Shown in pieces: positions 1-64,000 of a DNA stretch of 64,000 bases. The notes beneath the pieces are model-generated. The model searched no databases. It saw only the letters and a program-made list of their open reading frames with translations, and had not been told where the DNA came from. Made by a program: the position numbers and the translations under genes. The DNA is from an uncultured Rhodobacterales bacterium (GTDB lineage: Bacteria > Pseudomonadota > Alphaproteobacteria > Rhodobacterales > Rhodobacteraceae): NCBI GenBank assembly GCA_964645155.1, contig CAZYBG010000003.1:7093-71092 (forward strand), in the 5' to 3' direction. How positions within the stretch are numbered: position 1 is the first letter of the stretch; each line of letters starts with the position of its first letter.

Positions 1-51
1 GAGCCGTGGCGCCGCGGAGCCCTCGCCTTGGGGCGCCGGGAAGCTGGGCGT

Positions 52-76
52 GGAACCTTCTTCCACCCCGACTGTT
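52..76 (+). promoter_or_regulatory. Weak EcfG-like promoter candidate upstream of levansucrase (GGAAC-N16-TGTT)
   Basis: GGAAC at 52-56 and TGTT at 73-76. The -10 element deviates from [C/G]GTT. Confidence 0.25.
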
Positions 77-87
77 CAACCAGTGAA

Positions 88-128
88 GCCCCTTACCCAA
101 CGGCAATCAGCCCCTTACCCGACGGCAA
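88..128 (+). repeat. Tandem 19-bp direct repeat (period 22 bp) just upstream of the levansucrase start
   Basis: gccccttacccAacggcaa (88-106) and gccccttacccGacggcaa (110-128), one mismatch. Confidence 0.8.
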
Positions 129-145
129 CCTGACGGGACCTCCGA

Positions 146-1582
146 ATGCGCAACCACTCCTCCACCCTTATGGCCGCCCTCGGGCTCGTGTTCACCACCG
201 CCGCGGCGGCCTCGCCCGGACCGGCGTGGGATAACAGCGCAGCCGCGTTCCAGCTTGCGCAGACCGAGCAACCGGAGCAGGAGCCCGCGACGACGGAGCC
301 TGCCGAGGGCAGCGAGGAGCCCGCCGTCGCCGAGGATCAGGAGGCGCTCGCCACGCCCGGCGCGTTCCGCTTCGACGGTGCGATGGCGGCGGAGTGGCCG
401 AAGGCGGTGGCCGCGGAGATCACTCAGGACGTGCATGTCACCGTGCCCCTGATGATCCACCCTCAGGAAGACTTCGACGAGGGCACCTATGTCTGGGACG
501 CCTGGCCGATCCGCGATGTCGACGGGTCGGTATCCGAGTTCGACGGGTGGGTCGTGATGGTGGCGCTCAGCGCCGGGTGGAACGAGGTCGAGGAGACCGG
601 GAACGCCTTCTATACGCTGTCCGAACTGCGCTACTGGTACACCCGCGACGGCGACTGGCGGCCCGGCGGCACGATCTTCTCGCGCGCCGACGGCCTGGGC
701 TCGCGCCAGTGGGCGGGATCGGCAGTCCACGACGCCGAGACCGGCGAGGTCACGTTCTACTACACCGCCGTCGGCGACCCCGAGGCGCCGGGCGTGGAGG
801 ACGATCCCGCGCCGCGCCCGGTCTCGATCTTCAACGAGGCGATCGGCCGGCCCTCGACGGTGCAGCGCCTGGCCGCGGCCACGGCAACCGTCGCGGTCAC
901 CGACGACGGCATCGCCTTCGAGAACGTCGGCAACCACCGCATCATCGGCGAGGCGGACGGGTTCTGGTACGACACCCACGACACCTACCTGATGGGCGAG
1001 GCGGTCTACGGGTTCCGCGATCCGGAATACTGGCGCAACCCGCGCACCGGCGAGGAGCACATCCTCTTCACCGGCAATGCGGCCGGCCTGCCCGGGCCCT
1101 ACAACGGTGCGGTCGGGCTGATGACGCGCAATGGCGACAACTGGGAACTGGAACCTCCGATCCTCGTCGCGAACGGGGTCAACTCCCAGCTCGAGCGGCC
1201 GCATGTGGTGACCCGCGACGACGGGCTCTACCTGTTCTTCTCGACGCACGACTTCACCTTCGCGCCCGATGTTGCAGGTCCGCGCGGCCTTTACGGCTTC
1301 CGCTCCGCCTCGGGCGATCTGAGGGGCCATCTCACGCCGCTCAACGGCCATGGCCTGGTGGCCGCGAACCCGGTGGAGGCGCCCGAGCAGGTCTATTCCT
1401 TCCTCGTCCTGCCCGACGGCCAGGTGATGAGCTATCTCAACGTGCTCTGGGGCTTCGGGCAGCGGCCAGAGTATGAGGGCCGCGAGATGTTCGGCGCCCC
1501 GGCGCCGCTGTTCCGCATCGCCCTCGACGACGACACCGCAGTGATCGACGGACACGACACGACGGCCGCGCGGGATGACTGA
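146..1582 (+). CDS. sacB: Levansucrase (glycoside hydrolase family 68), secreted
   Basis: 478-aa ORF. Signal-like N-terminus (LMAALGLVFTTAAAASP). GH68 blocks VWDAWPI (nucleophile Asp), FRDPEYW (RDP) and QLERPHVV (acid/base Glu block). Confidence 0.85.
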   Translation: MRNHSSTLMAALGLVFTTAAAASPGPAWDNSAAAFQLAQTEQPEQEPATTEPAEGSEEPAVAEDQEALATPGAFRFDGAMAAEWPKAVAAEITQDVHVTVPLMIHPQEDFDEGTYVWDAWPIRDVDGSVSEFDGWVVMVALSAGWNEVEETGNAFYTLSELRYWYTRDGDWRPGGTIFSRADGLGSRQWAGSAVHDAETGEVTFYYTAVGDPEAPGVEDDPAPRPVSIFNEAIGRPSTVQRLAAATATVAVTDDGIAFENVGNHRIIGEADGFWYDTHDTYLMGEAVYGFRDPEYWRNPRTGEEHILFTGNAAGLPGPYNGAVGLMTRNGDNWELEPPILVANGVNSQLERPHVVTRDDGLYLFFSTHDFTFAPDVAGPRGLYGFRSASGDLRGHLTPLNGHGLVAANPVEAPEQVYSFLVLPDGQVMSYLNVLWGFGQRPEYEGREMFGAPAPLFRIALDDDTAVIDGHDTTAARDD

Positions 1583-3644
1583 CCGCCGGCCGGTCGCGCA
1601 AGGGTGCGCGACCCTCGCGGCTGCCCTGCTCCTCGGCTGGCCCGCCGCTGCCGACATCCTCGCACTGGACGGGGCGCGGTTCACGCTCGGCCCGCTCGCG
1701 CTCTCGGCCCCCCATGCGCACCGCGCGCTTCTTCCCGTCGCTGGGCCGCCGGGAGGGTTCAGGTTCGACGGCAACTCGAACTGGCTCGAATCCGGCGGCC
1801 CGGTGACGCTCGACCCCGCCGCAGGCCTTGCCGCGGGCGCTTGGCTGGCGCTGGCCGCGCCGCCGGGCGACGACGCGGCGGTCATCCATCTGGCCGAGGG
1901 CGGCCTGTTCCTGGGGCTCAACCGCTGGCTCCAGCCCGAGATCCGGCTGGGTCCGCTCCGGGCCAAGGCGCAGGCACCGCTGCCGCTGTCGGACTGGGTG
2001 CACCTTGCGGGCGACTACGACGGGCAGACGCTGCGTCTGCGCGTGAACGGCGTGGTCGTCGCCGAGGCCGAGGGCGAGGTGCGCGCACCGCTCCGGGGCC
2101 GCCTCGCGATCGGCCGGGCCCTCGACGCGGGCTTCCAGGAAGGCATCCACCCGCTCGGCGCCCTCAACGGCATCCTCGGCAAGGTCACCCTGCGCCGCAG
2201 CGCGGACCCGGTCACCCCCGGCGCGGCCCCGGAGGATGCGCCCGATCTCGGCGCGCCGGAAGAATGGTATGCCGACGACCCCGACCGCCCGCGCATCCTC
2301 CCGCTCGGCGCGGCGGGCTGGACGAACGAGCCGCATGCCCTGACCTGGCGCGACGGCCTGTGGCACCTGTACTACCAGGCCAACCCCAACGGCGCCTATT
2401 GGCGGCACATCGTCTGGGGCCACCAGGTCTCGGCCGACCTCGTGACATGGCGGGGCCGGCCACCCGCGCTGATCCCCGGCACCGGGTTCGACCGCCGCGG
2501 CGTCTGGGTCGGAAACTGGATCCCCGGCCACGAGCCGCCGCGGGTCGTCTATACCGGCGTCAACGGCCAGTGGGCCGGGATCGGGCTGGCCGAGGCCGAC
2601 GGCAACGGCGCGCTGCGGCGGGTGCGGGTGATCGCCCACGACACGCCGAGCGCATACCAGGACATGCGCGACCCCTGGGTCATCCGCACCGGCGACGGCT
2701 GGCTCATGCTGATCGGCGCCGGGCGTCGCGATGCCGACGAGGCCTTCGTCTACAGCTACCGCTCCGACGACGGCGAAACCTGGGAGCCTTCGGGCCGCTT
2801 CGACACCGGCGGCGCGCGGATCCCCGGCGAGTACTGGGAACTGCCGATGCTGCTGCAGCTTGACGACCGCTGGCTGCTGTTCGGCACGCCGGTGGTGGCG
2901 GGCGTGCCGGCGCGGACGCTCTACTGGTTCGGCCAGTTCGACGGCAGCCGCTTCGTTCCCGACGACCCCGAGCCGCGGCAGCTCGACATCCTTGCCACCT
3001 ACCGCGCCCCGACGCTGGCCCGCGGCCCGGAGGGCGAGACGGTCTCTGTCGGCATCATCGCCGACGAGATCCGCGGCGAGCGGCAGCGGCATCAGGCCGG
3101 CTGGGTGCACGTGCTGACGCCGGCCACCGTCCTGAGCCGCTGTGCCGACGATCCCGCGGCCCTCTGCCAGCGCTTCGCCCCGGCGCTGTCCGCCGCCTTC
3201 GACCGCGAGGTCGCTGCCGCCGGCGACATGGCGGGCGGCACGACGCGGGCCCGCCTGCCGGCCGGCGACGCACCTGTCGTCCTTCGCGCCGAGGTCGCCG
3301 CGGCCGCAGGCGGCGCGGTCCGCCTCGGCTTCAGGGCCGCGCCGGGCGGCGGCCCGGTCGCCGAGCTGACCGTCGATGCAAGGACGGGGATGGTGCGCCT
3401 CGACTACACCGTCGGGCCGACGCTGCCGCTGCACCGCGCGGCGATCGTCGAGGGGAGGATCGCGCCGGCGGACCGGATCGAGATCGAGCTCCTGATCGAC
3501 GGCGCGGCGATCTTCGGCGCGGTGAACGGCCGGCCCCTCGGCTTCCTCGCCTTCGCCGGCACCCCACGTCGCGACCAGCTGCTGATCGAGTCCACGGGGG
3601 GCGCCGTGATCGAGAGGGCCGAACTCTCCGCCCGGCGCCGCTAG
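1575..3644 (+). CDS. Glycoside hydrolase family 32 (levanase/beta-fructofuranosidase-like) with N-terminal LamG/concanavalin-like domain
   Basis: 689-aa ORF overlapping the sacB stop by 8 nt. GH32 blocks WTNEPHALTW..WHLYYQANP, WGHQVSADLVTW, MRDPWVI, YWELPML. The first ~230 aa resemble a Laminin_G_3 lectin fold (TLRLRVNGVVV). Confidence 0.8.
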   Translation: MTDRRPVAQGCATLAAALLLGWPAAADILALDGARFTLGPLALSAPHAHRALLPVAGPPGGFRFDGNSNWLESGGPVTLDPAAGLAAGAWLALAAPPGDDAAVIHLAEGGLFLGLNRWLQPEIRLGPLRAKAQAPLPLSDWVHLAGDYDGQTLRLRVNGVVVAEAEGEVRAPLRGRLAIGRALDAGFQEGIHPLGALNGILGKVTLRRSADPVTPGAAPEDAPDLGAPEEWYADDPDRPRILPLGAAGWTNEPHALTWRDGLWHLYYQANPNGAYWRHIVWGHQVSADLVTWRGRPPALIPGTGFDRRGVWVGNWIPGHEPPRVVYTGVNGQWAGIGLAEADGNGALRRVRVIAHDTPSAYQDMRDPWVIRTGDGWLMLIGAGRRDADEAFVYSYRSDDGETWEPSGRFDTGGARIPGEYWELPMLLQLDDRWLLFGTPVVAGVPARTLYWFGQFDGSRFVPDDPEPRQLDILATYRAPTLARGPEGETVSVGIIADEIRGERQRHQAGWVHVLTPATVLSRCADDPAALCQRFAPALSAAFDREVAAAGDMAGGTTRARLPAGDAPVVLRAEVAAAAGGAVRLGFRAAPGGGPVAELTVDARTGMVRLDYTVGPTLPLHRAAIVEGRIAPADRIEIELLIDGAAIFGAVNGRPLGFLAFAGTPRRDQLLIESTGGAVIERAELSARRR

Positions 3645-3755
3645 CCGGCCTGCGGGCAGCTTCCGGTGGCCGGCCGGTCCTCGGCCATGCGCCGGGTGGA
3701 CCCGACACAAGGGACGTCGTCACCGGGCCGGCCGACCACGCCGGCTGGAGGCGCG

Positions 3756-5645
3756 TCAGTCACCCAGGCGATAGGCCACGACCTGATCGGCCACCTGCGG
3801 CTTCAGGATCGAGTTGCCGCCCGCCACGAAGGCCACGTAGTCGACCCCCTCGTGGGTATAGACCGCCGGGATCGCCACCGCGGGGGCGGCCACGAGGTCC
3901 GACCACAGTTCCTCGCCCGTCGCCGCGTCGAGCGCGCGGACGCGGGCGTCCATCGAGGCGCCGAGGAACACCACGCCCCCGGCCGTCACCACCGGACCGC
4001 CGAGCGTGGGCGAACCCCAGGACGACGGGCCGTAGAAGCCCCATTGCTGCGACCGGCCAAACGGCACCTCGTAGAGCCGCTCGCCCGTCGTGAGGTCGTA
4101 GGCCGAGAATGTCCCGTAGGGCGGCGCCCAGCAGGGCAGGCCCAGCCGGTTGCGCCATTCGGTCAGTTCAATCCCATAGGGCGCGCCTTCCTGCGGGTAG
4201 AAGCCCGCCTCGTTGCCGCTGCCGCCGTCCTCGTATTCGTCGCGCGGGATCAGGCGGACGATCTGCACCACGCGCATCGAGTTGACATAGAGGATGCCGG
4301 TGCGCGGATCGACCGCCGCGCCGCCCCAGTTGTTGGCGCCGGCTGTGCCCGGATACATGATCGTGCCCACCTCGGAGGGCGGGGTGAAGATGCCCTCGTA
4401 GCGGTACTGTTCGCGCTCGCGCGAGCACTGACCGAGGCTTGTCGTGTCGCCGAGCCAGCTTACCGCCGGCATCTCGAACGGGTCGTTCGTCGGCGGCGGC
4501 ACCAGCGCGAAGGGCTGGGTCTCGGCCGCGACCTCGCCGTCGGCGTCGCTCGGCGGCACCGGGCGGTCCTCGATCGGGAAGAGCGGCGTGCCGTCGCGGC
4601 GGTCGAGGACGAAGAGAAAGCCCTGCTTCGTCGTCTGCACCAGCGCCGGCACGATCTGCCCGTCGCGGGTGATGTCGACAAGCTGCGGCGCGGCCGACGT
4701 GTCGTAGTCCCAGATGTCGTGGCGGACATGCTGGAAGTTCCAGCGCAGCTCGCCCGTCGCGACATCGACCGCCGCAACCGACGTGGCGAGCGGGATCGGG
4801 TCGATCCGGTTGCCGCCCCAGTAGTTCGGCGAGGGCGACGAGACGGGGACGTAGACGAGGCCGAGTTCGGGGTCGGCGGCCATCGATGCCCAGATATTGG
4901 CGGTGCCGGTCACCGGGATCAGGTCCTCGGGGATGAAGCCGAGGTCCCAGAGCAGTTCGCCCGTGCGCGCGTCGATCGCCATGAGGTTGCCCGGCGGCGC
5001 CACGGAGTACTCCCAGTCCATCCCCGCCCAGCCGAGCAGCAGCGTGTCGCCCACCACGGTCGGCGGCTGCAGGAGCGAGAACGGAAAGCGCGTGTTCCGG
5101 GTGTTCCACTGGTTGACGTCGAGCACCCCGCCTTCGGCGAAATCGGCGCAGGGGGTGCCGGTATCGGCATCGACCGCATGCAACCTCGCATCCATCGTGC
5201 CGAGGTAGACCCGCTTCTCGCAGGCACCTTCGGCGCCGCTTTCCCAATAGGCCACGCCGCGGTTCTTCAGCGCCGGCTGGGTCAGCGGCTCGAGCGTCGA
5301 CTGGCTGTCGTAGCTCCACCGCTCCGCCCCGGTCGCGGGATCGAGCGCGAGGATGCGGTAGAACGGCGTGCCGAGGTAGAGCGTGTCGTTGGCGTAGATC
5401 GGCGTCGCCGACCAGACCGTCTCGGGCAGCTCGCCCGAACCGTCCGACACATCGCCCGTCCGCACCTCCCAGGCGCGTTCGAGGCGGCCGACGCTTTCCG
5501 GCGTGAAGCCTTCGACATCGGCGAACTTCGTCGCGGCGAGGTCGCCGTTGTAGGTGTCCCATACGGGCTGGTCGGCGCCAGCGGCGGATGCCGCGCAGAG
5601 AATGCCGAGGGCGAGCGGAACGGGCAGCAGGGGCCGGCAGCTCAC
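3756..5645 (-). CDS. PQQ-dependent (quinoprotein) dehydrogenase, periplasmic, glucose/quinate-dehydrogenase-like
   Basis: Start set at GTG 5645, which overlaps the stop of the upstream membrane-protein gene (GTGA). Sec signal LALGILCAASAAGA/DQP. Repeated propeller blocks ALDPATGAERW, AVDADTG, AIDARTGELLW, AVDVATGELRW, ALDAATGEELW. The 5' part of the 835-aa track ORF is Arg/Gly-rich off-frame sequence. Confidence 0.8.
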   Translation of the reverse strand: MSCRPLLPVPLALGILCAASAAGADQPVWDTYNGDLAATKFADVEGFTPESVGRLERAWEVRTGDVSDGSGELPETVWSATPIYANDTLYLGTPFYRILALDPATGAERWSYDSQSTLEPLTQPALKNRGVAYWESGAEGACEKRVYLGTMDARLHAVDADTGTPCADFAEGGVLDVNQWNTRNTRFPFSLLQPPTVVGDTLLLGWAGMDWEYSVAPPGNLMAIDARTGELLWDLGFIPEDLIPVTGTANIWASMAADPELGLVYVPVSSPSPNYWGGNRIDPIPLATSVAAVDVATGELRWNFQHVRHDIWDYDTSAAPQLVDITRDGQIVPALVQTTKQGFLFVLDRRDGTPLFPIEDRPVPPSDADGEVAAETQPFALVPPPTNDPFEMPAVSWLGDTTSLGQCSREREQYRYEGIFTPPSEVGTIMYPGTAGANNWGGAAVDPRTGILYVNSMRVVQIVRLIPRDEYEDGGSGNEAGFYPQEGAPYGIELTEWRNRLGLPCWAPPYGTFSAYDLTTGERLYEVPFGRSQQWGFYGPSSWGSPTLGGPVVTAGGVVFLGASMDARVRALDAATGEELWSDLVAAPAVAIPAVYTHEGVDYVAFVAGGNSILKPQVADQVVAYRLGD

Positions 5646-6049
5646 GATGCCGCCCTCCGGCGCGCGACCGCGGCGCCGAGCGCAACCGCCGCGGCAAGCA
5701 GCATCGCCCCGCACATCAGGAACTGCATCAGGAAGTAGGCGGCCAGCGCAGTCAGGAGCGCGCCGACCACCACCAGCACCTCCAGCAGCGTAAGAAGGCC
5801 GCCGCGCAGTGCGGGCACCGCCGCGAGGAGCGCGCCGAGCGCGACGGCCACTGCGCCGACCAAGGCGAGGAGCGCGCCCGGCGTACCGGTCACGCCCGTT
5901 TCCTCGACGAGGTAGGCCCAAGCACCAAGGCCGGCGCCAGCGAGCGCGGGCACGGCTGCGAGGGCGTGGAACCGGTGGACACGGCCTTCGTCCCGCCAGG
6001 CGGTGGTCGCCACCGCCTGTCGATGCGTCATCACCCGTGCTGCGCCCAT
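5642..6049 (-). CDS. Small integral membrane protein (about 4 TM helices), translationally coupled to the PQQ dehydrogenase
   Basis: 135-aa ORF with long hydrophobic stretches (ALLALVGAVAVALGALLAAV, LLEVLVVVGALLTALAAYFLMQFLM). Its stop overlaps the GTG start of the dehydrogenase. Confidence 0.55.
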   Translation of the reverse strand: MGAARVMTHRQAVATTAWRDEGRVHRFHALAAVPALAGAGLGAWAYLVEETGVTGTPGALLALVGAVAVALGALLAAVPALRGGLLTLLEVLVVVGALLTALAAYFLMQFLMCGAMLLAAAVALGAAVARRRAAS

Positions 6050-6091
6050 GACAAATCCCTTTCCGTCCGCTGCCTAGCCTGCTGCCGGACA

Positions 6092-6117
6092 AACCGCGCC
6101 GTGCAGGCCAAGGTTCC
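6092..6117 (-). promoter_or_regulatory. EcfG-type promoter candidate (GGAAC-N17-GGTT) toward the membrane-protein/PQQ-dehydrogenase genes
   Basis: Plus strand shows AACC at 6092-6095 and GTTCC at 6113-6117. The -10 lies about 43 nt upstream of ATG 6049. Confidence 0.5.
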
Positions 6118-6120
6118 CGC

Positions 6121-6145
6121 GGAACGATCTCGGCACCCGGACGTT
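6121..6145 (+). promoter_or_regulatory. EcfG-type promoter candidate (GGAAC-N16-CGTT) toward ctaG-like/HemJ-like genes
   Basis: GGAAC 6121-6125, 16-nt spacer, CGTT 6142-6145. Confidence 0.5.
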
Positions 6146-6147
6146 CC
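6123..6147 (-). promoter_or_regulatory. EcfG-type promoter candidate (GGAAC-N16-CGTT) on the opposite strand of the same palindrome
   Basis: The reverse complement of 6143-6147 is GGAAC and of 6123-6126 is CGTT. GGAACG (6121-6126) and CGTTCC (6142-6147) form an inverted repeat. Confidence 0.5.
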
Positions 6148-6298
6148 ACGCTGCGACACCCCCGACAGAGACCGCGGGTGGCACTGGAGCGATGGGCGGG
6201 CACATGGGCGATCGGCAGGCGGCAGCAGACCCGGGAGCGACCTCCGGCAGGATCTGCCGCCAACCCGGCTCACCGCGCGTGACCGCCGGCCACCGGCG

Positions 6299-7000
6299 AT
6301 GATCGCGCTCGAGGGCATCTATTGCGGCCCGGCGCCCCTGCCGTCGGAGCTCTGGCTCCGCTGGAACCTCGATCCCGTCCCGATCGCAGGCCTCGCTGCT
6401 CTGGTGTGGCTGGTGCGCGGATCGGTCGCCGGGCTTGCGGGGGTCTTCGTACTTGCGGTGGCGTTCATCTCGCCGCTCTGCGCGCTGTCGGCCGCGCTTT
6501 TCGCCGCGCGGGCCGCCCATCACGTCCTGCTGGTCGCCGTCGCGGCGCCGCTTCTGGCGCTCGCCTTGCCGGCATCGCGCCCGGTGGCCGCGGGGCTGCC
6601 GTTTCTCGCCGCGACGGCGGCGCTCTGGGCGTGGCACGCGCCGGCGGCCTACGACTTGGCCCTTGGCAACGTCGCGGCCTACTGGCTGATGCAGCTCACG
6701 CTGCTCGGGACCGGTGTCTGGTTCTGGCGGGCCACGCTCTCGCGCCCTGCAGGCGCCGGGGCGCTCTGGGTGCTCGGCGCCTACATGGCGATGGGGCTGC
6801 TCGGCGCGCTTCTCACCTTCGCGCCGGTGCCGCTCTACGCGATCCACCGCGTCGCTCCGCTCGACTGGGGGCTGCTCCCGCTCGCCGACCAGCAGCTCGG
6901 CGGGCTTCTGATGTGGGTGCCCGCGGCCCTGCCCTACGCGGTGATGGGTCTCGTCCTCGGGCGGCGGTCGTGGCGCGCGATGCAGGCCGGCGCGGCATGA
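6299..7000 (+). CDS. ctaG: Cytochrome c oxidase assembly factor, CtaG (caa3-type, COG3336)-like membrane protein
   Basis: ATG at 6299 (MIALEGIYCG..). Polytopic membrane protein containing AAHHVLLV and LADQQLGGLLMWVP blocks, typical of the Bacillus-type CtaG family. Located next to an oxidase operon. Confidence 0.6.
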   Translation: MIALEGIYCGPAPLPSELWLRWNLDPVPIAGLAALVWLVRGSVAGLAGVFVLAVAFISPLCALSAALFAARAAHHVLLVAVAAPLLALALPASRPVAAGLPFLAATAALWAWHAPAAYDLALGNVAAYWLMQLTLLGTGVWFWRATLSRPAGAGALWVLGAYMAMGLLGALLTFAPVPLYAIHRVAPLDWGLLPLADQQLGGLLMWVPAALPYAVMGLVLGRRSWRAMQAGAA

Positions 7001-7506
7001 TGGCGATCGAGCCCCTGGTCCCGCATCTGAAGGCGCTGCATATCGCCGCGCTCGCGATCTGGGTCGCGGCGCTCTTCGCGATCCCGGCGATGCTGGCGCG
7101 CCACGATCCGGCGATCGGCCAGGACGACTACGCCCGGATCCGCCGGGCGACGCATTTCAGCTACACCGCCTTGATGACCCCGGCCGCGGTCATCGCCGTC
7201 GCTTCCGGCACCCTCCTCATCTTCCTGCGGGGCGCGTTCTTTCCCTGGCTTATGGCCAAGCTGGTGCTCGTGGCCATGATGGTCGTCTTCCATGCGTGGC
7301 TCGGCCACACCCTCGTCAAGGTCGCCGAGACAGAGGGCGAACACGACCCGCCGGAGCCGCTGCTGCCCTCGCTCATCCTGACGGTGCTGGTGGCGGGCGT
7401 GCTCGGCCTGGTGCTGGCGAAACCGGAACTCGACGAGATCGCGATGCCGGACTGGCTGACCGAGCCGAGGGGAGGTCAGCTCCCCTTCGCGGTTCCCAGA
7501 CGGTAG
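6997..7506 (+). CDS. HemJ/CopD-like (UPF0093-type) membrane protein
   Basis: ATGA overlap with ctaG. The N-terminus LKALHIAALAIWVAALFAIPAMLARHD matches the HemJ-family pattern (LKA-H-I..W.A.LF..P....H). 4-5 TM helices. Confidence 0.45.
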   Translation: MMAIEPLVPHLKALHIAALAIWVAALFAIPAMLARHDPAIGQDDYARIRRATHFSYTALMTPAAVIAVASGTLLIFLRGAFFPWLMAKLVLVAMMVVFHAWLGHTLVKVAETEGEHDPPEPLLPSLILTVLVAGVLGLVLAKPELDEIAMPDWLTEPRGGQLPFAVPRR

Positions 7507-7991
7507 TCGAAGACGAGCTTGCCGCCATGCCAGCCGGTCACCGCCACCACCAGCACGTTGAAGCCCGAGAGCAGGATGCCCCACGGCAGGATCGCCGACT
7601 CGTAGCCGGTGAGCCGCCAGCCCCAGTTGAGGCCGAGGAGCGACAGCAGCAGGACGGCGATGATGAAGTGCGTCCAGGCCGCAGCCCGCGCGCGGATGCC
7701 CCGCACCATCAGCAGTTCCATGGTTCCCGAGGCCCCCGCCGCGAGGCCGAAGAGAAAGGCCGTGCCCGACGCCCAGAGCGCCGCCCAGGCCCATTGCTGG
7801 CTGCCCGACCACCAGTAGAGCGCATCAGCCCCGAAGGTGCAGAAGGTCAGCGCCACCGGGAACGCGACCGTCATGGCGTGGATCGGGTGGCCCCAGACGG
7901 CCAGCCGAGATTCCGTCTCGTGAAAGCCTTCGCGCATGCTGATCGGGTCGATCAGCGTCTCGTCGCGATCCTGCACCATCTTGTCGGCCAT
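7476..7991 (-). CDS. DUF2231-like integral membrane protein
   Basis: 171-aa ORF. WGHPIHAMTVAFPVAL motif followed by 4 TM helices. Converges on and overlaps the previous gene by 31 nt. Confidence 0.5.
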   Translation of the reverse strand: MADKMVQDRDETLIDPISMREGFHETESRLAVWGHPIHAMTVAFPVALTFCTFGADALYWWSGSQQWAWAALWASGTAFLFGLAAGASGTMELLMVRGIRARAAAWTHFIIAVLLLSLLGLNWGWRLTGYESAILPWGILLSGFNVLVVAVTGWHGGKLVFDYRLGTAKGS

Positions 7992-8681
7992 CGCCCTGCC
8001 CTTTACCCGTCCGCTGCCGCCCTAACGCTCACCGCGCTTTCCGGTTGCACCGAACGGCTGTCGGCCCTGCATCCGGCCGGACCGGCGGCGGCGACCATCG
8101 CGACCTTGTGGTGGATCCTGCTCGGCGGGGCTGCGCTGATCTTCCTGTTCGTGATGCTGCTCCTCGCGCTCGCGCTGCGGGCGCGGCCGGGTGCCGGCCG
8201 CGGCCCGGCGCAGGCGGGCGAGCGTGTCTGGCTCTGGGGCCTGGGGCTTGCCTTTCCGCTCGTCGTTCTGGCCGCGCTCACCGCCTACGGGCTGACGGTG
8301 GGCGAGCGGCTGCGGCCGCGCCCGTCGGACCGCGTGGTGACGGTCGGCGCCGAGGCCCGGCAATGGGCGTGGCGCTTTACCTATGCCGACGCGCCGGGGC
8401 TGGCGACCGAGGGCGTCCTCCATATCCCGGCGGGCCGGCCGGTCGATGTGCGGATCACCTCGCAGGACGTGATCCATTCCTTCTGGGTGCCGCGGCTCGC
8501 CGGTAAGCTCGACGCGGTACCGGGCCACGTGAACGTCCTGCGCATCGAGGCGGACCGGCCCGGCGAATATGCCGGCGTCAGCAGCGAATACAGCGGGCCG
8601 GGCTATCTCGACCACGGCTTCGCGGTGATCGCGCACGACCCCGCGCAGTGGCCGGCAGCACTGTCGGAGGCCACCCGATGA
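7920..8681 (+). CDS. Heme-copper oxidase subunit II, QoxA/CyoA-like (lipoprotein signal, CuA ligands lost)
   Basis: Lipobox and following block LTALSGC-TERLSALHPAGPAA resemble QoxA/CyoA (..GGC..LDPKGP.A). Two TM helices. Cupredoxin domain with DVIHSFWVP, but the CuA motif C-x-E-x-C-G-x2-H-x2-M reads SSEYSGPGYLDH. The start is uncertain: GTG 7920 is the nearest canonical start upstream of the lipobox, and TTG 8106 is the alternative. Confidence 0.7.
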   Translation: MKAFAHADRVDQRLVAILHHLVGHRPALYPSAAALTLTALSGCTERLSALHPAGPAAATIATLWWILLGGAALIFLFVMLLLALALRARPGAGRGPAQAGERVWLWGLGLAFPLVVLAALTAYGLTVGERLRPRPSDRVVTVGAEARQWAWRFTYADAPGLATEGVLHIPAGRPVDVRITSQDVIHSFWVPRLAGKLDAVPGHVNVLRIEADRPGEYAGVSSEYSGPGYLDHGFAVIAHDPAQWPAALSEATR

Positions 8682-11194
8682 CCGCGCTCCGCCGCCACCG
8701 GGCGCTGACGCGCATCTGGACCTCCGACCCGGGCTGGCGCGGCTGGCTCACGACGGTCAACCACACCGATGTCGGGCGGATGTTCCTCGTCACCTCGACG
8801 GTGTTCTTTCTGGTCGGCGGCATCCTGGCCATGCTGATCCGGGCGCAGCTCGCCTCGCCGCGATCGGCCTTCCTCGGCGCCGAGGCCTACGCGCAGGTCT
8901 TCACGATGCACGGCACCGTGATGATGTTCCTCTTTGCCATTCCGCTGATCGAGGGCCTCGCGCTCTACCTCCTGCCGAAGCTGCTCGGCAGCCGCGATCT
9001 CGCCTTCCCGCGCCTCTCGGCCTTCGGCTTCTGGTGCTACGCCTTCGGCGGCACGTTCCTCCTCGGCGCGATGGTGGCCGGGCTCGCCCCCGACGGCGGC
9101 TGGTTCATGTACCCGCCGCTGACCTCGTCGACCTACAGCCCGGGGATCAATGCCGATGTCTGGCTCCTGGGCGTCACCTTCGTCGAGATCTCTGCCGTCG
9201 CGGCGGCGGTCGAGATCACCGTGACGATCCTGCGCTTCCGCGCGGCCGGAATGGCGCTGTCGCGGATGCCGATCCTGGCCTGGTACCTGCTGGTGGTCGC
9301 GGTGATGATCCTCACCGCCTTCCCGCCGCTGATCCTCGGCTCGGTCCTGCTCGAGCTGGAGCGGGCCTTCGGCCTGCCGTTCTTCGACCCTACGCGCGGC
9401 GGCGACGCGCTGCTCTGGCAGCACCTGTTCTGGCTTTTCGGCCATCCGGAGGTCTACATCATCTTCCTGCCTGCCGCGGGCGTCGTCTCCACCGTCCTGC
9501 CGGTCATGGCGCGGACCGAACTCGTGGGCTACGGCTGGGTCGTGGCGGCCGCGATCGCGCTCGGCGTGCTCAGCTTCGGCATCTGGGTCCACCACATGTT
9601 CGCGACCGGCATCCCGCACATGGGCCTCGCCTTCTTCTCGGCGGCCTCGACGCTGGTCGCGGTGCCGACGGCGGTGCAGGTCTTTGCCTGGATCGGTACG
9701 CTCTGGCGCGGCGCGCCCGAACTGCGGCTGCCGATGATGTGGATCCTGGCCTTCTTCGCAACCTTCGTGATCGGCGGACTGACCGGCGTCATGGTGGCGG
9801 TGGTGCCGTTCGACTGGCAGGTGCACGACACCCATTTCATCGTCGCGCACCTGCACTACGTGCTGGTCGGCGGCTTCGTCTTCCCGATGCTCGCCGGGCT
9901 CTACCACTGGCTGCCGCACCTGACCGGCCGGCGCCGCTTCTTCAAGCTGGGCGAAGTGGCGTTCTGGCTGATCTTCGCCGGCTTCCACCTGACCTTCCTG
10001 CTGGTCCACTGGGTCGGGCTGATGGGCCAGCGGCGGCGTACCTTCACCTACGAACCGGGCCAGGGCTGGGAGGTCATCAACCTGATCGCCTCGGTCGGCG
10101 GCTTCGTGACCGCGATCGGCTTCGGCGTGGTGCTGCTCGACATCGTGCTGAACGCCGCGGTGGCGGTGCGCGGCCGCCGCAACCCCTGGCGCGCCGGAAC
10201 GCTCGAATGGGCGCAGCCGACACCGGCGCCGGCCTACAACTTCGCCTCGATCCCGTGCGTTCAGGGCCGCGAGCCGCTGGCGGACGATCCCGGTATCGGC
10301 CTCAGGATCGCGCGTGGCGAGTTCCTGCTCGGCGATACGGCGCGCGGCCGGCGCGAGACGCTGATGGTCAGCGTGGCAACGGGCCGGCCCGCGGCGGTCG
10401 TGGTCTTTCCCGGCAACACCGCGCTGCCGATGCTGCTTGCGGCGGTCACCGGCAGCTTCTTCGCCGGCGTGCTCTTCAAGCTCTACTGGCTCATCCCGCT
10501 TGCGGTGCTCGGCATCGCGGCGCTGGCGATGCACTGGGCCTGGCAGCTCGGCACCACCGCCGACGAGGGGCCGGTCGATGCCGGGATGGGCCTCCGTCTG
10601 CCGCTCGCCTCCGAGACGCCGGACCCGCCGGGCTGGTGGGGCTCGCTGTTCCTTCTGCTGGCCGATGCCGTGCTCTTCGGCGCGCTTCTCTTCGGCTATG
10701 CCTTCCTCTGGACGGTCGCCCCGAACTGGCCGCCGCCCGCCTATCCCGCGCCCGAGGCGCTGGGGCTCGCGCTCGCCGCGGCGGGTGCCGCGGCCGCGGC
10801 GGCGGGCCCCCGGCTTGCCGGCGGTGCCATCGCCCGCGGCGGCGGCACCCGGGCGGGGGCGGTTCGGGGGGCGGTCCGGGGGGCGTTTCCGGGGTTGGTC
10901 CTCGGGCTCGCCGGCTGCGGCGCGCTTTGCGGCGCGGCGGCGACGCTCGCGCTCGCCGCCGATCCGACCGGCCATGCGCATGGCGCGACGCTCTGGGCGA
11001 TCGCGGGCTACATCGTGCTCCACGCCGCGCTGGCGGGCCTGATGCACCTCTACCTCATCGCCCGGGTGGCGCGCGGCTACGCCTCGCCCGCACGGATCGG
11101 CGAGGCGCGGATCCTGCGGCTCTGGGCCGACTGGGCGGCCGTGACGGCGCTGGCGGGGCTTGCCGCCGGCTGGGCGCCGGGGGTCGCGGCATGA
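8678..11194 (+). CDS. Heme-copper oxidase subunit I fused to a subunit III-like C-terminal domain
   Basis: ATGA overlap with subunit II. Subunit I motifs are all present: FTMHGTVMMF, WLFGHPEVYIIFLPAAG, WVHHMFATG, HDTHFIVAHLHYV. The C-terminal ~290 aa carry subunit III-like helices (GWWGSLFLLLADAVLFGALLFGYAFLW). Confidence 0.85.
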   Translation: MTALRRHRALTRIWTSDPGWRGWLTTVNHTDVGRMFLVTSTVFFLVGGILAMLIRAQLASPRSAFLGAEAYAQVFTMHGTVMMFLFAIPLIEGLALYLLPKLLGSRDLAFPRLSAFGFWCYAFGGTFLLGAMVAGLAPDGGWFMYPPLTSSTYSPGINADVWLLGVTFVEISAVAAAVEITVTILRFRAAGMALSRMPILAWYLLVVAVMILTAFPPLILGSVLLELERAFGLPFFDPTRGGDALLWQHLFWLFGHPEVYIIFLPAAGVVSTVLPVMARTELVGYGWVVAAAIALGVLSFGIWVHHMFATGIPHMGLAFFSAASTLVAVPTAVQVFAWIGTLWRGAPELRLPMMWILAFFATFVIGGLTGVMVAVVPFDWQVHDTHFIVAHLHYVLVGGFVFPMLAGLYHWLPHLTGRRRFFKLGEVAFWLIFAGFHLTFLLVHWVGLMGQRRRTFTYEPGQGWEVINLIASVGGFVTAIGFGVVLLDIVLNAAVAVRGRRNPWRAGTLEWAQPTPAPAYNFASIPCVQGREPLADDPGIGLRIARGEFLLGDTARGRRETLMVSVATGRPAAVVVFPGNTALPMLLAAVTGSFFAGVLFKLYWLIPLAVLGIAALAMHWAWQLGTTADEGPVDAGMGLRLPLASETPDPPGWWGSLFLLLADAVLFGALLFGYAFLWTVAPNWPPPAYPAPEALGLALAAAGAAAAAAGPRLAGGAIARGGGTRAGAVRGAVRGAFPGLVLGLAGCGALCGAAATLALAADPTGHAHGATLWAIAGYIVLHAALAGLMHLYLIARVARGYASPARIGEARILRLWADWAAVTALAGLAAGWAPGVAA

Positions 11195-11493
11195 CGCTGA
11201 TCCTGCGCCTTTCGCTGCCGCTGTCGCTGTGGCTCGCCTGCTTCAGCGCCGTCTACGGGCTGCAGGGCCTGGCCTGCTCGCGCCACTGGCCGCCGGGGCT
11301 CGAGGCCCGCCCGGTGCTGGTCGGAGCCGCTGCGCTCGCGATCCTGCTGCAGCTCGGGCTGTTCCGGCTGGCTGCGCGGGACCCGGCCGGCGCCGACCCG
11401 GCCGCCAAGCTTGCGTTGCCGCTCTGGCTGACCGCGCTCGTTGCCTCCGGCTGGACGCTGCTGCCCACCGTCTTCACCACGATCTGCGGCTGA
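11191..11493 (+). CDS. Small membrane protein (possible oxidase subunit IV-like)
   Basis: 100-aa ORF with ATGA overlap to subunit I/III. Three hydrophobic segments. Position is equivalent to small subunits in oxidase operons. Confidence 0.45.
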   Translation: MTLILRLSLPLSLWLACFSAVYGLQGLACSRHWPPGLEARPVLVGAAALAILLQLGLFRLAARDPAGADPAAKLALPLWLTALVASGWTLLPTVFTTICG

Positions 11494-11565
11494 GCCGCCG
11501 GCCCGCCAGCGGGGCGCGGGTGCAGCCGCCCGGCGCGCGGCACGCCGGGGCGGCCGGCGGCAACG

Positions 11566-12723
11566 TCAGGCCAGGCGCTCGAGGATCGCGGCGACGCGGC
11601 CGGCCGCGGCGGGGCCGGGGCGCTGGGCATGGAACCTGGCGAGCCGCAGCGCGACCGCGCCGAGGCACCAGTCGAAGCCCGGTCCCGCAGCGGCCCGCAC
11701 CATGGCAGCGGCGGCCGCGACGGTCGCCGTCGGCAGCGCGCCGTCGGCCTCGGCCTGCCAGAGCCGCCCGTAAAGCTGCGCAAGGTCGTAGTCGGGCGGG
11801 CCGAGCGCGAGGCTTTCGGTGTCGATCAGCACGCTTCGCCGGCCGTCGAGGAACAGGTGCTCGAGCTTCATGTCGCCATGGATCGGCCGGAGGGCGAGGC
11901 GGGGCACGCGTGCCTCGAGGCGGGCGAGGATGGCCTTCATCGGCGCCAGCGCGGCGGGGACGGTGACGCGGGCGAGGTCGAGGCAGTCGCGCCCGCGGCG
12001 CAGGAGCGCCGCGGCACCGAGCGTGCGGACCGGGGTGACCCGTGCCCGCCAGAGCCGGGCGAGCGCGTCGATGGCCTGGCCCATCGGCGCGGGGTCGCCG
12101 GCGGCAGCAAGCGCTGCCTCGAGCGGGATGCCGGGCGCCGCACCGTAGCCGATGGCGGCCAGCGCGGCGTCGGTCCCGGTGACTGGCGCGACGCCCACGG
12201 GCGTGCGGCGCAGCGCATCGGCCAGCGCCGCGTTGACCTGCGCAAGCGCCTGCACCGGCTCGTCGCGGATCAGCTTGACGTAGGCGGCCGCACCATCGGC
12301 CCGGGCGCAGCGGAACGTGCAGGAGAGGCCCGGCCGGTAGCGAAGCAGGACCGGCACGCCGGCCGGCGCGCCGCCGATCAGGGCCGCACCGGCCTCGGGG
12401 TAGGTCTTGAGGAACGCGCGGATCTCGGGCATCCGGTGATCCTGCGGGAACGGCTCGAAAAGCGCGCGGGTGTCGCGGTCGAAGACTGCGGCGCGGTTCC
12501 GATCAGCCAGCCGGCTGGCCTTGTCGCCGGCGAAGAGCCAGAGCGTTCCCTGGCCGGCCACCCCCTGCCCCGGCCCGCCGATCGAGAGCTGGACGATCGC
12601 GCGCTGTCCGGCCCGATAGCGCAGCCGCATCACCTCCACCCGCTCGGCCGCCGCGATCCGGCGCAGCGCGGCGGCATCAAGGCGGCTCAGCCCGGGCAGC
12701 GCCGGGTCGTCAATCGCGATCAT
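11566..12723 (-). CDS. Protein-kinase-like fold phosphotransferase (APH / Kdo-WaaP-like), paralog 1
   Basis: ATG 12723 (MIAIDDPALPGL). Catalytic loop IHGDMKLEHLFL and metal-binding block LIDTESL. Last gene of the REC-GT operon, overlapping the upstream gene by 14 nt. Confidence 0.65.
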   Translation of the reverse strand: MIAIDDPALPGLSRLDAAALRRIAAAERVEVMRLRYRAGQRAIVQLSIGGPGQGVAGQGTLWLFAGDKASRLADRNRAAVFDRDTRALFEPFPQDHRMPEIRAFLKTYPEAGAALIGGAPAGVPVLLRYRPGLSCTFRCARADGAAAYVKLIRDEPVQALAQVNAALADALRRTPVGVAPVTGTDAALAAIGYGAAPGIPLEAALAAAGDPAPMGQAIDALARLWRARVTPVRTLGAAALLRRGRDCLDLARVTVPAALAPMKAILARLEARVPRLALRPIHGDMKLEHLFLDGRRSVLIDTESLALGPPDYDLAQLYGRLWQAEADGALPTATVAAAAAMVRAAAGPGFDWCLGAVALRLARFHAQRPGPAAAGRVAAILERLA

Positions 12724-13957
12724 CGCGCAGCGCCTCGCGCAGCAGGGAGCCGAGCACCGCATCGGACATCCCGGTGAAGGCATGGATCATGGCAAGCCGG
12801 AGGAGCGCCGCCCGCCGCCAGGGCCAGAGCCCCGGCCGCGCCCGGCGCGGCAGTGTGCCGGCGAGGGCGGCCGCGGCCGCAGCGGTATGGGTCCGGCCGA
12901 TCAGCCCGGCGAGGACAAGATGCGCCTGATAGTTCCCTGCGTCGAGCGCCGGATCGCCGAGGCAGAGCGTATCGAAATCGAGAACCCCGATGCGGCTCCG
13001 CGTCGCGCGGAGCTGCTTTTCGTGCAGGTCGCGGTGGCAAGGCGCGAGCGGACCCGCCGCCGCCAGCCGCGCCGAGACATCCGCCACCGGCCGGCGCAGC
13101 GCCACGGCCAAATCGGGAAAGGTCGCCGCCGTCCGCGCCAGCCACTGGCCGAGCAGCGCCGCCTCGTCGGTCCCCTGATGGCGCGGCAGGTCGCTGACCG
13201 GCAGCGCCTGCAGCGCCGCGATCGCCGCGCCGATCCGCGCGCCGGCAGCGGGGTCGAAGGCCGCGGGCGCCTGCCCCGGCAGTGCCGAGATCAGCGACAG
13301 CCCCAGTGTCTCGACCTGGCCCAGAGGCTCCGGGATGCGAAGCACCGGCGCGTCGGCCAGCGCGCGCCAGAGGGCGAGGTGCCGGTGCGCACGCGCGGCG
13401 GCCTCGCCGCACTTGACCGTGCGGAGCCGGGCATAGAGTACGCGGGCCCCCAGATCGAGCCGCAGCACCGCGCGCCTGCCCAGGCGGTGGGCGGCCAGCG
13501 TGACGCGCACCGGCCCCGGATCCCGGCCGAGAAGTGCCGCCAGAACCTCGCGCGCGAAGCCCGCGTCGTGCAGCAGCCGCAGCCCCGGCAGCCGCGCGTC
13601 GAGCCCCGGCCCGCGCAGGACCAGCCCGCGGGCCGGATCGGCGACGACCGGCGTCGCGGCCAGACCCTCGCGCTGGCCGTTGCGCCGCTTGCGAAGGCTT
13701 GCGGCCTCTTGCCGGGCATGGCCTTCGGGGTCGTCCGGCACATGCTCGGCAAGAACGATCCGCTGCTGCCCGTCACGCATCCGGGCGCGGAACTGGAACT
13801 GCACCGGGCGGTGGCCGGGAAAGTGCGTCCGCTCGAGGACCAGCCCGAGGGGCGCTTCGCCCAGATGCGCGGCGAGGCTTTCGGTCGAGGGCCCCTGCCG
13901 CAGGACGGTGGCGAGCGCGCCCTCGCCGCGGCGCCGACCGATGCAGGGCGCAGTCAT
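12710..13957 (-). CDS. Protein-kinase-like fold phosphotransferase (APH / Kdo-WaaP-like), paralog 2
   Basis: ATG 13957 in an ATGA overlap with the ABC gene stop. Catalytic loop CHRDLHEKQL and VLDFDTL block. N-lobe similar to paralog 1 (LPGL..L.DA). Confidence 0.65.
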   Translation of the reverse strand: MTAPCIGRRRGEGALATVLRQGPSTESLAAHLGEAPLGLVLERTHFPGHRPVQFQFRARMRDGQQRIVLAEHVPDDPEGHARQEAASLRKRRNGQREGLAATPVVADPARGLVLRGPGLDARLPGLRLLHDAGFAREVLAALLGRDPGPVRVTLAAHRLGRRAVLRLDLGARVLYARLRTVKCGEAAARAHRHLALWRALADAPVLRIPEPLGQVETLGLSLISALPGQAPAAFDPAAGARIGAAIAALQALPVSDLPRHQGTDEAALLGQWLARTAATFPDLAVALRRPVADVSARLAAAGPLAPCHRDLHEKQLRATRSRIGVLDFDTLCLGDPALDAGNYQAHLVLAGLIGRTHTAAAAAALAGTLPRRARPGLWPWRRAALLRLAMIHAFTGMSDAVLGSLLREALRDDRD

Positions 13958-15723
13958 GTCCCGACCTTCCGTGCCCCCTCGGGCGGGCGGTCGGCGAAGC
14001 GCCCGTCGCGCAGCTCCACGGCCCGGTCGGCCAGCGACAGCGACAGCGCGTCGTGGGCGACGAGCAGCGTGGTGCGCCCGGCCGCGGCCCGGCAGAGCCC
14101 GGCGAGCAGGCTCTGCGCGGTGGCGCCGTCGAGGCCGGTGAGCGGCTCGTCGAGGATGAGGATCGGCGCATCGCGCAGGATCGCCCGGGCGATGGCGATG
14201 CGCTGCCGCTGGCCGCCCGACAGCGTCTCGCCGCGTTCGCCGAGCACCGTCTCGTAGCCGTCGGGCAGCGCGCGGACAAAGCCGTCGGCCTCGGCCGCCC
14301 GCGCGGCGGCCACGATCTCCTCCTCGGTCGCGTCGAGGCGACCGTAGGCGATGTTGTCGCGCACCGTCGTGCCGAACAGAACGCTGTCCTGCAGCACGAC
14401 CGAGATGTTGTTGCGCAGGCTGTCGAGCGTAAAGTCGCGCAGATCCCGCCCGTCGATCCGCACGCTGCCCGCCGCGGGGTCGTAGAACCGCATCAGGAGC
14501 CGCGCGACGGTCGACTTGCCGGCGCCGCTGGGGCCGACCAGCGCCACGACTTCGCCGGGGCGGACCTCCAGGCTTGCGCCCCGCAGGACCGGCGCACCGC
14601 CGGGATAGGCGAACGTCACGTCGTCCACCTTCACGCGGCCCTCGAACCGCGGCGCGGCGACGGCGTCGGGGCGTTCGGCCACGTCGGGCGCGAGGTCGAA
14701 GATCTCGAGCAGGCGCTCGCCAGACGCGGTTGCCTTCGCGACCCGCGCCATCATCGCCGCCATCTTGCGGACCGGCTTGTAGAGCGTCGCGAGATAGGCG
14801 GTGAAGACCAGCAGGTCGCCGGGGCTGATCGCGCCGCCGCGGACCCGCATCACGCCGTACCACAGCACCAGCGCGGTCCCGAGCGCCAGGAGTACCTGCG
14901 TCACCCGGTCCATGTTCGCGGCAAGCTTGGTCGTCACGACCCCGGCTTCGGCCGAGGAGTTGTTCTGCCGGGCGAAGCGTTCCTCCTCGTGCGCCTCGCG
15001 CGCGAAGCCCTTCACCACGTTGATCGCCGAGATGCCCTCGGTCATCACCACCGCGATCTTCCCCTCCTTTCGGCGCTGCCGGCGCGCCGCGCCTCGGATC
15101 CGCGTGCCGAAATGGCGCGCGACCAGCCACAGCGCCGGCAGGATCGCCAGCGCAGCCAGCGTCAGCCGCCAGTCGAGCCAGGCCATCACCGCGACTGTCA
15201 ACCCGATCACCAGCGTCCGGGCGGCGAAAAACACCGCCGCGTCGATCAGCAGGTCGCGCATCATCCGAACGTCGCCGGTCAGCCGCGAGATGATATCCCC
15301 CGAAGAGGCCGTGTCGTGGAACGAATGCGACAGCCGCTGCACGTGCCGGTAGAGGTCGAGCCGGATCTCGGCCACGACCTTCTGGCCGACGGCGGCGATG
15401 AGGTATGCCTGCGCGAAGCCCGCCGCGCCCGCGACGAGCGCGATGGCGAGAATCGCGCCGGCCGAGGCCGCAAGCAGGCCGTCCCCGGCGCCGAAAGTCG
15501 CGATCATCCAGCCGGTCACCGGGTCGGGCTGCGGTTGCGGAAGCAGGATCCCGTCGAACACGACCTTGAGCGGCCAGGGCCGCAGCACCTCGGCGACGGC
15601 GACCGCGATCATTGCGAGGAATCCCAGCGCAAGCTTCCTCCGGTGGGGGCGCAGATGCGGCCCCATCCGGCGAAAGAGGCGCACCAGCGCCCCGGCTTCG
15701 ACCGCGCGCCGCCGGCCGCTCAT
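13954..15723 (-). CDS. ABC exporter, fused permease/ATPase (MsbA/NdvA-type)
   Basis: 589 aa. Six-TM N-terminal domain followed by Walker A GPSGAGKST, signature LSGGQRQRIAIARAIL and Walker B LILDEP. Confidence 0.85.
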   Translation of the reverse strand: MSGRRRAVEAGALVRLFRRMGPHLRPHRRKLALGFLAMIAVAVAEVLRPWPLKVVFDGILLPQPQPDPVTGWMIATFGAGDGLLAASAGAILAIALVAGAAGFAQAYLIAAVGQKVVAEIRLDLYRHVQRLSHSFHDTASSGDIISRLTGDVRMMRDLLIDAAVFFAARTLVIGLTVAVMAWLDWRLTLAALAILPALWLVARHFGTRIRGAARRQRRKEGKIAVVMTEGISAINVVKGFAREAHEEERFARQNNSSAEAGVVTTKLAANMDRVTQVLLALGTALVLWYGVMRVRGGAISPGDLLVFTAYLATLYKPVRKMAAMMARVAKATASGERLLEIFDLAPDVAERPDAVAAPRFEGRVKVDDVTFAYPGGAPVLRGASLEVRPGEVVALVGPSGAGKSTVARLLMRFYDPAAGSVRIDGRDLRDFTLDSLRNNISVVLQDSVLFGTTVRDNIAYGRLDATEEEIVAAARAAEADGFVRALPDGYETVLGERGETLSGGQRQRIAIARAILRDAPILILDEPLTGLDGATAQSLLAGLCRAAAGRTTLLVAHDALSLSLADRAVELRDGRFADRPPEGARKVGT

Positions 15724-16892
15724 GCCGCGGCGCTTTCGGCGGCGGCGAGCCGCAGGACCGCCCGGGCGTTGCGGGTCCAGTCATGCCGCGCGCCCTCGGC
15801 GGCGGCGGCGCGGGCCATCCGGCGGCATGCGGCCGGGCTGCGCGAGAGGCGCAGCATCTCGGCCGCGAGTGCGCCGGCATCGCCCGGCGGCAGGAGGACC
15901 GCGGCGGCCGAGCCGCTGAGCAGTTCCGACGTCTGGCCGATGTCGCTGGCCAGCACCGGCCGGCCCATGGCGAGGTATTCGTAGAGTTTGAGCGGCGAGA
16001 AATAGTGCGTCTCCGATGCGGGATAGGGCGCGGTCGCCACATCCATCCGCGCGATCAGCGGCGGCAGGGCGGCGTGGTCGACCCACCCCGCCAGTGTCAT
16101 CGCCCCGGCGATTCCCGCGCCGGCGACGAAGCCCTCGATCCAGCCGCGTTTCGGCCCGTCGCCGAGGACGAGGAGATGCGCCCGCGGCTCGGCCGCGCGA
16201 AAGCCGCGGAACGCCTCCATCAGCACATCGACGCCGTGCCACATCTTCAGCGATCCGGTGAAGCCGACGACAAAGGACCCCGCGGGGATGCCCGGCAGAT
16301 CGGCCGGCGCCACATCGGGGCGGAAATGCGCGGTGTCGACCGCGTTGCCGACCACATGGACGCGGCCCGCCGCCGCGCCGGCGCCGAGCAGCCAGTCCGC
16401 GACCTGCCCCGAGACGGCGACAAGCGCGCTTGCCCCGGCGATGACCTCGGCCTCGATCGCCGCGGCCTCGGCCTCGCAGACGAGGCTCCGGAACGCCGCC
16501 TGCTCGAGGCGGAGCGGCGCGTTGACCTCGACCACCGCCGGCACGCCCAGCCGGCGCCCGGCGCGAATGCCCGCGGCCGACCAGAGCGAGTAGCGTTCGT
16601 AGATCAGGTCGAAGGGCCACTCCGCATGCAGCGCCACCAGGCGCGCCGCGATCGCGTCGGCCTGCGCGATCGCGGCGCGTTCCTTGTCGCCGCGGCCGGC
16701 TCCGGCGACGGTCTGGCCGACTTCCTCGACGATCAGCCCGCGGGGCAGCCCCTCGCCGCGACGCGCGGCGACGGCGCGCGCCTCGTGGCCAAGCGCCGCG
16801 AAGGCGCGCATCATCTCCTGGACGTGGATCGAGGCGCCCTTCTCGCCGAAGACCGGGATGCCGCGATCGGCGCTGACATAGGCGATGCGCAT
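15720..16892 (-). CDS. Glycosyltransferase family 4
   Basis: Start MRIAYVSADRGIPVFGEKGASIHVQE. C-terminal GT-B block FSPLKLYEYLAMGRPVLAS. ATGA overlap with the ABC gene and 1-nt TGATG overlap upstream. Confidence 0.8.
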   Translation of the reverse strand: MRIAYVSADRGIPVFGEKGASIHVQEMMRAFAALGHEARAVAARRGEGLPRGLIVEEVGQTVAGAGRGDKERAAIAQADAIAARLVALHAEWPFDLIYERYSLWSAAGIRAGRRLGVPAVVEVNAPLRLEQAAFRSLVCEAEAAAIEAEVIAGASALVAVSGQVADWLLGAGAAAGRVHVVGNAVDTAHFRPDVAPADLPGIPAGSFVVGFTGSLKMWHGVDVLMEAFRGFRAAEPRAHLLVLGDGPKRGWIEGFVAGAGIAGAMTLAGWVDHAALPPLIARMDVATAPYPASETHYFSPLKLYEYLAMGRPVLASDIGQTSELLSGSAAAVLLPPGDAGALAAEMLRLSRSPAACRRMARAAAAEGARHDWTRNARAVLRLAAAESAAA

Positions 16893-18106
16893 CAGGCGGC
16901 CTCTCCCTCGAGGATCAGCGCGGGGTTCAGCAGAAGCCGCCGCAGCACGCCCGCATTGGCTTGGAGATCGAAGAGCAGTTCGGCCCGCGCCCGGCCGGCG
17001 CATCCCATGGCCCGTGCCCGGGCCGGATCGGCGAGCACGATTGTCAGCACGTTGGCCAGCGCCTCGGCATCGCCCGGCGGGCAGAGCTGCCCGGTCACGC
17101 CGTCCTCGACGATCTCGGGCCCGCCCGAGACCGTGGTGGTGACGACCGGCAGCGCGCAGGCCATCGCCTCCAGCAGCACGGTCGGCAGCCCGTCGCGGTC
17201 GCCGGTATCGGTCACGACGCAGGGCAGGACGGCGGCCTCGGCCCGCGCCATGCGCCCGGCCAGCACCTCCTGCGGCAGCGGCGGCTCCAGGGTGATCCGG
17301 TGCTGCAGCCCCAGCGCGACGATCCGCGCGCGCAGGTCGGCTTCGCCCGGCCCGCCGCCAATCAGCGCCAGCCGGAACTCCACGCCCCGCGCCGCCAGGA
17401 TGGCGCAGGCCTCGACCAGCACCTCGAAGCCCTTCTTCGGCACCAGCCGGCCCACCGCGATCAGTTGCCCCCGCCGGCGGGTGCGGGCCGGGGCGAAGGC
17501 CCCGAGGTCGATCCCGTTGTAGAGCCGCACGATCCGCGCCTCGGGGCAGAGCGCGCGCAGGTGGCGCGCATTGTAGTCGGACACGGTGACGACGAAGGCG
17601 GCCTGCCGCAGCTTCGCCCGGCGCATCGCCGCGTCGGCCTCGGGCGTGACATAGGTGTGGTAGATGTCCCTGGCATGCGCGGTAAACGAATAGGTGCCGC
17701 CGATGGCCCGCGCGGCGAGGCAGGCCACGGTGGTCGCGTCCGAGCCGAAATGCGCGTGCAGATGGCTGATGCCGCGTGCGCGCGCGGCCTCGGCGACCGC
17801 CTCGGCCTTCGCCAGCAGCGCCGCGGTCTCGCGGGGCGTCTTGCCCGAGAACAACGCGGCATCGCCCGGCGCAGGCGTCCCGCCGGCGTCCCGCGCGGCG
17901 TTCTTCAGCACGATGACCTCGGCCTTCAGGTCGGCGAGGCGGGCGTGGCGCGGTTCGTCCGGCGGCTGCAGCAGCGAGAACACATGCGCCTCGGCCCCCG
18001 CCGCCTCGTGGGCGAGCAGCTCGTTCAGGATGAAGGTCTCGCTGAACCTCGGAAACCGCTTGAGCACATAGCCGATGCGGCGGCTGGCGTCAGAGGGCGC
18101 GGGCAT
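16892..18106 (-). CDS. Glycosyltransferase family 4 (WcaL-like)
   Basis: Start MPAPSDASRRIGYVLKRFPRFSETFILNE. GT4 block GDRDGLPTVLLEAMACALPVVTT. Overlaps the upstream gene by 17 nt. Confidence 0.8.
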   Translation of the reverse strand: MPAPSDASRRIGYVLKRFPRFSETFILNELLAHEAAGAEAHVFSLLQPPDEPRHARLADLKAEVIVLKNAARDAGGTPAPGDAALFSGKTPRETAALLAKAEAVAEAARARGISHLHAHFGSDATTVACLAARAIGGTYSFTAHARDIYHTYVTPEADAAMRRAKLRQAAFVVTVSDYNARHLRALCPEARIVRLYNGIDLGAFAPARTRRRGQLIAVGRLVPKKGFEVLVEACAILAARGVEFRLALIGGGPGEADLRARIVALGLQHRITLEPPLPQEVLAGRMARAEAAVLPCVVTDTGDRDGLPTVLLEAMACALPVVTTTVSGGPEIVEDGVTGQLCPPGDAEALANVLTIVLADPARARAMGCAGRARAELLFDLQANAGVLRRLLLNPALILEGEAA

Positions 18107-19664
18107 GGGGTGCCTCCTCGCCGGCCTGAGGATCGCTCTCGCGCAGCAGCGATGCCAGCACGCCGGCGGCACGGGTCACGCCGTCGAGATCGGGCAGCGC
18201 GCGCGGGACGGGCGGCGGGGTCCGCATCAGCCGGGCCAGCGCCTCGGCGGACAGCGCCTCGCGGTCGAGATGCCGGGCGAGGCCGTGCGCCGCCAGCGCC
18301 TCGGCGCGCATCCGCTGCTCGGCCGACGGGCCGAGCCGCGGGACGGTGACGATCGGGCAGCCGACGGCGAGCGCCTCGTTGATCGTGTTATAGCCGGTCA
18401 TCGTGATGAGAAGGTCGGCCTCGGAGAGGAGCGCGGGGAAATCGGCGACGTGCCGGCGCAGGTCGATCCCGGCGGCGCGCGCGCGCCCCTCCGCCTCGTC
18501 CTGCAGCTCGCTGTCCATCAGCGGGCCGGTCACCACGGTGACCTGCGGGCGGCCGCGCCGGGGAAGCCGGGAGACGGCCCCGATCGCCGCCTCGATCAGC
18601 GGGAACGCGTCGCGCCCGCCGCCACCCGAGACAACGACCCGCCGCGGTGCGCCCTGCCCGGCCGGGCGCGTCCTGCCGCGGCGGGCGGTGGTGACGATGC
18701 CGCAGGGCGTGACCCGGCCTGGCAGCAGCGCGTCGAGCCCGTACGCCGCGGCGGTGGGGAAGAAGCCCGCATCACCATAGACGAGGACGCGGTCGTAGAG
18801 CGACGTGATCGCCCGGTCGGTGCCGGCGGCGGCCCAGGCGGCGCGCAGCCGCCCGGGCTCGTCGAGGATGTCGCGCAGGCCGAGCACGGTACGCGTCCGC
18901 CCGTCGTCGCGGAGGCGCTCGAGCACCGGCCGCAGCTCTCCCATCGCGCCCAGGGGCTCGTGGTCCACCAGAAAGAGGTCGGGGCGGAAGGCGCCGATCA
19001 CGCCGTCGATCACGCCCATGCGCATCGCCCGCGTCGTGGCGGCATCGAGCCGGAGCGAGCCGGCCTGGAACCGGTGGCGGCCGAGCTTCGCCAGCGACGG
19101 CAGCTTGACGTAGTCGACGCCGGGCACCGGGTCGAACATCATGCCGGCGGCGCAGCCGACGAGCATCAGCACCGAAAGGCCCGGCACCTGCGCCGCCAGC
19201 CGGGCGGCGATGGCCGAGTTCCGCCGCATGTGGCCAAGCCCGATGGTGTCGTGCGAGTACATCACGACCGAGGGCCCGGACCGCGGCCGCCCGACCGGCG
19301 GCCCGGCCTCGTTCAGCAGCGCCGCAGCGAGTTCCCGCAGGCGCGACAGCGCGAAGGGCTTGGCGAGGAAGGCCGCCACGGTCAGCTCCTCGGCGCGGGC
19401 GCGGCTTGCCACGCTGTCCTGCCCGGTCATCACGATGACCGGAACCTGCGCCAGGCACTCGGCGGCCTCGCCGATCACGCTCAGGCCGTTGCCGTCGCCA
19501 AGCGAGATGTCGATGATCACGAGGTCGAACCGCCCGGCGGCCAAGGCGGCGCGGGTCGCAGCGGCGGTGGGCGCGTGCACCAGGTGCACGCCCTCTCCCG
19601 CCAGGGCGCGGGCGATGTTGCGGGCCAGCACCGGTTCGTCTTCGGAAAGCAGGATGCGTTTCAT
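18090..19664 (-). CDS. Response-regulator receiver domain fused to a MurG-like (GT28 / Glyco_trans_1_3) glycosyltransferase
   Basis: ATG 19664 (MKRILLSEDEP). REC residues are intact (DE pair, VIIDISLGDGNG phospho-Asp, VMTG, AKPF). After a Pro/Gly linker comes a GT-B domain: HDTIGLGHMRR, VVVSGGGG, LLITMTGYNTINEAL. Confidence 0.8.
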   Translation of the reverse strand: MKRILLSEDEPVLARNIARALAGEGVHLVHAPTAAATRAALAAGRFDLVIIDISLGDGNGLSVIGEAAECLAQVPVIVMTGQDSVASRARAEELTVAAFLAKPFALSRLRELAAALLNEAGPPVGRPRSGPSVVMYSHDTIGLGHMRRNSAIAARLAAQVPGLSVLMLVGCAAGMMFDPVPGVDYVKLPSLAKLGRHRFQAGSLRLDAATTRAMRMGVIDGVIGAFRPDLFLVDHEPLGAMGELRPVLERLRDDGRTRTVLGLRDILDEPGRLRAAWAAAGTDRAITSLYDRVLVYGDAGFFPTAAAYGLDALLPGRVTPCGIVTTARRGRTRPAGQGAPRRVVVSGGGGRDAFPLIEAAIGAVSRLPRRGRPQVTVVTGPLMDSELQDEAEGRARAAGIDLRRHVADFPALLSEADLLITMTGYNTINEALAVGCPIVTVPRLGPSAEQRMRAEALAAHGLARHLDREALSAEALARLMRTPPPVPRALPDLDGVTRAAGVLASLLRESDPQAGEEAPHARAL

Positions 19665-19736
19665 CTGGGCCTCGTCCGATTGCCCCGACCCTGCCTGATC
19701 GCAGGCCGGGACGGGACCGTCCAGACGGGCGGGGCT

Positions 19737-19748
19737 GGGGCAAATGCC
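19737..19748. promoter_or_regulatory. GGGGCAAATGCC element, copy 1 (REC-GT / histidine kinase divergent region)
   Basis: The identical 12-mer recurs at 24254-24265. Related GGGGCATATCC (19760-19770) and GGGAATATGCC (19788-19798) lie nearby. Confidence 0.4.
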
Positions 19749-19881
19749 GGGCACCTTCTGGGGCATATCCCCCAGGGCTGGCGGACCGGGAATATGCCGC
19801 CGGCCCAATCGTATACCTCAGGGTGAGGGCAGGCCGCCTGTGCCTTCCGTTGATTGCGCGAGCTCGCGCCGGGGTCTAAAC

Positions 19882-21291
19882 ATGAGCCGGGGACGGACCA
19901 CAGTCATGGGATTGCTCGACGTGTCGACCATCCTCGCGCTGCGGCACTCGCCGCACTACACCAAGGTGCTGTCGCTCTTCGTGGTCACGAGCTTCGTCGC
20001 GATCTTCGCGACGACCAGTCTGCTCAGCGGATACCTGGCCAACTACATGACCCGCCACATGATGCAGCGCGATGCCGAGGTGACGATGGAGTTCCTCAAC
20101 TCCATCATCCGGGCCGAGGACGCCAGCGACGACTTCTTCGGCGACACGGCCGACATCCGCGCCCCGGCGACGGCGGAGTTCTTCGCCCGCGTCGCGCGGC
20201 TGCCGCATGTGTTCCGCGCCAACGTCTACTCGAGGAGCGGCCGGGTGCTCTGGTCCAGCGATGCCGAGATGATCGGCCGGACCTTCGCCGACAACGCCGA
20301 GCTTGCCGCCACGCTGAAGGGCGAGCTGCACCCCGAGATCGTGGCGGTGGAGCCCGTCGGGAAGGACGAGCATGTCGGCCTGCCCGACACGGTCGAGGAG
20401 TTCATCACGTTCCACATCCCGATCTGGTCACGCGACGGCAGGATCGTGGTCGGCGCGGTCGAGGTCTACAAGGCGCCGCAGAGCCTGCTCGACGCGATCC
20501 GCGGGATCGAGCGGCTGGCGTGGATCGATGCGCTCATCGCCGGCGCGGTCCTGTTCGCGCTGCTGGTGGCGGTCGTTGCCTATTCCACCCGGATCCTGCG
20601 CCGGCAGGAAGCGCGCCTCGTCGAGGCCGAGCGCCTCGCAGTGGTGGGCGAGATGGCGTCCGCCGTCGCGCACGGGCTGCGGAACCCGCTGGCCGCGATC
20701 CGCTCCTGCGCCGAACTGCTGGCCGAGGACGATCTGCCCGACAGCAGCCGCCGCGGCATGCTGGACATCATGAACCAGGTCGACCGGCTCGAGACGTGGA
20801 TCCGCTCGTTCCTCAAGCGGACCCGCGAGGCGCCCGCCTCGGCATCCGACATCGCCCATGTCGACTTGGTCCTGCAGCGTTGCATCCAGGGTTTCCAGAC
20901 GCAGCTCAGAAAGCGCGGGATCCGGGTCGAGATCAGCGGGTCGACCGACACGCCGGTCGTCGCCGCCCGCTCGGAGGAGCTGGAGCAGATCCTCAACACC
21001 ATCCTGTCGAACGCGGTCGAGGCGATGAAGACGGGCGGCGTGCTCTCGCTCGGCTGGCACGCGGTGCCGGGCGGGCGCGTTGCCATCGACATCGCAGACA
21101 CCGGCCCGGGCGTGAGCGACGAGCAGATGAAGCGCCTGTTCGTGCCGTTCCAGACCGGCAAGGCGGCGGGCCTCGGCGTCGGGCTCGCGCTCGGCCGGCG
21201 CATCGCCGAACGGATCGGCGGCACGCTCGACCTGAAGAACCGCCCCGATCGCGGGGTGGAAGTGACGCTGACCGTTCCTGCGAGGGCCTGA
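19882..21291 (+). CDS. Sensor histidine kinase (two TM helices, periplasmic loop, HisKA + HATPase_c)
   Basis: ATG 19882. H-box EMASAVAHGLRNPLAAI, N-box ILSNAVEAM, G-boxes DTGPGV and GLGVGLAL. Divergent from the REC-GT operon. Confidence 0.85.
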   Translation: MSRGRTTVMGLLDVSTILALRHSPHYTKVLSLFVVTSFVAIFATTSLLSGYLANYMTRHMMQRDAEVTMEFLNSIIRAEDASDDFFGDTADIRAPATAEFFARVARLPHVFRANVYSRSGRVLWSSDAEMIGRTFADNAELAATLKGELHPEIVAVEPVGKDEHVGLPDTVEEFITFHIPIWSRDGRIVVGAVEVYKAPQSLLDAIRGIERLAWIDALIAGAVLFALLVAVVAYSTRILRRQEARLVEAERLAVVGEMASAVAHGLRNPLAAIRSCAELLAEDDLPDSSRRGMLDIMNQVDRLETWIRSFLKRTREAPASASDIAHVDLVLQRCIQGFQTQLRKRGIRVEISGSTDTPVVAARSEELEQILNTILSNAVEAMKTGGVLSLGWHAVPGGRVAIDIADTGPGVSDEQMKRLFVPFQTGKAAGLGVGLALGRRIAERIGGTLDLKNRPDRGVEVTLTVPARA

Positions 21292-21292
21292 C

Positions 21293-22510
21293 ATGAGTGA
21301 CATCCTGATCGTTGAAGACGAAACCGTCCTGGCGCGGTCGATGGTGAGCTTTCTGGAACGGCGCGGCTTCTCCGCGGTCTATGCGGTCGATGCGGCCTCG
21401 GCCCGGACGCTGGCCGAGCGGGAACGCCCGCGGCTCGCCATCCTTGACTACAAGCTGAACGACGATGACGGCCTCGATCTCCTGGCCTGGATGCGCGCCG
21501 CCGACCCGCGGGTGCAGGTGGTCATGATGACCGGCCACGGCGATGTCGCGGTCGCGGTCGAGGCGATGAAGCGCGGCGCCCGGGACTTCCTGGTGAAGCC
21601 GACGCCGCTGGCCGCCATAGCGTCGATCGCGCGCGAGCTGATGCTGGACGAGTTCCAGGGCGGGCTCGACCGCACCGGCGCGGAGCGGATCGTCGGCCGG
21701 TCCTCGGCGGCCAACGCGCTGCGCACCTCGGTCCGCAAGCTCGGCCGGCCCGCGCCGAACGGCGCCCGGGCCGGCGTGCTGGTCGTCGGCCCGCAGGGCG
21801 CCGGCAAGACGCTCGCCGCCACCGCGCTGCACGAGGAGGGCGCGCCCGATAGCCCGCTTGTCGTCCTCGACTGCGCACTCGCTGTCGGCGACATCGGTGA
21901 CGCCGTGGCCCGCGCAGGGCGCGGCACGCTTCTGCTGCGCCATGTTGCCGCGCTCCGCACCGAGGAACAGGCGGCGCTTCTCGGCGCGCTCGAGGCAGCC
22001 GAGCATCCGCCCGCGCTGATCGCCACGACAACCGGGCACCTGACGCCCGGGCCGGAGTTCCTGCCGGGCCTGCTCTATCGCATCCAGGTGGGCTGGATCG
22101 ACATCCCGCCGCTGGTCGATCGCGCCGCCGACGTGCTGCCGATCGCCGACATCTTAGCCCGCCGCATCGCGCGCGACCGCGGCGAAGCGCGGCCGCGGTT
22201 CAGCGCCGCCGCCCGGGCGCGGCTGGTCGAGCATGACTGGCCGGGCAACGTGGCGGAACTCGCGAACTGCATCGGGCGCGCCATGCTCCTGCAGTCGGAC
22301 GGCACGATCGAGGCCGACCATGTCCGGCTGATCGGCCGTGGGCCGGGGGACGAGGACGGGATGCCGACCCTGCACGCGCTCGAGGTCAGCGCGATCACCC
22401 GCGCGCTCAGTCGGACCGGGGGCAACGTCTCGCGGGCGGCCGAGCTCCTCGGGATCAGCCGCGACACGCTGCGCTACCGGATGGAGAAGTTCGAGGTGCC
22501 ACGGCACTGA
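21293..22510 (+). CDS. NtrC-family response regulator with degenerate AAA+ domain (no GAFTGA) and Fis-type HTH
   Basis: REC domain (ILDYKLNDDDG, MMTGH, VKP). Walker A-like GPQGAGKT. The region where ESELFGHEKGAFTGA..LFLDEI normally sits reads LDCALAVGDIGDAVARAGRGTLLLRHV. WPGNVAEL block and C-terminal HTH GNVSRAAELLGISRDTLRYRM. Confidence 0.8.
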   Translation: MSDILIVEDETVLARSMVSFLERRGFSAVYAVDAASARTLAERERPRLAILDYKLNDDDGLDLLAWMRAADPRVQVVMMTGHGDVAVAVEAMKRGARDFLVKPTPLAAIASIARELMLDEFQGGLDRTGAERIVGRSSAANALRTSVRKLGRPAPNGARAGVLVVGPQGAGKTLAATALHEEGAPDSPLVVLDCALAVGDIGDAVARAGRGTLLLRHVAALRTEEQAALLGALEAAEHPPALIATTTGHLTPGPEFLPGLLYRIQVGWIDIPPLVDRAADVLPIADILARRIARDRGEARPRFSAAARARLVEHDWPGNVAELANCIGRAMLLQSDGTIEADHVRLIGRGPGDEDGMPTLHALEVSAITRALSRTGGNVSRAAELLGISRDTLRYRMEKFEVPRH

Positions 22511-23180
22511 GGACGCCGAGCACCTCGGCCGCGAAATCGGGGCGCCCGGCCCCCCGCAGCTTGAGGTGCCGGCGGATCAGCGCGAGCCGCAGCAGCCGCG
22601 CGAAGCGGGCGGCATCGCAGGCGCCGCCGAGCGCCCGCCATGCGGCCGGCACGGCGGCCCGCCAGTGGTCGAGCCGTCCGCGGAACGAGGGGCCCGCCCA
22701 GGCGCTGGTGGCGAGATGCGCGACGAAGTTCGCGAGATCGGCCTCGGCCGGGCCCAGCGCCATGTCGTCGAGATCGACGATCCAGACCTCGCCGCCGGGG
22801 CTGGCGACAAGCTGTCCGAGGTGAAAGTCGCCGTGCAGCGTCGCCGCCCCGGTCGGGACCGGTCTGTCGAGCGCCCTTGCGATGGCGGGCGGCACCGCCC
22901 CCTCGAGCCGCGGCCTGATCCGCAGTGCGGGGTCGTAGGCCGGCAGCCCCGGCACCACCGCCCGCTGCAGCGCGAGCAGCGGCGCAAGCAGGTCGGCGAG
23001 CGGCAGGGTCACGATGCCCGGCCCGCTGCCGCCCTCGATCCGGGCGAAGATCACGGCACCGGGCGCCGCGCCCCGCCACGCCTCGGGCGTCGCCACCCCC
23101 TGGGCGCGAAGCACCCGGCTCCGCCGCAGCGCCTCGGCGGCCCGGGCGGGGCTGTCGTGGTGCTTGGCGAAGCCGGTCAT
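22455..23180 (-). CDS. Short protein-kinase-like fold phosphotransferase (APH-like), paralog 3
   Basis: ATG 23180 in an ATGA overlap with the upstream GT gene. Catalytic loop LHGDFHLGQLV and IVDLDD block. Its 3' end overlaps the convergent NtrC-like gene by 56 nt. Confidence 0.6.
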   Translation of the reverse strand: MTGFAKHHDSPARAAEALRRSRVLRAQGVATPEAWRGAAPGAVIFARIEGGSGPGIVTLPLADLLAPLLALQRAVVPGLPAYDPALRIRPRLEGAVPPAIARALDRPVPTGAATLHGDFHLGQLVASPGGEVWIVDLDDMALGPAEADLANFVAHLATSAWAGPSFRGRLDHWRAAVPAAWRALGGACDAARFARLLRLALIRRHLKLRGAGRPDFAAEVLGVLSAVAPRTSPSGSAACRG

Positions 23181-24175
23181 GCCCGGCCCAGGATCTGGCC
23201 CAGGATCAAGGCCGCCGCCCGCGCAGCGCCATCTGGGCCGAGGTCCACCGGGGCACGCCGCCGCGGCCGTGCGACCTGCCCGACAAGCCAGTCCGCCGCC
23301 GCGTGCACCTGCGCCGGGTCGAGCGCGTGGCCAAGCCGCGGCCCCCAGAGCCGCGCCCGTGCCGCCTGATCGTCGAGGCTCCGCGGGATCGCCGCGAGCA
23401 GGGCGGGGGTGTCGGTGCTCGCCAGTTCCAGCACCGAATTGTAGCCGGCGGTAGAGATCGCGAGATCGGCGGCGCGGAACACCGCATCGAGATCGGGGCC
23501 GGGGTCGAAGACCTCGTCGGCCTCGCCCAGCGCGGCGCCGGCGGCCCGCGGCCCGAGCGCCTGCCGCACGTAGAGGGCGCCGTCGAGCTGCGCGCGGGCC
23601 AGCGCGATGACCCGGTCGAGCAGCGGGTAGAGCGCCGCGCGGCTCTGCTCGGTGCCGCCGCCGCCGGTGGCCAGAACGACGCCGCCGGGCTGCGCGCCGG
23701 GGCCGCGGACACCGGCCCGCCGCGCGATCCAGCCCACCGCCTCGACCGTCCGCGCGAAGCCGGGACCGGCGGGCGGCATCCAGTGACCGGGCGGGTTCGG
23801 CACGATCACCGCATCCCACGGCCGGCCGCCGCCCCGGCGGAACCCCTCGATGCTGGCCGCCGGCGTCTCCCGCAGGACCTGGATCATCGGCAGGTCGAGC
23901 GTGGCGGCATCGGGCAGCCGCAACGTGTCGAGCACCGCGGCGGCCGCCCCGCAGTCGCGCAGCGCCGCGGCCATCGCGCTGCGGGGCACGACGAGGATCG
24001 CCTGGAACGCCGCCCGATCGGCATCGGTCAGCCCGTCGGGTTCTGCGTTGCAGAGCAGGATCGGCCGCGCCGCGCCGGACGCCGCGCGCACCGCCCGGGC
24101 GATGGCGGCGGCCCGGCGGAGATGCCCAAGGCCGGACCGGCCCGTGGCAAGGAATGCGATGGGGCGGTTCGTCAT
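23177..24175 (-). CDS. MurG-like (GT28 / Glyco_trans_1_3) glycosyltransferase, paralog of the GT domain of the REC-GT fusion
   Basis: Start chosen at ATG 24175, which has AGGA 4 nt upstream; the track start GTG 24214 lacks an RBS. Motifs GRSGLGHLRR, VVLATGGGG and LAISTAGYNSVLEL parallel those of the REC-GT protein. Confidence 0.7.
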   Translation of the reverse strand: MTNRPIAFLATGRSGLGHLRRAAAIARAVRAASGAARPILLCNAEPDGLTDADRAAFQAILVVPRSAMAAALRDCGAAAAVLDTLRLPDAATLDLPMIQVLRETPAASIEGFRRGGGRPWDAVIVPNPPGHWMPPAGPGFARTVEAVGWIARRAGVRGPGAQPGGVVLATGGGGTEQSRAALYPLLDRVIALARAQLDGALYVRQALGPRAAGAALGEADEVFDPGPDLDAVFRAADLAISTAGYNSVLELASTDTPALLAAIPRSLDDQAARARLWGPRLGHALDPAQVHAAADWLVGQVARPRRRAPVDLGPDGAARAAALILGQILGRA

Positions 24176-24253
24176 CGTCCTGCCTGCACCAGAGGTCCCG
24201 GCGACAGTTGCCACAACCCGGCGCCCGGCGCGACCGCCACAGCCGCGGCGACC

Positions 24254-24267
24254 GGGGCAAATGCCCC
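24254..24267. promoter_or_regulatory. GGGGCAAATGCCCC palindromic element, copy 2 (upstream of the GT28-like/kinase operon)
   Basis: Arms GGGGCA / TGCCCC around AA. Followed by the ATGCC-AGTC-GGCAT inverted repeat at 24295-24308. Confidence 0.4.
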
Positions 24268-24331
24268 GCGAGACGCGCCCGACGGAATCAGGAAATGCCA
24301 GTCGGCATCACGTGATAGAGTGCGCCTTGCG

Positions 24332-25888
24332 ATGCGAGCGCCGGACCGTGACAAAAGCTACCTGAACGCCCTTGGCGCGGGCATCGTCCTGTCGCTTTCC
24401 GGTGCCGTGGGCTGGGGCTGGCTGGCGTGGCAGCAGACCTGGGACGAGGCGGAGCGGACGGCCCATGACCGCGCCGTCATCGTGGCCAACTATGTCGAGC
24501 GGCTGATCCAGACGCAGACCGCGACCCACGTCTTCGCCGAGGCCGGCGCGCAGTCGCGGGCCAGGGGCTGGCTGCGGTCGCGCGACTTCCACCGGATCCT
24601 CGCGGCGACCGACGACGCGCAGCCCTTCACCATCGGCACCGCGGTGGTCGGCTTCGACGGCGAGATCGTAGCGTCAAGCCGGCTCTATCCCGTCGAGGGG
24701 CAGAGGTTCGGGTCGCGGGACTATCTCGACGCGATCCGCGGCGGCGCGGTGATCTTCGTCGACCGCATCCGGACCGAGCCGAACGGCGTCGACGCCCTTG
24801 TCATCGCCAGCCGTTTCCGCACGCCCGAAATCGAGGGCGCGATCGTCTCGGCGATCGAGACGACCATCCTGCGCGACTTCCTCAGGCAGACTGCCCCGGG
24901 CCCGCAGGAGGCCGCGTCGCTGATGACCGAGGCGGGAAAGCTGCTCGTCCGCAGTATTCCGTCCGAGCCGACCTGGCTGGCGCCCGGCCCGTGGACCGTG
25001 GCGGTCGAGGACGGCTACATGCAGACCCGCGTCCGGGCGCAGACCGACGGGGTCGAGCGGCTCTATACCACCATGCGGGTCGGCGACCTCCCGCTCTACG
25101 CGACGTTCGGCGTGCCGGTCTCGGCCATCACCTCGGCCTGGCTGCGGTCAGCAGCGCTGGTCTGGGCGATCCTCCTCGGGTCGATCCTGCTGATGACGGT
25201 GCTCAGCGTCATGGCCCGGCGGCGGATGCAGCACGAATACGAACTCCGGCTGTCGCAGCAGGAGGCCGACTTCGCCCGGCGCACCGCGCGCCATCAGGCC
25301 GAGTTGCTCAAGGAAGCCCATCACCGGATCAAGAACAACCTCGCGCTCGTGGTGTCGATGATCGGCATCCAGCAGCGGCTGAAGGGAAAGCTCGACGCGG
25401 TGGACCTGCGTGCGCGGATCGGGGCGATCGCCGAGATGCACGACCTGCTCTACCGCTCGGCGACGGGCGGCGATGTCGACCTCGCGCTTCTGCTGAACCG
25501 CGTCCTCGACAGCCCGGCCATGGTTCCCGCCGAAAGCGGCATTGCCGTCCGGCGCCGTCTGGACGGCCCGGTCAGCATCTCCGCCCGCATCGCCGCGCCG
25601 GTCGCGCTGGTTGCGATCGAGCTTGTCGCCAACGCAGTGAAACACGCGTTTCCGGGCCGCGCGCCCGGCACGGTCGAGGTCGCCCTTGCCCGCACCGCCG
25701 ATGGCGCCGTGCTGACGGTCAGCGACGACGGCGTAGGCATCGGGGCGACCGACCGCCATTCCGGGCGGTCGATCGTCGATGCCCTCGTCGAGCAGGTCGA
25801 CGGCACGCTGGCCCAGACCAGCCCGGCGGGCGACGGCACGACCTGCGAGCTGCGCTTTCCCATCCGGGCGCCCGATCCGGCGGGCTGA
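24332..25888 (+). CDS. Sensor histidine kinase, HisKA_2/HWE-type, with periplasmic Cache-like domain
   Basis: ATG 24332 (MRAPDRDKSY). TM helix, ~260-aa extracytoplasmic region, TM helix. H-box EAHHRIKNNLALV and an HATPase region (ELVANAVKHAF, DDGVGI). Confidence 0.8.
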   Translation: MRAPDRDKSYLNALGAGIVLSLSGAVGWGWLAWQQTWDEAERTAHDRAVIVANYVERLIQTQTATHVFAEAGAQSRARGWLRSRDFHRILAATDDAQPFTIGTAVVGFDGEIVASSRLYPVEGQRFGSRDYLDAIRGGAVIFVDRIRTEPNGVDALVIASRFRTPEIEGAIVSAIETTILRDFLRQTAPGPQEAASLMTEAGKLLVRSIPSEPTWLAPGPWTVAVEDGYMQTRVRAQTDGVERLYTTMRVGDLPLYATFGVPVSAITSAWLRSAALVWAILLGSILLMTVLSVMARRRMQHEYELRLSQQEADFARRTARHQAELLKEAHHRIKNNLALVVSMIGIQQRLKGKLDAVDLRARIGAIAEMHDLLYRSATGGDVDLALLLNRVLDSPAMVPAESGIAVRRRLDGPVSISARIAAPVALVAIELVANAVKHAFPGRAPGTVEVALARTADGAVLTVSDDGVGIGATDRHSGRSIVDALVEQVDGTLAQTSPAGDGTTCELRFPIRAPDPAG

Positions 25889-25946
25889 CCGCGCCGGCGC
25901 GCTCCCGCCTGCGCCTCGCGAGCGCGCGGCGGTCCAGGCGTCCGCA

Positions 25947-25971
25947 GGAACAATCCGCGGCGTTCCCGGTT
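25947..25971 (+). promoter_or_regulatory. EcfG-type promoter candidate (GGAAC-N16-GGTT) upstream of the stress trio
   Basis: GGAAC 25947-25951 and GGTT 25968-25971, about 53 nt before GTG 26024. Confidence 0.6.
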
Positions 25972-26023
25972 CGGTCGGTTCTCATGGCGCCCGGATCGGG
26001 CGCGCCAAAGGCAGGAGGACGCG

Positions 26024-26503
26024 GTGGCGAGATCGAGCGACGAGAAAATGAAGGCCGGCAGCGGCGCGGCCGACGACGCCAAAGCCGCGACCGAGAACAT
26101 GGGCGAGGCGGCCGCAGGGGCCGGCGCCGAAGTGCGCAAGCGGGTCGGATCGGCCGCGGCGGCCGTCCAGCAGGATGCCATGAAGCGCGCCGAATCCGCG
26201 CGCGAGGGCGTCGCGGAAGACGTCGACGCGATCGCGCGCGCGCTTCAGCGCGGCGGCGAGGAGTTGCGTCCGGACTCGCCTCAGGCACGCGCCTGGGGGG
26301 GCCTCGCGGACCGCGTCGGCATCGCCGCCGAGGCGCTGCGAAGCCAGGACCTGCCCACCATGGCGAAGACCGTCGGAGCCTTCGCGCGCGAGAATCCGAC
26401 GACCTTCCTCGTCGGCGCGGCACTGATGGGTTTCGTGGCGAGCCGCTTTGCCCTTGCGACAGACCAGCGCGAGGCGGAGCCCCGGCGGGGGGACTGGGCA
26501 TGA
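26024..26503 (+). CDS. Stress-associated hypothetical protein with C-terminal membrane anchor (nutrient-deprivation-induced-protein-like)
   Basis: GTG start with [10 protein letters not shown]. Ala/Glu-rich helical protein ending in ENPTTFLVGAALMGFVASRFAL. Preceded by a GGAAC-N16-GGTT motif. Confidence 0.55.
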   Translation: MARSSDEKMKAGSGAADDAKAATENMGEAAAGAGAEVRKRVGSAAAAVQQDAMKRAESAREGVAEDVDAIARALQRGGEELRPDSPQARAWGGLADRVGIAAEALRSQDLPTMAKTVGAFARENPTTFLVGAALMGFVASRFALATDQREAEPRRGDWA

Positions 26504-26904
26504 CCGATCCCGAAATCCAGCCGGCCGGCCGCGGCATCGCAGACCTCCTCGGCGACGCCACGCAGCACCTGTCGACACTCGTCCGGAAGGAGTTCGACCT
26601 GCTGCGCGCCGAGATGTCGGAGAAGGCCGGGGAACTCTCCAGCTCTGCGATGATGCTGGGCGTCGGCGCCATCATGGCGCTGGTGGCGCTCAACGTCCTC
26701 GCGATCGCGGCGGTGATCGGCCTGACCGAAAGCGGCCTCGAGCCGGGCTGGGCGGCGCTGATCGTGGGCGGCGCGGTCGCGCTCCTGGCGGTCGTGCTGA
26801 TCGGCATCGGCATGTCGGGGCTGAAGGCGAAGAACCTGGTGCCAAGGCGCACCGCACGGTCGCTGGAAAAAGACGCGACCACCATCGGGAGAGCAGCACG
26901 ATGA
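26500..26904 (+). CDS. Holin-X / DUF1469-family membrane protein
   Basis: ATGA overlap. LSTLVRKEFDLLRAEMSEK followed by two TM helices. This is the typical partner of the flanking genes. Confidence 0.6.
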   Translation: MTDPEIQPAGRGIADLLGDATQHLSTLVRKEFDLLRAEMSEKAGELSSSAMMLGVGAIMALVALNVLAIAAVIGLTESGLEPGWAALIVGGAVALLAVVLIGIGMSGLKAKNLVPRRTARSLEKDATTIGRAAR

Positions 26905-27986
26905 CTGACGAACGCAGCAGCGCCGAGATCGAACGCGAGATCGAGGCCGAACGTGGCGCCCTGGCCGGAACGCTCCGCGACATCCGCGAGAGCGTTTCGG
27001 TGGAAGCGGCGGTCCAGCGGATCGCCGAGAGCCTGCGCAGCAACAGCGGCGAGATCGCCGGGGCGGTGGGCCGCCAGGTGCGGGCCAACCCGCTCGGCGT
27101 CGCGCTCACGGGCATCGGGCTCGCATGGCTGATGATGGGGCCTCACACCCCGGATGCCGGCCGCGGAATGTCGGCGTCGGGCCGGCGCTTTGACGATGAC
27201 GACGATGACGACTGGGCCGTCGGCCGCTCGGACGTGGCCGACCGGGGCGCCTACCGGCCTTCGCCCGGCCTTGGCTTCGAAGACAGCATGTATGCCGGCG
27301 AAGAGCTGGGCGGCATGGATGCCGGGGCCCGGGACGGCGACGAGGCCGACCAGGGCAACGGCAGCACCGGGGCCGGCTGGACCGGGTCGGGCGCCGGCAG
27401 CGCCGCCCGGCGTCTGCGCTCGCGCAGCGCCGATCTGCGCAGCCGCATGCAGCACGGTCTCGAGGACCTCTCGGGCGCGGCGCGCGAGCGGGTGCTCGCC
27501 GCGCGGCGGGCGGCCGTCCATGCCCGGCAGCGGGCCGAAAGCATCGCGCGCCGCGGCACCCGGCGGGCGGCCGGCTTCTACCACGAGGCGCCGCTGGTAT
27601 CGGGCGCGGTCGCGATGGCAGTCGGCGCGGCGGTCGGCGCGCTTCTGCCCCGGACGCGAACCGAGGACGACCTGATGGGCGCCGAGTCGGACCGGTTGAT
27701 GGACGAGGCCCGGCGCATCTACGACGAGGAGAAGTCGCGGCTGGCGGATGCGGGTCGGGCCGTCGTCGAGACCGGGCGCGAAGCCGCGGGCGAGATCGCC
27801 GACGCGGCCGGCAAGGCGCTGACATCGGCCGGCCAGCGGATGGACGATCGCGAGCCGGGGCAGACCGGCAGCGATGATGGAACAGATGGAAGCGGGATGG
27901 ACCGTCCGCCGCCGGACGAGCCCGATCGCGACCTGCCGGGCACGATGCCTCCGATGCGCGGACCTTCGGGGCGCAGCATCGGCTGA
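26901..27986 (+). CDS. DUF3618-domain protein
   Basis: ATGA overlap. N-terminus ERSSAEIEREIEAERGALAGTLRDI is characteristic of DUF3618. Acidic low-complexity centre and a TM segment. Confidence 0.6.
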   Translation: MTDERSSAEIEREIEAERGALAGTLRDIRESVSVEAAVQRIAESLRSNSGEIAGAVGRQVRANPLGVALTGIGLAWLMMGPHTPDAGRGMSASGRRFDDDDDDDWAVGRSDVADRGAYRPSPGLGFEDSMYAGEELGGMDAGARDGDEADQGNGSTGAGWTGSGAGSAARRLRSRSADLRSRMQHGLEDLSGAARERVLAARRAAVHARQRAESIARRGTRRAAGFYHEAPLVSGAVAMAVGAAVGALLPRTRTEDDLMGAESDRLMDEARRIYDEEKSRLADAGRAVVETGREAAGEIADAAGKALTSAGQRMDDREPGQTGSDDGTDGSGMDRPPPDEPDRDLPGTMPPMRGPSGRSIG

Positions 27987-28026
27987 CCGGCGCCCGGCGC
28001 AGGCACGGACGACGACGTGAAGCAAC

Positions 28027-28056
28027 GAACGCCTCCGGCCCCGGCCGGAGGCGTTC
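28027..28056. terminator. GC-rich hairpin between convergent genes (possible bidirectional terminator)
   Basis: gaacgcctccggcc / ggccggaggcgttc forms a perfect 14-nt inverted repeat centred at about 28041, followed by ttcttcc. Lies between the stops at 27986 (+) and 28081 (-). Confidence 0.45.
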
Positions 28057-28080
28057 TTCCGTCGAAGCAATGCCGCAGGG

Positions 28081-28482
28081 TCAGCGCTCCTCGGGCTCCA
28101 GTTCGGGTCCCAGCACGACCGCCTCGATCCGGTTGCCCTCGGGGTCGCGGACGAAGGCGGCATAGTAGTCGGACCCGTATTCGGGCCTGAGGCCGGGCGC
28201 CCCGTCATCGGCGCCCCCGGCGCCCAGCGCCGCGTCGTGGAACGCGCGGACCGCTGCCCGCGAAGGCGCGCGAAACGCATGGTGCGTCTGCGACGGCGCG
28301 TTGGGAACGTCGACGGCGCTGATCAGGGTGAAGTCGTCGCGGCCGTCGCGCTGGAAGCTCGCGGTGCGGCCATTGGCCTCGCCCGGCACGATCCCGAGCG
28401 GCCGGAACGCGGCCTCGTAGAAGCGCCGGGCGCGGTCGAGGTCCGTCACCGCGAGCGTCACATGGTCGATCATCGAAGTCAT
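28081..28482 (-). CDS. VOC/glyoxalase-family protein
   Basis: 133 aa. IDHVTLAVTDLDRARRFYEAAF is the typical glyoxalase/bleomycin-resistance fold N-terminus. Confidence 0.8.
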   Translation of the reverse strand: MTSMIDHVTLAVTDLDRARRFYEAAFRPLGIVPGEANGRTASFQRDGRDDFTLISAVDVPNAPSQTHHAFRAPSRAAVRAFHDAALGAGGADDGAPGLRPEYGSDYYAAFVRDPEGNRIEAVVLGPELEPEER

Positions 28483-28571
28483 GGCAGGGTTCCCTTCCTG
28501 GCGTCGGGCAGGGGCGCGCCCGGGCCCCTCTCTGCGGCCGTCGCGGGCTTGGTTCGATCCGGGCCTGTCTC

Positions 28572-28596
28572 AACCGGCGAGGCGGGCAGACGTTCC
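28572..28596 (-). promoter_or_regulatory. EcfG-type promoter candidate (GGAAC-N16-GGTT) toward the VOC gene
   Basis: Plus strand AACC 28572-28575 and GTTCC 28592-28596, about 90 nt upstream of ATG 28482. Confidence 0.55.
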
Positions 28597-28662
28597 CGAG
28601 CGGCCCTCGGCGCGCGGCCGGGCGCGACCCCGGCTTCCGCCCGGCGGGATGGGCCGCAAGGG

Positions 28663-28687
28663 GGAACATGTGCCGCCCTGCCCGGTT
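28663..28687 (+). promoter_or_regulatory. EcfG-type promoter candidate (GGAAC-N16-GGTT) toward Mn catalase
   Basis: GGAAC 28663-28667 and GGTT 28684-28687, 33 nt before ATG 28720. Confidence 0.6.
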
Positions 28688-28719
28688 GCAGGGCCTCCCG
28701 GCAAGACAGAGGAGCCGAC

Positions 28720-29556
28720 ATGTTCCACCATTCTTCGAAACTTCAGTACGAGGTGCGGGTCGACCGCCCGAACCCCGTCTTCGCCAAGTGCCTCCAGCAG
28801 GCCATCGGCGGGATCGAGGGCGAGATCCGCGTGGCCATGCAGTACTTCTTCCAGGCGATGGGCGCGCACGGCGACGCCCGGTACCGCGACATGCTGATGA
28901 TGACCGCGACCGAAGAACTGTCGCATATCGAGTTCCTCGGCCACGCCGTTGCACTGAACCTCGACGGTGCGCCGGTGTCGATGCAGGACGAGGCCGCGCA
29001 GGACCCCGTCGTTCATGCGATCCTCGGCGGCATGAACCCGCGGCATCTCCTGTCCGCCGGCCTCGCGGCGATGCCGGTCAACGCGAACGGGGTGCCGTTC
29101 GACATGAGCCATGTCTATGCCACCGGCAACATCGGTGCCGACATGCTGGCCAACGCCACCGCCGAGGCCGGTGGCCGCGTCCTCGCCAGCCGGCTCTACA
29201 ACATGACTGACGATGCCGGCATGAAGGACATGCTGTCGTTCCTGATCGCGCGCGACACGATGCACCAGCAGCAATGGCTCGCCGTGCTGGAGGAGCTGGG
29301 CGGTTGGCAGGCGCAGCTGCCGATCCCGAACGCGACGCCGCCCGAGCACGAGGCGACCGAGCACAGCTACTACTTCCTGAACACCTCGCTCGACGCGCCG
29401 ACGCCCGAGGGCCGCTGGACCTCGGGGCCGTCGCTCGACGGGCGGGCGGAGTTCTCGGTGCGCGAGCGGGTGGAACCGCTGGGGCAGCAGGCGAGCCTCG
29501 GCCACGCCCGGCCGCAATCCGGGGCGCAACGCGAGCAGATCGGAAAGGGAGCATGA
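28720..29556 (+). CDS. Manganese catalase family protein
   Basis: ATG 28720 with GAGGAG RBS. KLQYEVRVDRPNPVFAKCLQQAIGGIEGEIRVAMQYFFQA and EELSHIEFL motifs. Confidence 0.85.
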   Translation: MFHHSSKLQYEVRVDRPNPVFAKCLQQAIGGIEGEIRVAMQYFFQAMGAHGDARYRDMLMMTATEELSHIEFLGHAVALNLDGAPVSMQDEAAQDPVVHAILGGMNPRHLLSAGLAAMPVNANGVPFDMSHVYATGNIGADMLANATAEAGGRVLASRLYNMTDDAGMKDMLSFLIARDTMHQQQWLAVLEELGGWQAQLPIPNATPPEHEATEHSYYFLNTSLDAPTPEGRWTSGPSLDGRAEFSVRERVEPLGQQASLGHARPQSGAQREQIGKGA

Positions 29557-29783
29557 AGATGGACGAGATCGACCGCGAGGAGCATGTCCGCCGGCGCGCC
29601 TATCAACTCTGGGAGCAGGAGGGCCGGCCCGAAGGCCGCGACACCGCGCACTGGAGCCAGGCCGAGGCCGAACTCGAGGTCGCGCCGGTGCGCGGCGACG
29701 GTGTCGCCGGCGATGGCGCGGACAACTCTGGCACCCGCCCGTCGCGGGCGCCAGCGCGGAACGCGCGTCGGGCCGAAGCCTGA
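29553..29783 (+). CDS. DUF2934-domain protein
   Basis: ATGA overlap with the catalase gene. RRRAYQLWEQEGRPEGRDTAHWSQAEAEL is the DUF2934 signature. Confidence 0.7.
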   Translation: MKMDEIDREEHVRRRAYQLWEQEGRPEGRDTAHWSQAEAELEVAPVRGDGVAGDGADNSGTRPSRAPARNARRAEA

Positions 29784-29921
29784 AAGCGCCACCGCCTGCC
29801 CCGAAGCACATGCAGGCAGGGCAGGCGACCGGCCGTCGGGCGCAACCGGACCGCTGGCCCCCGGGACAATCCCGGGATCATCCGGTGGGCATGGCCGCGC
29901 CGCTGCGCCGGACGCGCGACC

Positions 29922-30917
29922 TCATTCGGCCGCGGTCGGCGCGGCGCGGTCCGGCGGCCCGTCGCGGTAGAGCGCGAACCAGGCCGCCGTTTCGGCCAGG
30001 CCACGGTCGAGCGGCACGAGGGGCTGCCAGCCGAGGCAGTGCCGCGCCCGCGAGATATCGGGCCGCCGGCGCCGGGGGTCGTCGGCCGGCAGCGGCCGGA
30101 ACAGGATTTCGGACCGTGTCGGGATCATGCGCTGCACCATCCGCGCCAGGTCGAGAACGGTCACCTCGACCGGGTTGCCGAGATTGACCGGTCCGGGCGG
30201 GCGCTCCTCCACCTCCATGAGGGCGAGGAGCCCGCGCACCAGGTCGGAAACATAGCAGAACGACCGCGTCTGCCGCCCGTCGCCGTAGACGGTGAGAGGC
30301 CGGCCATCCAGCGCCTGCACGATCAGGTTCGAGACGATGCGCCCGTCGTCCGGCCGCATCCTGGGCCCGTAGGTGTTGAAGATCCGCGCCACCCGGACAT
30401 CGACATTGCCGGCGCGCAGGTAGTCGAAGCACAGCGTCTCGGCCGCGCGCTTGCCTTCGTCGTAACAGGCCCGTGTCCCGATCGGGTTGACATGGCCCCA
30501 GTAGTCCTCTGCCTGCGGATGCTGCTCGGGGTCGCCGTAGACCTCGCTCGTCGAGGCCTGCACGTACCGTGCGCCGTGCCGCCCGGCGAGTTCCAGGAGC
30601 CGCCCGGTTCCCACCACGTTGGTCATCATCGTGCGGATCGGCTCGGCCTGATAGTGCGGCGGGGAGGCCGGCGAGGCGAGGTTGTAGAGAAAGTCGATCC
30701 GCTCGGCCGGAAGGGCGTCGGTCGCGACATCAGCGCGCCAGAGGCGGAAGTTCCGGTCGTTCCGGAGCGGCCCGACATTGGCGGGGCGGCCGGTCTGGAA
30801 GCTGTCGACGCAGATCACGCGATGGCCGCGGGCGAGGAGCGCATCGCACAGATGCGATCCGACAAAGCCCGCACCGCCCGCGACGAGGGCGGTCTTCGGG
30901 AAGGACGCGACATTCAT
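29922..30917 (-). CDS. uxs: UDP-glucuronate decarboxylase (UDP-xylose synthase)
   Basis: 331 aa. GGAGFVGSHLCD, STSEVYGDP, YDEGKRAAETL, ARIFNTYGPRM. Last gene of the operon. Confidence 0.85.
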   Translation of the reverse strand: MNVASFPKTALVAGGAGFVGSHLCDALLARGHRVICVDSFQTGRPANVGPLRNDRNFRLWRADVATDALPAERIDFLYNLASPASPPHYQAEPIRTMMTNVVGTGRLLELAGRHGARYVQASTSEVYGDPEQHPQAEDYWGHVNPIGTRACYDEGKRAAETLCFDYLRAGNVDVRVARIFNTYGPRMRPDDGRIVSNLIVQALDGRPLTVYGDGRQTRSFCYVSDLVRGLLALMEVEERPPGPVNLGNPVEVTVLDLARMVQRMIPTRSEILFRPLPADDPRRRRPDISRARHCLGWQPLVPLDRGLAETAAWFALYRDGPPDRAAPTAAE

Positions 30918-31996
30918 GGTGTGACCTCCGTTGCAGTCGGGATACGGGCGAGCGCCACCGCAAGCTCCTCGGCACGCGCCGGTCCGGTATGTCGCGACAG
31001 AACGATGGCGCGCGCGCGGGCCGCCATGCGCCGGCGCTCCGCCTCGGGCATCGCAAGTGCGGCGACGACGTCGTCGCCGCTGTCGGCGATGGCGATCGCC
31101 TCGCCTTCCGGAAAGAGGTCAGCAAGTCCGTTCCAACGGTCCGACAGGACGGGCGTTCCGCAGGCTGCGGCCTCGAACAGCCGGACCGACGGCGCGTGCC
31201 CCGACCGGCGCATCGCCGCACGGGTCAGGTTCAGCGTGAAGCGCTGTCGGCCGTAGAAGGCGGCATGCTCGGCCGGCGGCAGATGCTCGATCCGCTCGAC
31301 ATTCGGCGGCCAGGCGATGCCTTCGGGATATTGCGCGCCGGCGACGACGAAGCGCGCCTGCGGCATCCGGCGCGCCGGATCGAGGAGCAGCGCCTCGAGC
31401 CCCGGCTGCCGGTCGGCACTGTAGGTGCCGAGGTAACCCAGATCCCACGACGGCACGAGCCCCTCCGGCCGGTAGAGATCGGGATCGACCGCGCAGAAGA
31501 GCGCCTCGGCGCGCCGCGCGCCGAGGCGCTCCAGCGTCTTCAGCGCGGCCCCGCCGGCGAACGAGAGGTAGAGGTCGAACGCGGCAAGCTGCCGCGGCAG
31601 GAGGTGGCTCGAGCCGCCGGCCGCGAGCTGTTCGAGCGTCACCGGCGTGTCGATGTCGTAGAACACCAGCCGCGCCGGGCGCTCCCGGATCAGCAGGTCG
31701 ATCAGCGCCGCGCCCTCGGGCACGCAGGAGCCGACGATCACCGCGTCGGCCCGCCGCAGCCGGGGGCGGAAAGCGGCGAGCCCGCCCAAATCGTCGTAGA
31801 GCGCGAAGTCGCAGAAGTCCGGCCGCGGCAGGTCGCGGTGCGCGGCGTACCAGGGCTGGTCGCGCTCCAGGAACAGCACCCGGTGGCCCCCGGCGGCGAG
31901 GCCGCGCAGCAGCGCGCGCCAGGTCGTGGCATGGCCATTGCCCCACGACGACGAGAGCGACAGGCCGAAGACCACGATGTCGAGCGGGCGAGTCAT
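30914..31996 (-). CDS. CgeB-family (Glyco_trans_1_2 / DUF3880-like) glycosyltransferase, paralog A
   Basis: ATGA overlaps at both ends. FGLSLSSSWGNGHATTWRALLRGLAAGGH and VRLFEAAACGTPVLSD. Confidence 0.65.
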   Translation of the reverse strand: MTRPLDIVVFGLSLSSSWGNGHATTWRALLRGLAAGGHRVLFLERDQPWYAAHRDLPRPDFCDFALYDDLGGLAAFRPRLRRADAVIVGSCVPEGAALIDLLIRERPARLVFYDIDTPVTLEQLAAGGSSHLLPRQLAAFDLYLSFAGGAALKTLERLGARRAEALFCAVDPDLYRPEGLVPSWDLGYLGTYSADRQPGLEALLLDPARRMPQARFVVAGAQYPEGIAWPPNVERIEHLPPAEHAAFYGRQRFTLNLTRAAMRRSGHAPSVRLFEAAACGTPVLSDRWNGLADLFPEGEAIAIADSGDDVVAALAMPEAERRRMAARARAIVLSRHTGPARAEELAVALARIPTATEVTP

Positions 31997-33072
31997 GCGG
32001 TCTCCCTCCGGGCAAGTATGCCGAGGCGCTCGACGACCTGTTCGGCGCGGTGGGCATAGGTGTGCTGGGCGAGCACCCGGGCGCGGGCCGCGGCGCCGAT
32101 CCGCGCCGCCGCCTCGGCCGACAGGCCGGCGAGGATCTCGGCGACGTCCCGACCGTCGCGCGCGACGAGGATCTCGGCGCCCGGCTCGAGAAAGAGCGGG
32201 ATCCCCTCCCAGGCGTCGGTGATCAGGCAGGCGCCGGCGCCCGCGGCCTCGAACACCCGGGTCGCGGGCGAGAAGCCGACCTCGGCCATGCTGTCGCGCG
32301 CCACGTTCAGGACCGCGCGGGGCGTGCAGTTGAAGGCGTTGTGGTCGGCCGTGCCGACATGGCCGAGCGCCAAGACATTGGCCGGCAGGCCCTCGCCCCA
32401 GCCGGACCCGCCGAGAAGGAACCGGTCGGCGGGCCTGAGGCGGGCCGGGCGGAGGAAGAACTCGGCCGCCCGCGCCTCGCGGTCCGGCAGCCGGTTCGCG
32501 AGGAACCCCAGATCGGCGGCGAACCGTGGGTTCGGGGCAACCGGGTGATGGGTGTCGGGGTCGAGCGCGTTGTAGACCGGGACGCAGTCGCGCGCGCCCA
32601 GGGCGCGGTAGCCGAGGACCACCGGCGCGCCGCCGCCATAGGTCAGGATCAGATCGAAGGCGGGAAGCTGCTGCCGGAGCGGATGCGCCGAATCGGCGCG
32701 CATCGCGGCCAGCGTCGCCGGCGCGTCGACATCCCACCAGAGCCGGAGCGCGTCGGGACGCGCCTGCGCCAGCACCGCCTCGCGCAGCCGGTCGTCCTCG
32801 AACCCGATGCCGGAGGCCACGACGACGGCGTCGGCGGCCCCGGCGCAGGCCGCGGCCGAGGCAAGACCGGCCGACGTGCCGGGCCAGACGTTGACGCGGC
32901 ACCAGTCGGGCATCGCGATGTCGCGGTGCTGCCGACGCTCCCACACGTCGGGCTCGTGGAAGGTGATCTCGAAGCCGCGCGCCGCGAGGGCCCGGAGCAG
33001 GCCGCGGTAGTAGGTGGCGGCGCCGTTCCAGTACGAGGACAGCAGGCTCGAGCCGTAGAACGCGAGCTTCAT
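31993..33072 (-). CDS. CgeB-family glycosyltransferase, paralog B
   Basis: YGSSLLSSYWNGAATYYRGLLRALAARG and TRVFEAAGAGACLITD. ATGA overlaps at both ends. Confidence 0.65.
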   Translation of the reverse strand: MKLAFYGSSLLSSYWNGAATYYRGLLRALAARGFEITFHEPDVWERRQHRDIAMPDWCRVNVWPGTSAGLASAAACAGAADAVVVASGIGFEDDRLREAVLAQARPDALRLWWDVDAPATLAAMRADSAHPLRQQLPAFDLILTYGGGAPVVLGYRALGARDCVPVYNALDPDTHHPVAPNPRFAADLGFLANRLPDREARAAEFFLRPARLRPADRFLLGGSGWGEGLPANVLALGHVGTADHNAFNCTPRAVLNVARDSMAEVGFSPATRVFEAAGAGACLITDAWEGIPLFLEPGAEILVARDGRDVAEILAGLSAEAAARIGAAARARVLAQHTYAHRAEQVVERLGILARRETA

Positions 33073-34178
33073 TCGGCGGCCTCCCGCACGCCGGCCCCGA
33101 GCAGGCGCAGGAGCCCGAGAAGCTGTTCGGCCCGGTGCCGGCAGGTATGGCGCGCGGCGATCGTCGCGAGACCGTTCGCGGCGAGCTCTCCGGCGAGCGA
33201 CGGGTCGCCGAGCACGGCCGCAAGATGGCGCTCCATCGCGGCGCCGTCGCGGGCGATCAGGAAGTCCTTCTCAGGCCGGAACAGGCCCTCGACGTCGTCC
33301 CACGGCGCCGAGACCAGCGGTATCCCGCAGGCCAGCGCCTCGAAGACGCGGATCGTGGGGATGCCGGGCAGCGCCTCCACATAGGGCTGCCGCGGCACGT
33401 GGACGGTGACGCGGTGGCGGGCAAATACCTCTGGCACGCAGGCATTGGCGACCCAGCCGCGATAGGCGATCCCGGCCCGGGCCAGCCGCTGCCGCACCGC
33501 ATCGGGGTAGCGCACGCCGCACACCTCGGCGGCGAGACCGAGCCGGGCGACCGGGCCGGTCAGGTAGTCCTCCAGTTCCCGCGCCCGTTCGCCGTCGCCC
33601 CAGTTGCCGATCCAGACGAGATCGCCCTTGCGCGCGATGTCGGGGCGCGGGCGGAACAGCGTGTCGTCGGCCGCCTCGTGCCAGGTGAAGACCTGCCGGC
33701 CCCAGCCGGCGGCAAGGTAGCGCTCGCGCAGCGCCTCGCCGAACGCCAGCACGGCGTCATAGCCCGAAAGGTCGAGCCCGGCGATCTCGCGGTCGGCCGA
33801 GACGGCACGATGATGGGTGTCGTGGAAGAGCAGGCGGAACCGCGCGCCCCGCGCCCGGCAGCGGCCGAGCCGGCGGACGATCGCCGGATCGGTCCATTCG
33901 TGGACGACGACGACATCGGCCCCGGTGACGCGGTCGGCCACGTCTTCGGCGCCGTGGTGGAGTTCGGTCCGCAGGTCGGGAAACGCCCGGCCGAAGGCGA
34001 CGAGCGCCGCGGCGCCGGCCTCGGCGATGAGGTTCCCGCGCGACCACGATGCGGCGGGTTCGATCGCGCGGCAGGTATGCCCCAGCGCCTGCAGCGCCCG
34101 CATGACGCCACGCTGGAAATGCGCGTTGCCGTGGTTCCAGTCAGAGACCAGCGAATGGGTGAGAAAGACGAACTGCAT
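33069..34178 (-). CDS. CgeB-family glycosyltransferase, paralog C
   Basis: LTHSLVSDWNHGNAHFQRGVMRALQALGH and IRVFEALACGIPLVSA. ATGA overlap downstream. Confidence 0.65.
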   Translation of the reverse strand: MQFVFLTHSLVSDWNHGNAHFQRGVMRALQALGHTCRAIEPAASWSRGNLIAEAGAAALVAFGRAFPDLRTELHHGAEDVADRVTGADVVVVHEWTDPAIVRRLGRCRARGARFRLLFHDTHHRAVSADREIAGLDLSGYDAVLAFGEALRERYLAAGWGRQVFTWHEAADDTLFRPRPDIARKGDLVWIGNWGDGERARELEDYLTGPVARLGLAAEVCGVRYPDAVRQRLARAGIAYRGWVANACVPEVFARHRVTVHVPRQPYVEALPGIPTIRVFEALACGIPLVSAPWDDVEGLFRPEKDFLIARDGAAMERHLAAVLGDPSLAGELAANGLATIAARHTCRHRAEQLLGLLRLLGAGVREAAE

Positions 34179-34181
34179 CGG

Positions 34182-35258
34182 CTATTCCGCCGCCTGCCGG
34201 ACGGTGAGCCGCCGGTAGAGGGCCAGCATGTCGTCGGCCTGCCGCTCGGGCGCGAACCGAAGTGCCCGCGCCTGCGCCGCGGCGCCGCGGCGCGCCCGCT
34301 CCTCGGGGTCGTCGGCAAGCCGGTCGAGAAGCGCGGCGAGCGCCACGGGATCGCGCGGGTCGAAGAAGGCCGCCGCCCCCTCCCACAGCTCGCGATAGGT
34401 CGGGATGTCGCTCAGCACCAGCGGGCGGCCGAGCCGCGCAGCCTCGAGGGCGGCAAGGCCGAAGGGCTCGTAGAGCGAGGGCGACACAAAGATCGCGGCC
34501 TCGCGCATGGCGGCGATCGCCGCGGCGTGCGGAACCGGCCCGAGAGCGCGTGCGGGGGCGGGGTGCAGGCGCTGGCCGTCATACGCTTCGGTGGCGCCCA
34601 CGAGAGTGACCGGCACGCGGGAGAGCCGCGCCGCGGCGACGAGGACCGCGCCGTTCTTGCCGCGGTCCCACCACCGGCCGCAGGCGATGGCGCCGCGGCC
34701 GCCGCCGGGAGCGCCCGTCTCCACCCGGCTCGTGTTCGCGACCGCCGCCACGTCGGCAAGGCCGTAGACCTCGGCGGTCTCGCGGGCGTGGGCGCGGCTC
34801 GGCGCCACCACCGCGGCCGCCCGCGCCAGGCCGCGGCGCGCCAGGGCCTCGTGCCAGGCGAAGCCGGCCGGTGCCGGCCGGCCCTCGACCGCACGGAACC
34901 AGGTCCCGAGGCACGAATGGCAGACCGCCACGATCGGCTTGCCGATCGCCAGGTCGGCCGCCTGCGTCGGCAGGTTGACCTGGACGAGATCGGGGCGGTG
35001 CATCCTGACGAGCAGCGCCAGCCAGCGTCCGACGCCGGCAAGATCGCCCGGACGGCGCGCGCGCCAGTCCAGCGGCAGATCGCCCCAGACCAGCATCCCG
35101 GCGGCCGCGGCCTCGGCGACCTGGGCGCCCGACGGGCGGGGGCCGAGGCCGGCGAAGACGATCCGGCAGCCACGATCGGCCAGTGCCCCGCCGAGATCTA
35201 TCGCGTAGCGCCAGATCCCACCGACCGCATCGACGGTCATCAGCACCGCCGTGCTCAT
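34182..35258 (-). CDS. Glycosyltransferase family 4
   Basis: ATG 35258 in an ATGA overlap with the upstream gene. GGIWRYAIDLGGAL and LYEPFGLAALEAARLGRPLVLSD. Confidence 0.75.
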   Translation of the reverse strand: MSTAVLMTVDAVGGIWRYAIDLGGALADRGCRIVFAGLGPRPSGAQVAEAAAAGMLVWGDLPLDWRARRPGDLAGVGRWLALLVRMHRPDLVQVNLPTQAADLAIGKPIVAVCHSCLGTWFRAVEGRPAPAGFAWHEALARRGLARAAAVVAPSRAHARETAEVYGLADVAAVANTSRVETGAPGGGRGAIACGRWWDRGKNGAVLVAAARLSRVPVTLVGATEAYDGQRLHPAPARALGPVPHAAAIAAMREAAIFVSPSLYEPFGLAALEAARLGRPLVLSDIPTYRELWEGAAAFFDPRDPVALAALLDRLADDPEERARRGAAAQARALRFAPERQADDMLALYRRLTVRQAAE

Positions 35259-37240
35259 GCGCTCACCCTCTCCGCCGCAACCGGCAGCCGATGTTCTGCG
35301 AGCCAGCCGGCCAGGCGCCGCAGCCCCGGCCGCCAGCCGACACGCGGCGCCCAGCCCGTTGCGGCGCGGAGTGCCGCCGTGTCGGCCACGAACCACGCCT
35401 GGTCGCCCGGCCGCCAGTCGGCCTGGCGCACCTCCATCGGGCCGCCGGTGATGCGGCCGATCTCGTCGATCACATGGCGCAGGCTGACCGCGTTCGCCGG
35501 CCCGCCGCCGAGGTTGAAGGCACGGCCCCCGACGGCGGCGAAGCGCGCCATGGCGAGGCGGTAGGCGGCGACCGCGTCGGACACCTCGCACACGTCGCGG
35601 ACCTGGCGGCCGGTGCCGTAGACGGTGATCGGCCGCCCCGCAAGGGCCGCGATCAGGAAATGCGCCACCCAGCCCTGGTCCTCGGTGCCGAACTGGCGCG
35701 GCCCGTAGATGCACGACATCCGCAGCACCGCCGCCGGCAGCCCATAGCTCTTGGCGTAGTCGAGCACGTACTGGTCGGCGACCCCCTTCGAACAGCCATA
35801 GGGCGTGCAGAAGGCAAGCGGCGCACGCTCGTCGATGCCCATCGCCAGCGCGGGGTCGGTCGGGGCGCAGGCGGCCTCGGTCTCGACGATCGCCAGATCG
35901 GAGAGGTCGCCGTAGACCTTGTTGGTGGATGCGAAGATCAGCGGGATCTCCCGCCCGCTGGCGCGGACCGCCTCGAGAAGGTTCAGCGTGCCGCGCGCGT
36001 TCACCTCGAAATCCTCGACCGGCGCCGCGAGGCTCGTCGTCACCGCGGTCTGGGCGGCGAGGTGATAGATCTCGCCGGCGTTCCGCACCGCCGCGGCAAG
36101 CGCCCGATCGTCCCGCAGGTCGGCGAGAACCGGGTGCACGCGGCGCGGGTGCCGCGCTGTCAGCCAGGCGAGGTTCTCCTCCACCCCCGGGCGCGACAGG
36201 TTGTCGAGCACGACGACGTCGCGCGCATCGGCCGCAAGGCTGTCGACGAGGTTCGAGCCGACGAAACCCGCCCCGCCGGTGACCACCACCGGCCGGGCCG
36301 CCGGGCCGAGCGCCGGGGCGGCGAGGCCCGCGACCTCGCGCAGCCGGTCGAGGCCGCCGTCGCAGAGCATCCTCGCCAGCAGTTTCGGCTGGTTGTCGGA
36401 CGTGACCGCACCGAGGTGATAATGGCGCGGATCGAACCAGAGCCCGTCCTGCGTCGCTACGTCGGGAGCGAGGTCGCGCCAGCCGTACCAGTAGAGCCGG
36501 TCGGCGGGCGCCGCGAGCGCGCTCACGAACCGGCGCGCCTGTTCGACCTGATCGTTGCGCCAGGTGGAATAGCCGGCCTCGGTGATCCAGATCTGCGCGG
36601 CCGGGTTGTGCCGGTCGAGCACCGCGCGCATCTCGCCCAGGTGCAGGTCCCAGCCCGACCAGTGGCCGGCCTCGCTTTCCCAGGTGCCGGGAAAGCCGTG
36701 GAACCCCACCGCATGCATCAGCGCCAGAAGCCCGCGCCGGCCCATGAGATCGAGCCAGAGCGGATCGAACGGGCACGGACCGCCCAGCACGGGCTTCCAG
36801 CCGCGATGCCGCGCCCAGTGCGCCGCCATCCCGATCATCTCGCAGAACAGGTCGAAATCGGGGTCGGCCCGCCAGTCCCAGTCGAGCAGGTTGTTGGGCT
36901 CGTTCCAGAGCTCGACATGCTCGAAATGGTCACCGTGGCGGGTCAGCACCAGGTCGATGAAGTCGGCGAAGTCCTGAAGCCGCTCGGGCGGGCCGGAGCT
37001 GCGCCCGGTGCGCGACAGCGAGGGCGGCGTGTAGTGGATGCAGGGCATCAGCTCGATCTCGGCGGCAAGGCGCGGGATCAGCCAGTCGAACCACTCCCGC
37101 CCGCCGGGAGCGTGGTATTCTGCCCACGAAAGATGCGTGCGCAGCCACGCGGCGCCCGAACCGGTCAGGCCCGGCATCACCGCCTCCACATGCGCGCGGT
37201 CGCCGGGGCGGAACCACTCGACAAAGCCGAAGGCGGTCAC
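35255..37240 (-). CDS. Fusion: clan GH-A-like TIM-barrel glycosidase domain + CDP-paratose/tyvelose 2-epimerase-like SDR domain
   Basis: GTG 37240 in a GTGA overlap. N-terminal half has ELWNEPN (acid/base-like) and IWITEAGYS (nucleophile-like). C-terminal half has VTGGAGFVGSNL, DNLSRPG, STNKVYGDL, PYGCSKGVADQY, DQGW, GRQVRDV. Confidence 0.7.
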   Translation of the reverse strand: MTAFGFVEWFRPGDRAHVEAVMPGLTGSGAAWLRTHLSWAEYHAPGGREWFDWLIPRLAAEIELMPCIHYTPPSLSRTGRSSGPPERLQDFADFIDLVLTRHGDHFEHVELWNEPNNLLDWDWRADPDFDLFCEMIGMAAHWARHRGWKPVLGGPCPFDPLWLDLMGRRGLLALMHAVGFHGFPGTWESEAGHWSGWDLHLGEMRAVLDRHNPAAQIWITEAGYSTWRNDQVEQARRFVSALAAPADRLYWYGWRDLAPDVATQDGLWFDPRHYHLGAVTSDNQPKLLARMLCDGGLDRLREVAGLAAPALGPAARPVVVTGGAGFVGSNLVDSLAADARDVVVLDNLSRPGVEENLAWLTARHPRRVHPVLADLRDDRALAAAVRNAGEIYHLAAQTAVTTSLAAPVEDFEVNARGTLNLLEAVRASGREIPLIFASTNKVYGDLSDLAIVETEAACAPTDPALAMGIDERAPLAFCTPYGCSKGVADQYVLDYAKSYGLPAAVLRMSCIYGPRQFGTEDQGWVAHFLIAALAGRPITVYGTGRQVRDVCEVSDAVAAYRLAMARFAAVGGRAFNLGGGPANAVSLRHVIDEIGRITGGPMEVRQADWRPGDQAWFVADTAALRAATGWAPRVGWRPGLRRLAGWLAEHRLPVAAERVSA

Positions 37241-38343
37241 GACACGAGCCCCCGCGCTTCCAGTTCGCGCCGCATCGCTGCGCCGCGGTCGGTGCCGGGC
37301 GCGCCGCGCACCCAGTCGGCGAAATCTGCCAGCGCGTGCTCGAGCGGATGTTCGGGCACGAAGCCGAGCAGCGTCTCCGCGCGGCCGATATCGGCAAAGC
37401 AGTTGCGGATGTCGCCGGCACGGAACCGGCCGAGAATCTCGGGCTCGATCCCGGGCCTGCCCATCGCGCCGGCCAGAAGTTCGGCGACCTGGCGGATCGA
37501 GTAGGCGCGCCCCGAGCCGACATTGATCGCCTCGCCCGCCACGCCGTCGCGTTCGAGCGCGAGGCGGAAGGCGCGCGCCACGTCGCGGACATGCACGAAG
37601 TCGCGCCGCTGCCGGCCGTCCTCGAAGATCGTCGGGCGCGCCCCGGCCCCGATCCGCGCGGCGAAGTTGGCCAGCACGCCGGTATAGGGGTTAGAAAGCG
37701 CCTGCCCGGCCCCGAAGACGTTGAAGAGCCTGAGCGCGACCGCCGGAATGTCGTAGGCCGCGCCGAAGATCAGCACCGCCCTTTCCTGGGCGTACTTGGT
37801 CAGCGCGTAGATCGAGGCGAGGTCCGGGCGCTTGGCTTCGTCGGTGGGCAGCGGCGTCAGCGCCGCGCCGTCGGGACCGACCGGGTCCCAGCGTCCGCCG
37901 CGCAGGTCCCGCACGGACCGGCGCGCGCCGGCGAACAGCGCGCCGCCGGGCAGCGCGTAGCGGCCCTCGCCGTAGATGCTCATCGAGGAGGCAACCACGA
38001 TCCGGTCCACCGGATGCTCGGCGATGGCCTCGAGCAGCACCGCCGTCCCGAGGTCGTTCGCGCCGACATAGCGGGCGATCTCGTACATCGACTGGCCGAC
38101 ACCGACCTCGGCGGCGAGGTGGATCACCGCGTCGCATCCGCGCAGCGCGTCCCCGAGGCGGCCGGCGTCGCGGACATCGCCGCGGACGACCTCGGCGCCG
38201 TCCGGAACTTCCGGCGCATTGCCGCCATGGACCTGGTCGATCATCGCGTCGTAGAGGCGCACCTCGTGCCCTGCGGCAAGCAGTTCGGCGGCGACGTGGC
38301 GGCCGATGAAGCCGCAGCCGCCGGTGATCAGGACATGGGACAT
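37237..38343 (-). CDS. NAD-dependent epimerase/dehydratase (SDR)
   Basis: 368 aa. ITGGCGFIGRH, HLAAEVGVGQS, ALTKYAQE (YxxxK). First gene of the operon. Confidence 0.8.
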   Translation of the reverse strand: MSHVLITGGCGFIGRHVAAELLAAGHEVRLYDAMIDQVHGGNAPEVPDGAEVVRGDVRDAGRLGDALRGCDAVIHLAAEVGVGQSMYEIARYVGANDLGTAVLLEAIAEHPVDRIVVASSMSIYGEGRYALPGGALFAGARRSVRDLRGGRWDPVGPDGAALTPLPTDEAKRPDLASIYALTKYAQERAVLIFGAAYDIPAVALRLFNVFGAGQALSNPYTGVLANFAARIGAGARPTIFEDGRQRRDFVHVRDVARAFRLALERDGVAGEAINVGSGRAYSIRQVAELLAGAMGRPGIEPEILGRFRAGDIRNCFADIGRAETLLGFVPEHPLEHALADFADWVRGAPGTDRGAAMRRELEARGLVS

Positions 38344-38379
38344 GGGCGGGGCTCCTCGACGCGTTTCGCGAGGTTCCGG

Positions 38380-38404
38380 AACCGGAGGTGGTCGGGTTTG
38401 TTCC
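38380..38404 (-). promoter_or_regulatory. EcfG-type promoter candidate (GGAAC-N16-GGTT) toward the SDR..CgeBx3..uxs operon
   Basis: Plus strand AACC 38380-38383 and GTTCC 38400-38404. The -10 lies 37 nt upstream of ATG 38343 and overlaps the 12-bp palindrome GGTTCCGGAACC (38372-38383). Confidence 0.55.
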
Positions 38405-38601
38405 CGGCTTTCCAGCGACTTCGGCGGAAGCGGGGGCGGAAGCGGGCCGGTTCTTCAACTTCATCAATGACTTCCGTGGAGACCGCCGGCAGCCGGTCGG
38501 GCGCCGCCGGCGGCACGGCAGCCGCGACCGGGAACAAAGCGCCGGCAGCGCCGGTTCGCCCCCCGCGCCGCGTCCCGGCGCGACCAACCCCGGGGGCTGC
38601 A

Positions 38602-39585
38602 ATGGATGGTGGACGGATCGGCGCGCGGCTCGAGGCGGCCCAGGTCACCGGGCCCGGCCGGGTCGCGGTCGTGGAACTGCCGCTGCCGGAGCCGGGCCCC
38701 GACGAGGTGCGGGTGCGGATCGAGGGCTGCGGCGTCTGCGCCTCGAACCTCGGCCCCTGGTCCGGCCCGCCATGGATGAGCTTTCCGCTGCCGCCGGGTG
38801 CGCTCGGCCACGAGGCCTGGGGGCGGATCGACGCGGTCGGCGCAGCGGTGAGCCCGGCGCGCCGGGGCGAGCGCGTGGCGATCCTCGGCTTCCACGGCTA
38901 TGCAAGCCACGACATCGTTCCGGCCGACGCGGCGCTGCCGCTGCCCGCCGCGCTCGAGGGGCAGGCCGTGCCGGCCGAGGCGATCGGCTGCGCGATGATG
39001 ATCTTCGGCCGGACCCGCATCCAGCCCGGCGAAATCGTTGCCATAGTCGGCATCGGCTTTCTCGGGGCGCTCCTGACGCGGCTCGCCGCCGCCGCGGGTG
39101 CGCGGGTCATCGCGCTCTCGCGGCGCGCCAGCAGCCTCGCCCTCGCCCGCCGCTGCGGTGCGTCCGAGACGATCGAGATGGCCGACCACGGCGCGATCCT
39201 CGCCCGTCTTGCCGAGCGGACCGGCGGCCGCGCCTGCGATGTCGCAATCGAGTGCACCGGGCACCAGTGGCCCCTCGACCTCGCGGCCGAAGCCCTGCGG
39301 GAAGGCGGGCGGCTGGTGATCGCGGGCTACCACCAGGACGGCCCGCGGCAGGTCAACATGCAGCTCTGGAACTGGCGCGCCCTCGATATCGTCAACGCCC
39401 ATGAGCGCGACCGCGGCAAGCTGCTGGCGGCGATGCGCGACGGGATCGCCGCCGTCGCCGACGGGCGGCTCGAACTCGCACCGCTGCTGACGCACCGCTA
39501 TTCGCTCGGCCGCCTCGCAGCCGCGCTCGACGCCACGCGCGACAAGCCCGAAGGTTTCGTCAAGGCGCTGGTGGTGCTGCGATGA
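38602..39585 (+). CDS. Zinc-type medium-chain alcohol dehydrogenase (MDR family)
   Basis: ATG 38602. GCGVCASNL, GHEAWGRI, Rossmann motif VGIGFLG. Confidence 0.75.
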   Translation: MDGGRIGARLEAAQVTGPGRVAVVELPLPEPGPDEVRVRIEGCGVCASNLGPWSGPPWMSFPLPPGALGHEAWGRIDAVGAAVSPARRGERVAILGFHGYASHDIVPADAALPLPAALEGQAVPAEAIGCAMMIFGRTRIQPGEIVAIVGIGFLGALLTRLAAAAGARVIALSRRASSLALARRCGASETIEMADHGAILARLAERTGGRACDVAIECTGHQWPLDLAAEALREGGRLVIAGYHQDGPRQVNMQLWNWRALDIVNAHERDRGKLLAAMRDGIAAVADGRLELAPLLTHRYSLGRLAAALDATRDKPEGFVKALVVLR

Positions 39586-40664
39586 CCCGGCCCGCGATGG
39601 CCCGGCCGCGCGTCGGCTTCCTCGGTCTCGGCTGGATCGGGCGGCACCGGTTCGAGGCGCTGGCCGGCACCGGCGCGATCGACGTCGTCGCCCTTGCCGA
39701 TACCGCGCCCGAGGCGGTCGCGGCCTGCGCCGGCGCCTGCCCCGGCGCCCGGCTCGGATCGACGCTCGACGATGTCCTCGCCGCACGCCCGGAAGGCGTG
39801 GTGATCGCGACCCCGTCGGCGCTGCATGCGGCGCAGGCCGTCGCGGCGCTCGAGGCCGGGGCGGCGGTGTTCTGCCAGAAGCCGCTCGGCCGGAACGCGG
39901 CCGAGACGCGGGCGGCCGTCGCTGCGGCGCGCCGGGCCGACCGGCTGCTTGCCGCCGACCTCTCCTACCGCCACACCGCCGGCATGGTGGCGATCCGGCA
40001 GGCGGTGGAGGGTGGCCGCATCGGCCGCCCGCTGGCGCTCGACCTGACGTTTCACAACGCCTACGGGCCGGACAAGCCCTGGTTCCACGACCGCGCGCTT
40101 TCGGGTGGCGGATGCGTGATCGACCTCGGCGTGCATCTGGTCGACCTCGCGCTGTGGCTGACCGGATGGCCCGGCCTGCGCTGCACCTCGGCGCAGCTCT
40201 TCTCCGGCGGGGCGAGGCTCTCCGTCGGCGACCCGGCGGTCGAGGACTTCGCGATGGCCACGCTCGAGACCACGGCAGGCGGTGTCGTCCGCATCGCCTG
40301 TTCGTGGAACCTGTCCGCCGGCTGCGATGCGGTGATCCGCGCCGAGATCCATGGCGACCGCGGCGGCGCCGTCCTCGCCAATGTCGGCGGCTCGTTCTAC
40401 GATTTCGAGGCCCATCTCCTCCACGGCCGCGAGCGGCAACTGCTGGCGGTTCCGCCGGACGACTGGGGCGGCCGCGCAGCGGTGGCCTGGCTGGAGCAAC
40501 TCGCCAATGGCGCCGGCTTCGACCCGGCCTGCGAGGGCCTCGTCACGCTCGCCGAGGCTCTGGACGCAATCTACGGTCACTCGCCCGGCGCGGCGGTGTC
40601 GGCGCCGCGCGGTGCGGCGGCCTCCCTCGGCGCCCGCAGGAAGGCGGCAGGGCCCTTGCGGTAG
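39582..40664 (+). CDS. Gfo/Idh/MocA-family oxidoreductase
   Basis: ATGA overlap. VGFLGLGWIGRHR N-terminal Rossmann motif and FCQKPL block. Confidence 0.8.
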   Translation: MTRPAMARPRVGFLGLGWIGRHRFEALAGTGAIDVVALADTAPEAVAACAGACPGARLGSTLDDVLAARPEGVVIATPSALHAAQAVAALEAGAAVFCQKPLGRNAAETRAAVAAARRADRLLAADLSYRHTAGMVAIRQAVEGGRIGRPLALDLTFHNAYGPDKPWFHDRALSGGGCVIDLGVHLVDLALWLTGWPGLRCTSAQLFSGGARLSVGDPAVEDFAMATLETTAGGVVRIACSWNLSAGCDAVIRAEIHGDRGGAVLANVGGSFYDFEAHLLHGRERQLLAVPPDDWGGRAAVAWLEQLANGAGFDPACEGLVTLAEALDAIYGHSPGAAVSAPRGAAASLGARRKAAGPLR

Positions 40665-40721
40665 CGAAACGCGCCGGGGCCGCAATCGCGCGCCCCGGCA
40701 CTGCAGTATCAGGCGGCGGTC

Positions 40722-41225
40722 TCAGGCGGCCATCCGGTTCAGCCGCTCCTCGGCGACGCGCGAAAGCTTGGCGTCGGCCGCCTTCTCCTCCTCCAGCGTC
40801 TGCTTCAGAAGCTCGGCGCAATCGGTCCGGCCGAGTTCCTGCGACCAGGCGATCAGGGTTCCGTAGCGGGTGATCTCGTAGTGCTCGACCGCCTGCGCGG
40901 ACGCGGCGATGGCGGCATCGAGGACGCTCGAATCCTCGACCTCGCTGGCGATCTCCTCGGCTTCCTTGATGATGCCGTCGATCGCCGGGCAGTTGGTTCC
41001 GCCGGCTTCCTCACCCAGCAGCGCGAACACCTGCTCCAGCCGCTCGACCTGCCGCTCGGTCTCGTGCAGGTGCGCCTGCAGTCCGTCGCGCAGCGCCCCT
41101 TCCGAGGCCTTGTCGATCATCTTCGGCAGGGCGTTCACGATCTGCTTCTCGGCGTAGTAGATGTCGCGAAGCTGGTGCATGTAGAGGTCGTCCATCGACT
41201 GGATGTCATAGGAAAAAAGCGCCAT
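40722..41225 (-). CDS. DUF892 (YciE/YciF-like) ferritin-like stress protein
   Basis: 167 aa. LYMHQLRDIYYAEKQIVNALPKM and AVEHYEITRYGTLIAW are signature blocks. Confidence 0.85.
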   Translation of the reverse strand: MALFSYDIQSMDDLYMHQLRDIYYAEKQIVNALPKMIDKASEGALRDGLQAHLHETERQVERLEQVFALLGEEAGGTNCPAIDGIIKEAEEIASEVEDSSVLDAAIAASAQAVEHYEITRYGTLIAWSQELGRTDCAELLKQTLEEEKAADAKLSRVAEERLNRMAA

Positions 41226-41324
41226 TCATGGCCTCCTGACTTCGGGTTGCGTCGTTCATGGGGCGGGGTCGATCGCCAGCTCGGTGACCACTGCCAACCG
41301 TCTGTCGCCCCTCAGGGCAGGGGC

Positions 41325-41349
41325 AACCGCAGCGCCCGCCGATTGTTCC
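41325..41349 (-). promoter_or_regulatory. EcfG-type promoter candidate (GGAAC-N16-GGTT) toward the DUF892 gene
   Basis: Plus strand AACC 41325-41328 and GTTCC 41345-41349, about 100 nt upstream of ATG 41225. Confidence 0.55.
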
Positions 41350-41389
41350 CCGATCGGCGGCCCGGCCACGGCCCGGTCCGATGGCACAG

Positions 41390-41875
41390 TCAGATCGCCC
41401 GGTCGCCGAGTTCCGCCATCACCATCGCGCGGGCGCGGTTCACGCGGCTCTTGATCGTGCCGACCTCGCAGCCGCAGATGCGGGCCGCCGTCTCGTAGCT
41501 TTCGCCCATCATCACGACCAGGACGAGCGTCTCGCGGTAGTGGTTCGGCAGGCGCTGAACCACCCTCATCAGCTCGCCGCCGCGCACCACCCACTCCTGG
41601 GTCGAGGCGCTCGATGCCGTGCCCGACACGCAGTCCTCCGAACCGGTGCGCTCGCGCTTGGTCTTGGCCAGCGTGTTGAAGAACGAATTGCGCATGATCG
41701 TGAATAGCCACGCCCGCAGCCGCGTGCCCGGGGTGAAGCTGTCGATGTTCGCCAGCGCCCGCACCAGCGTGTCCTGGACAAGATCATCGGCATCGGGGCG
41801 GTTGCGGCACAGGACATAGGCATAGGCCCTGAGCGCCGGCAGGAGCGCCACGACATCGGCCCGGACATCCGGCAT
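41390..41875 (-). CDS. ecfG: ECF sigma factor, EcfG/RpoE2-type (general stress response)
   Basis: ATG 41875. LPALRAYAYVLCRNRPDADDLVQDTLVRALANIDSFTPGTRLRAWLFTIMRN and ICGCEVGTIKSRVNRAR closely follow the S. meliloti RpoE2 pattern as I recall it. Confidence 0.8.
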   Translation of the reverse strand: MPDVRADVVALLPALRAYAYVLCRNRPDADDLVQDTLVRALANIDSFTPGTRLRAWLFTIMRNSFFNTLAKTKRERTGSEDCVSGTASSASTQEWVVRGGELMRVVQRLPNHYRETLVLVVMMGESYETAARICGCEVGTIKSRVNRARAMVMAELGDRAI

Positions 41876-41951
41876 GTTCCTTGCTGCTTCGACCACGTGT
41901 TGCGAACCCGTCGACAGAGACGATACCCCCGAGCGGGGGCGTTGCGCGCAT

Positions 41952-41977
41952 AACGCCGTTGTCGCGACAGCAGTTCC
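41952..41977 (-). promoter_or_regulatory. EcfG-type promoter candidate (GGAAC-N17-CGTT), autoregulatory position upstream of ecfG
   Basis: Plus strand AACG 41952-41955 and GTTCC 41973-41977. Lies between the NepR-like ORF stop (42019) and the ecfG ATG (41875). Confidence 0.6.
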
Positions 41978-42018
41978 GGAGCTTTCCAACCCCCGGTAGA
42001 GCCGGGCGGCGGCGGCGC

Positions 42019-42204
42019 TCAGCCCTTCGGGCGGGCGCGATCCGATCCCCGGTTCACCTGACAGATCGCATCGTCGAGGCGGCGGGCGAGGTCGACGATC
42101 TCGGCAGGCGCGCCGCTGCGTTCGAAGGCCTGCAGGAGTTCGGAGAAGGCGGCGGCCAGCTCTTCATCCACGCGGGAGGGATCGGATTTGGGGTCGCCTG
42201 ACAT
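42019..42204 (-). CDS. nepR: Small NepR-like anti-sigma factor candidate
   Basis: 61-aa ORF directly upstream of ecfG. Helical segment ELAAAFSELLQAFERSGAPAEIVDLARRLDDAI loosely fits the NepR pattern. Weak call. Confidence 0.4.
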   Translation of the reverse strand: MSGDPKSDPSRVDEELAAAFSELLQAFERSGAPAEIVDLARRLDDAICQVNRGSDRARPKG

Positions 42205-42453
42205 CGCTGGGGCTGCACCATGCTCGAATGTTTGTCGGTTGCCGGAGAAACTAGCGGCGGCGCGGGATGACGCCAAGTGCGGCCAACAGCCCGGGGCCCC
42301 GGCGGCACCGACCTGTGGCATTCCCCCCGCAGTACGGCAGGGCCGCCACCGCAGCGATGGCGTCATCACGCCCCGGTGCCGCCGGACCACGGAGAACGCA
42401 ATTTCGTTCGGTGGAAAGACATGCTTTCCTGTCCCGAGCCAGGGAGAGCGCAG

Positions 42454-42837
42454 ATGCCGGACCGGTTCGCTACAGGAACGAAAACCCGCCGTGCGGTGCT
42501 CGGCGATGCCCATGTCGACGCGGCCGAGGCCGCCCAGACTGACTTCGACGCGCCGTTCCAGCGGCTGATCACCGAAGGCGCCTGGGGCACCGTCTGGTCC
42601 GACGACACGATCACCCGGCGCGAGCGGTCGATGCTGACGCTGGCATTGCTGGCCGCCACCGGCAACTTCGAGGAGATACCGATGCACGTGCGCGCCACGC
42701 TGAACACCGGCGCGAGCCGGGCGGACGTGATGCAGGCCTTCCTGCACGTGGCGATCTACGCCGGCGTGCCGCGGGCGAACCACGCGATCCGGCTGGCCCG
42801 CGAGACCTATTCCAGGATCGAGGAGGACGGCACATGA
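42454..42837 (+). CDS. pcaC: 4-carboxymuconolactone decarboxylase
   Basis: ATG 42454 with [26 protein letters not shown] and [11 protein letters not shown] motifs. ATGA overlap with pcaH. Confidence 0.8.
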
Positions 42838-43562
42838 CGGCGCCGGCCGACTACTACCAGCGCGACCGGACCCGGCATCCGCCGGCGCTGACGCCGGACT
42901 ACAAGACCTCGGTCGCACGCGCGCCGCGCCAGGCGCCGGTCAGCCTGGAGAACGCGTCGGGCGAGATCACCGGGCCGGTCTTCGGCCATGGCGACATCGA
43001 CCCGCTCGACCGCGACCTCATCCACAACTATGCCCGGCCGGGCGAAAGCGCGATCGGCGAGCGGATCATCCTTCACGGCCGGGTTCTCGACGAGAACGCA
43101 CGGCCGGTGCCGAACACGCTGGTCGAGGTCTGGCAGGCGAATGCGGGCGGCCGCTACCGGCACAAGAAGGACACCTATCTTGCCCCGATCGACCCGAACT
43201 TCGGCGGCTGCGGCCGGACGCTGACCGACGCGAACGGCTCCTATTGCTTCCGCACCGTCAAGCCCGGCGCCTATCCCTGGCGCAACTGGGTGAACAACTG
43301 GCGCCCGGCGCATGTCCACGTCTCGGTCTTCGGCAGCGCGTTCGTGCAGCGGCTCATCACCCAGTGCTATTTCGAGGGCGACCCGTTGATCCGCCACTGC
43401 CCGATCGTGCGGACGATCCCCGATCCGGCGGCGGTCGATCAACTCGTCGCCGCGCTCGACCTCAACGCGACGATCCCGTTCGACGCGGTCGCCTACAAGT
43501 TCGACATCGTGCTGCGCGGTCGCCGCTCCACGCTGTTCGAGAACCGCCTTCAGGGGAACTGA
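42834..43562 (+). CDS. pcaH: Protocatechuate 3,4-dioxygenase beta subunit
   Basis: 242 aa. [28 protein letters not shown]. Confidence 0.9.
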
Positions 43563-43565
43563 GCG

Positions 43566-44186
43566 ATGCCGCAGGCGCTGCACTATCTCCGCGAGTCGCC
43601 CTCGCAGACCGCCGGGCCGTATGTCCATATCGGGCTCGCGCCGGGCGCGGCGGGGTTCGACATCTACCGGCACGAGCTTGGCCACGACATCGCGGGGCCG
43701 CACGCGCGGGGCGAGCGGATCCGGGTCGAGGGCCTGGTGATCGACGGCATGGGCGCGCCGGTAAGGGATGTGCTGATCGAGGTCTGGCAGGCCAATGCCG
43801 ACGGGCACTACGCCCATCCCGAGGACGGCCGGCCAGTCGAGGAGGGCTTCCGCGGCTGGGGCCGCGTCATCACCGATTTCGCGACCGGCGCCTGGGGGTT
43901 CGACACGGTGAAGCCCGGCCCCACGGCGGGCCGCACCGCCACCATGCAGGCGCCGCACCTGAACCTCTGGCTGGTGGCGCGCGGCATCAATCTCGGGCTG
44001 AACACGCGGATGTACTTCGCCGACGAGGCTGCGGCGAACGCCGCCGACCCGGTCCTGAACCTGATCGAGTGGGAACACCGTCGCGCCACGCTGGTCGCAG
44101 CCCGCGGGATGCGCGGCGATACGCCCGTCTACCGTTTCGACATCCGCCTCCAGGGCGAGGGCGAAACCGTGTTCTTCGACGTCTGA
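43566..44186 (+). CDS. pcaG: Protocatechuate 3,4-dioxygenase alpha subunit
   Basis: 206 aa. SPSQTAGPYVHIGL, LIEVWQANADGHYAHP. Confidence 0.9.
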   Translation: MPQALHYLRESPSQTAGPYVHIGLAPGAAGFDIYRHELGHDIAGPHARGERIRVEGLVIDGMGAPVRDVLIEVWQANADGHYAHPEDGRPVEEGFRGWGRVITDFATGAWGFDTVKPGPTAGRTATMQAPHLNLWLVARGINLGLNTRMYFADEAAANAADPVLNLIEWEHRRATLVAARGMRGDTPVYRFDIRLQGEGETVFFDV

Positions 44187-44201
44187 AGGCAAGGAGCACC
44201 C

Positions 44202-45038
44202 GTGGCGAAGCCCTGCATCATCTGTGTCGCGATCACCGGCTCGCTGCCGACCAAGGCGGACAATCCGGCGGTGCCGATCGCCGTTGCCGAGCAGGTCGAG
44301 TCGACGCACGCGGCCTTCGAGGCCGGCGCAAGCATCGTGCATTGCCACGTCCGCAACGACGACCAGACGCCCTCGTCCGACCCCGAGAGGTTCGCGCGGC
44401 TGAAGGAGGGGCTCGAGAGGCACTGCCCGGGCCTCATCATCCAGTTCTCGACCGGCGGGCGCTCGGGCGCCGGGCGGGCGCGGGGCGGGATGCTGCCGCT
44501 GCGCCCCGACATGGCCTCGCTCTCGGTCGGGTCGAACAACTTCCCGACCCGCGTCTACGAGAATCCGCCGGATCTGGTCGACTGGCTCGCGGCCGAGATG
44601 CGCACCTACGAGGTGGTGCCCGAGGTCGAGGCGTTCGACCTCAGCCACATCCTTCAGGCGATCGCGCGGCACCGGGCCGGCGGCCTCTACGGCAAGCTCT
44701 ACGTCCAGTTCGTCTTGGGCGTGAAGAACGCCATGCCGGCCGACAGGACGGTGTTCGACTTCTATGTCGAGACGATGCGGACGCGCGCGCCAGAGGCCGA
44801 ATGGTGCGCGGCCGGCATCGGGCCAAGCCAGATCGTCGTCAACGAATGGGCCATTGCGGCGGGCGGGCATACGCGCACGGGCCTCGAGGACAACGTGCGC
44901 CTCGACCGCGACCGCCTCGCGCCGTCGAACGCCGCGCTGGTGCGGCGGGCGGTCGGGCTCTGCGAGAAGCACGGCCGCCCGGTCGCGACGTGGCGCGAGG
45001 CGCGGGCGATGCTGGGCCTGCGCCCGGTCGCGGCCTGA
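44202..45038 (+). CDS. Beta-keto acid cleavage enzyme family (BKACE / DUF849; 3-keto-5-aminohexanoate cleavage enzyme-like)
   Basis: GTG start. CVAITGSLPTK, IVHCHVRN, GGHTRTGLEDN motifs. Confidence 0.8.
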   Translation: MAKPCIICVAITGSLPTKADNPAVPIAVAEQVESTHAAFEAGASIVHCHVRNDDQTPSSDPERFARLKEGLERHCPGLIIQFSTGGRSGAGRARGGMLPLRPDMASLSVGSNNFPTRVYENPPDLVDWLAAEMRTYEVVPEVEAFDLSHILQAIARHRAGGLYGKLYVQFVLGVKNAMPADRTVFDFYVETMRTRAPEAEWCAAGIGPSQIVVNEWAIAAGGHTRTGLEDNVRLDRDRLAPSNAALVRRAVGLCEKHGRPVATWREARAMLGLRPVAA

Positions 45039-45054
45039 GGCAGGCCGCGCCGGC

Positions 45055-45951
45055 CTACCGCAGATGCGTCTCGAAGAAGCCGAGCGTGCGGTCCCAGGCG
45101 AGTGTCGCGGCCGCCTCGTCGTAGCGCGGCGTCGTGTCGTTGTGAAAGCCGTGGTTCACATCGGGATAGAAGTGCACCGTATAGTCCTTCCCGTGCTCCT
45201 GCAGCGCCGCCTCGAACGCCTCCCAGCCGGCATTGATGCGCTCGTCGAGCGCGGCGTAGTGGATGAGGAGCGGCGCCGCGATCCGCGGCACGTCCTCGAC
45301 CGCGGGCTGGCGGCCGTAGAACGGCACCGAGGCCGCAAGATCGGGATAGGCGACCGCGAGCGCATTGCAGACGCCGCCGCCGTAGCAGAAGCCGACGGCC
45401 CCGACGCTGCCGGTCGAGCCGTCGTGGTCGCGCAGGAACTCGAAGCCGGCGAAGAAGTCCTCCATCAGCTTTGCCGGATCGAGCTGGCCCTGCAGTTCGC
45501 GGCCTTGCTCGTCGTTGCCGGGATAGCCGCCGAGCGGGCTGAGGCCGTCGGGGCCGAGGGCGAGGTAGCCCGCCTTCGCGGTGCGGCGCACCACATCCTC
45601 GATATAGGGGTTGAGGCCGCGGTTCTCGTGCACCACCAGCACCGCCGGCAGCGGCCCCGCGGCCCCCGCCGGGCGCGCCATCAGGCCGCGGATCGTGCCA
45701 TGGCCCTCGGGGCTCTGGTACTCGATCGTCTCGGTCTCGATCCCGGGGTCATCGGGGGCGACCTGCTGCGCCCAGGCGTAGTTCGGCTGCAGCTGCTCGA
45801 GGATCATCGCGCCGGTGACACCGGCCGCGGCGTAGCGGCCCGCCTGCGCGATGAACGCGCGCTTGGAGATCTTGCCGTGCACGTAGCCGTCGAAGATCTC
45901 GAGGATGCGCGGATCGAAGTCGGATGCGCGTTTGCGGGCAGGCGTTGTCAT
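45055..45951 (-). CDS. Dienelactone hydrolase family protein
   Basis: 298 aa. [29 protein letters not shown]. Confidence 0.8.
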
Positions 45952-46151
45952 GGTCCGGGTCTCCCTTCTGGATCACTGTTGCGCCGGGATTGCCCCGACA
46001 CTGGGATGCGTGTGGGGCATCGCCGCCGATCAGGTGGTGCCCGGGCGTGCCGCCGACACGCGGGGCAAGTCTCGGCAGGATCGCCGGCCCGGCGGCATCG
46101 CGCAACCCCTCCACGAGGGAGCGGCCACGCGATGCCGCGCGCCGCGCGGTC

Positions 46152-46676
46152 TCAGTTGCCGGTTCCGGGGCGCTGCAGGGTCAGCGTTCCGTCGCCGTCG
46201 CGGTCGAGCCGCTCGACGGTCCGTGCGATCCGGGTGGCCATCTCGGCGGCGCTGATCGCGCCGTCGCCATCGGCGTCGAGGTCCTGGAAGGCGTCGACCA
46301 TGCGGGAGCGCGTCAACTCGCGGTAGAGCGTCTCGAACTCGTCGATCGAGAGCGCGCCGTCGCCCGAGGCATCGACCTCGTCGAGTTTCGCGGCACGGTA
46401 GGCGTCAATCTCGTCCTGTGTGACGGCGCCGTCGCCGTTGGCATCGACAGTGTCGAAGATTGTCCGGAGCATCTCGCCGCCGCGGCCGCCGAAATGGCCG
46501 CCGCCCCGGTGGCCGCGCCCGCCACGGTCGCCGCGGGCATCGACCCGCTCGGCCTGGGCCGCGGCGGCCGGGGCCTCGGGAACGACGGGGGTGGTCTGGG
46601 CGGTGGCGACCATCGCGCCTGCAGCGGCCAGGATCACGGCGGCGAAGCCGGCCGGGAGGAGTTTCGAGCTGTTCAT
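46152..46676 (-). CDS. Secreted EF-hand calcium-binding protein
   Basis: ATG 46676. Signal peptide. Four DxDxDG loops (DANGDGAVTQDE, DASGDGALSIDE, DADGDGAISAAE, DRDGDGTLT). Confidence 0.8.
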   Translation of the reverse strand: MNSSKLLPAGFAAVILAAAGAMVATAQTTPVVPEAPAAAAQAERVDARGDRGGRGHRGGGHFGGRGGEMLRTIFDTVDANGDGAVTQDEIDAYRAAKLDEVDASGDGALSIDEFETLYRELTRSRMVDAFQDLDADGDGAISAAEMATRIARTVERLDRDGDGTLTLQRPGTGN

Positions 46677-46776
46677 TGCCTCATCCTTTCGTTCTTGGGC
46701 AAGCGGAGGCAGGATCGCCTCCGATGCCGGGGATATGCACGATCCCCGCCCGCGATGTGTGTCGGCGCGAGGCCGG

Positions 46777-46827
46777 TTTTGTCGCGACCTGTCGCGGCGC
46801 CCGGCCGTGATACGACTTGCGACAAAA
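46777..46827. promoter_or_regulatory. TGTCGC(G/A) repeats: two direct copies (period 10) plus one inverted copy, within a TTTTGTCGC / GCGACAAAA inverted repeat
   Basis: TGTCGCG at 46780-46786 and 46790-46796. Inverted TGTCGCA at 46818-46824. Outer arms at 46777-46785 and 46819-46827. Lies between the EF-hand gene and the OmpR-type regulator. Confidence 0.45.
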
Positions 46828-46919
46828 AGAACCCGGGCGCGCCGATGGCGGGGCTGGGAAAAGCGGCGGAAGTGCCCGTAGATCGGCGGGCGAGACCCGA
46901 AGCGCGAGGACCCTGGCGC

Positions 46920-47633
46920 ATGGAGCCGGCCGAGCCGCAGATCCTGATCGTCGACGATGCCCGCGACATCCGCGAACCGCTCGGGCAGTACCTGCGCAAG
47001 CAGGGCTTCCGCACGCGCCTTGCGGCCAATGCCGGCGAGGCGCGCCGCGCGGTCGAGGAGGGCGCCTTCGCGCTGGTCGTGCTCGACGTCATGATGCCGG
47101 GCGAGGACGGGCTCAGCCTCTGCCGATGGCTCGTCGGGCGGCCCGGCCCGCCGGTGATCCTGCTGACAGCGATGGCCGACGAGACCGACCGCATCGTCGG
47201 GCTCGAGCTTGGCGCCGACGACTACGTGGTGAAGCCGTTCAACCCGCGCGAGCTGCTGGCGCGCATCCGCGCCGTGCTGCGCCGCGCGCCGCCGCCCGAA
47301 CCGAGGATCGCGTCGGGCCGGCGGCGGTTCGGTCGCTGGACCCACGATCCGGCCACCCGGACGCTCGACCACGACGACGGACGCCGCGTCACCCTGACCT
47401 CCGGCGAAAGCCGCCTTCTGGGCGTGCTGCTCGACCACCCGTTCACGGTCCTCGGGCGGGACCGGCTGCTCGACCTGACCGCCGGGCGCGACGCGAAGGC
47501 CTACGACCGCGCCATCGACAACAGCGTGAGCCGGCTGCGCCGCAAGATCGAGGATGACCCCGGAAGGCCGCGCCTGATCATCACCGAATGGGGCGGTGGC
47601 TATCGGCTCGCCGCCGGCGTGGCAGAGGCATGA
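46920..47633 (+). CDS. OmpR/PhoB-family response regulator
   Basis: ATG 46920. LDVMMPGEDG, GADDYVVKPF, winged-helix C-terminus (ITEWGGGYRL). Confidence 0.85.
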   Translation: MEPAEPQILIVDDARDIREPLGQYLRKQGFRTRLAANAGEARRAVEEGAFALVVLDVMMPGEDGLSLCRWLVGRPGPPVILLTAMADETDRIVGLELGADDYVVKPFNPRELLARIRAVLRRAPPPEPRIASGRRRFGRWTHDPATRTLDHDDGRRVTLTSGESRLLGVLLDHPFTVLGRDRLLDLTAGRDAKAYDRAIDNSVSRLRRKIEDDPGRPRLIITEWGGGYRLAAGVAEA

Positions 47634-48967
47634 GACGCCTCGTCCCCGATGGGCTGGCCGGCCGCTTCGCCCTGCTGCTGACGCTGGCGCTTGTCGCTGC
47701 GAACCTCATCGCGCTCGGCATCCTCAGCCTCGAGCGCGGCCGGCTCGACCGGCTGGCCCGCGAGGCGCGCGAGATCGAGCGGGTGCTGTCGCTCGTCCCC
47801 GCGATGGAGGCGGTCGATCCGCGGGCGCGCCGGCAGATCGCCCGCAACGCATCGACCCGGTTCTCGCGGGTTTCGGTCGATGCCGCGCCGGTGGTGGAGG
47901 AGGTGCCGGCCGCCCCACGCTCGGCCGCCTTGACCCGCGATCTGGCCGCGGCGCTGCCCGACCGCGAGTTGCGGGCCGCGGTCCTGGTCCGCGGCCGCGG
48001 GCCGCCGTCCGACGGGCGCGGCACCGGCGAGACGATCGCGGTGTCGGTGCGCCTTGCCGCGGACGGGGCGCCGCAATGGCTCAACTTCGTCTCGCGCAGT
48101 CCGGAGGCGCGGCCGCCCGGCATCGAGGAGGAGGTGTTCCTCGTCGTCCTCGGCCTTTCGCTCGCCGCGGTGCTGGGCGTCGGGCTTGTCTTCGTGCGGC
48201 GTCTCACGCGGCCGCTCGGCGCGCTTGCCGAAGCCGCCCGCGCGGCCGGGCAGGGCGACAGGACGGCGCGGGTGGCCGAGGAGGGGCCGCGCGAAATGCG
48301 CGCCGCAGCCGCGGCCTTCAACGACATGCAGTCGCGGATCGAGGGCTTCGAGGCCGAGCGGATGCGGACGCTCGCCGCCGTCGGCCACGACCTCCGCACG
48401 CCGATCACCTCGCTGCGCATCCGGGCCGAGCTGCTCGACGAGGCCGAGGCCAGGCCGATGATCCGCACGCTCGACGAGATGAAGGTCATGGCCGACGGCC
48501 TCGTCGCCTATGCGCGGGGCGCGGGCGACAGCGAGGTCGCGCAGGCGGTCGATCTCGGACCCATGCTCGCACGCCTCTGCGCCGAACGCGGCGTCGCGTT
48601 CGACGCCGGCAGCGACGCCAGGGTCGCCGCCCGTCCGGTGGCACTCGGCCGGGCCATCGGCAACGTGATCGACAACGCGGCCAGATACGGCGCAGGCACC
48701 CGGGCCCGCGTGTCGCTGGCGGGAGGGGAGGCGCTGATCGTCGTCGAGGACGAGGGCCCCGGCATGCCGCAGGAGGACCTCGAGGCGATGTTCCAGCCCT
48801 TCGTCAGGGGCGAGAGCAGCCGCAGCGCCGAGACCGGCGGCGCCGGGCTGGGCCTGGCCATCGCGCGCAACATCGTCACCGCCCATGGCGGCGCCATCAG
48901 CCTCGAGAACCGTTCCGGCGGCGGCCTCCGGGCGACGATCCGTCTGCCGCTTCGGCAGGGGGGCTAG
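47630..48967 (+). CDS. EnvZ-type sensor histidine kinase
   Basis: ATGA overlap with the regulator. HAMP region. H-box LAAVGHDLRTPITSL and G-box GAGLGLAIARNIV. Confidence 0.85.
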   Translation: MRRLVPDGLAGRFALLLTLALVAANLIALGILSLERGRLDRLAREAREIERVLSLVPAMEAVDPRARRQIARNASTRFSRVSVDAAPVVEEVPAAPRSAALTRDLAAALPDRELRAAVLVRGRGPPSDGRGTGETIAVSVRLAADGAPQWLNFVSRSPEARPPGIEEEVFLVVLGLSLAAVLGVGLVFVRRLTRPLGALAEAARAAGQGDRTARVAEEGPREMRAAAAAFNDMQSRIEGFEAERMRTLAAVGHDLRTPITSLRIRAELLDEAEARPMIRTLDEMKVMADGLVAYARGAGDSEVAQAVDLGPMLARLCAERGVAFDAGSDARVAARPVALGRAIGNVIDNAARYGAGTRARVSLAGGEALIVVEDEGPGMPQEDLEAMFQPFVRGESSRSAETGGAGLGLAIARNIVTAHGGAISLENRSGGGLRATIRLPLRQGG

Positions 48968-48971
48968 CGCC

Positions 48972-49889
48972 ATGCGCCGATCGCTCGCGCTCGCCGCCGG
49001 CCTGCTGCTGCTGGCGGGCCTCCTCGTCGGCTGCCAGCACCTGCGGCTCGGGGCGGGCCCGGCACTGGCGCCCCCCGGTCCCGGTACCGTGCGGGTCGCC
49101 ACCTGGAACGTCCACTACATCCTGCGCAACCAGCCGGAAGGGCGCTGGGGGCTTGCCGGATGGGAGGAGCGCAAGGGCCCGCTCGATGCGACGTTCCGCG
49201 CCATCGGCGCTGACATCGTGGCGTTCCAGGAGATGGAGACCTTCGCCGGCGGCAACGACGACAGCTTGAACCTCGCGCGGGAGTGGCTTCTCGCCAACAA
49301 CCCGGGCTACGCGGCCGCGGCTATCGGCGACTGGCGCAGCTTTCCCTCGACCCAGCCGATCCTCTACCGCCGCGACCGTTTCGAGGTTCTGGACCAGGGC
49401 TGGTTCTTCTTTTCCGACACGCCCGACCTGATCTACTCGCGCACCTTCAACGGCTCGTATCCTGCCTTCGCCTCGTGGGCGCGGCTGCGCGACCGGCAGG
49501 GCGGTTCGGAGATCCGGGTGCTGAACATGCATCTCGACTACGCGAGCCGCGAGAATCGGCGCCGCTCGGTCGACCTCGTGGTGGGGCGGATCGCCCCTTG
49601 GATCGCGGCCGGCGAGAGGGTGGTCCTTGCGGGCGACCTCAACGCGCTTGCCGGCTCGGGCCTGCACCGGCGGCTGCGGGCGGCGGGGCTCCGCTTCGTC
49701 GCGGTCGACGGCGCCACCTATCACCTCGACAGGGGGCTCAACCTCTTCGGCGCCATCGACCACATCGGCTTTGCCGGCCCGATCGCACCGGTCCGCCCGC
49801 CGGTCGTGTTCCGGGACCGGCTGGGGCCGGTCTGGCCGTCGGACCACTATCCGCTGATCGCCGATTTTGCGCTGCAGGGCGGCGGCTGA
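48972..49889 (+). CDS. Endonuclease/exonuclease/phosphatase (EEP) family lipoprotein
   Basis: ATG 48972. Lipobox LLVGC. VATWNVHY and WPSDHYPL motifs. Confidence 0.75.
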   Translation: MRRSLALAAGLLLLAGLLVGCQHLRLGAGPALAPPGPGTVRVATWNVHYILRNQPEGRWGLAGWEERKGPLDATFRAIGADIVAFQEMETFAGGNDDSLNLAREWLLANNPGYAAAAIGDWRSFPSTQPILYRRDRFEVLDQGWFFFSDTPDLIYSRTFNGSYPAFASWARLRDRQGGSEIRVLNMHLDYASRENRRRSVDLVVGRIAPWIAAGERVVLAGDLNALAGSGLHRRLRAAGLRFVAVDGATYHLDRGLNLFGAIDHIGFAGPIAPVRPPVVFRDRLGPVWPSDHYPLIADFALQGGG

Positions 49890-49897
49890 CGCCCGCC

Positions 49898-50782
49898 TCA
49901 GCCCGCCGCGCCAAGGAGCCGCATCGCGTTCTCCTTCAGGATCAGCGGGCGCACCTCGTCGCGGAAATCCGCGGCCGCGAAGTCGGCGAGCCAGCGGTCG
50001 GGCGTCAGCGCGGGCCAGTCCGAGCCGAACAGCATCTTCCGCTTCAGGATGGTGTTGGCATACTGCACGAAGAGCGGCGGGAGATACTTCGGCGACCAGC
50101 CGGACATGTCGACATAGACGTTCGGCTTGTGCTGGGCGACGGCGAGCCCCTCCTCGGTCCAGGGAAACGACGGGTGGGCCAGGACGATCGGCATGTCGGG
50201 GAAGTCGACGGCCACATCGTCGACATGGATCGGGTTCGAATACTTCAGCCGCATGCCCATGCCGCCCCGCATTCCCGAGCCCACGCCGGTCTGCCCGGTG
50301 TGGAAAAGGGCGATCGCGCCCGCCTCGGCGATCGCCTCGTAGAGGACGTAGGCGCCGCGGTCGTTCGGGAAGAAGCCCTGCATCGTCGGGTGGAACTTGA
50401 AGCCCCGCACGCCGAAGTCGCGCACAAGCCGCCGCGCCTCGCGGGCCCCCGCCCTGCCCTTGTGCGGGTCGATCGACGCAAACGGAATCAGGATGTCGGC
50501 ATTCTCGGCACAGATCGCCGCCACCTCCTCGTTGCCGTAGCGGCGAAAGCCGGTCTCGCGCTCAGCATCGACGGGGAAGATCACCGCGGCGATGTTGCGG
50601 GCGCGGTAGTAGGCCGCGGTATCCCCGACCGTCGGCAGCATCCCCTCGGCCCCCGCGGGGTTGCGGAAATAGGCCGCCATGCCGGCCTGGAATTCGTTGT
50701 AGCCATCGTCGCGCGCGTGGTTGCACGGCTCCTCGGCATGGGTGTGGAAGTCGATCGCGCGAACGGCCGAGAAATCGACCAA
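49898..50782 (-). CDS. Amidohydrolase_2-family enzyme (CouO / beta-keto-acyl-CoA cleaving-type candidate)
   Basis: 294 aa. AIDFHTHA, GFKFHP and HTGQTG metal-ligand blocks. Sits within a hydroxycinnamate gene cluster. Confidence 0.65.
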   Translation of the reverse strand: MVDFSAVRAIDFHTHAEEPCNHARDDGYNEFQAGMAAYFRNPAGAEGMLPTVGDTAAYYRARNIAAVIFPVDAERETGFRRYGNEEVAAICAENADILIPFASIDPHKGRAGAREARRLVRDFGVRGFKFHPTMQGFFPNDRGAYVLYEAIAEAGAIALFHTGQTGVGSGMRGGMGMRLKYSNPIHVDDVAVDFPDMPIVLAHPSFPWTEEGLAVAQHKPNVYVDMSGWSPKYLPPLFVQYANTILKRKMLFGSDWPALTPDRWLADFAAADFRDEVRPLILKENAMRLLGAAG

Positions 50783-50878
50783 GGCTGCCTCCCGTCACGG
50801 TTCGGGACGATGCATACCACGATGATCGCTACACAGCATAACGTTTTTAGCATATAACGATTTCGAATCGGGCGCAGC

Positions 50879-51685
50879 ATGGATGGTCGGGGCAGCAGCG
50901 CGATGGCGGACGGCGCGAGAGGGCAGGACGTCGCGCGCATCGAGCGCCACGGCGACGTCGCCGTGATCGTGTTCGACCGGCCCGACAAGCGCAACGCCAT
51001 GAACGACGATCTGGTCGATTCGCTCGACCGGTTCTTTTCCAGCCCGCCCGAGAATGTGCACGCCGTCGTGCTGGCCGGGTCGGGTGGCCACTTCTGCGCC
51101 GGGCTCGACCTTTCGGAGCACCGCGCCCGCTCGCCCGAGGAGACCGTGCGGCATTCGCGCAACTGGCATCGGGTCGCCGACCTGATCGAGTTCGGCGGGC
51201 TGCCGGTCGTGTCGGCGCTGACCGGCGCGGTGATCGGCGGCGGGCTCGAGATCGCGGCGGCGACGCATGTGCGGATCGCCGAGCCCTCGGTCCGCTTCCA
51301 GCTTCCCGAGGGGCGGCGCGGCATCTTCGTCGGCGGCGGCGCGACGGTGCGGGTCGGCCGCCTGATCGGCGCCGACCGGCTGCGCGAGATGATGCTGACC
51401 GGCCGAAGCTACGGCGCCGGGGAGGGGTTGCAGCTGGGGCTCTGCCACTACGCCGTCGCCGAAGGCGAGGCGCTGCCCCGGGCGCTGGAGATCGCGCGCG
51501 ACATCGCGGGCAACGCCCCGTTCTCGAACTACCTGATGTTGCAGGCGATCGGCCGCATCGGCGACATGTCGCGCGGCGACGGCCTGTTCACCGAGAGCCT
51601 CGCCGCGGCGATGGCGCAGACGACCGACGGCGCGCGCGAGGGGCTCAGCGCGTTTCTCGAAAAACGCCCGCCGCGCTTCAGGTAG
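50879..51685 (+). CDS. Enoyl-CoA hydratase/crotonase family
   Basis: VAVIVFDRPDKRNAM, FCAGLDLSE, GGGLEIAAATH. An alternative start is ATG 50903. Confidence 0.8.
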   Translation: MDGRGSSAMADGARGQDVARIERHGDVAVIVFDRPDKRNAMNDDLVDSLDRFFSSPPENVHAVVLAGSGGHFCAGLDLSEHRARSPEETVRHSRNWHRVADLIEFGGLPVVSALTGAVIGGGLEIAAATHVRIAEPSVRFQLPEGRRGIFVGGGATVRVGRLIGADRLREMMLTGRSYGAGEGLQLGLCHYAVAEGEALPRALEIARDIAGNAPFSNYLMLQAIGRIGDMSRGDGLFTESLAAAMAQTTDGAREGLSAFLEKRPPRFR

Positions 51686-51729
51686 GCTAGGATGGCGCCG
51701 GGCAAGGCTGCACTTCAGGGAGGACGGAC

Positions 51730-52767
51730 ATGGACAGACGCACACTTCTCTTCTCGGTCGCGCCGGGCGCGGCTGCGCTCGCGGTGCTGCCGGGGCGCGC
51801 AGGGGCGCAGGCCACCAGCCTCAGGCTGCACCAGTTCCTGGCCCCGGTCGCGACGCTGCCCTCGAAGGTGCTGAAGCCCTGGGCCGAGACGCTCGCGGCG
51901 GCGAGCGATGGCAGGCTGACGATCGAGCACTTCGACGCGATGGCGCTGGGCGGCCGTCCCGGCGACCTGATGGATCAGGCGCGCGACGGAATCGCCGACC
52001 TGTCGATGACGCTGACCGGCTACACGCCTGGCCGGTTTCCGCGCAGCGAGGTCTTCGAGCTGCCGTTCATGATGACCGATCCGGTCGCCACCTCGCTGGC
52101 GTTCTGGGAGATGGTCGAGACCGACTTCCAGGACAGCGAGTTCGGCGACGTAAAGATCCTTGCCGCCTGGGTGCACGGCCCGGGGCTGATCCATTCCTCG
52201 GAACCGGTCGCCAGTCTCGAGGACATGGCCGGCAAGACGATGCGTGGGCCGACCCGGATCATCAACGAGCTGCTCTCGGAGCTCGGCGCGACGCCGGTCG
52301 GGATGCCGCTGCCGGCGGTGCCCGAGGCGCTGTCGAAGGGCGTCGTCACCGGCACCGTCATCCCGTGGGAGGTCACCCCCTCGATCCGGCTGACCGAGCT
52401 TGTCACCAACCACACCGAGTTCAGCGGGGCCGAGGCGCTCTACACCTCGACCTTCGTGCTGGCGATGAACCGGGCCAGGTACGACGCGCTGCCCGACGAC
52501 CTGCGCGCCGTGCTCGACGCCGAGGCCGGCGCCAAGCTCTCGGGGTTCGCGGCGACGATCATGGCCGAGAACGACGCCCCGGCGCGGCAGATCGCTGTCG
52601 ATGCGGGCAACAACATCGTCGCCCTCGACGAGGCCGAGGTCGCCCGCTGGAAGGCGGCCGCGCAGCCGGTCGTCGACCGCTGGATCGCCGAGATGCAGGG
52701 CCAGGGCATCGACGGCCGGGCGCTGATCGACCAGGCCCGGGCGCTGATCGCCGCCAAGGCCGCCTGA
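51730..52767 (+). CDS. dctP: TRAP transporter substrate-binding protein
   Basis: ATG 51730 with GGGAGGA RBS. Tat/Sec-like signal. LRLHQFLAP..WAETL pattern of the DctP family. Confidence 0.8.
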   Translation: MDRRTLLFSVAPGAAALAVLPGRAGAQATSLRLHQFLAPVATLPSKVLKPWAETLAAASDGRLTIEHFDAMALGGRPGDLMDQARDGIADLSMTLTGYTPGRFPRSEVFELPFMMTDPVATSLAFWEMVETDFQDSEFGDVKILAAWVHGPGLIHSSEPVASLEDMAGKTMRGPTRIINELLSELGATPVGMPLPAVPEALSKGVVTGTVIPWEVTPSIRLTELVTNHTEFSGAEALYTSTFVLAMNRARYDALPDDLRAVLDAEAGAKLSGFAATIMAENDAPARQIAVDAGNNIVALDEAEVARWKAAAQPVVDRWIAEMQGQGIDGRALIDQARALIAAKAA

Positions 52768-52837
52768 TGCAGCGGCCGGGGCCCCAGGAGTTTTGTCCCG
52801 GGGCTCCCGGCGGCCCAAGCCGGGAAGTCCGTTGCCG

Positions 52838-53353
52838 ATGTATGCGCCGCTCTCGCGCCTCGCCTACCTGACGGCCTACGGCATGGCGCTGGCGGGCGGC
52901 GCGGTGCTGATCGCGCTCGTGGTGATGACCTGCATCTCGATCGCCGGCCGCGCTCTGGTTCCCCTCGGGCTCGCGCCGGTCAAGGGCGACTTCGAGTGGA
53001 TCGAGTTCGGCGTCGGCTTCGCGATCTTCGCATTCCTGCCCTGGTGCCAGCTGCAGCGCGCGCACGCGGCGGTCGACCTGCTGCAGCCGGCCTTTCCGCC
53101 GGCTATGAACCGGGCCATCGACGTCGTCGTCGACCTGGCGATGCTGGCCGCCGCGGCGGTGATCGCCTGGCGGCTGTGGCTCGGCATGCTCGACAAGCGC
53201 CGCTACGCCGAGACGACGTTCATCCTGCAGATCGAGATCTGGCAAGCCTACCTCGCCTGCCTGGTCGGCGCGCTGGCCTTCGTGCTGGTCGCGGCGTTCT
53301 GCGTGCTGCGGAGCGGCGGCGCCTTGCTGCGGCCGGGCAGGCACCATTCCTGA
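52838..53353 (+). CDS. dctQ: TRAP transporter small permease
   Basis: ATG 52838 preferred over TTG 52793. Four TM helices. 1-nt TGATG overlap with dctM. Confidence 0.7.
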   Translation: MYAPLSRLAYLTAYGMALAGGAVLIALVVMTCISIAGRALVPLGLAPVKGDFEWIEFGVGFAIFAFLPWCQLQRAHAAVDLLQPAFPPAMNRAIDVVVDLAMLAAAAVIAWRLWLGMLDKRRYAETTFILQIEIWQAYLACLVGALAFVLVAAFCVLRSGGALLRPGRHHS

Positions 53354-54675
53354 TGTCGAACATCGACCTCGCCCTCTGGTCGTTCCCGGTTCTGCTCGCC
53401 GTCATCTTCCTGCGCGTGCCGATCGCGCTTGCCATGCTGGGGGTGGGCTTTGGCGGGGCATGGCTCGTCACCGGCTCGTCCGCGATGATGATGAACCAGC
53501 TCAAGACGCTCACCTTCGGGACGTTCTCGAGCTACTCGCTCTCGATCATTCCGCTGTTCCTGCTGATGGGCCAGTTCGCGACGCTGTCGGGGATGTCGGC
53601 GTCGCTGTTCCGGGCGGCCGAGAGCTTCCTCGGCCATCGGCGGGGCGGCGTCGCGATGTCGGCGATCGGCGCCTGCGCGGGCTTCGGCGCGATCTGCGGC
53701 TCGTCGCTCGCCACCGCGGCCACGATGGGCCAGGTCGCCCTGCCCGAGCTGCGCCGCTGCGGCTATCCGGGGGCGCTCGCGACCGGGACGCTCGCGGCCG
53801 GGGGAACGCTGGGCATCCTGATCCCGCCCTCGGTCATCCTGGTGATCTACGCGATCCTGACCGAACAGAACATCGCCAAGCTGTTCGTCGCTGCGCTGGT
53901 CCCCGGCATCCTCGCCGCGCTCGGCTACATCCTCGCCATCGCGGTCTGGGTACGGCTGTCGCCCAACGCAGCCACGATCCGCCCCCGCGTGCCGTGGGGC
54001 GAGCGGATGCGGACCCTGGCGGCGACCTGGCCGGTCCTGACGATCTTCCTGACGGTCGTCGGCGGGATCTACCTGGGCATCTTCACGCCCACGGAAGCGG
54101 CCGCGGTGGGCGCCGCCGGCACCGGCCTCGCCGCCGTCCTGTCCCGGCAGCTCGGCATCGAAAGGCTCAAGGTCGCGATCCTGGCGACCGCCGCCTCGAC
54201 GGCAATGATCTTCTTCATCGTGCTCGGCGCCGGCGTCTACAACAGCTTCCTCGCGCTGACGCAGCTGCCGCAGGTCGCCGCCGCCTGGGTGTCGGACCAG
54301 GGCTTTTCGGCGTGGCTGGTGCTGACCGTGGTGCTGCTGCTCTATCTCGTCTTCGGCTGCGTGATGGACTCGCTCTCGATGGTGCTGCTCACGGTGCCGA
54401 TCATCTATCCGGTGATGCTGGCGCTCGACTTCGGGCTCAGCCCCGAGGAGTTCGGGCTCTGGTTCGGCATCCTCGTGCTGATCGTGGTCGAGGTCGGGCT
54501 GATCACCCCGCCGGTGGGGATGAACCTCTTCATCATCAACAGCATGGCGCGCGACATCCCGATGGGGCAGACCTATCGCGGCGCGCTGCCCTTCGTGCTG
54601 ACCGACATCGTGCGGGTGGCGATCCTCGTCGCCTTCCCGGCGATCACGCTGGCGCTCGTCTGGGCGATCTACTGA
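53353..54675 (+). CDS. dctM: TRAP transporter large permease
   Basis: 440 aa, polytopic. SLSIIPLFLLMGQF and GSSLATAATMG blocks. Confidence 0.85.
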   Translation: MSNIDLALWSFPVLLAVIFLRVPIALAMLGVGFGGAWLVTGSSAMMMNQLKTLTFGTFSSYSLSIIPLFLLMGQFATLSGMSASLFRAAESFLGHRRGGVAMSAIGACAGFGAICGSSLATAATMGQVALPELRRCGYPGALATGTLAAGGTLGILIPPSVILVIYAILTEQNIAKLFVAALVPGILAALGYILAIAVWVRLSPNAATIRPRVPWGERMRTLAATWPVLTIFLTVVGGIYLGIFTPTEAAAVGAAGTGLAAVLSRQLGIERLKVAILATAASTAMIFFIVLGAGVYNSFLALTQLPQVAAAWVSDQGFSAWLVLTVVLLLYLVFGCVMDSLSMVLLTVPIIYPVMLALDFGLSPEEFGLWFGILVLIVVEVGLITPPVGMNLFIINSMARDIPMGQTYRGALPFVLTDIVRVAILVAFPAITLALVWAIY

Positions 54676-54694
54676 AAGGGCGGGCGCCCTCCCT

Positions 54695-56479
54695 TCAGAC
54701 CACGATCACCTCGTCGCCCCCGGCATAGAGACGCGCGATCAGCTCCGCGTTCGCGGCGCGCATCCCGCACTGGTTCAGCGAACCCTTCTCGGTCACTTCG
54801 CCCCGGTCGAAGCTGGGCGGGCGGGTCAGGATCGCGGCGCGGCGCACCCGCGCGGCCGAACCGGTCGCCGCCTTCGCCGCTGCGGCGAGCCTTTCGCGCA
54901 GCAGTCCGGAGCGCGCGGCCGGGTCCATCGCCTTCGCCGGTTCGGCAAGCAGGAGGAGTGCACCGAGCTCGGCCTCGTTCTCACCGACGATCACCGCATC
55001 GCGCACCAGCCCGCCCAGCGCATCGACCAACGCCGCCCGGACTGCGCCCACAGCGACCCAGGTGCCGCTCGCCAGCTTGAAGTTCTCGGCCACCCGGCCA
55101 TCGAAGAAGAACCCCTTGCCGAAGTCCCGCGGATCGGCCGGGCGCAGCGCGTCGCCGAGGCGATAGAAGCCCTCCTCGTCGAACGCTTCCGCCGTGCGCC
55201 CGGGCTCGCCGAGGTAGCCGGGCGTGATCGTCGGGCCCTTGAGCCGCGCCTCGAGCTTGCCGCCCGCCGGCACCAGCTTGAGCGTGAGCCCGCGCGCCGG
55301 GACGCCGACATTGCCGGCCCTCTCCTGCCGATCGGTGCAGGCGAGCGCGAAGGGCGAGGTCTCGGTCGCCCCGAGACCCGTGGCGATCAGGACATCGTGC
55401 CCGGTCGTCGCCCGGCCGACGGCGGCCAGACGGTCCCAGGTGTGCTGCGCCATCCCGGCGCCCGCATAGAACAGCATCCCGAGGCGCGCGAAGAACATCC
55501 GGGCGAGGTCGGCATCGGCCTCGAGCGCGTCGGCCAGCATGTCGTAGCCGAGCGGCACGTTGAAGTACCAGGTCGGCGAAACTTCCCGCAGGTTGCGCAG
55601 CGTCTCGCCGAACCGCTCCGGCGTCGGGCGGCCGTCGTCGATGTAGTAGGTGCCGCCGTTCGTCAGCGCGAGGTAGCTCGACTTGTTGCCGGCGGCGGTA
55701 TGGTTCCAGGGCGCCCAGTCGACAAGAACAGGCGGTTCGCGGGCGATGTATCGGTAGCAGTCGCGGACCATCGCTTGGCTGGCGCAGATCATCCGGTTGG
55801 TGTTGATCACCGCCTTCGGCGCGCCGGTCGACCCCGAGGTGAAGAGATACTTCAGCACCGTGTCCGGAGTAAGCCCGCGCCGCGCGGTGTCGGCGGCATC
55901 TGGCGCGGCGGCGCGCAGGGCATCGAACCGGCTTGCACCCGCCGGCGGGTCGCGCACGACGATCACGTGCCGGCCGCTGCCGATCGCGGCAAGCGCCGGA
56001 GCGAAGGCGGCGCCGTCGTCGGCGAAGATCGCGCCCGGGCGAAGCGTCGCCGCGATCTCGCGCAGCTTGCCATGGTCCTGCGAGACCAGCGAATAGGCGG
56101 GCGAGACCGGGGCGAAGGGCACCCCGACATAGGCGCAGGCAAGGCCGAGGAGCGCGTGCTCTAGGCTGTTTCCGGACAGGATCAGCAGCGGCCGCCGCGG
56201 CCCGAGCCCGAGGCCGACCAGCGCCGCGCCGATCCGCCGGGCGGCGGCCCGGCCCTCTGCATAGGAGATCCCCCGCCAGGCGCCGGAACCGTCGCGCCTT
56301 GCGATCCACGTGCGGTCCGGTGCGGCATCGGCCCAGTGGTCGATGTGATCGGCAAGCACCGGCGGGTGGTCGCCCAACGCTGCTCGCTGCCACATCAGCA
56401 CCGTGCCGTCGGCGCGGTGCTCGTAGTCGAACTCCGGCGTCCAGAAGCGGTCGGCCCCGGCGGCGGCGGTCGTCGTCAT
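54695..56479 (-). CDS. fcs: Feruloyl/hydroxycinnamoyl-CoA synthase (AMP-dependent ligase)
   Basis: 594 aa. AMP-binding motif YLFTSGSTGAPKAV. N-terminus FWTPEFDYEHRADGT is typical of feruloyl-CoA synthases. Confidence 0.75.
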   Translation of the reverse strand: MTTTAAAGADRFWTPEFDYEHRADGTVLMWQRAALGDHPPVLADHIDHWADAAPDRTWIARRDGSGAWRGISYAEGRAAARRIGAALVGLGLGPRRPLLILSGNSLEHALLGLACAYVGVPFAPVSPAYSLVSQDHGKLREIAATLRPGAIFADDGAAFAPALAAIGSGRHVIVVRDPPAGASRFDALRAAAPDAADTARRGLTPDTVLKYLFTSGSTGAPKAVINTNRMICASQAMVRDCYRYIAREPPVLVDWAPWNHTAAGNKSSYLALTNGGTYYIDDGRPTPERFGETLRNLREVSPTWYFNVPLGYDMLADALEADADLARMFFARLGMLFYAGAGMAQHTWDRLAAVGRATTGHDVLIATGLGATETSPFALACTDRQERAGNVGVPARGLTLKLVPAGGKLEARLKGPTITPGYLGEPGRTAEAFDEEGFYRLGDALRPADPRDFGKGFFFDGRVAENFKLASGTWVAVGAVRAALVDALGGLVRDAVIVGENEAELGALLLLAEPAKAMDPAARSGLLRERLAAAAKAATGSAARVRRAAILTRPPSFDRGEVTEKGSLNQCGMRAANAELIARLYAGGDEVIVV

Positions 56480-56514
56480 CCCCCCTCCTCTGCCACCTCG
56501 CGCCGGTCGCGGCG

Positions 56515-57282
56515 CTAGCGCGGCGCCATGCGGATCGCCCCGTCGAGGCGGATGACCTCGCCGTTCAGCATCGGGTTGGCGACGATGTGGCAGACGAGGT
56601 CGGCATATTCCGACGGGCGGCCGAGCCGCGGCGGGAACGGCACCTGCGCGCCGAGCGACTCCTGCACATCCTGCGGCAGCCCCTCGAGAAGCGGGGTCAG
56701 GAACAGCCCCGGCGCGATCGTGCAGACGCGGATGCCCTTGTCGGCCAGATCGCGCGCCATCGGCAGCGTCATGCCCGCGATCCCGCCCTTCGATGCCGCG
56801 TAGGCCGCCTGTCCGACCTGGCCGTCATAGGCCGCGACCGAGGCGGTGTTGACGATGACGCCCCGCGCGCCGTCTGGGCCGAGCGGGTCGGCGGCGACCA
56901 TCCGCGCCGCGGCGTGGCTCGCGCAGAAGAAGCTGCCGAGCAGGTTGATCCGGATCACCTTCTCGAACAGCGCCGGATCGTGCGGCGCGCCGCGCGAGAC
57001 GGTCTTGGCCGCCGGCCCGATGCCGGCGCAGTTGACGAGGATGCGGGGAATGCCCAGCGCCGCCTCGACCGCTGCGATGCCGGCCGCCACGCTTGCCGGA
57101 TCGGCGACGTCGACGCGCCGGAAGAGGCCGCCCATCGCTGCCGCATGGGCGGCGCCGGCGGCCTCGTTCAGGTCGAACACGGCCACCCGCACTCCCCGCG
57201 CCGCGAGTGCCGCGGCCGTGGCAGCGCCGAGGCCCGACGCACCGCCGGTGACGATGGCGGCGGTATCCCTCCAGTGGTCCAT
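56515..57282 (-). CDS. 3-hydroxyacyl-CoA dehydrogenase-type SDR
   Basis: 255 aa. VTGGASGLGAAT and YAASKGG (YxxxK). Confidence 0.8.
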   Translation of the reverse strand: MDHWRDTAAIVTGGASGLGAATAAALAARGVRVAVFDLNEAAGAAHAAAMGGLFRRVDVADPASVAAGIAAVEAALGIPRILVNCAGIGPAAKTVSRGAPHDPALFEKVIRINLLGSFFCASHAAARMVAADPLGPDGARGVIVNTASVAAYDGQVGQAAYAASKGGIAGMTLPMARDLADKGIRVCTIAPGLFLTPLLEGLPQDVQESLGAQVPFPPRLGRPSEYADLVCHIVANPMLNGEVIRLDGAIRMAPR

Positions 57283-57764
57283 CAGCCTTCGCCTTCCTCG
57301 GCCTTCCTGACTTTCCTGAGCAGCGCCAGCAGGGCCGCGCGTTCATCGGCGCTCAGGACCCCAAGGATGCGGTCCTCGTGCGCCTCGACCGCGGCCAGCG
57401 TGGCGGCGAAGGCGGCGGCGCCGGCGGCTGTCGGCTGCAGCGACTGCACGCGCCGGTCGCCCGGCACCGGCCGCCTGGCCAGATAGCCCCGCGCCTCCAG
57501 ATCGTCGACGATGGCAACGAGGCCCGAGCGTTCGACCCCGAGGATGCGGGAGAGGTCGCTCTGCGTGATGCCGGGCGTGCCGGTCACCAGCGACAGGGCC
57601 GAGAACGCCCGCGGCGTCAGGCCGTCGGGCCCGAGCGTTTCGCGGAAATCGGCGCGGATCAGCATGTAGACCCGCTTGAGGTTGTAGCCGACGAGGCGCT
57701 CGACCGGGCTTTCGGCCACGGGATCGCTCTCGACCGGTGCCTTGGCTGCCGCCGCGCGCGTCAT
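57282..57764 (-). CDS. MarR-family transcriptional regulator (HcaR/CouR-like candidate)
   Basis: 160 aa. Winged HTH ITQSDLSRILGVERSGLVAIVDDLEARGYLARRP. 1-nt overlap with the downstream SDR gene. Confidence 0.8.
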   Translation of the reverse strand: MTRAAAAKAPVESDPVAESPVERLVGYNLKRVYMLIRADFRETLGPDGLTPRAFSALSLVTGTPGITQSDLSRILGVERSGLVAIVDDLEARGYLARRPVPGDRRVQSLQPTAAGAAAFAATLAAVEAHEDRILGVLSADERAALLALLRKVRKAEEGEG

Positions 57765-57955
57765 CGGATCATCATCTCTCGCCCTGCCCAGTCACCCTGC
57801 CCGATCGAGCCTACCGTCGGGCCGTTTCGTTTACAACGTGAACGGTTCGGCGACCGAAGGATAGTGCCGGCGGGGGGCTTGCGCCCCCCGCCCGACGCGG
57901 CTTGACCATGGCCGCACGGCTTGCGAGGCAGGCACGGCGCAGCGACGGGGGCCGG

Positions 57956-58651
57956 ATGGAGACCTATGTCAGATATGCGGTCTACTACGTCCCGCCGCCG
58001 GGGCCGCTCGCCGATTTCGGTGCGGCCTGGCTCGGCCATGACATTGCCCGCGGGACGCCGGTGCCGCAGATGACGCTGCCTGGCCTCGACATCGGTGTGC
58101 TGACGGCCGGCGCGCGACGCTATGGGTTTCACGCCACGCTGAAGCCGCCCTTCCGCCTCGCCCGCGATGCGACGGCGGCGGCGCTGCGCGCGGCGGTGGC
58201 CGACCTCGCCCGCAGCGCCGCCCCGGTACGGCTAAAGGGCCTGGTCCTCGGCCGGCTCGGGGGCTTTCTCGCCCTGCTGCCGGCGGGCGCCACCGCGGAC
58301 CTCTCCGCGCTGGCGGCGCGGATCGTGGCCGATCTCGACGGGTTCCGCGCGCCGGCCGACGGCGACGAGATGGCGCGCCGCCGCGGCGCTGGCCTGACGC
58401 CCGCGCAGGAAGCGCACCTCGCCCGCTGGGGCTATCCCTATGTGATGGAGGAATTCCGCTTCCACATGACCCTCACCGGCCGCCTCGACGACCCCGCGCC
58501 GCCGGAGCAGGCGCTCGGCCGCTGCCTCGCCCCGCTCCTGCCCGCGCCGTTCGCGCTCGACCAGTTCGCGCTCGTCGGCGAGCGCGAGGGCGGCGCATTC
58601 GTGCTTCTCGACCGCCATGCCCTGACTGGCAACGGCCCGGCAGAGCGGTAG
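57956..58651 (+). CDS. DUF1045 / 2H-phosphoesterase-superfamily protein (putative phosphonate-metabolism-type)
   Basis: ATG 57956. RYAVYYVPP N-terminus and two H-x-T-L motifs (HATLKPPF, HMTLTG). Confidence 0.65.
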   Translation: METYVRYAVYYVPPPGPLADFGAAWLGHDIARGTPVPQMTLPGLDIGVLTAGARRYGFHATLKPPFRLARDATAAALRAAVADLARSAAPVRLKGLVLGRLGGFLALLPAGATADLSALAARIVADLDGFRAPADGDEMARRRGAGLTPAQEAHLARWGYPYVMEEFRFHMTLTGRLDDPAPPEQALGRCLAPLLPAPFALDQFALVGEREGGAFVLLDRHALTGNGPAER

Positions 58652-59050
58652 ACGGCACCCGCGGACGACAGCAGGCCCGATCCTGCGCCCGAAGGTCCGT
58701 CCGAACGTGCCGTGCCGCCCCAATCGCGGCGGCGCAGGCTGCAGGAACAAGAGCGTCGCCTTGCGTGTTGTCGCGGCATGAGATTCGTGTCCCGCGCCGG
58801 CAAGCCTCGTCGGCGGGCACGGATGGCCCGCCGGCGACCGTCCCTTCGCCGGCGGGCCGCTTTCGGGATTGACATATCCGAGTGAATCTGTCGACATTAG
58901 TGCGCCACCAAGCCACCCCAGCGGGAAGCCCGGTTTCGTCCTGCGACGCGAGGAGAAAGCGATGCCCGCGAGTCCGCCATCGGCACCAGAAACGAACCGG
59001 CCAGACGCCGCCACGGCGTGCGCCACCGCCGTCCCGACAGGGAGGCCGGC

Positions 59051-59221
59051 ATGAACGCTCACGCCCATCCCATGCGCCGGCCGATCGACGCCGCGCCGCC
59101 GTTTCCGCTCTACGACGCGCGGGAACTGACCGGCGATGGCGTCTGCGCCCAGATCGCCCTCGACGGGCAGATCTACACGCTCCGCATCACCCGCGCCGGC
59201 AAGCTCATCCTGACGAAGTAG
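59051..59221 (+). CDS. hemP: Hemin uptake protein HemP
   Basis: 56 aa ending [22 protein letters not shown], the HemP family C-terminal signature. Confidence 0.75.
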   Translation: MNAHAHPMRRPIDAAPPFPLYDARELTGDGVCAQIALDGQIYTLRITRAGKLILTK

Positions 59222-60584
59222 CGCCCGGCTCCGGCCCGACCGCGTCGCGCCACGCGCGGGCATAGGCCCGCAGGGCGGCGCCGTCGCCGGTCAACCGATG
59301 TGCCGTCAGCGCGGGCGGCCGGGGGTCGGCGGCGCCGAGAAGGGCCGCGCCGATGCTGGTGCCCGTCGCCGTGGCCGAGGTGAAGACCGGCCGGCCGGTG
59401 GAGGCGGCCAGCATGTCGAGGAAAAGCGCGTTCCGGCCGAACGGCCCTTCCACGACGATCCGCCCCACGGCGCCGATCAGCGCAAGGCACTCTGCCGTCA
59501 TCAGCGCAAGGTAGAAGGCCAGCGCCGCGCCCTTTTCGCCCGGCGCGGCGGCCTGCATGCTCCAGCCGCCGCGCTGGCCGGGAAACGGGCCCGACGCGCC
59601 CTCGACCGAGGGCAGCAGGAAGCACCGCCCGGCAAGGGCCGCGGCCACGTCGTCCGCGCCGGGAGGCGCGGTCTCGCCGCGCAGGAGTTCGAACGCGCGG
59701 CCGCCCATGAAACGCGCCGACGGCGTCGGCGCACCGAACGCATCGACATTGACCAGCGTGTCGCGCGCCGGATCGAGCGGCGGCGCACCGGCGCCGACGG
59801 CCATCGCGACCACCCAAGTCCCGGTCGAGACGACCGCGAAGGGCCCATCGCGGGCCAGGAGGTGGGGCAGCAGCGAGGCGTTGGAATCGTGGATGCCGCA
59901 GTGAACGGGCGTGTCGGCGGGCAGGCCCGTCGCCGCCGCGACCTCGGGCAGGAGGGGGCCCAGCCGCGCCGCGGCCCGCTCGAGCGGCGCCATGCTCGGG
60001 CCGAGGCCGAGCCGGTCAACCAGCGTGCTGAAGGTTCCGGCATGGGGGTTCCAGAGGTCGGTGTGGCAGCCGAGCGAGGTGCATTCGCAGTGCCACGGGC
60101 CGGCGAGGCGGCCCGACCAGAACTGCGGGTAGGTCACGATCCGGCCAAGCCGCGCCGCAAGGCCCGGCTGCGTCTCGAGCAGCCAGTGGAGTTGTGCGCC
60201 CGCGTTCAGCCCCAGGGGCAGCCGCGGCGAGCCGGTCTCACCGAACGGCGGGCGCAGCCGGCCATAGGCCGCGGCGAGGCGATCGGGCCCGTCATGCTCG
60301 TAGTCGAGCACCGGGCAGGCGAGGCCCCCGTCGCGATCGAGCAGGACGAGCGCTGCGCCATGCGTGGTGACGCTGATCGCGTCGAGCCCGTGCCGGCGGT
60401 GCAGCGCCCCGAGCCCGTCGCACAGGAAGGCCCAGATCCCGTCGATGTCGAAATGCGGGTAGGGACCGTCATGCAGGGGCCGGTTGGGGCGGGTCAGCAC
60501 GTCGATCTCGGCCATCCGGTCGGTGTCGACAACGGCGAGCTTGGCGTTGGTCTTGCCGATATCGACGACCGCAACCCGGCTCAT
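59205..60584 (-). CDS. rhaK: FGGY-family carbohydrate kinase, RhaK-like (rhamnose locus)
   Basis: ATG 60584 in an ATGA overlap with the mutarotase stop. [17 protein letters not shown]. Its position after rhaM(U) matches the Rhizobium rhaSTPQUK order. Confidence 0.65.
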
Positions 60585-60898
60585 GGCATGTGGAACACGG
60601 TCCGGAGCGGCACCGCGACCGGTTCGTTGCCGGGCCCGGTCTCCATGATGTCGGCCATGTGGGCCCACCAGCGCTGCATCACCGGATGCGCGGGAAGCCC
60701 GGCCATGCCGTGATCGGCCGTACGCCAGAGGACGGCGAAGAGGCTGTGCGTCTCCTCGTCGAGATGGATCGAGTAGTCCGAGATGCCGGCCGCGCGCAGC
60801 AGATCGGCAAGCTCGGGCCAGATCGCGTCGTGCCGGCGCCGGTATTCCTCGGCGCAGCCGGGATTAAGCCGCATCCGGAAGGCGTATTTCTCGCTCAT
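60581..60898 (-). CDS. rhaM: L-rhamnose mutarotase
   Basis: 105 aa. [26 protein letters not shown] and [15 protein letters not shown]. Confidence 0.85.
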
Positions 60899-61878
60899 CG
60901 CCGCACCATCGCCCAGAGCCGCGGCAACGCGATCACCCCGATCAGCAGGAGCCCGACGAAGATCGACATGACGATTCCGGGCACGTTCAGGAGCCCCAGC
61001 CCGAAGGTGACGAGCCCCATCACGAAGGCCGCGATCACCACCCCGGGGATCGAGCCCGAACCGCCGAGGATGCTGACCCCGCCGAGGACCACCATCGTCA
61101 CCACCTCGAGCTCGAGCCCGGTGGCGATCGACGGCCGCGTCGAGCCGAGGCGCGAGGTCAGGCAGATGGCCGCAACGCCAGACATCAGGCCGGTCATCAG
61201 GAACAGGAGGAATTTCACCCGGCCGACGCGGATGCCCGAGAACAGCGCGGCGGTCGGGTTGTTGCCGATCGCATAGACCGCGCGGCCGAAGTTCGTCCGG
61301 TGCAGCAGAACGCCGTAGGCGCCGGCGAGCAGCGCGAAGAGCACGAGCTCGAAGCTGACGACCCACCAGACATAACCCTGCCCGAAGAACGCGAAGCCCG
61401 GCGGATAGCCGGTATAGGCCTTGTCGCCGAGGACGATATACGAGATCCCGCGGAAGAGGCTCATCGTGCCGATCGTCACGACGATCGAGGGCAGCCCCAT
61501 CCCGGTGACGAGCACGCCGTTGATCGCGCCGCAGATCAGGCCGACGGCGAGGCCGATCAGCACAAGCTCCGGCACCCCCGCCCCGACCTGCGCCGCCGCG
61601 CCCATCGCCGTGGAGGCGAGCGCGATGATCGAGGCGACCGAAAGGTCGATCTCGCCCGCGATGATGAGGAGCGCCATCGCGAAGGCGATCATCGCCTTCT
61701 CGGTGAAGTTGAAGGTGGCGTCGGACAGGTTCCAGGCGTTGAGGAAGTAGGGCGAGGCGAGGCTGTTTGCGATGAAGATCGCGATCGCGACGGCAAGCAG
61801 CAGGCTTTCCCACCGCGCCATGAGGCGCATCGCGGGCGATGCCAGCCGGTCGGGAACCTGCCGGGCGGCGTCGGTCAT
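60895..61878 (-). CDS. rhaQ: Sugar ABC transporter permease (RhaQ-like)
   Basis: 327 aa, AraH/RbsC-type permease ([23 protein letters not shown]). ATGA overlaps at both ends. Confidence 0.75.
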
Positions 61879-62855
61879 GCCTGGCCCTCGGCGCGCCGCA
61901 GGATGATCCGCCCCCTGCTCCGCCCGGCGCGCGCGTTGAAGGCGACGGCCACCACGATGGCGCTGCCCGAGATCGCGAGCTGCCAGAACGGCGAGACGTT
62001 GACGACCGGCAGCGCGTTCTTGATGACGCCGAGGAAGATCGCGCCGAGGAGGGCGCCGACGGCCGTTCCCGCGCCGCCGGCGATGGCGATGCCGCCGATC
62101 ACGCAGGCGGCCACCACCTCGAGCTCGAACCCGCCGGCGATGTCGACATAGGCGACCGCGTAGCGGGCGACCCAGAGATAGCCGGTCAGGCCGGCGAGCG
62201 TTCCCGACAGCACGAAGGCCCAGAACTGCGTACGCCCGACATCGATGCCGGCATAGACGGCCGCCCGCGGGTTGCCGCCCACCGCGTAGAACGCGCGCCC
62301 GAGCGCCGTCCGCGTCGTCACGACGTGGAACAAGACCGCGACCAGCACGGCGATCCAGCCGAGCACCGGAAGGCCCAGCACGACGGTCCGCGGAAAGCCG
62401 GTGAAGGCGGCGGTCATCTCGTGGCTGTTCACCCACTGGCCGTCGGAGATCAGGAAGATGATGCCCCGGTAGATCGTCATGGTGCCGAGCGTCACGACGA
62501 TCGGCGGGATCGAGAGGGTCCAGACCAGGAGCCCGTTCACCGCGCCCATCAGCGCGCCGAGGGCGAGGGCGAGCGCGATCGTCACCGCCACCGGCAGCCC
62601 CGGCATCGCGACGTTCAGCATGGCGACGACCATCCCGGTCAGCGCGAGGTTCGCAGCGACCGAAAGGTCGATGCAGCGGGTCAGGATCACCACCGTCTGG
62701 CCCAGCGCGAGGATGACGAGCGGCGCGGTATCGTTGAACACGCGAAGCAGGTTCGGCGGCGCGACGAAGGCCGGAAACCGCGTGGCGATCAGCGCCAGCA
62801 GCGCCAGGATCACCGCGACGAGCAACGCTTCGCGCGATTTCAGGACCTGCATCAT
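61875..62855 (-). CDS. rhaP: Sugar ABC transporter permease (RhaP-like)
   Basis: 326 aa ([24 protein letters not shown]). ATGA overlaps at both ends. Confidence 0.75.
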
Positions 62856-64000
62856 GCGGGCGCGCCCCCGATGCCCGCGGCGTGGCGGACGAGGGTCTCG
62901 GGCGTCAGCCCCGCGCCCGAGAGTTCGGCCACGACCAGCCCCTCGCGCATCACGATCACCCGGTCGGACATGCCGAGGATCTCGGGGATCTCCGAACTGA
63001 CCATGATGACGGCAAGCCCACCGGCCGCGAGTTCGGCCATGAAGGCGTGCACCGCGGCCTTCGAGCCGATGTCGATGCCCTTGGTCGGCTCGTCGAGGAT
63101 GATGACGCGCGGCCGGGTGGCGAGCCACTTGGCGATCACCACCTTCTGCTGGTTGCCGCCCGAGAGGGTGCCGACATCCTGGTCGAGCGCGGCCGCGCGC
63201 AGCTCGAGCCGCGAGGTGTAGTCACGGGCAAGACGGAACTCTTCGGCGAGCCGGAGGAAGCCCGCCCGCGACGTGGTGCCGAGCGAGGGCAGCGTGACGT
63301 TCTGGTAGATCGGCAGGCCGATGACGGCGCCCTGGCGGCCGCGGTCCTCGGGGACATAGACGATGCCGCTCGCGATGGCGTCGGCGGGGGCGCGGATGCT
63401 GCAGGGCGCGCCGTCGATGCGGATCGTTCCCGCCGAGGCGCGGGTGACGCCGAAGATCGCCTGCATCAGCTCGGAACGGCCGGCGCCGACCAGGCCGTAG
63501 AAGCCGAGGATCTCGCCGGCGCGCAGGGTGAAGGTGATTCCGTCGAACTCGGTCGGGTGGGCCAGCCCCTCGACCGACAGCACCTCGCGCCCGGCGGCCG
63601 GGGCGCCGGCACGGGCGCGGGCCGGGAAGATCTGGTCGACCGGGCGGCCGACCATCATGCGGACGAGCTCGTCCTCGGTCACGTCCGACATCCGGCCGGA
63701 GCCGACATGGCAGCCATCGCGGAACACGGTGTAGCGGTCGGCGATCCGGAAGATCTCGTCGAACTTGTGCGAGATGAAGAGGATCGCCCGCCCTTCGGCC
63801 TTGAGCCGCGCGACGAGGTCGTAGAGCTCCTCGATCTCCTTCTGGCTGAGGGCGGCGGTCGGCTCGTCCATCACCACCACGCGGGCATCCACCGACAGGG
63901 CGCGCGCGATCGCGACGAGGTGGCGGTTGGCGATGCCGAGTTCCTTCAGCGGCGCGTCGGGATCGAGCCGTGCGTCGATGCGTTCGAGGATCGCGGCGGC
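62852..64000 (-). CDS. rhaT: Sugar ABC transporter ATP-binding protein with two ATPase domains (RhaT-like), 5' end outside the window
   Basis: The reading frame stays open to position 64000 (..GIANRHLVAIARALSVDARVVVMDEPTAALS..). The second domain has LSGGNQQKVVIAKWL and ILDEPTKGID. Confidence 0.8.
   Translation of the reverse strand, partial: AAAILERIDARLDPDAPLKELGIANRHLVAIARALSVDARVVVMDEPTAALSQKEIEELYDLVARLKAEGRAILFISHKFDEIFRIADRYTVFRDGCHVGSGRMSDVTEDELVRMMVGRPVDQIFPARARAGAPAAGREVLSVEGLAHPTEFDGITFTLRAGEILGFYGLVGAGRSELMQAIFGVTRASAGTIRIDGAPCSIRAPADAIASGIVYVPEDRGRQGAVIGLPIYQNVTLPSLGTTSRAGFLRLAEEFRLARDYTSRLELRAAALDQDVGTLSGGNQQKVVIAKWLATRPRVIILDEPTKGIDIGSKAAVHAFMAELAAGGLAVIMVSSEIPEILGMSDRVIVMREGLVVAELSGAGLTPETLVRHAAGIGGAPA

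Follow-up and report, generated by a model that had tools for sequence, protein, structure and literature searches.

A predicted EcfG-type general-stress promoter in front of a CgeB-like glycan operon in an uncultured Rhodobacterales bacterium

Promoters of the EcfG type follow the published consensus GAAC-N16,17-C/GGTT, in which (C/G)GTT is the -10 element (PMC4814048). A described counterpart of the locus analysed here lies on pSymB of S. meliloti, where SMb20238-SMb20245 and the divergent SMb20246/47 constitute the same cluster, based on gene order, source names and coordinates. Upon overexpression of RpoE2, the genes SMb20238-45 changed by log2 +0.78 to +1.62 and SMb20246/47 by log2 ~+2.5 (Lang et al. 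2018, PMC6180224 Data Set S1). Signal log ratios of 2.23 for SMb20245, 3.85 for SMb20243, 3.89 for SMb20242, 3.24 for SMb20241, 2.47 for SMb20239 and 5.82 for SMb20246 have also been reported (Schlueter et al. 2013, PMC3616915 Table S18), and the same table lists two mRNA start sites for SMb20245, one of them assigned to an RpoE2 promoter. The SMb2024x locus tags occur in no main text of the literature that we searched; these data were found in supplementary tables. RpoE2 also induces rpoE5 and rpoH2 in S. meliloti (PMC6180224), thus the induction of the cluster in that organism could be partly indirect. For R. etli, the table of genes whose expression falls at least 2-fold in ecfG mutants (Jans et al. 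2013 Table S4, PMC3892343) does not list the corresponding p42b cluster, which is weak negative evidence against stress control.

The window analysed here is a 64,000-nucleotide stretch from the genome of an uncultured Rhodobacterales bacterium (assembly GCA_964645155.1, contig CAZYBG010000003.1, positions 7093-71092). It contains the glycan operon and, on the other strand, the two divergent genes of the same cluster:

29922..38343, minus strand: seven-gene operon, with 4-nt overlaps or tiny gaps between genes
37237-38343, minus strand: gene 1, SDR epimerase
35255-37240, minus strand: gene 2, 661-aa GH-like::SDR fusion, with the SDR epimerase as its C-terminal half
34182-35258, minus strand: gene 3, GT4 glycosyltransferase
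33069-34178, 31993-33072 and 30914-31996, minus strand: genes 4-6, three CgeB-like Glyco_trans_1_2 proteins
29922-30917, minus strand: gene 7, UXS-like SDR
38602-39585, plus strand: MDR, Zn-dehydrogenase-like, divergent, part of the conserved cluster
39582-40664, plus strand: Gfo/Idh/MocA oxidoreductase, divergent, part of the conserved cluster

Genes were called with a simple codon-statistics caller and checked against Pfam and NCBIfam. In the NCBIfam scan none of the cluster enzymes reached a curated cut-off, and for this reason no specific enzyme names can be assigned. The first-pass annotation had described an 8.4-kb operon ending in uxs, which agrees with the 8422 bp measured here and with the UXS-like SDR as last gene. 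The same gene order is found on R. etli p42b, on S. meliloti pSymB and at many other loci. The operon is widely distributed among bacteria and often located on rhizobial plasmids. In the host's own family its distribution is patchy, with 9 of 400 other genera found to have it. The MDR and Gfo genes adjoin the operon in most alphaproteobacterial loci and lie within it in some Chloroflexi.

Upstream of gene 1, on the minus strand, we identified the two boxes of an EcfG-type promoter and a ribosome binding site. The boxes and the Shine-Dalgarno element below were read from the sequence, and the start site was placed by the usual geometry of ECF promoters:

38400..38404, minus strand: -35 box GGAAC of the operon promoter, extended form GGGAACAAA
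38380..38383, minus strand: -10 box GGTT of the operon promoter, extended form CCGGTTCCGG
38371..38375, minus strand: predicted transcription start of the operon, 5-9 nt past the -10 box
38352..38357, minus strand: Shine-Dalgarno element GAGGAG, 8 nt 5' of ATG 38343

On the plus strand, positions 38400-38404 read gttcc, positions 38380-38383 read aacc and positions 38341-38343 read cat, which gives the ATG at 38343. The two boxes are 16 nt apart (38384-38399), so that each coordinate given for GGAAC, N16 and GGTT by the first-pass annotation is correct. It had also placed the element 37 nt before ATG 38343; the position upstream of this codon stands, but the gap from the -10 box measures 36 nt, close to the genome-wide median of 40 nt for such sites. 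Both in sequence (GGAAC with the core GAAC, a 16- or 17-nt spacer and (C/G)GTT) and in placement (intergenic, on the same strand as the gene and a short gap from the start codon) the site is of the EcfG (ECF15) type. No sigma-70-like promoter was found in a scan of 29400-38750, and an Rfam scan of 38250-38700 gave zero matches.

The genome (3.65 Mb, 71% G+C, 249 contigs) was searched for comparable sites, and a site was counted as promoter-like if it was intergenic and had a start codon on the same strand within 150 nt. Across the whole genome, GGAAC-Nx-GGTT yields 16 promoter-like sites with a spacer x of 16 nt and 9 with one of 17 nt; with x=10-15 and 18-24 the background is 0-4 sites (mean ~1.4). 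GGAAC-Nx-CGTT gives 15 sites at x=16 and 13 at x=17, and GGAAC-N16-TGTT gives 10, compared with 0-2 at other spacers. When the letters of GGAAC were rearranged, the 29 other orderings gave at most 3 promoter-like sites each, with a median of 0. The enrichment is thus restricted to spacers of 16 and 17 nt, and the motif of the operon promoter exceeds chance. With a background of ~1.4 against 16, about 1 in 10 promoter-like GGAAC-N16-GGTT matches is expected by chance. The CGTT and GGTT variants are equally enriched in this genome, and GGTT is no weak variant of the -10 box, since the published consensus is C/GGTT (PMC4814048). Inside the window, the genes preceded by such motifs are typical stress genes, namely an Mn catalase (28720-29556), a DUF892 protein (40722-41225) and a glyoxalase-fold protein.

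The regulators of the general stress response are encoded elsewhere in the genome, on contig C25, where the PhyR-NepR-EcfG partner switch occupies C25:26656-28283. In addition, the window itself contains a gene for a second EcfG-like sigma factor, ~3 kb from the operon:

C25:26656-27231: EcfG (ecfG1)
C25:27228-27386: NepR (PF18557, 56.6 bits)
C25:27474-28283: PhyR, with a sigma-like domain (92.7 bits), divergent from nepR/ecfG
41390..41875, minus strand of the window: EcfG-like sigma paralogue, 45% identical to the EcfG of the phyR locus, with no adjacent NepR
41952-41977 of the window: GGAAC-N17-CGTT of the in-window sigma gene, 76 nt upstream of it

A 589-aa gene adjoining EcfG may, judged by its position, encode the sensor kinase; the kinase candidate, EcfG and NepR together with the divergent PhyR span C25:24890-28283. 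The nepR promoter, GGAACCGAACTCACTGGAGGTGCGTT, lies 36 nt 5' of nepR and overlaps a divergent motif facing phyR.

To assess conservation, the 300 nt preceding each first-gene orthologue were examined in 43 alphaproteobacterial loci and 37 loci from other phyla. The motif GGAAC-N16/17-[CGT]GTT occurs on the gene strand in 24 of the 43 alphaproteobacterial loci and in 0 of the 37 others, and control spacers of 13-15 and 18-20 nt gave 0-2 matches upstream of the orthologues. When AGTT, as seen in the Mesorhizobium group, is allowed, the count rises to ~30 of 43. About a quarter of the alphaproteobacterial orthologues have no clear motif in this region, and in some of these loci the MDR and Gfo genes lie upstream in the same direction. 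Within the host's family, the forward motif precedes 8 of 9 orthologues, and a motif on the reverse strand for the divergent gene is present in all nine. The boxes persist while the spacers between genera cannot be aligned, in the extended form GGAACA(A)...nGTTC(G/C/A)G, of which GGAACA(A) is the commonest -35 form among the orthologous promoters. Among the relatives that have the cluster, G045 is the closest (73% identity in the first protein); there, GGAACATATGACCCATCCCGAGGTT precedes the start codon by 35 nt. The promoter of the R. etli p42b cluster is GGAAC-N16-GGTTCGG, and that of the S. meliloti operon is GGAACATTTGCGACGCAGGTTTGTT, ~45 nt before the ATG.

The sequence between the operon and the divergent MDR gene contains four further elements of interest:

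38372..38383, either strand: perfect 12-bp palindrome GGTTCCGGAACC, one half of which is the -10 box plus CC; it spans the -10 box to about +1
38378..38402, plus strand: mirror reading GGAAC-N16-TGTT, 199 nt 5' of the MDR ATG
38451..38475, either strand: A/T-rich GAAG-repeat element, on the minus strand GGAAGTCATTGATGAAGTTGAAGAA, between the two divergent promoters
38531..38556, plus strand: GGAAC-N17-GGTT, GGAACAAAGCGCCGGCAGCGCCGGTT, the likely MDR/Gfo promoter, 45 nt 5' of ATG 38602

The -35 boxes of the two back-to-back promoters are ~127 bp apart. This distance is 128 bp in the closest relative and ~116 bp in S. meliloti, and the layout in R. etli is comparable. In G045 the divergent site is GGAACAATTCATGCCCGGGCCGGTT, 39 nt 5' of its MDR gene. 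The GAAG-repeat element is nearly identical in that genome and recognisable in Rhizobium, Neorhizobium, Sinorhizobium and Paracoccus. Conserved in more genomes than the palindrome, it is a candidate for a second input. A small upstream ORF was considered for the repeat and rejected: it has no start codon, it keeps no constant frame with respect to GGAAC or the gene, it is broken by stop codons in some species, and the sequence after the repeat is not conserved.

Taken together, these observations indicate that the site is very probably a functional EcfG-type (ECF15) general-stress promoter of the glycan operon, with a start site and stress induction that are predicted. The proposal in the first-pass annotation that such a promoter places the operon under general-stress control is strongly supported by the PhyR-NepR-EcfG system of the host, the enrichment of the motif, its conservation upstream of orthologues and the RpoE2 data from S. 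meliloti. Under stress, phosphorylated PhyR would capture NepR and free an EcfG sigma factor. RNA polymerase loaded with this sigma would then recognise GGAAC (38404-38400) and GGTT (38383-38380) and start at ~38371-38375, producing an mRNA with a leader of ~30 nt, the strong GAGGAG ribosome site and seven translationally coupled genes down to the UXS-like gene at 29922. The second EcfG-type promoter, at 38531-38556 on the plus strand and ~127 bp away, would drive MDR and Gfo. Because the operon and MDR/Gfo would be driven by back-to-back EcfG-type promoters, the entire ~11-kb cluster would switch on together. For the host organism, we infer which EcfG paralogue acts, where transcription starts and that stress induces the operon.

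The two promoter forms in the host bear on the question of which paralogue this is. Promoter-like sites in this genome split into GGAACC..GCGTT and GGAACA-N14-CGGTT forms. In statistics computed post hoc, the pattern having been noticed first, the base after GGAAC is A in 11 of 18 GGTT-N16 sites but in only 3 of 32 CGTT sites (Fisher p=2e-4), and the base before the -10 box is C in 16 of the former and G in 24 of the latter. At distances up to 20 kb, ecfG1 is surrounded by 8 CGTT and 0 GGTT sites, and the in-window sigma gene by 6 GGTT sites and a single CGTT site (p=0.0014, likewise post hoc). This lone CGTT site is the sigma gene's own promoter. The string GGAACAN14CGGTT occurs 13 times in the host genome versus 0 for the reversed control, and most genomes of the family show no excess of it. 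Where the orthologue is closest to the in-window sigma, in three sampled genomes of the family (59, 53 and 52% identity), such motifs are clustered around its gene. One of the three, G045, has its glycan cluster ~2 kb from the sigma orthologue, and the promoter of that sigma gene is also of the CGTT type.

Several other explanations were weighed against the reading as an EcfG-type promoter of the operon. A chance match, with the operon read from another promoter, for instance a housekeeping one, would fit a background that is not zero (~1.4 promoter-like matches per spacer class) and the failure to detect the R. etli orthologue as EcfG-dependent (PMC3892343). It is very improbable: the scan of the region revealed no sigma-70-like site, conservation of the boxes extends across orders although their spacers have diverged, and in S. 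meliloti the orthologue depends on RpoE2 and has a start site assigned to an RpoE2 promoter (PMC3616915). The palindrome raises a separate question, about what else may act at the promoter. It is present as first annotated, with the -10 box embedded in it, and its perfect dyad symmetry across the -10/+1 region would suit the operator of a dimeric regulator that covers -10/+1 and adds a repressive second input to the stress promoter. The closest relative points the same way: G045 alone retains an 11/12 copy, GGTTCAGGAACC, with the central base changed and followed by a similar T(C/T)GCG(A/G)A, and a duplication of GGTTCAGG(C) there sets the block, preserved as a unit of its own, 9 nt downstream from the -10 box of this relative. 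This single case keeps the operator reading alive, but we consider it improbable. Outside the family, 45 orthologous promoters (the 43 loci, R. etli and S. meliloti) lack the palindrome, as do 8 of the 9 operon promoters inside it. The word GGTTCCGGAACC has two copies in the genome, the other one inside a coding region, so that no regulon is visible, and no regulator gene lies within the cluster or next to it. At the density of perfect 12-bp palindromes in intergenic DNA (0.83 per kb), ~0.2 are expected in the 258-bp spacer, and this one does not exceed chance. Half of it is already accounted for by the -10 box and its preferred GTTC(N)GG context. Most simply, the palindrome is the -10 box (GGTTCC) plus a chance or lineage-specific mirror half, and the suggestion of an additional operator thus found little backing.

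The operon promoter as a whole is an inverted repeat, GGAAC-N17-GTTCC, and the first-pass annotation had noted the resulting plus-strand GGAAC-N16-TGTT (GGAAC 38378-38382, TGTT 38399-38402) facing MDR/Gfo. The sequence is exact; as the MDR/Gfo promoter, however, this reading is not supported, and the annotation overlooked the better-placed GGAAC-N17-GGTT at 38531-38556, which lies 45 nt rather than 199 nt from the ATG. The inverted repeat could still be a truly bidirectional promoter that gives a long-leader MDR/Gfo transcript beside that of the proximal promoter. In favour of this are the exact mirror motif, the enrichment of GGAAC-N16-TGTT at promoter-like positions, the divergent overlap of the host's own phyR and nepR promoters in a similar manner, and the recurrence of the inverted-repeat form at the operon promoters of G142, G080 and G092, at 6121-6147 of the window and at two other places in the genome. 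The mirror reading arises automatically, however, from any site of the form GGAAC-N16-nGTTCC. CC follows GTT in 4-5 of ~45 N16 sites, about as composition and the preference for GTTC predict, so that an over-representation of the inverted repeat is not clear. The divergent promoter is moreover a separate upstream site in G045, R. etli and S. meliloti, and we regard bidirectional use as unlikely. A further possibility refines the EcfG reading: ecfG1 would activate the in-window sigma gene through its CGTT promoter, and this sigma would in turn read the GGAACA-N14-CGGTT promoters, including that of the operon. The differences between the two flavours in the base after GGAAC and the base before the -10 box, their segregation with the sigma loci, the excess of GGAACAN14CGGTT in a family mostly lacking it, and the clustering around the sigma orthologue in three sampled genomes would all fit such a cascade. 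Against it stand the post hoc nature of these statistics and the mixture of flavours among orthologous operon promoters, which have GCGTT in G391, TCGTT in G077 and TGTT in S. meliloti. Overexpression of RpoE5 in S. meliloti altered one gene only, while RpoE2 induced the cluster (PMC6180224), and the EcfG paralogues of M. extorquens are reported to recognise similar promoters (PMC4814048). A horizontally acquired island that carries the promoter flavour of its donor would also give the same clustering. The cascade is therefore a possible refinement, though not one that we favour. Its fuller form is doubtful, namely that there are two stress islands, each with its own EcfG paralogue and promoter flavour, in which the glycan promoter is second-tier and preferentially read by the in-window paralogue, which the canonical EcfG would in turn activate from a CGTT-type promoter. 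If true, this would amount to a cascade of sigma factors within the EcfG family whose promoter selectivities can be told apart.

With the site read as an EcfG-type promoter of the glycan operon, a widespread glycan-building cluster with an unassigned product is linked to the general stress response of Alphaproteobacteria. That the motif precedes orthologues in several orders of Alphaproteobacteria suggests that the cluster makes a sugar compound which protects against stress, such as desiccation or osmotic stress. The link also indicates which conditions and which mutants should activate the genes of the cluster. EcfG promoters are well known, and the RpoE2 dependence of the same operon is already contained in supplementary tables for S. 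meliloti, so that the value of the assignment is that of a useful annotation and not of a discovery. The possible novelty for specialists is confined to the pairing of two promoter flavours with two EcfG paralogues.

Compared with the canonical promoters of nepR-ecfG and phyR, the operon promoter has in common GGAAC, the spacer of 16-17 nt and (C/G)GTT. It differs in flavour and in the genes it serves, as it is of the GGAACA..CGGTT form and precedes biosynthetic genes, whereas the canonical nepR/phyR type is GGAACC..GCGTT and precedes regulators. Hierarchies of EcfG paralogues, such as RpoE2 acting on rpoE5 in S. meliloti (PMC6180224), likewise include a second EcfG-like sigma factor with its own EcfG-type promoter. 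Further pairs of EcfG paralogues are EcfG1/EcfG2 of Sphingopyxis and EcfG1/EcfG2 of R. etli. In C. crescentus, the hierarchy runs from SigT to SigU. To our knowledge, no paralogue-specific promoter flavour has been established in these hierarchies; the host differs from them in that two flavours segregate with two sigma loci, as a correlation only. The S. meliloti cluster, by comparison, is located on a megaplasmid, has a methyltransferase gene after the operon, and its second gene lacks the N-terminal glycosidase-like domain that the host's has. Its -10 box is TGTT where the host has GGTT, and the palindrome is missing. Both clusters nevertheless share the order of divergent MDR/Gfo, SDR, tyv-like SDR, GT4, three CgeB-like and UXS-like genes (SMb20238-47 in S. 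meliloti). The promoter in S. meliloti also resembles that of the host, with GGAAC, N16 and a -10 box ~45 nt from the ATG and a second, divergent motif ~116 bp away.

EcfG-type promoters lie in two clusters, one in the window (25947-41977) and the other on the contig that carries the canonical EcfG gene (G000:C25:18576-31198). Sites around the ecfG1-nepR-phyR locus are of the CGTT type (n=8) and those around the EcfG-like sigma gene in the window are of the GGTT type (n=6); the latter gene has a CGTT-type promoter of its own. In the same-family genomes G043, G044 and G045, GGAACA..C(G/T)GTT motifs are likewise clustered around the orthologous sigma gene.

The spacer between the promoters of the glycan operon and of the divergent MDR/Gfo pair contains a further element:

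38451-38475, minus strand reads GGAAGTCATTGATGAAGTTGAAGAA: A/T-rich GAAG/GATGAAG repeat element between the two divergent promoters

The copy in G045, the closest relative carrying the cluster, is nearly identical, and the element is recognisable in orthologous spacers of Rhizobium, Neorhizobium, Sinorhizobium and Paracoccus. A -35 box often directly adjoins it, in either orientation. Some factor may bind to it; its reading as an ORF was rejected. In the same spacer, the 12-bp unit GGCGGAAGCGGG is perfectly duplicated in tandem (38423-38446). In the G045 operon promoter (L100 17700-17741), a 9-nt duplication, GGTTCAGGC then GGTTCAGGAACC, sets the -10 box apart from the palindrome-like block and thus provides a natural test case for whether the block by itself plays any role.

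An additional match occurs inside the operon:

31135-31159, minus strand: GGAAC-N16-CGTT within the third CgeB-like gene, 217 nt upstream of the UXS-like ATG

This could be an internal promoter, and the S. meliloti gene SMb20239 has one internal sense start site in its entry (PMC3616915). It could also be a chance match: most N16 CGTT matches in the genome (29/47) are not promoter-like.

The glycan genes and the divergent pair together form one cluster:

29922-40664: whole cluster

Its spread is patchy (9/400 other genera of the family), which suggests that it is mobile. About 150 plasmid records carry it (Sinorhizobium, Rhizobium, Roseomonas, Paracoccus, Azospirillum), as do many other phyla, in which the EcfG motif was not found with the cluster.

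The best-scoring models for the MDR and Gfo proteins of the window are inosose/inositol dehydrogenases, with scores below the cut-off. At SMb20248-SMb20249 on S. meliloti pSymB, the gene adjoining the orthologous MDR/Gfo pair is annotated as a myo-inositol-1-phosphate synthase and is likewise induced by RpoE2 (log2 2.24; PMC6180224). Together, these scores and this neighbour hint at an inositol-linked product.
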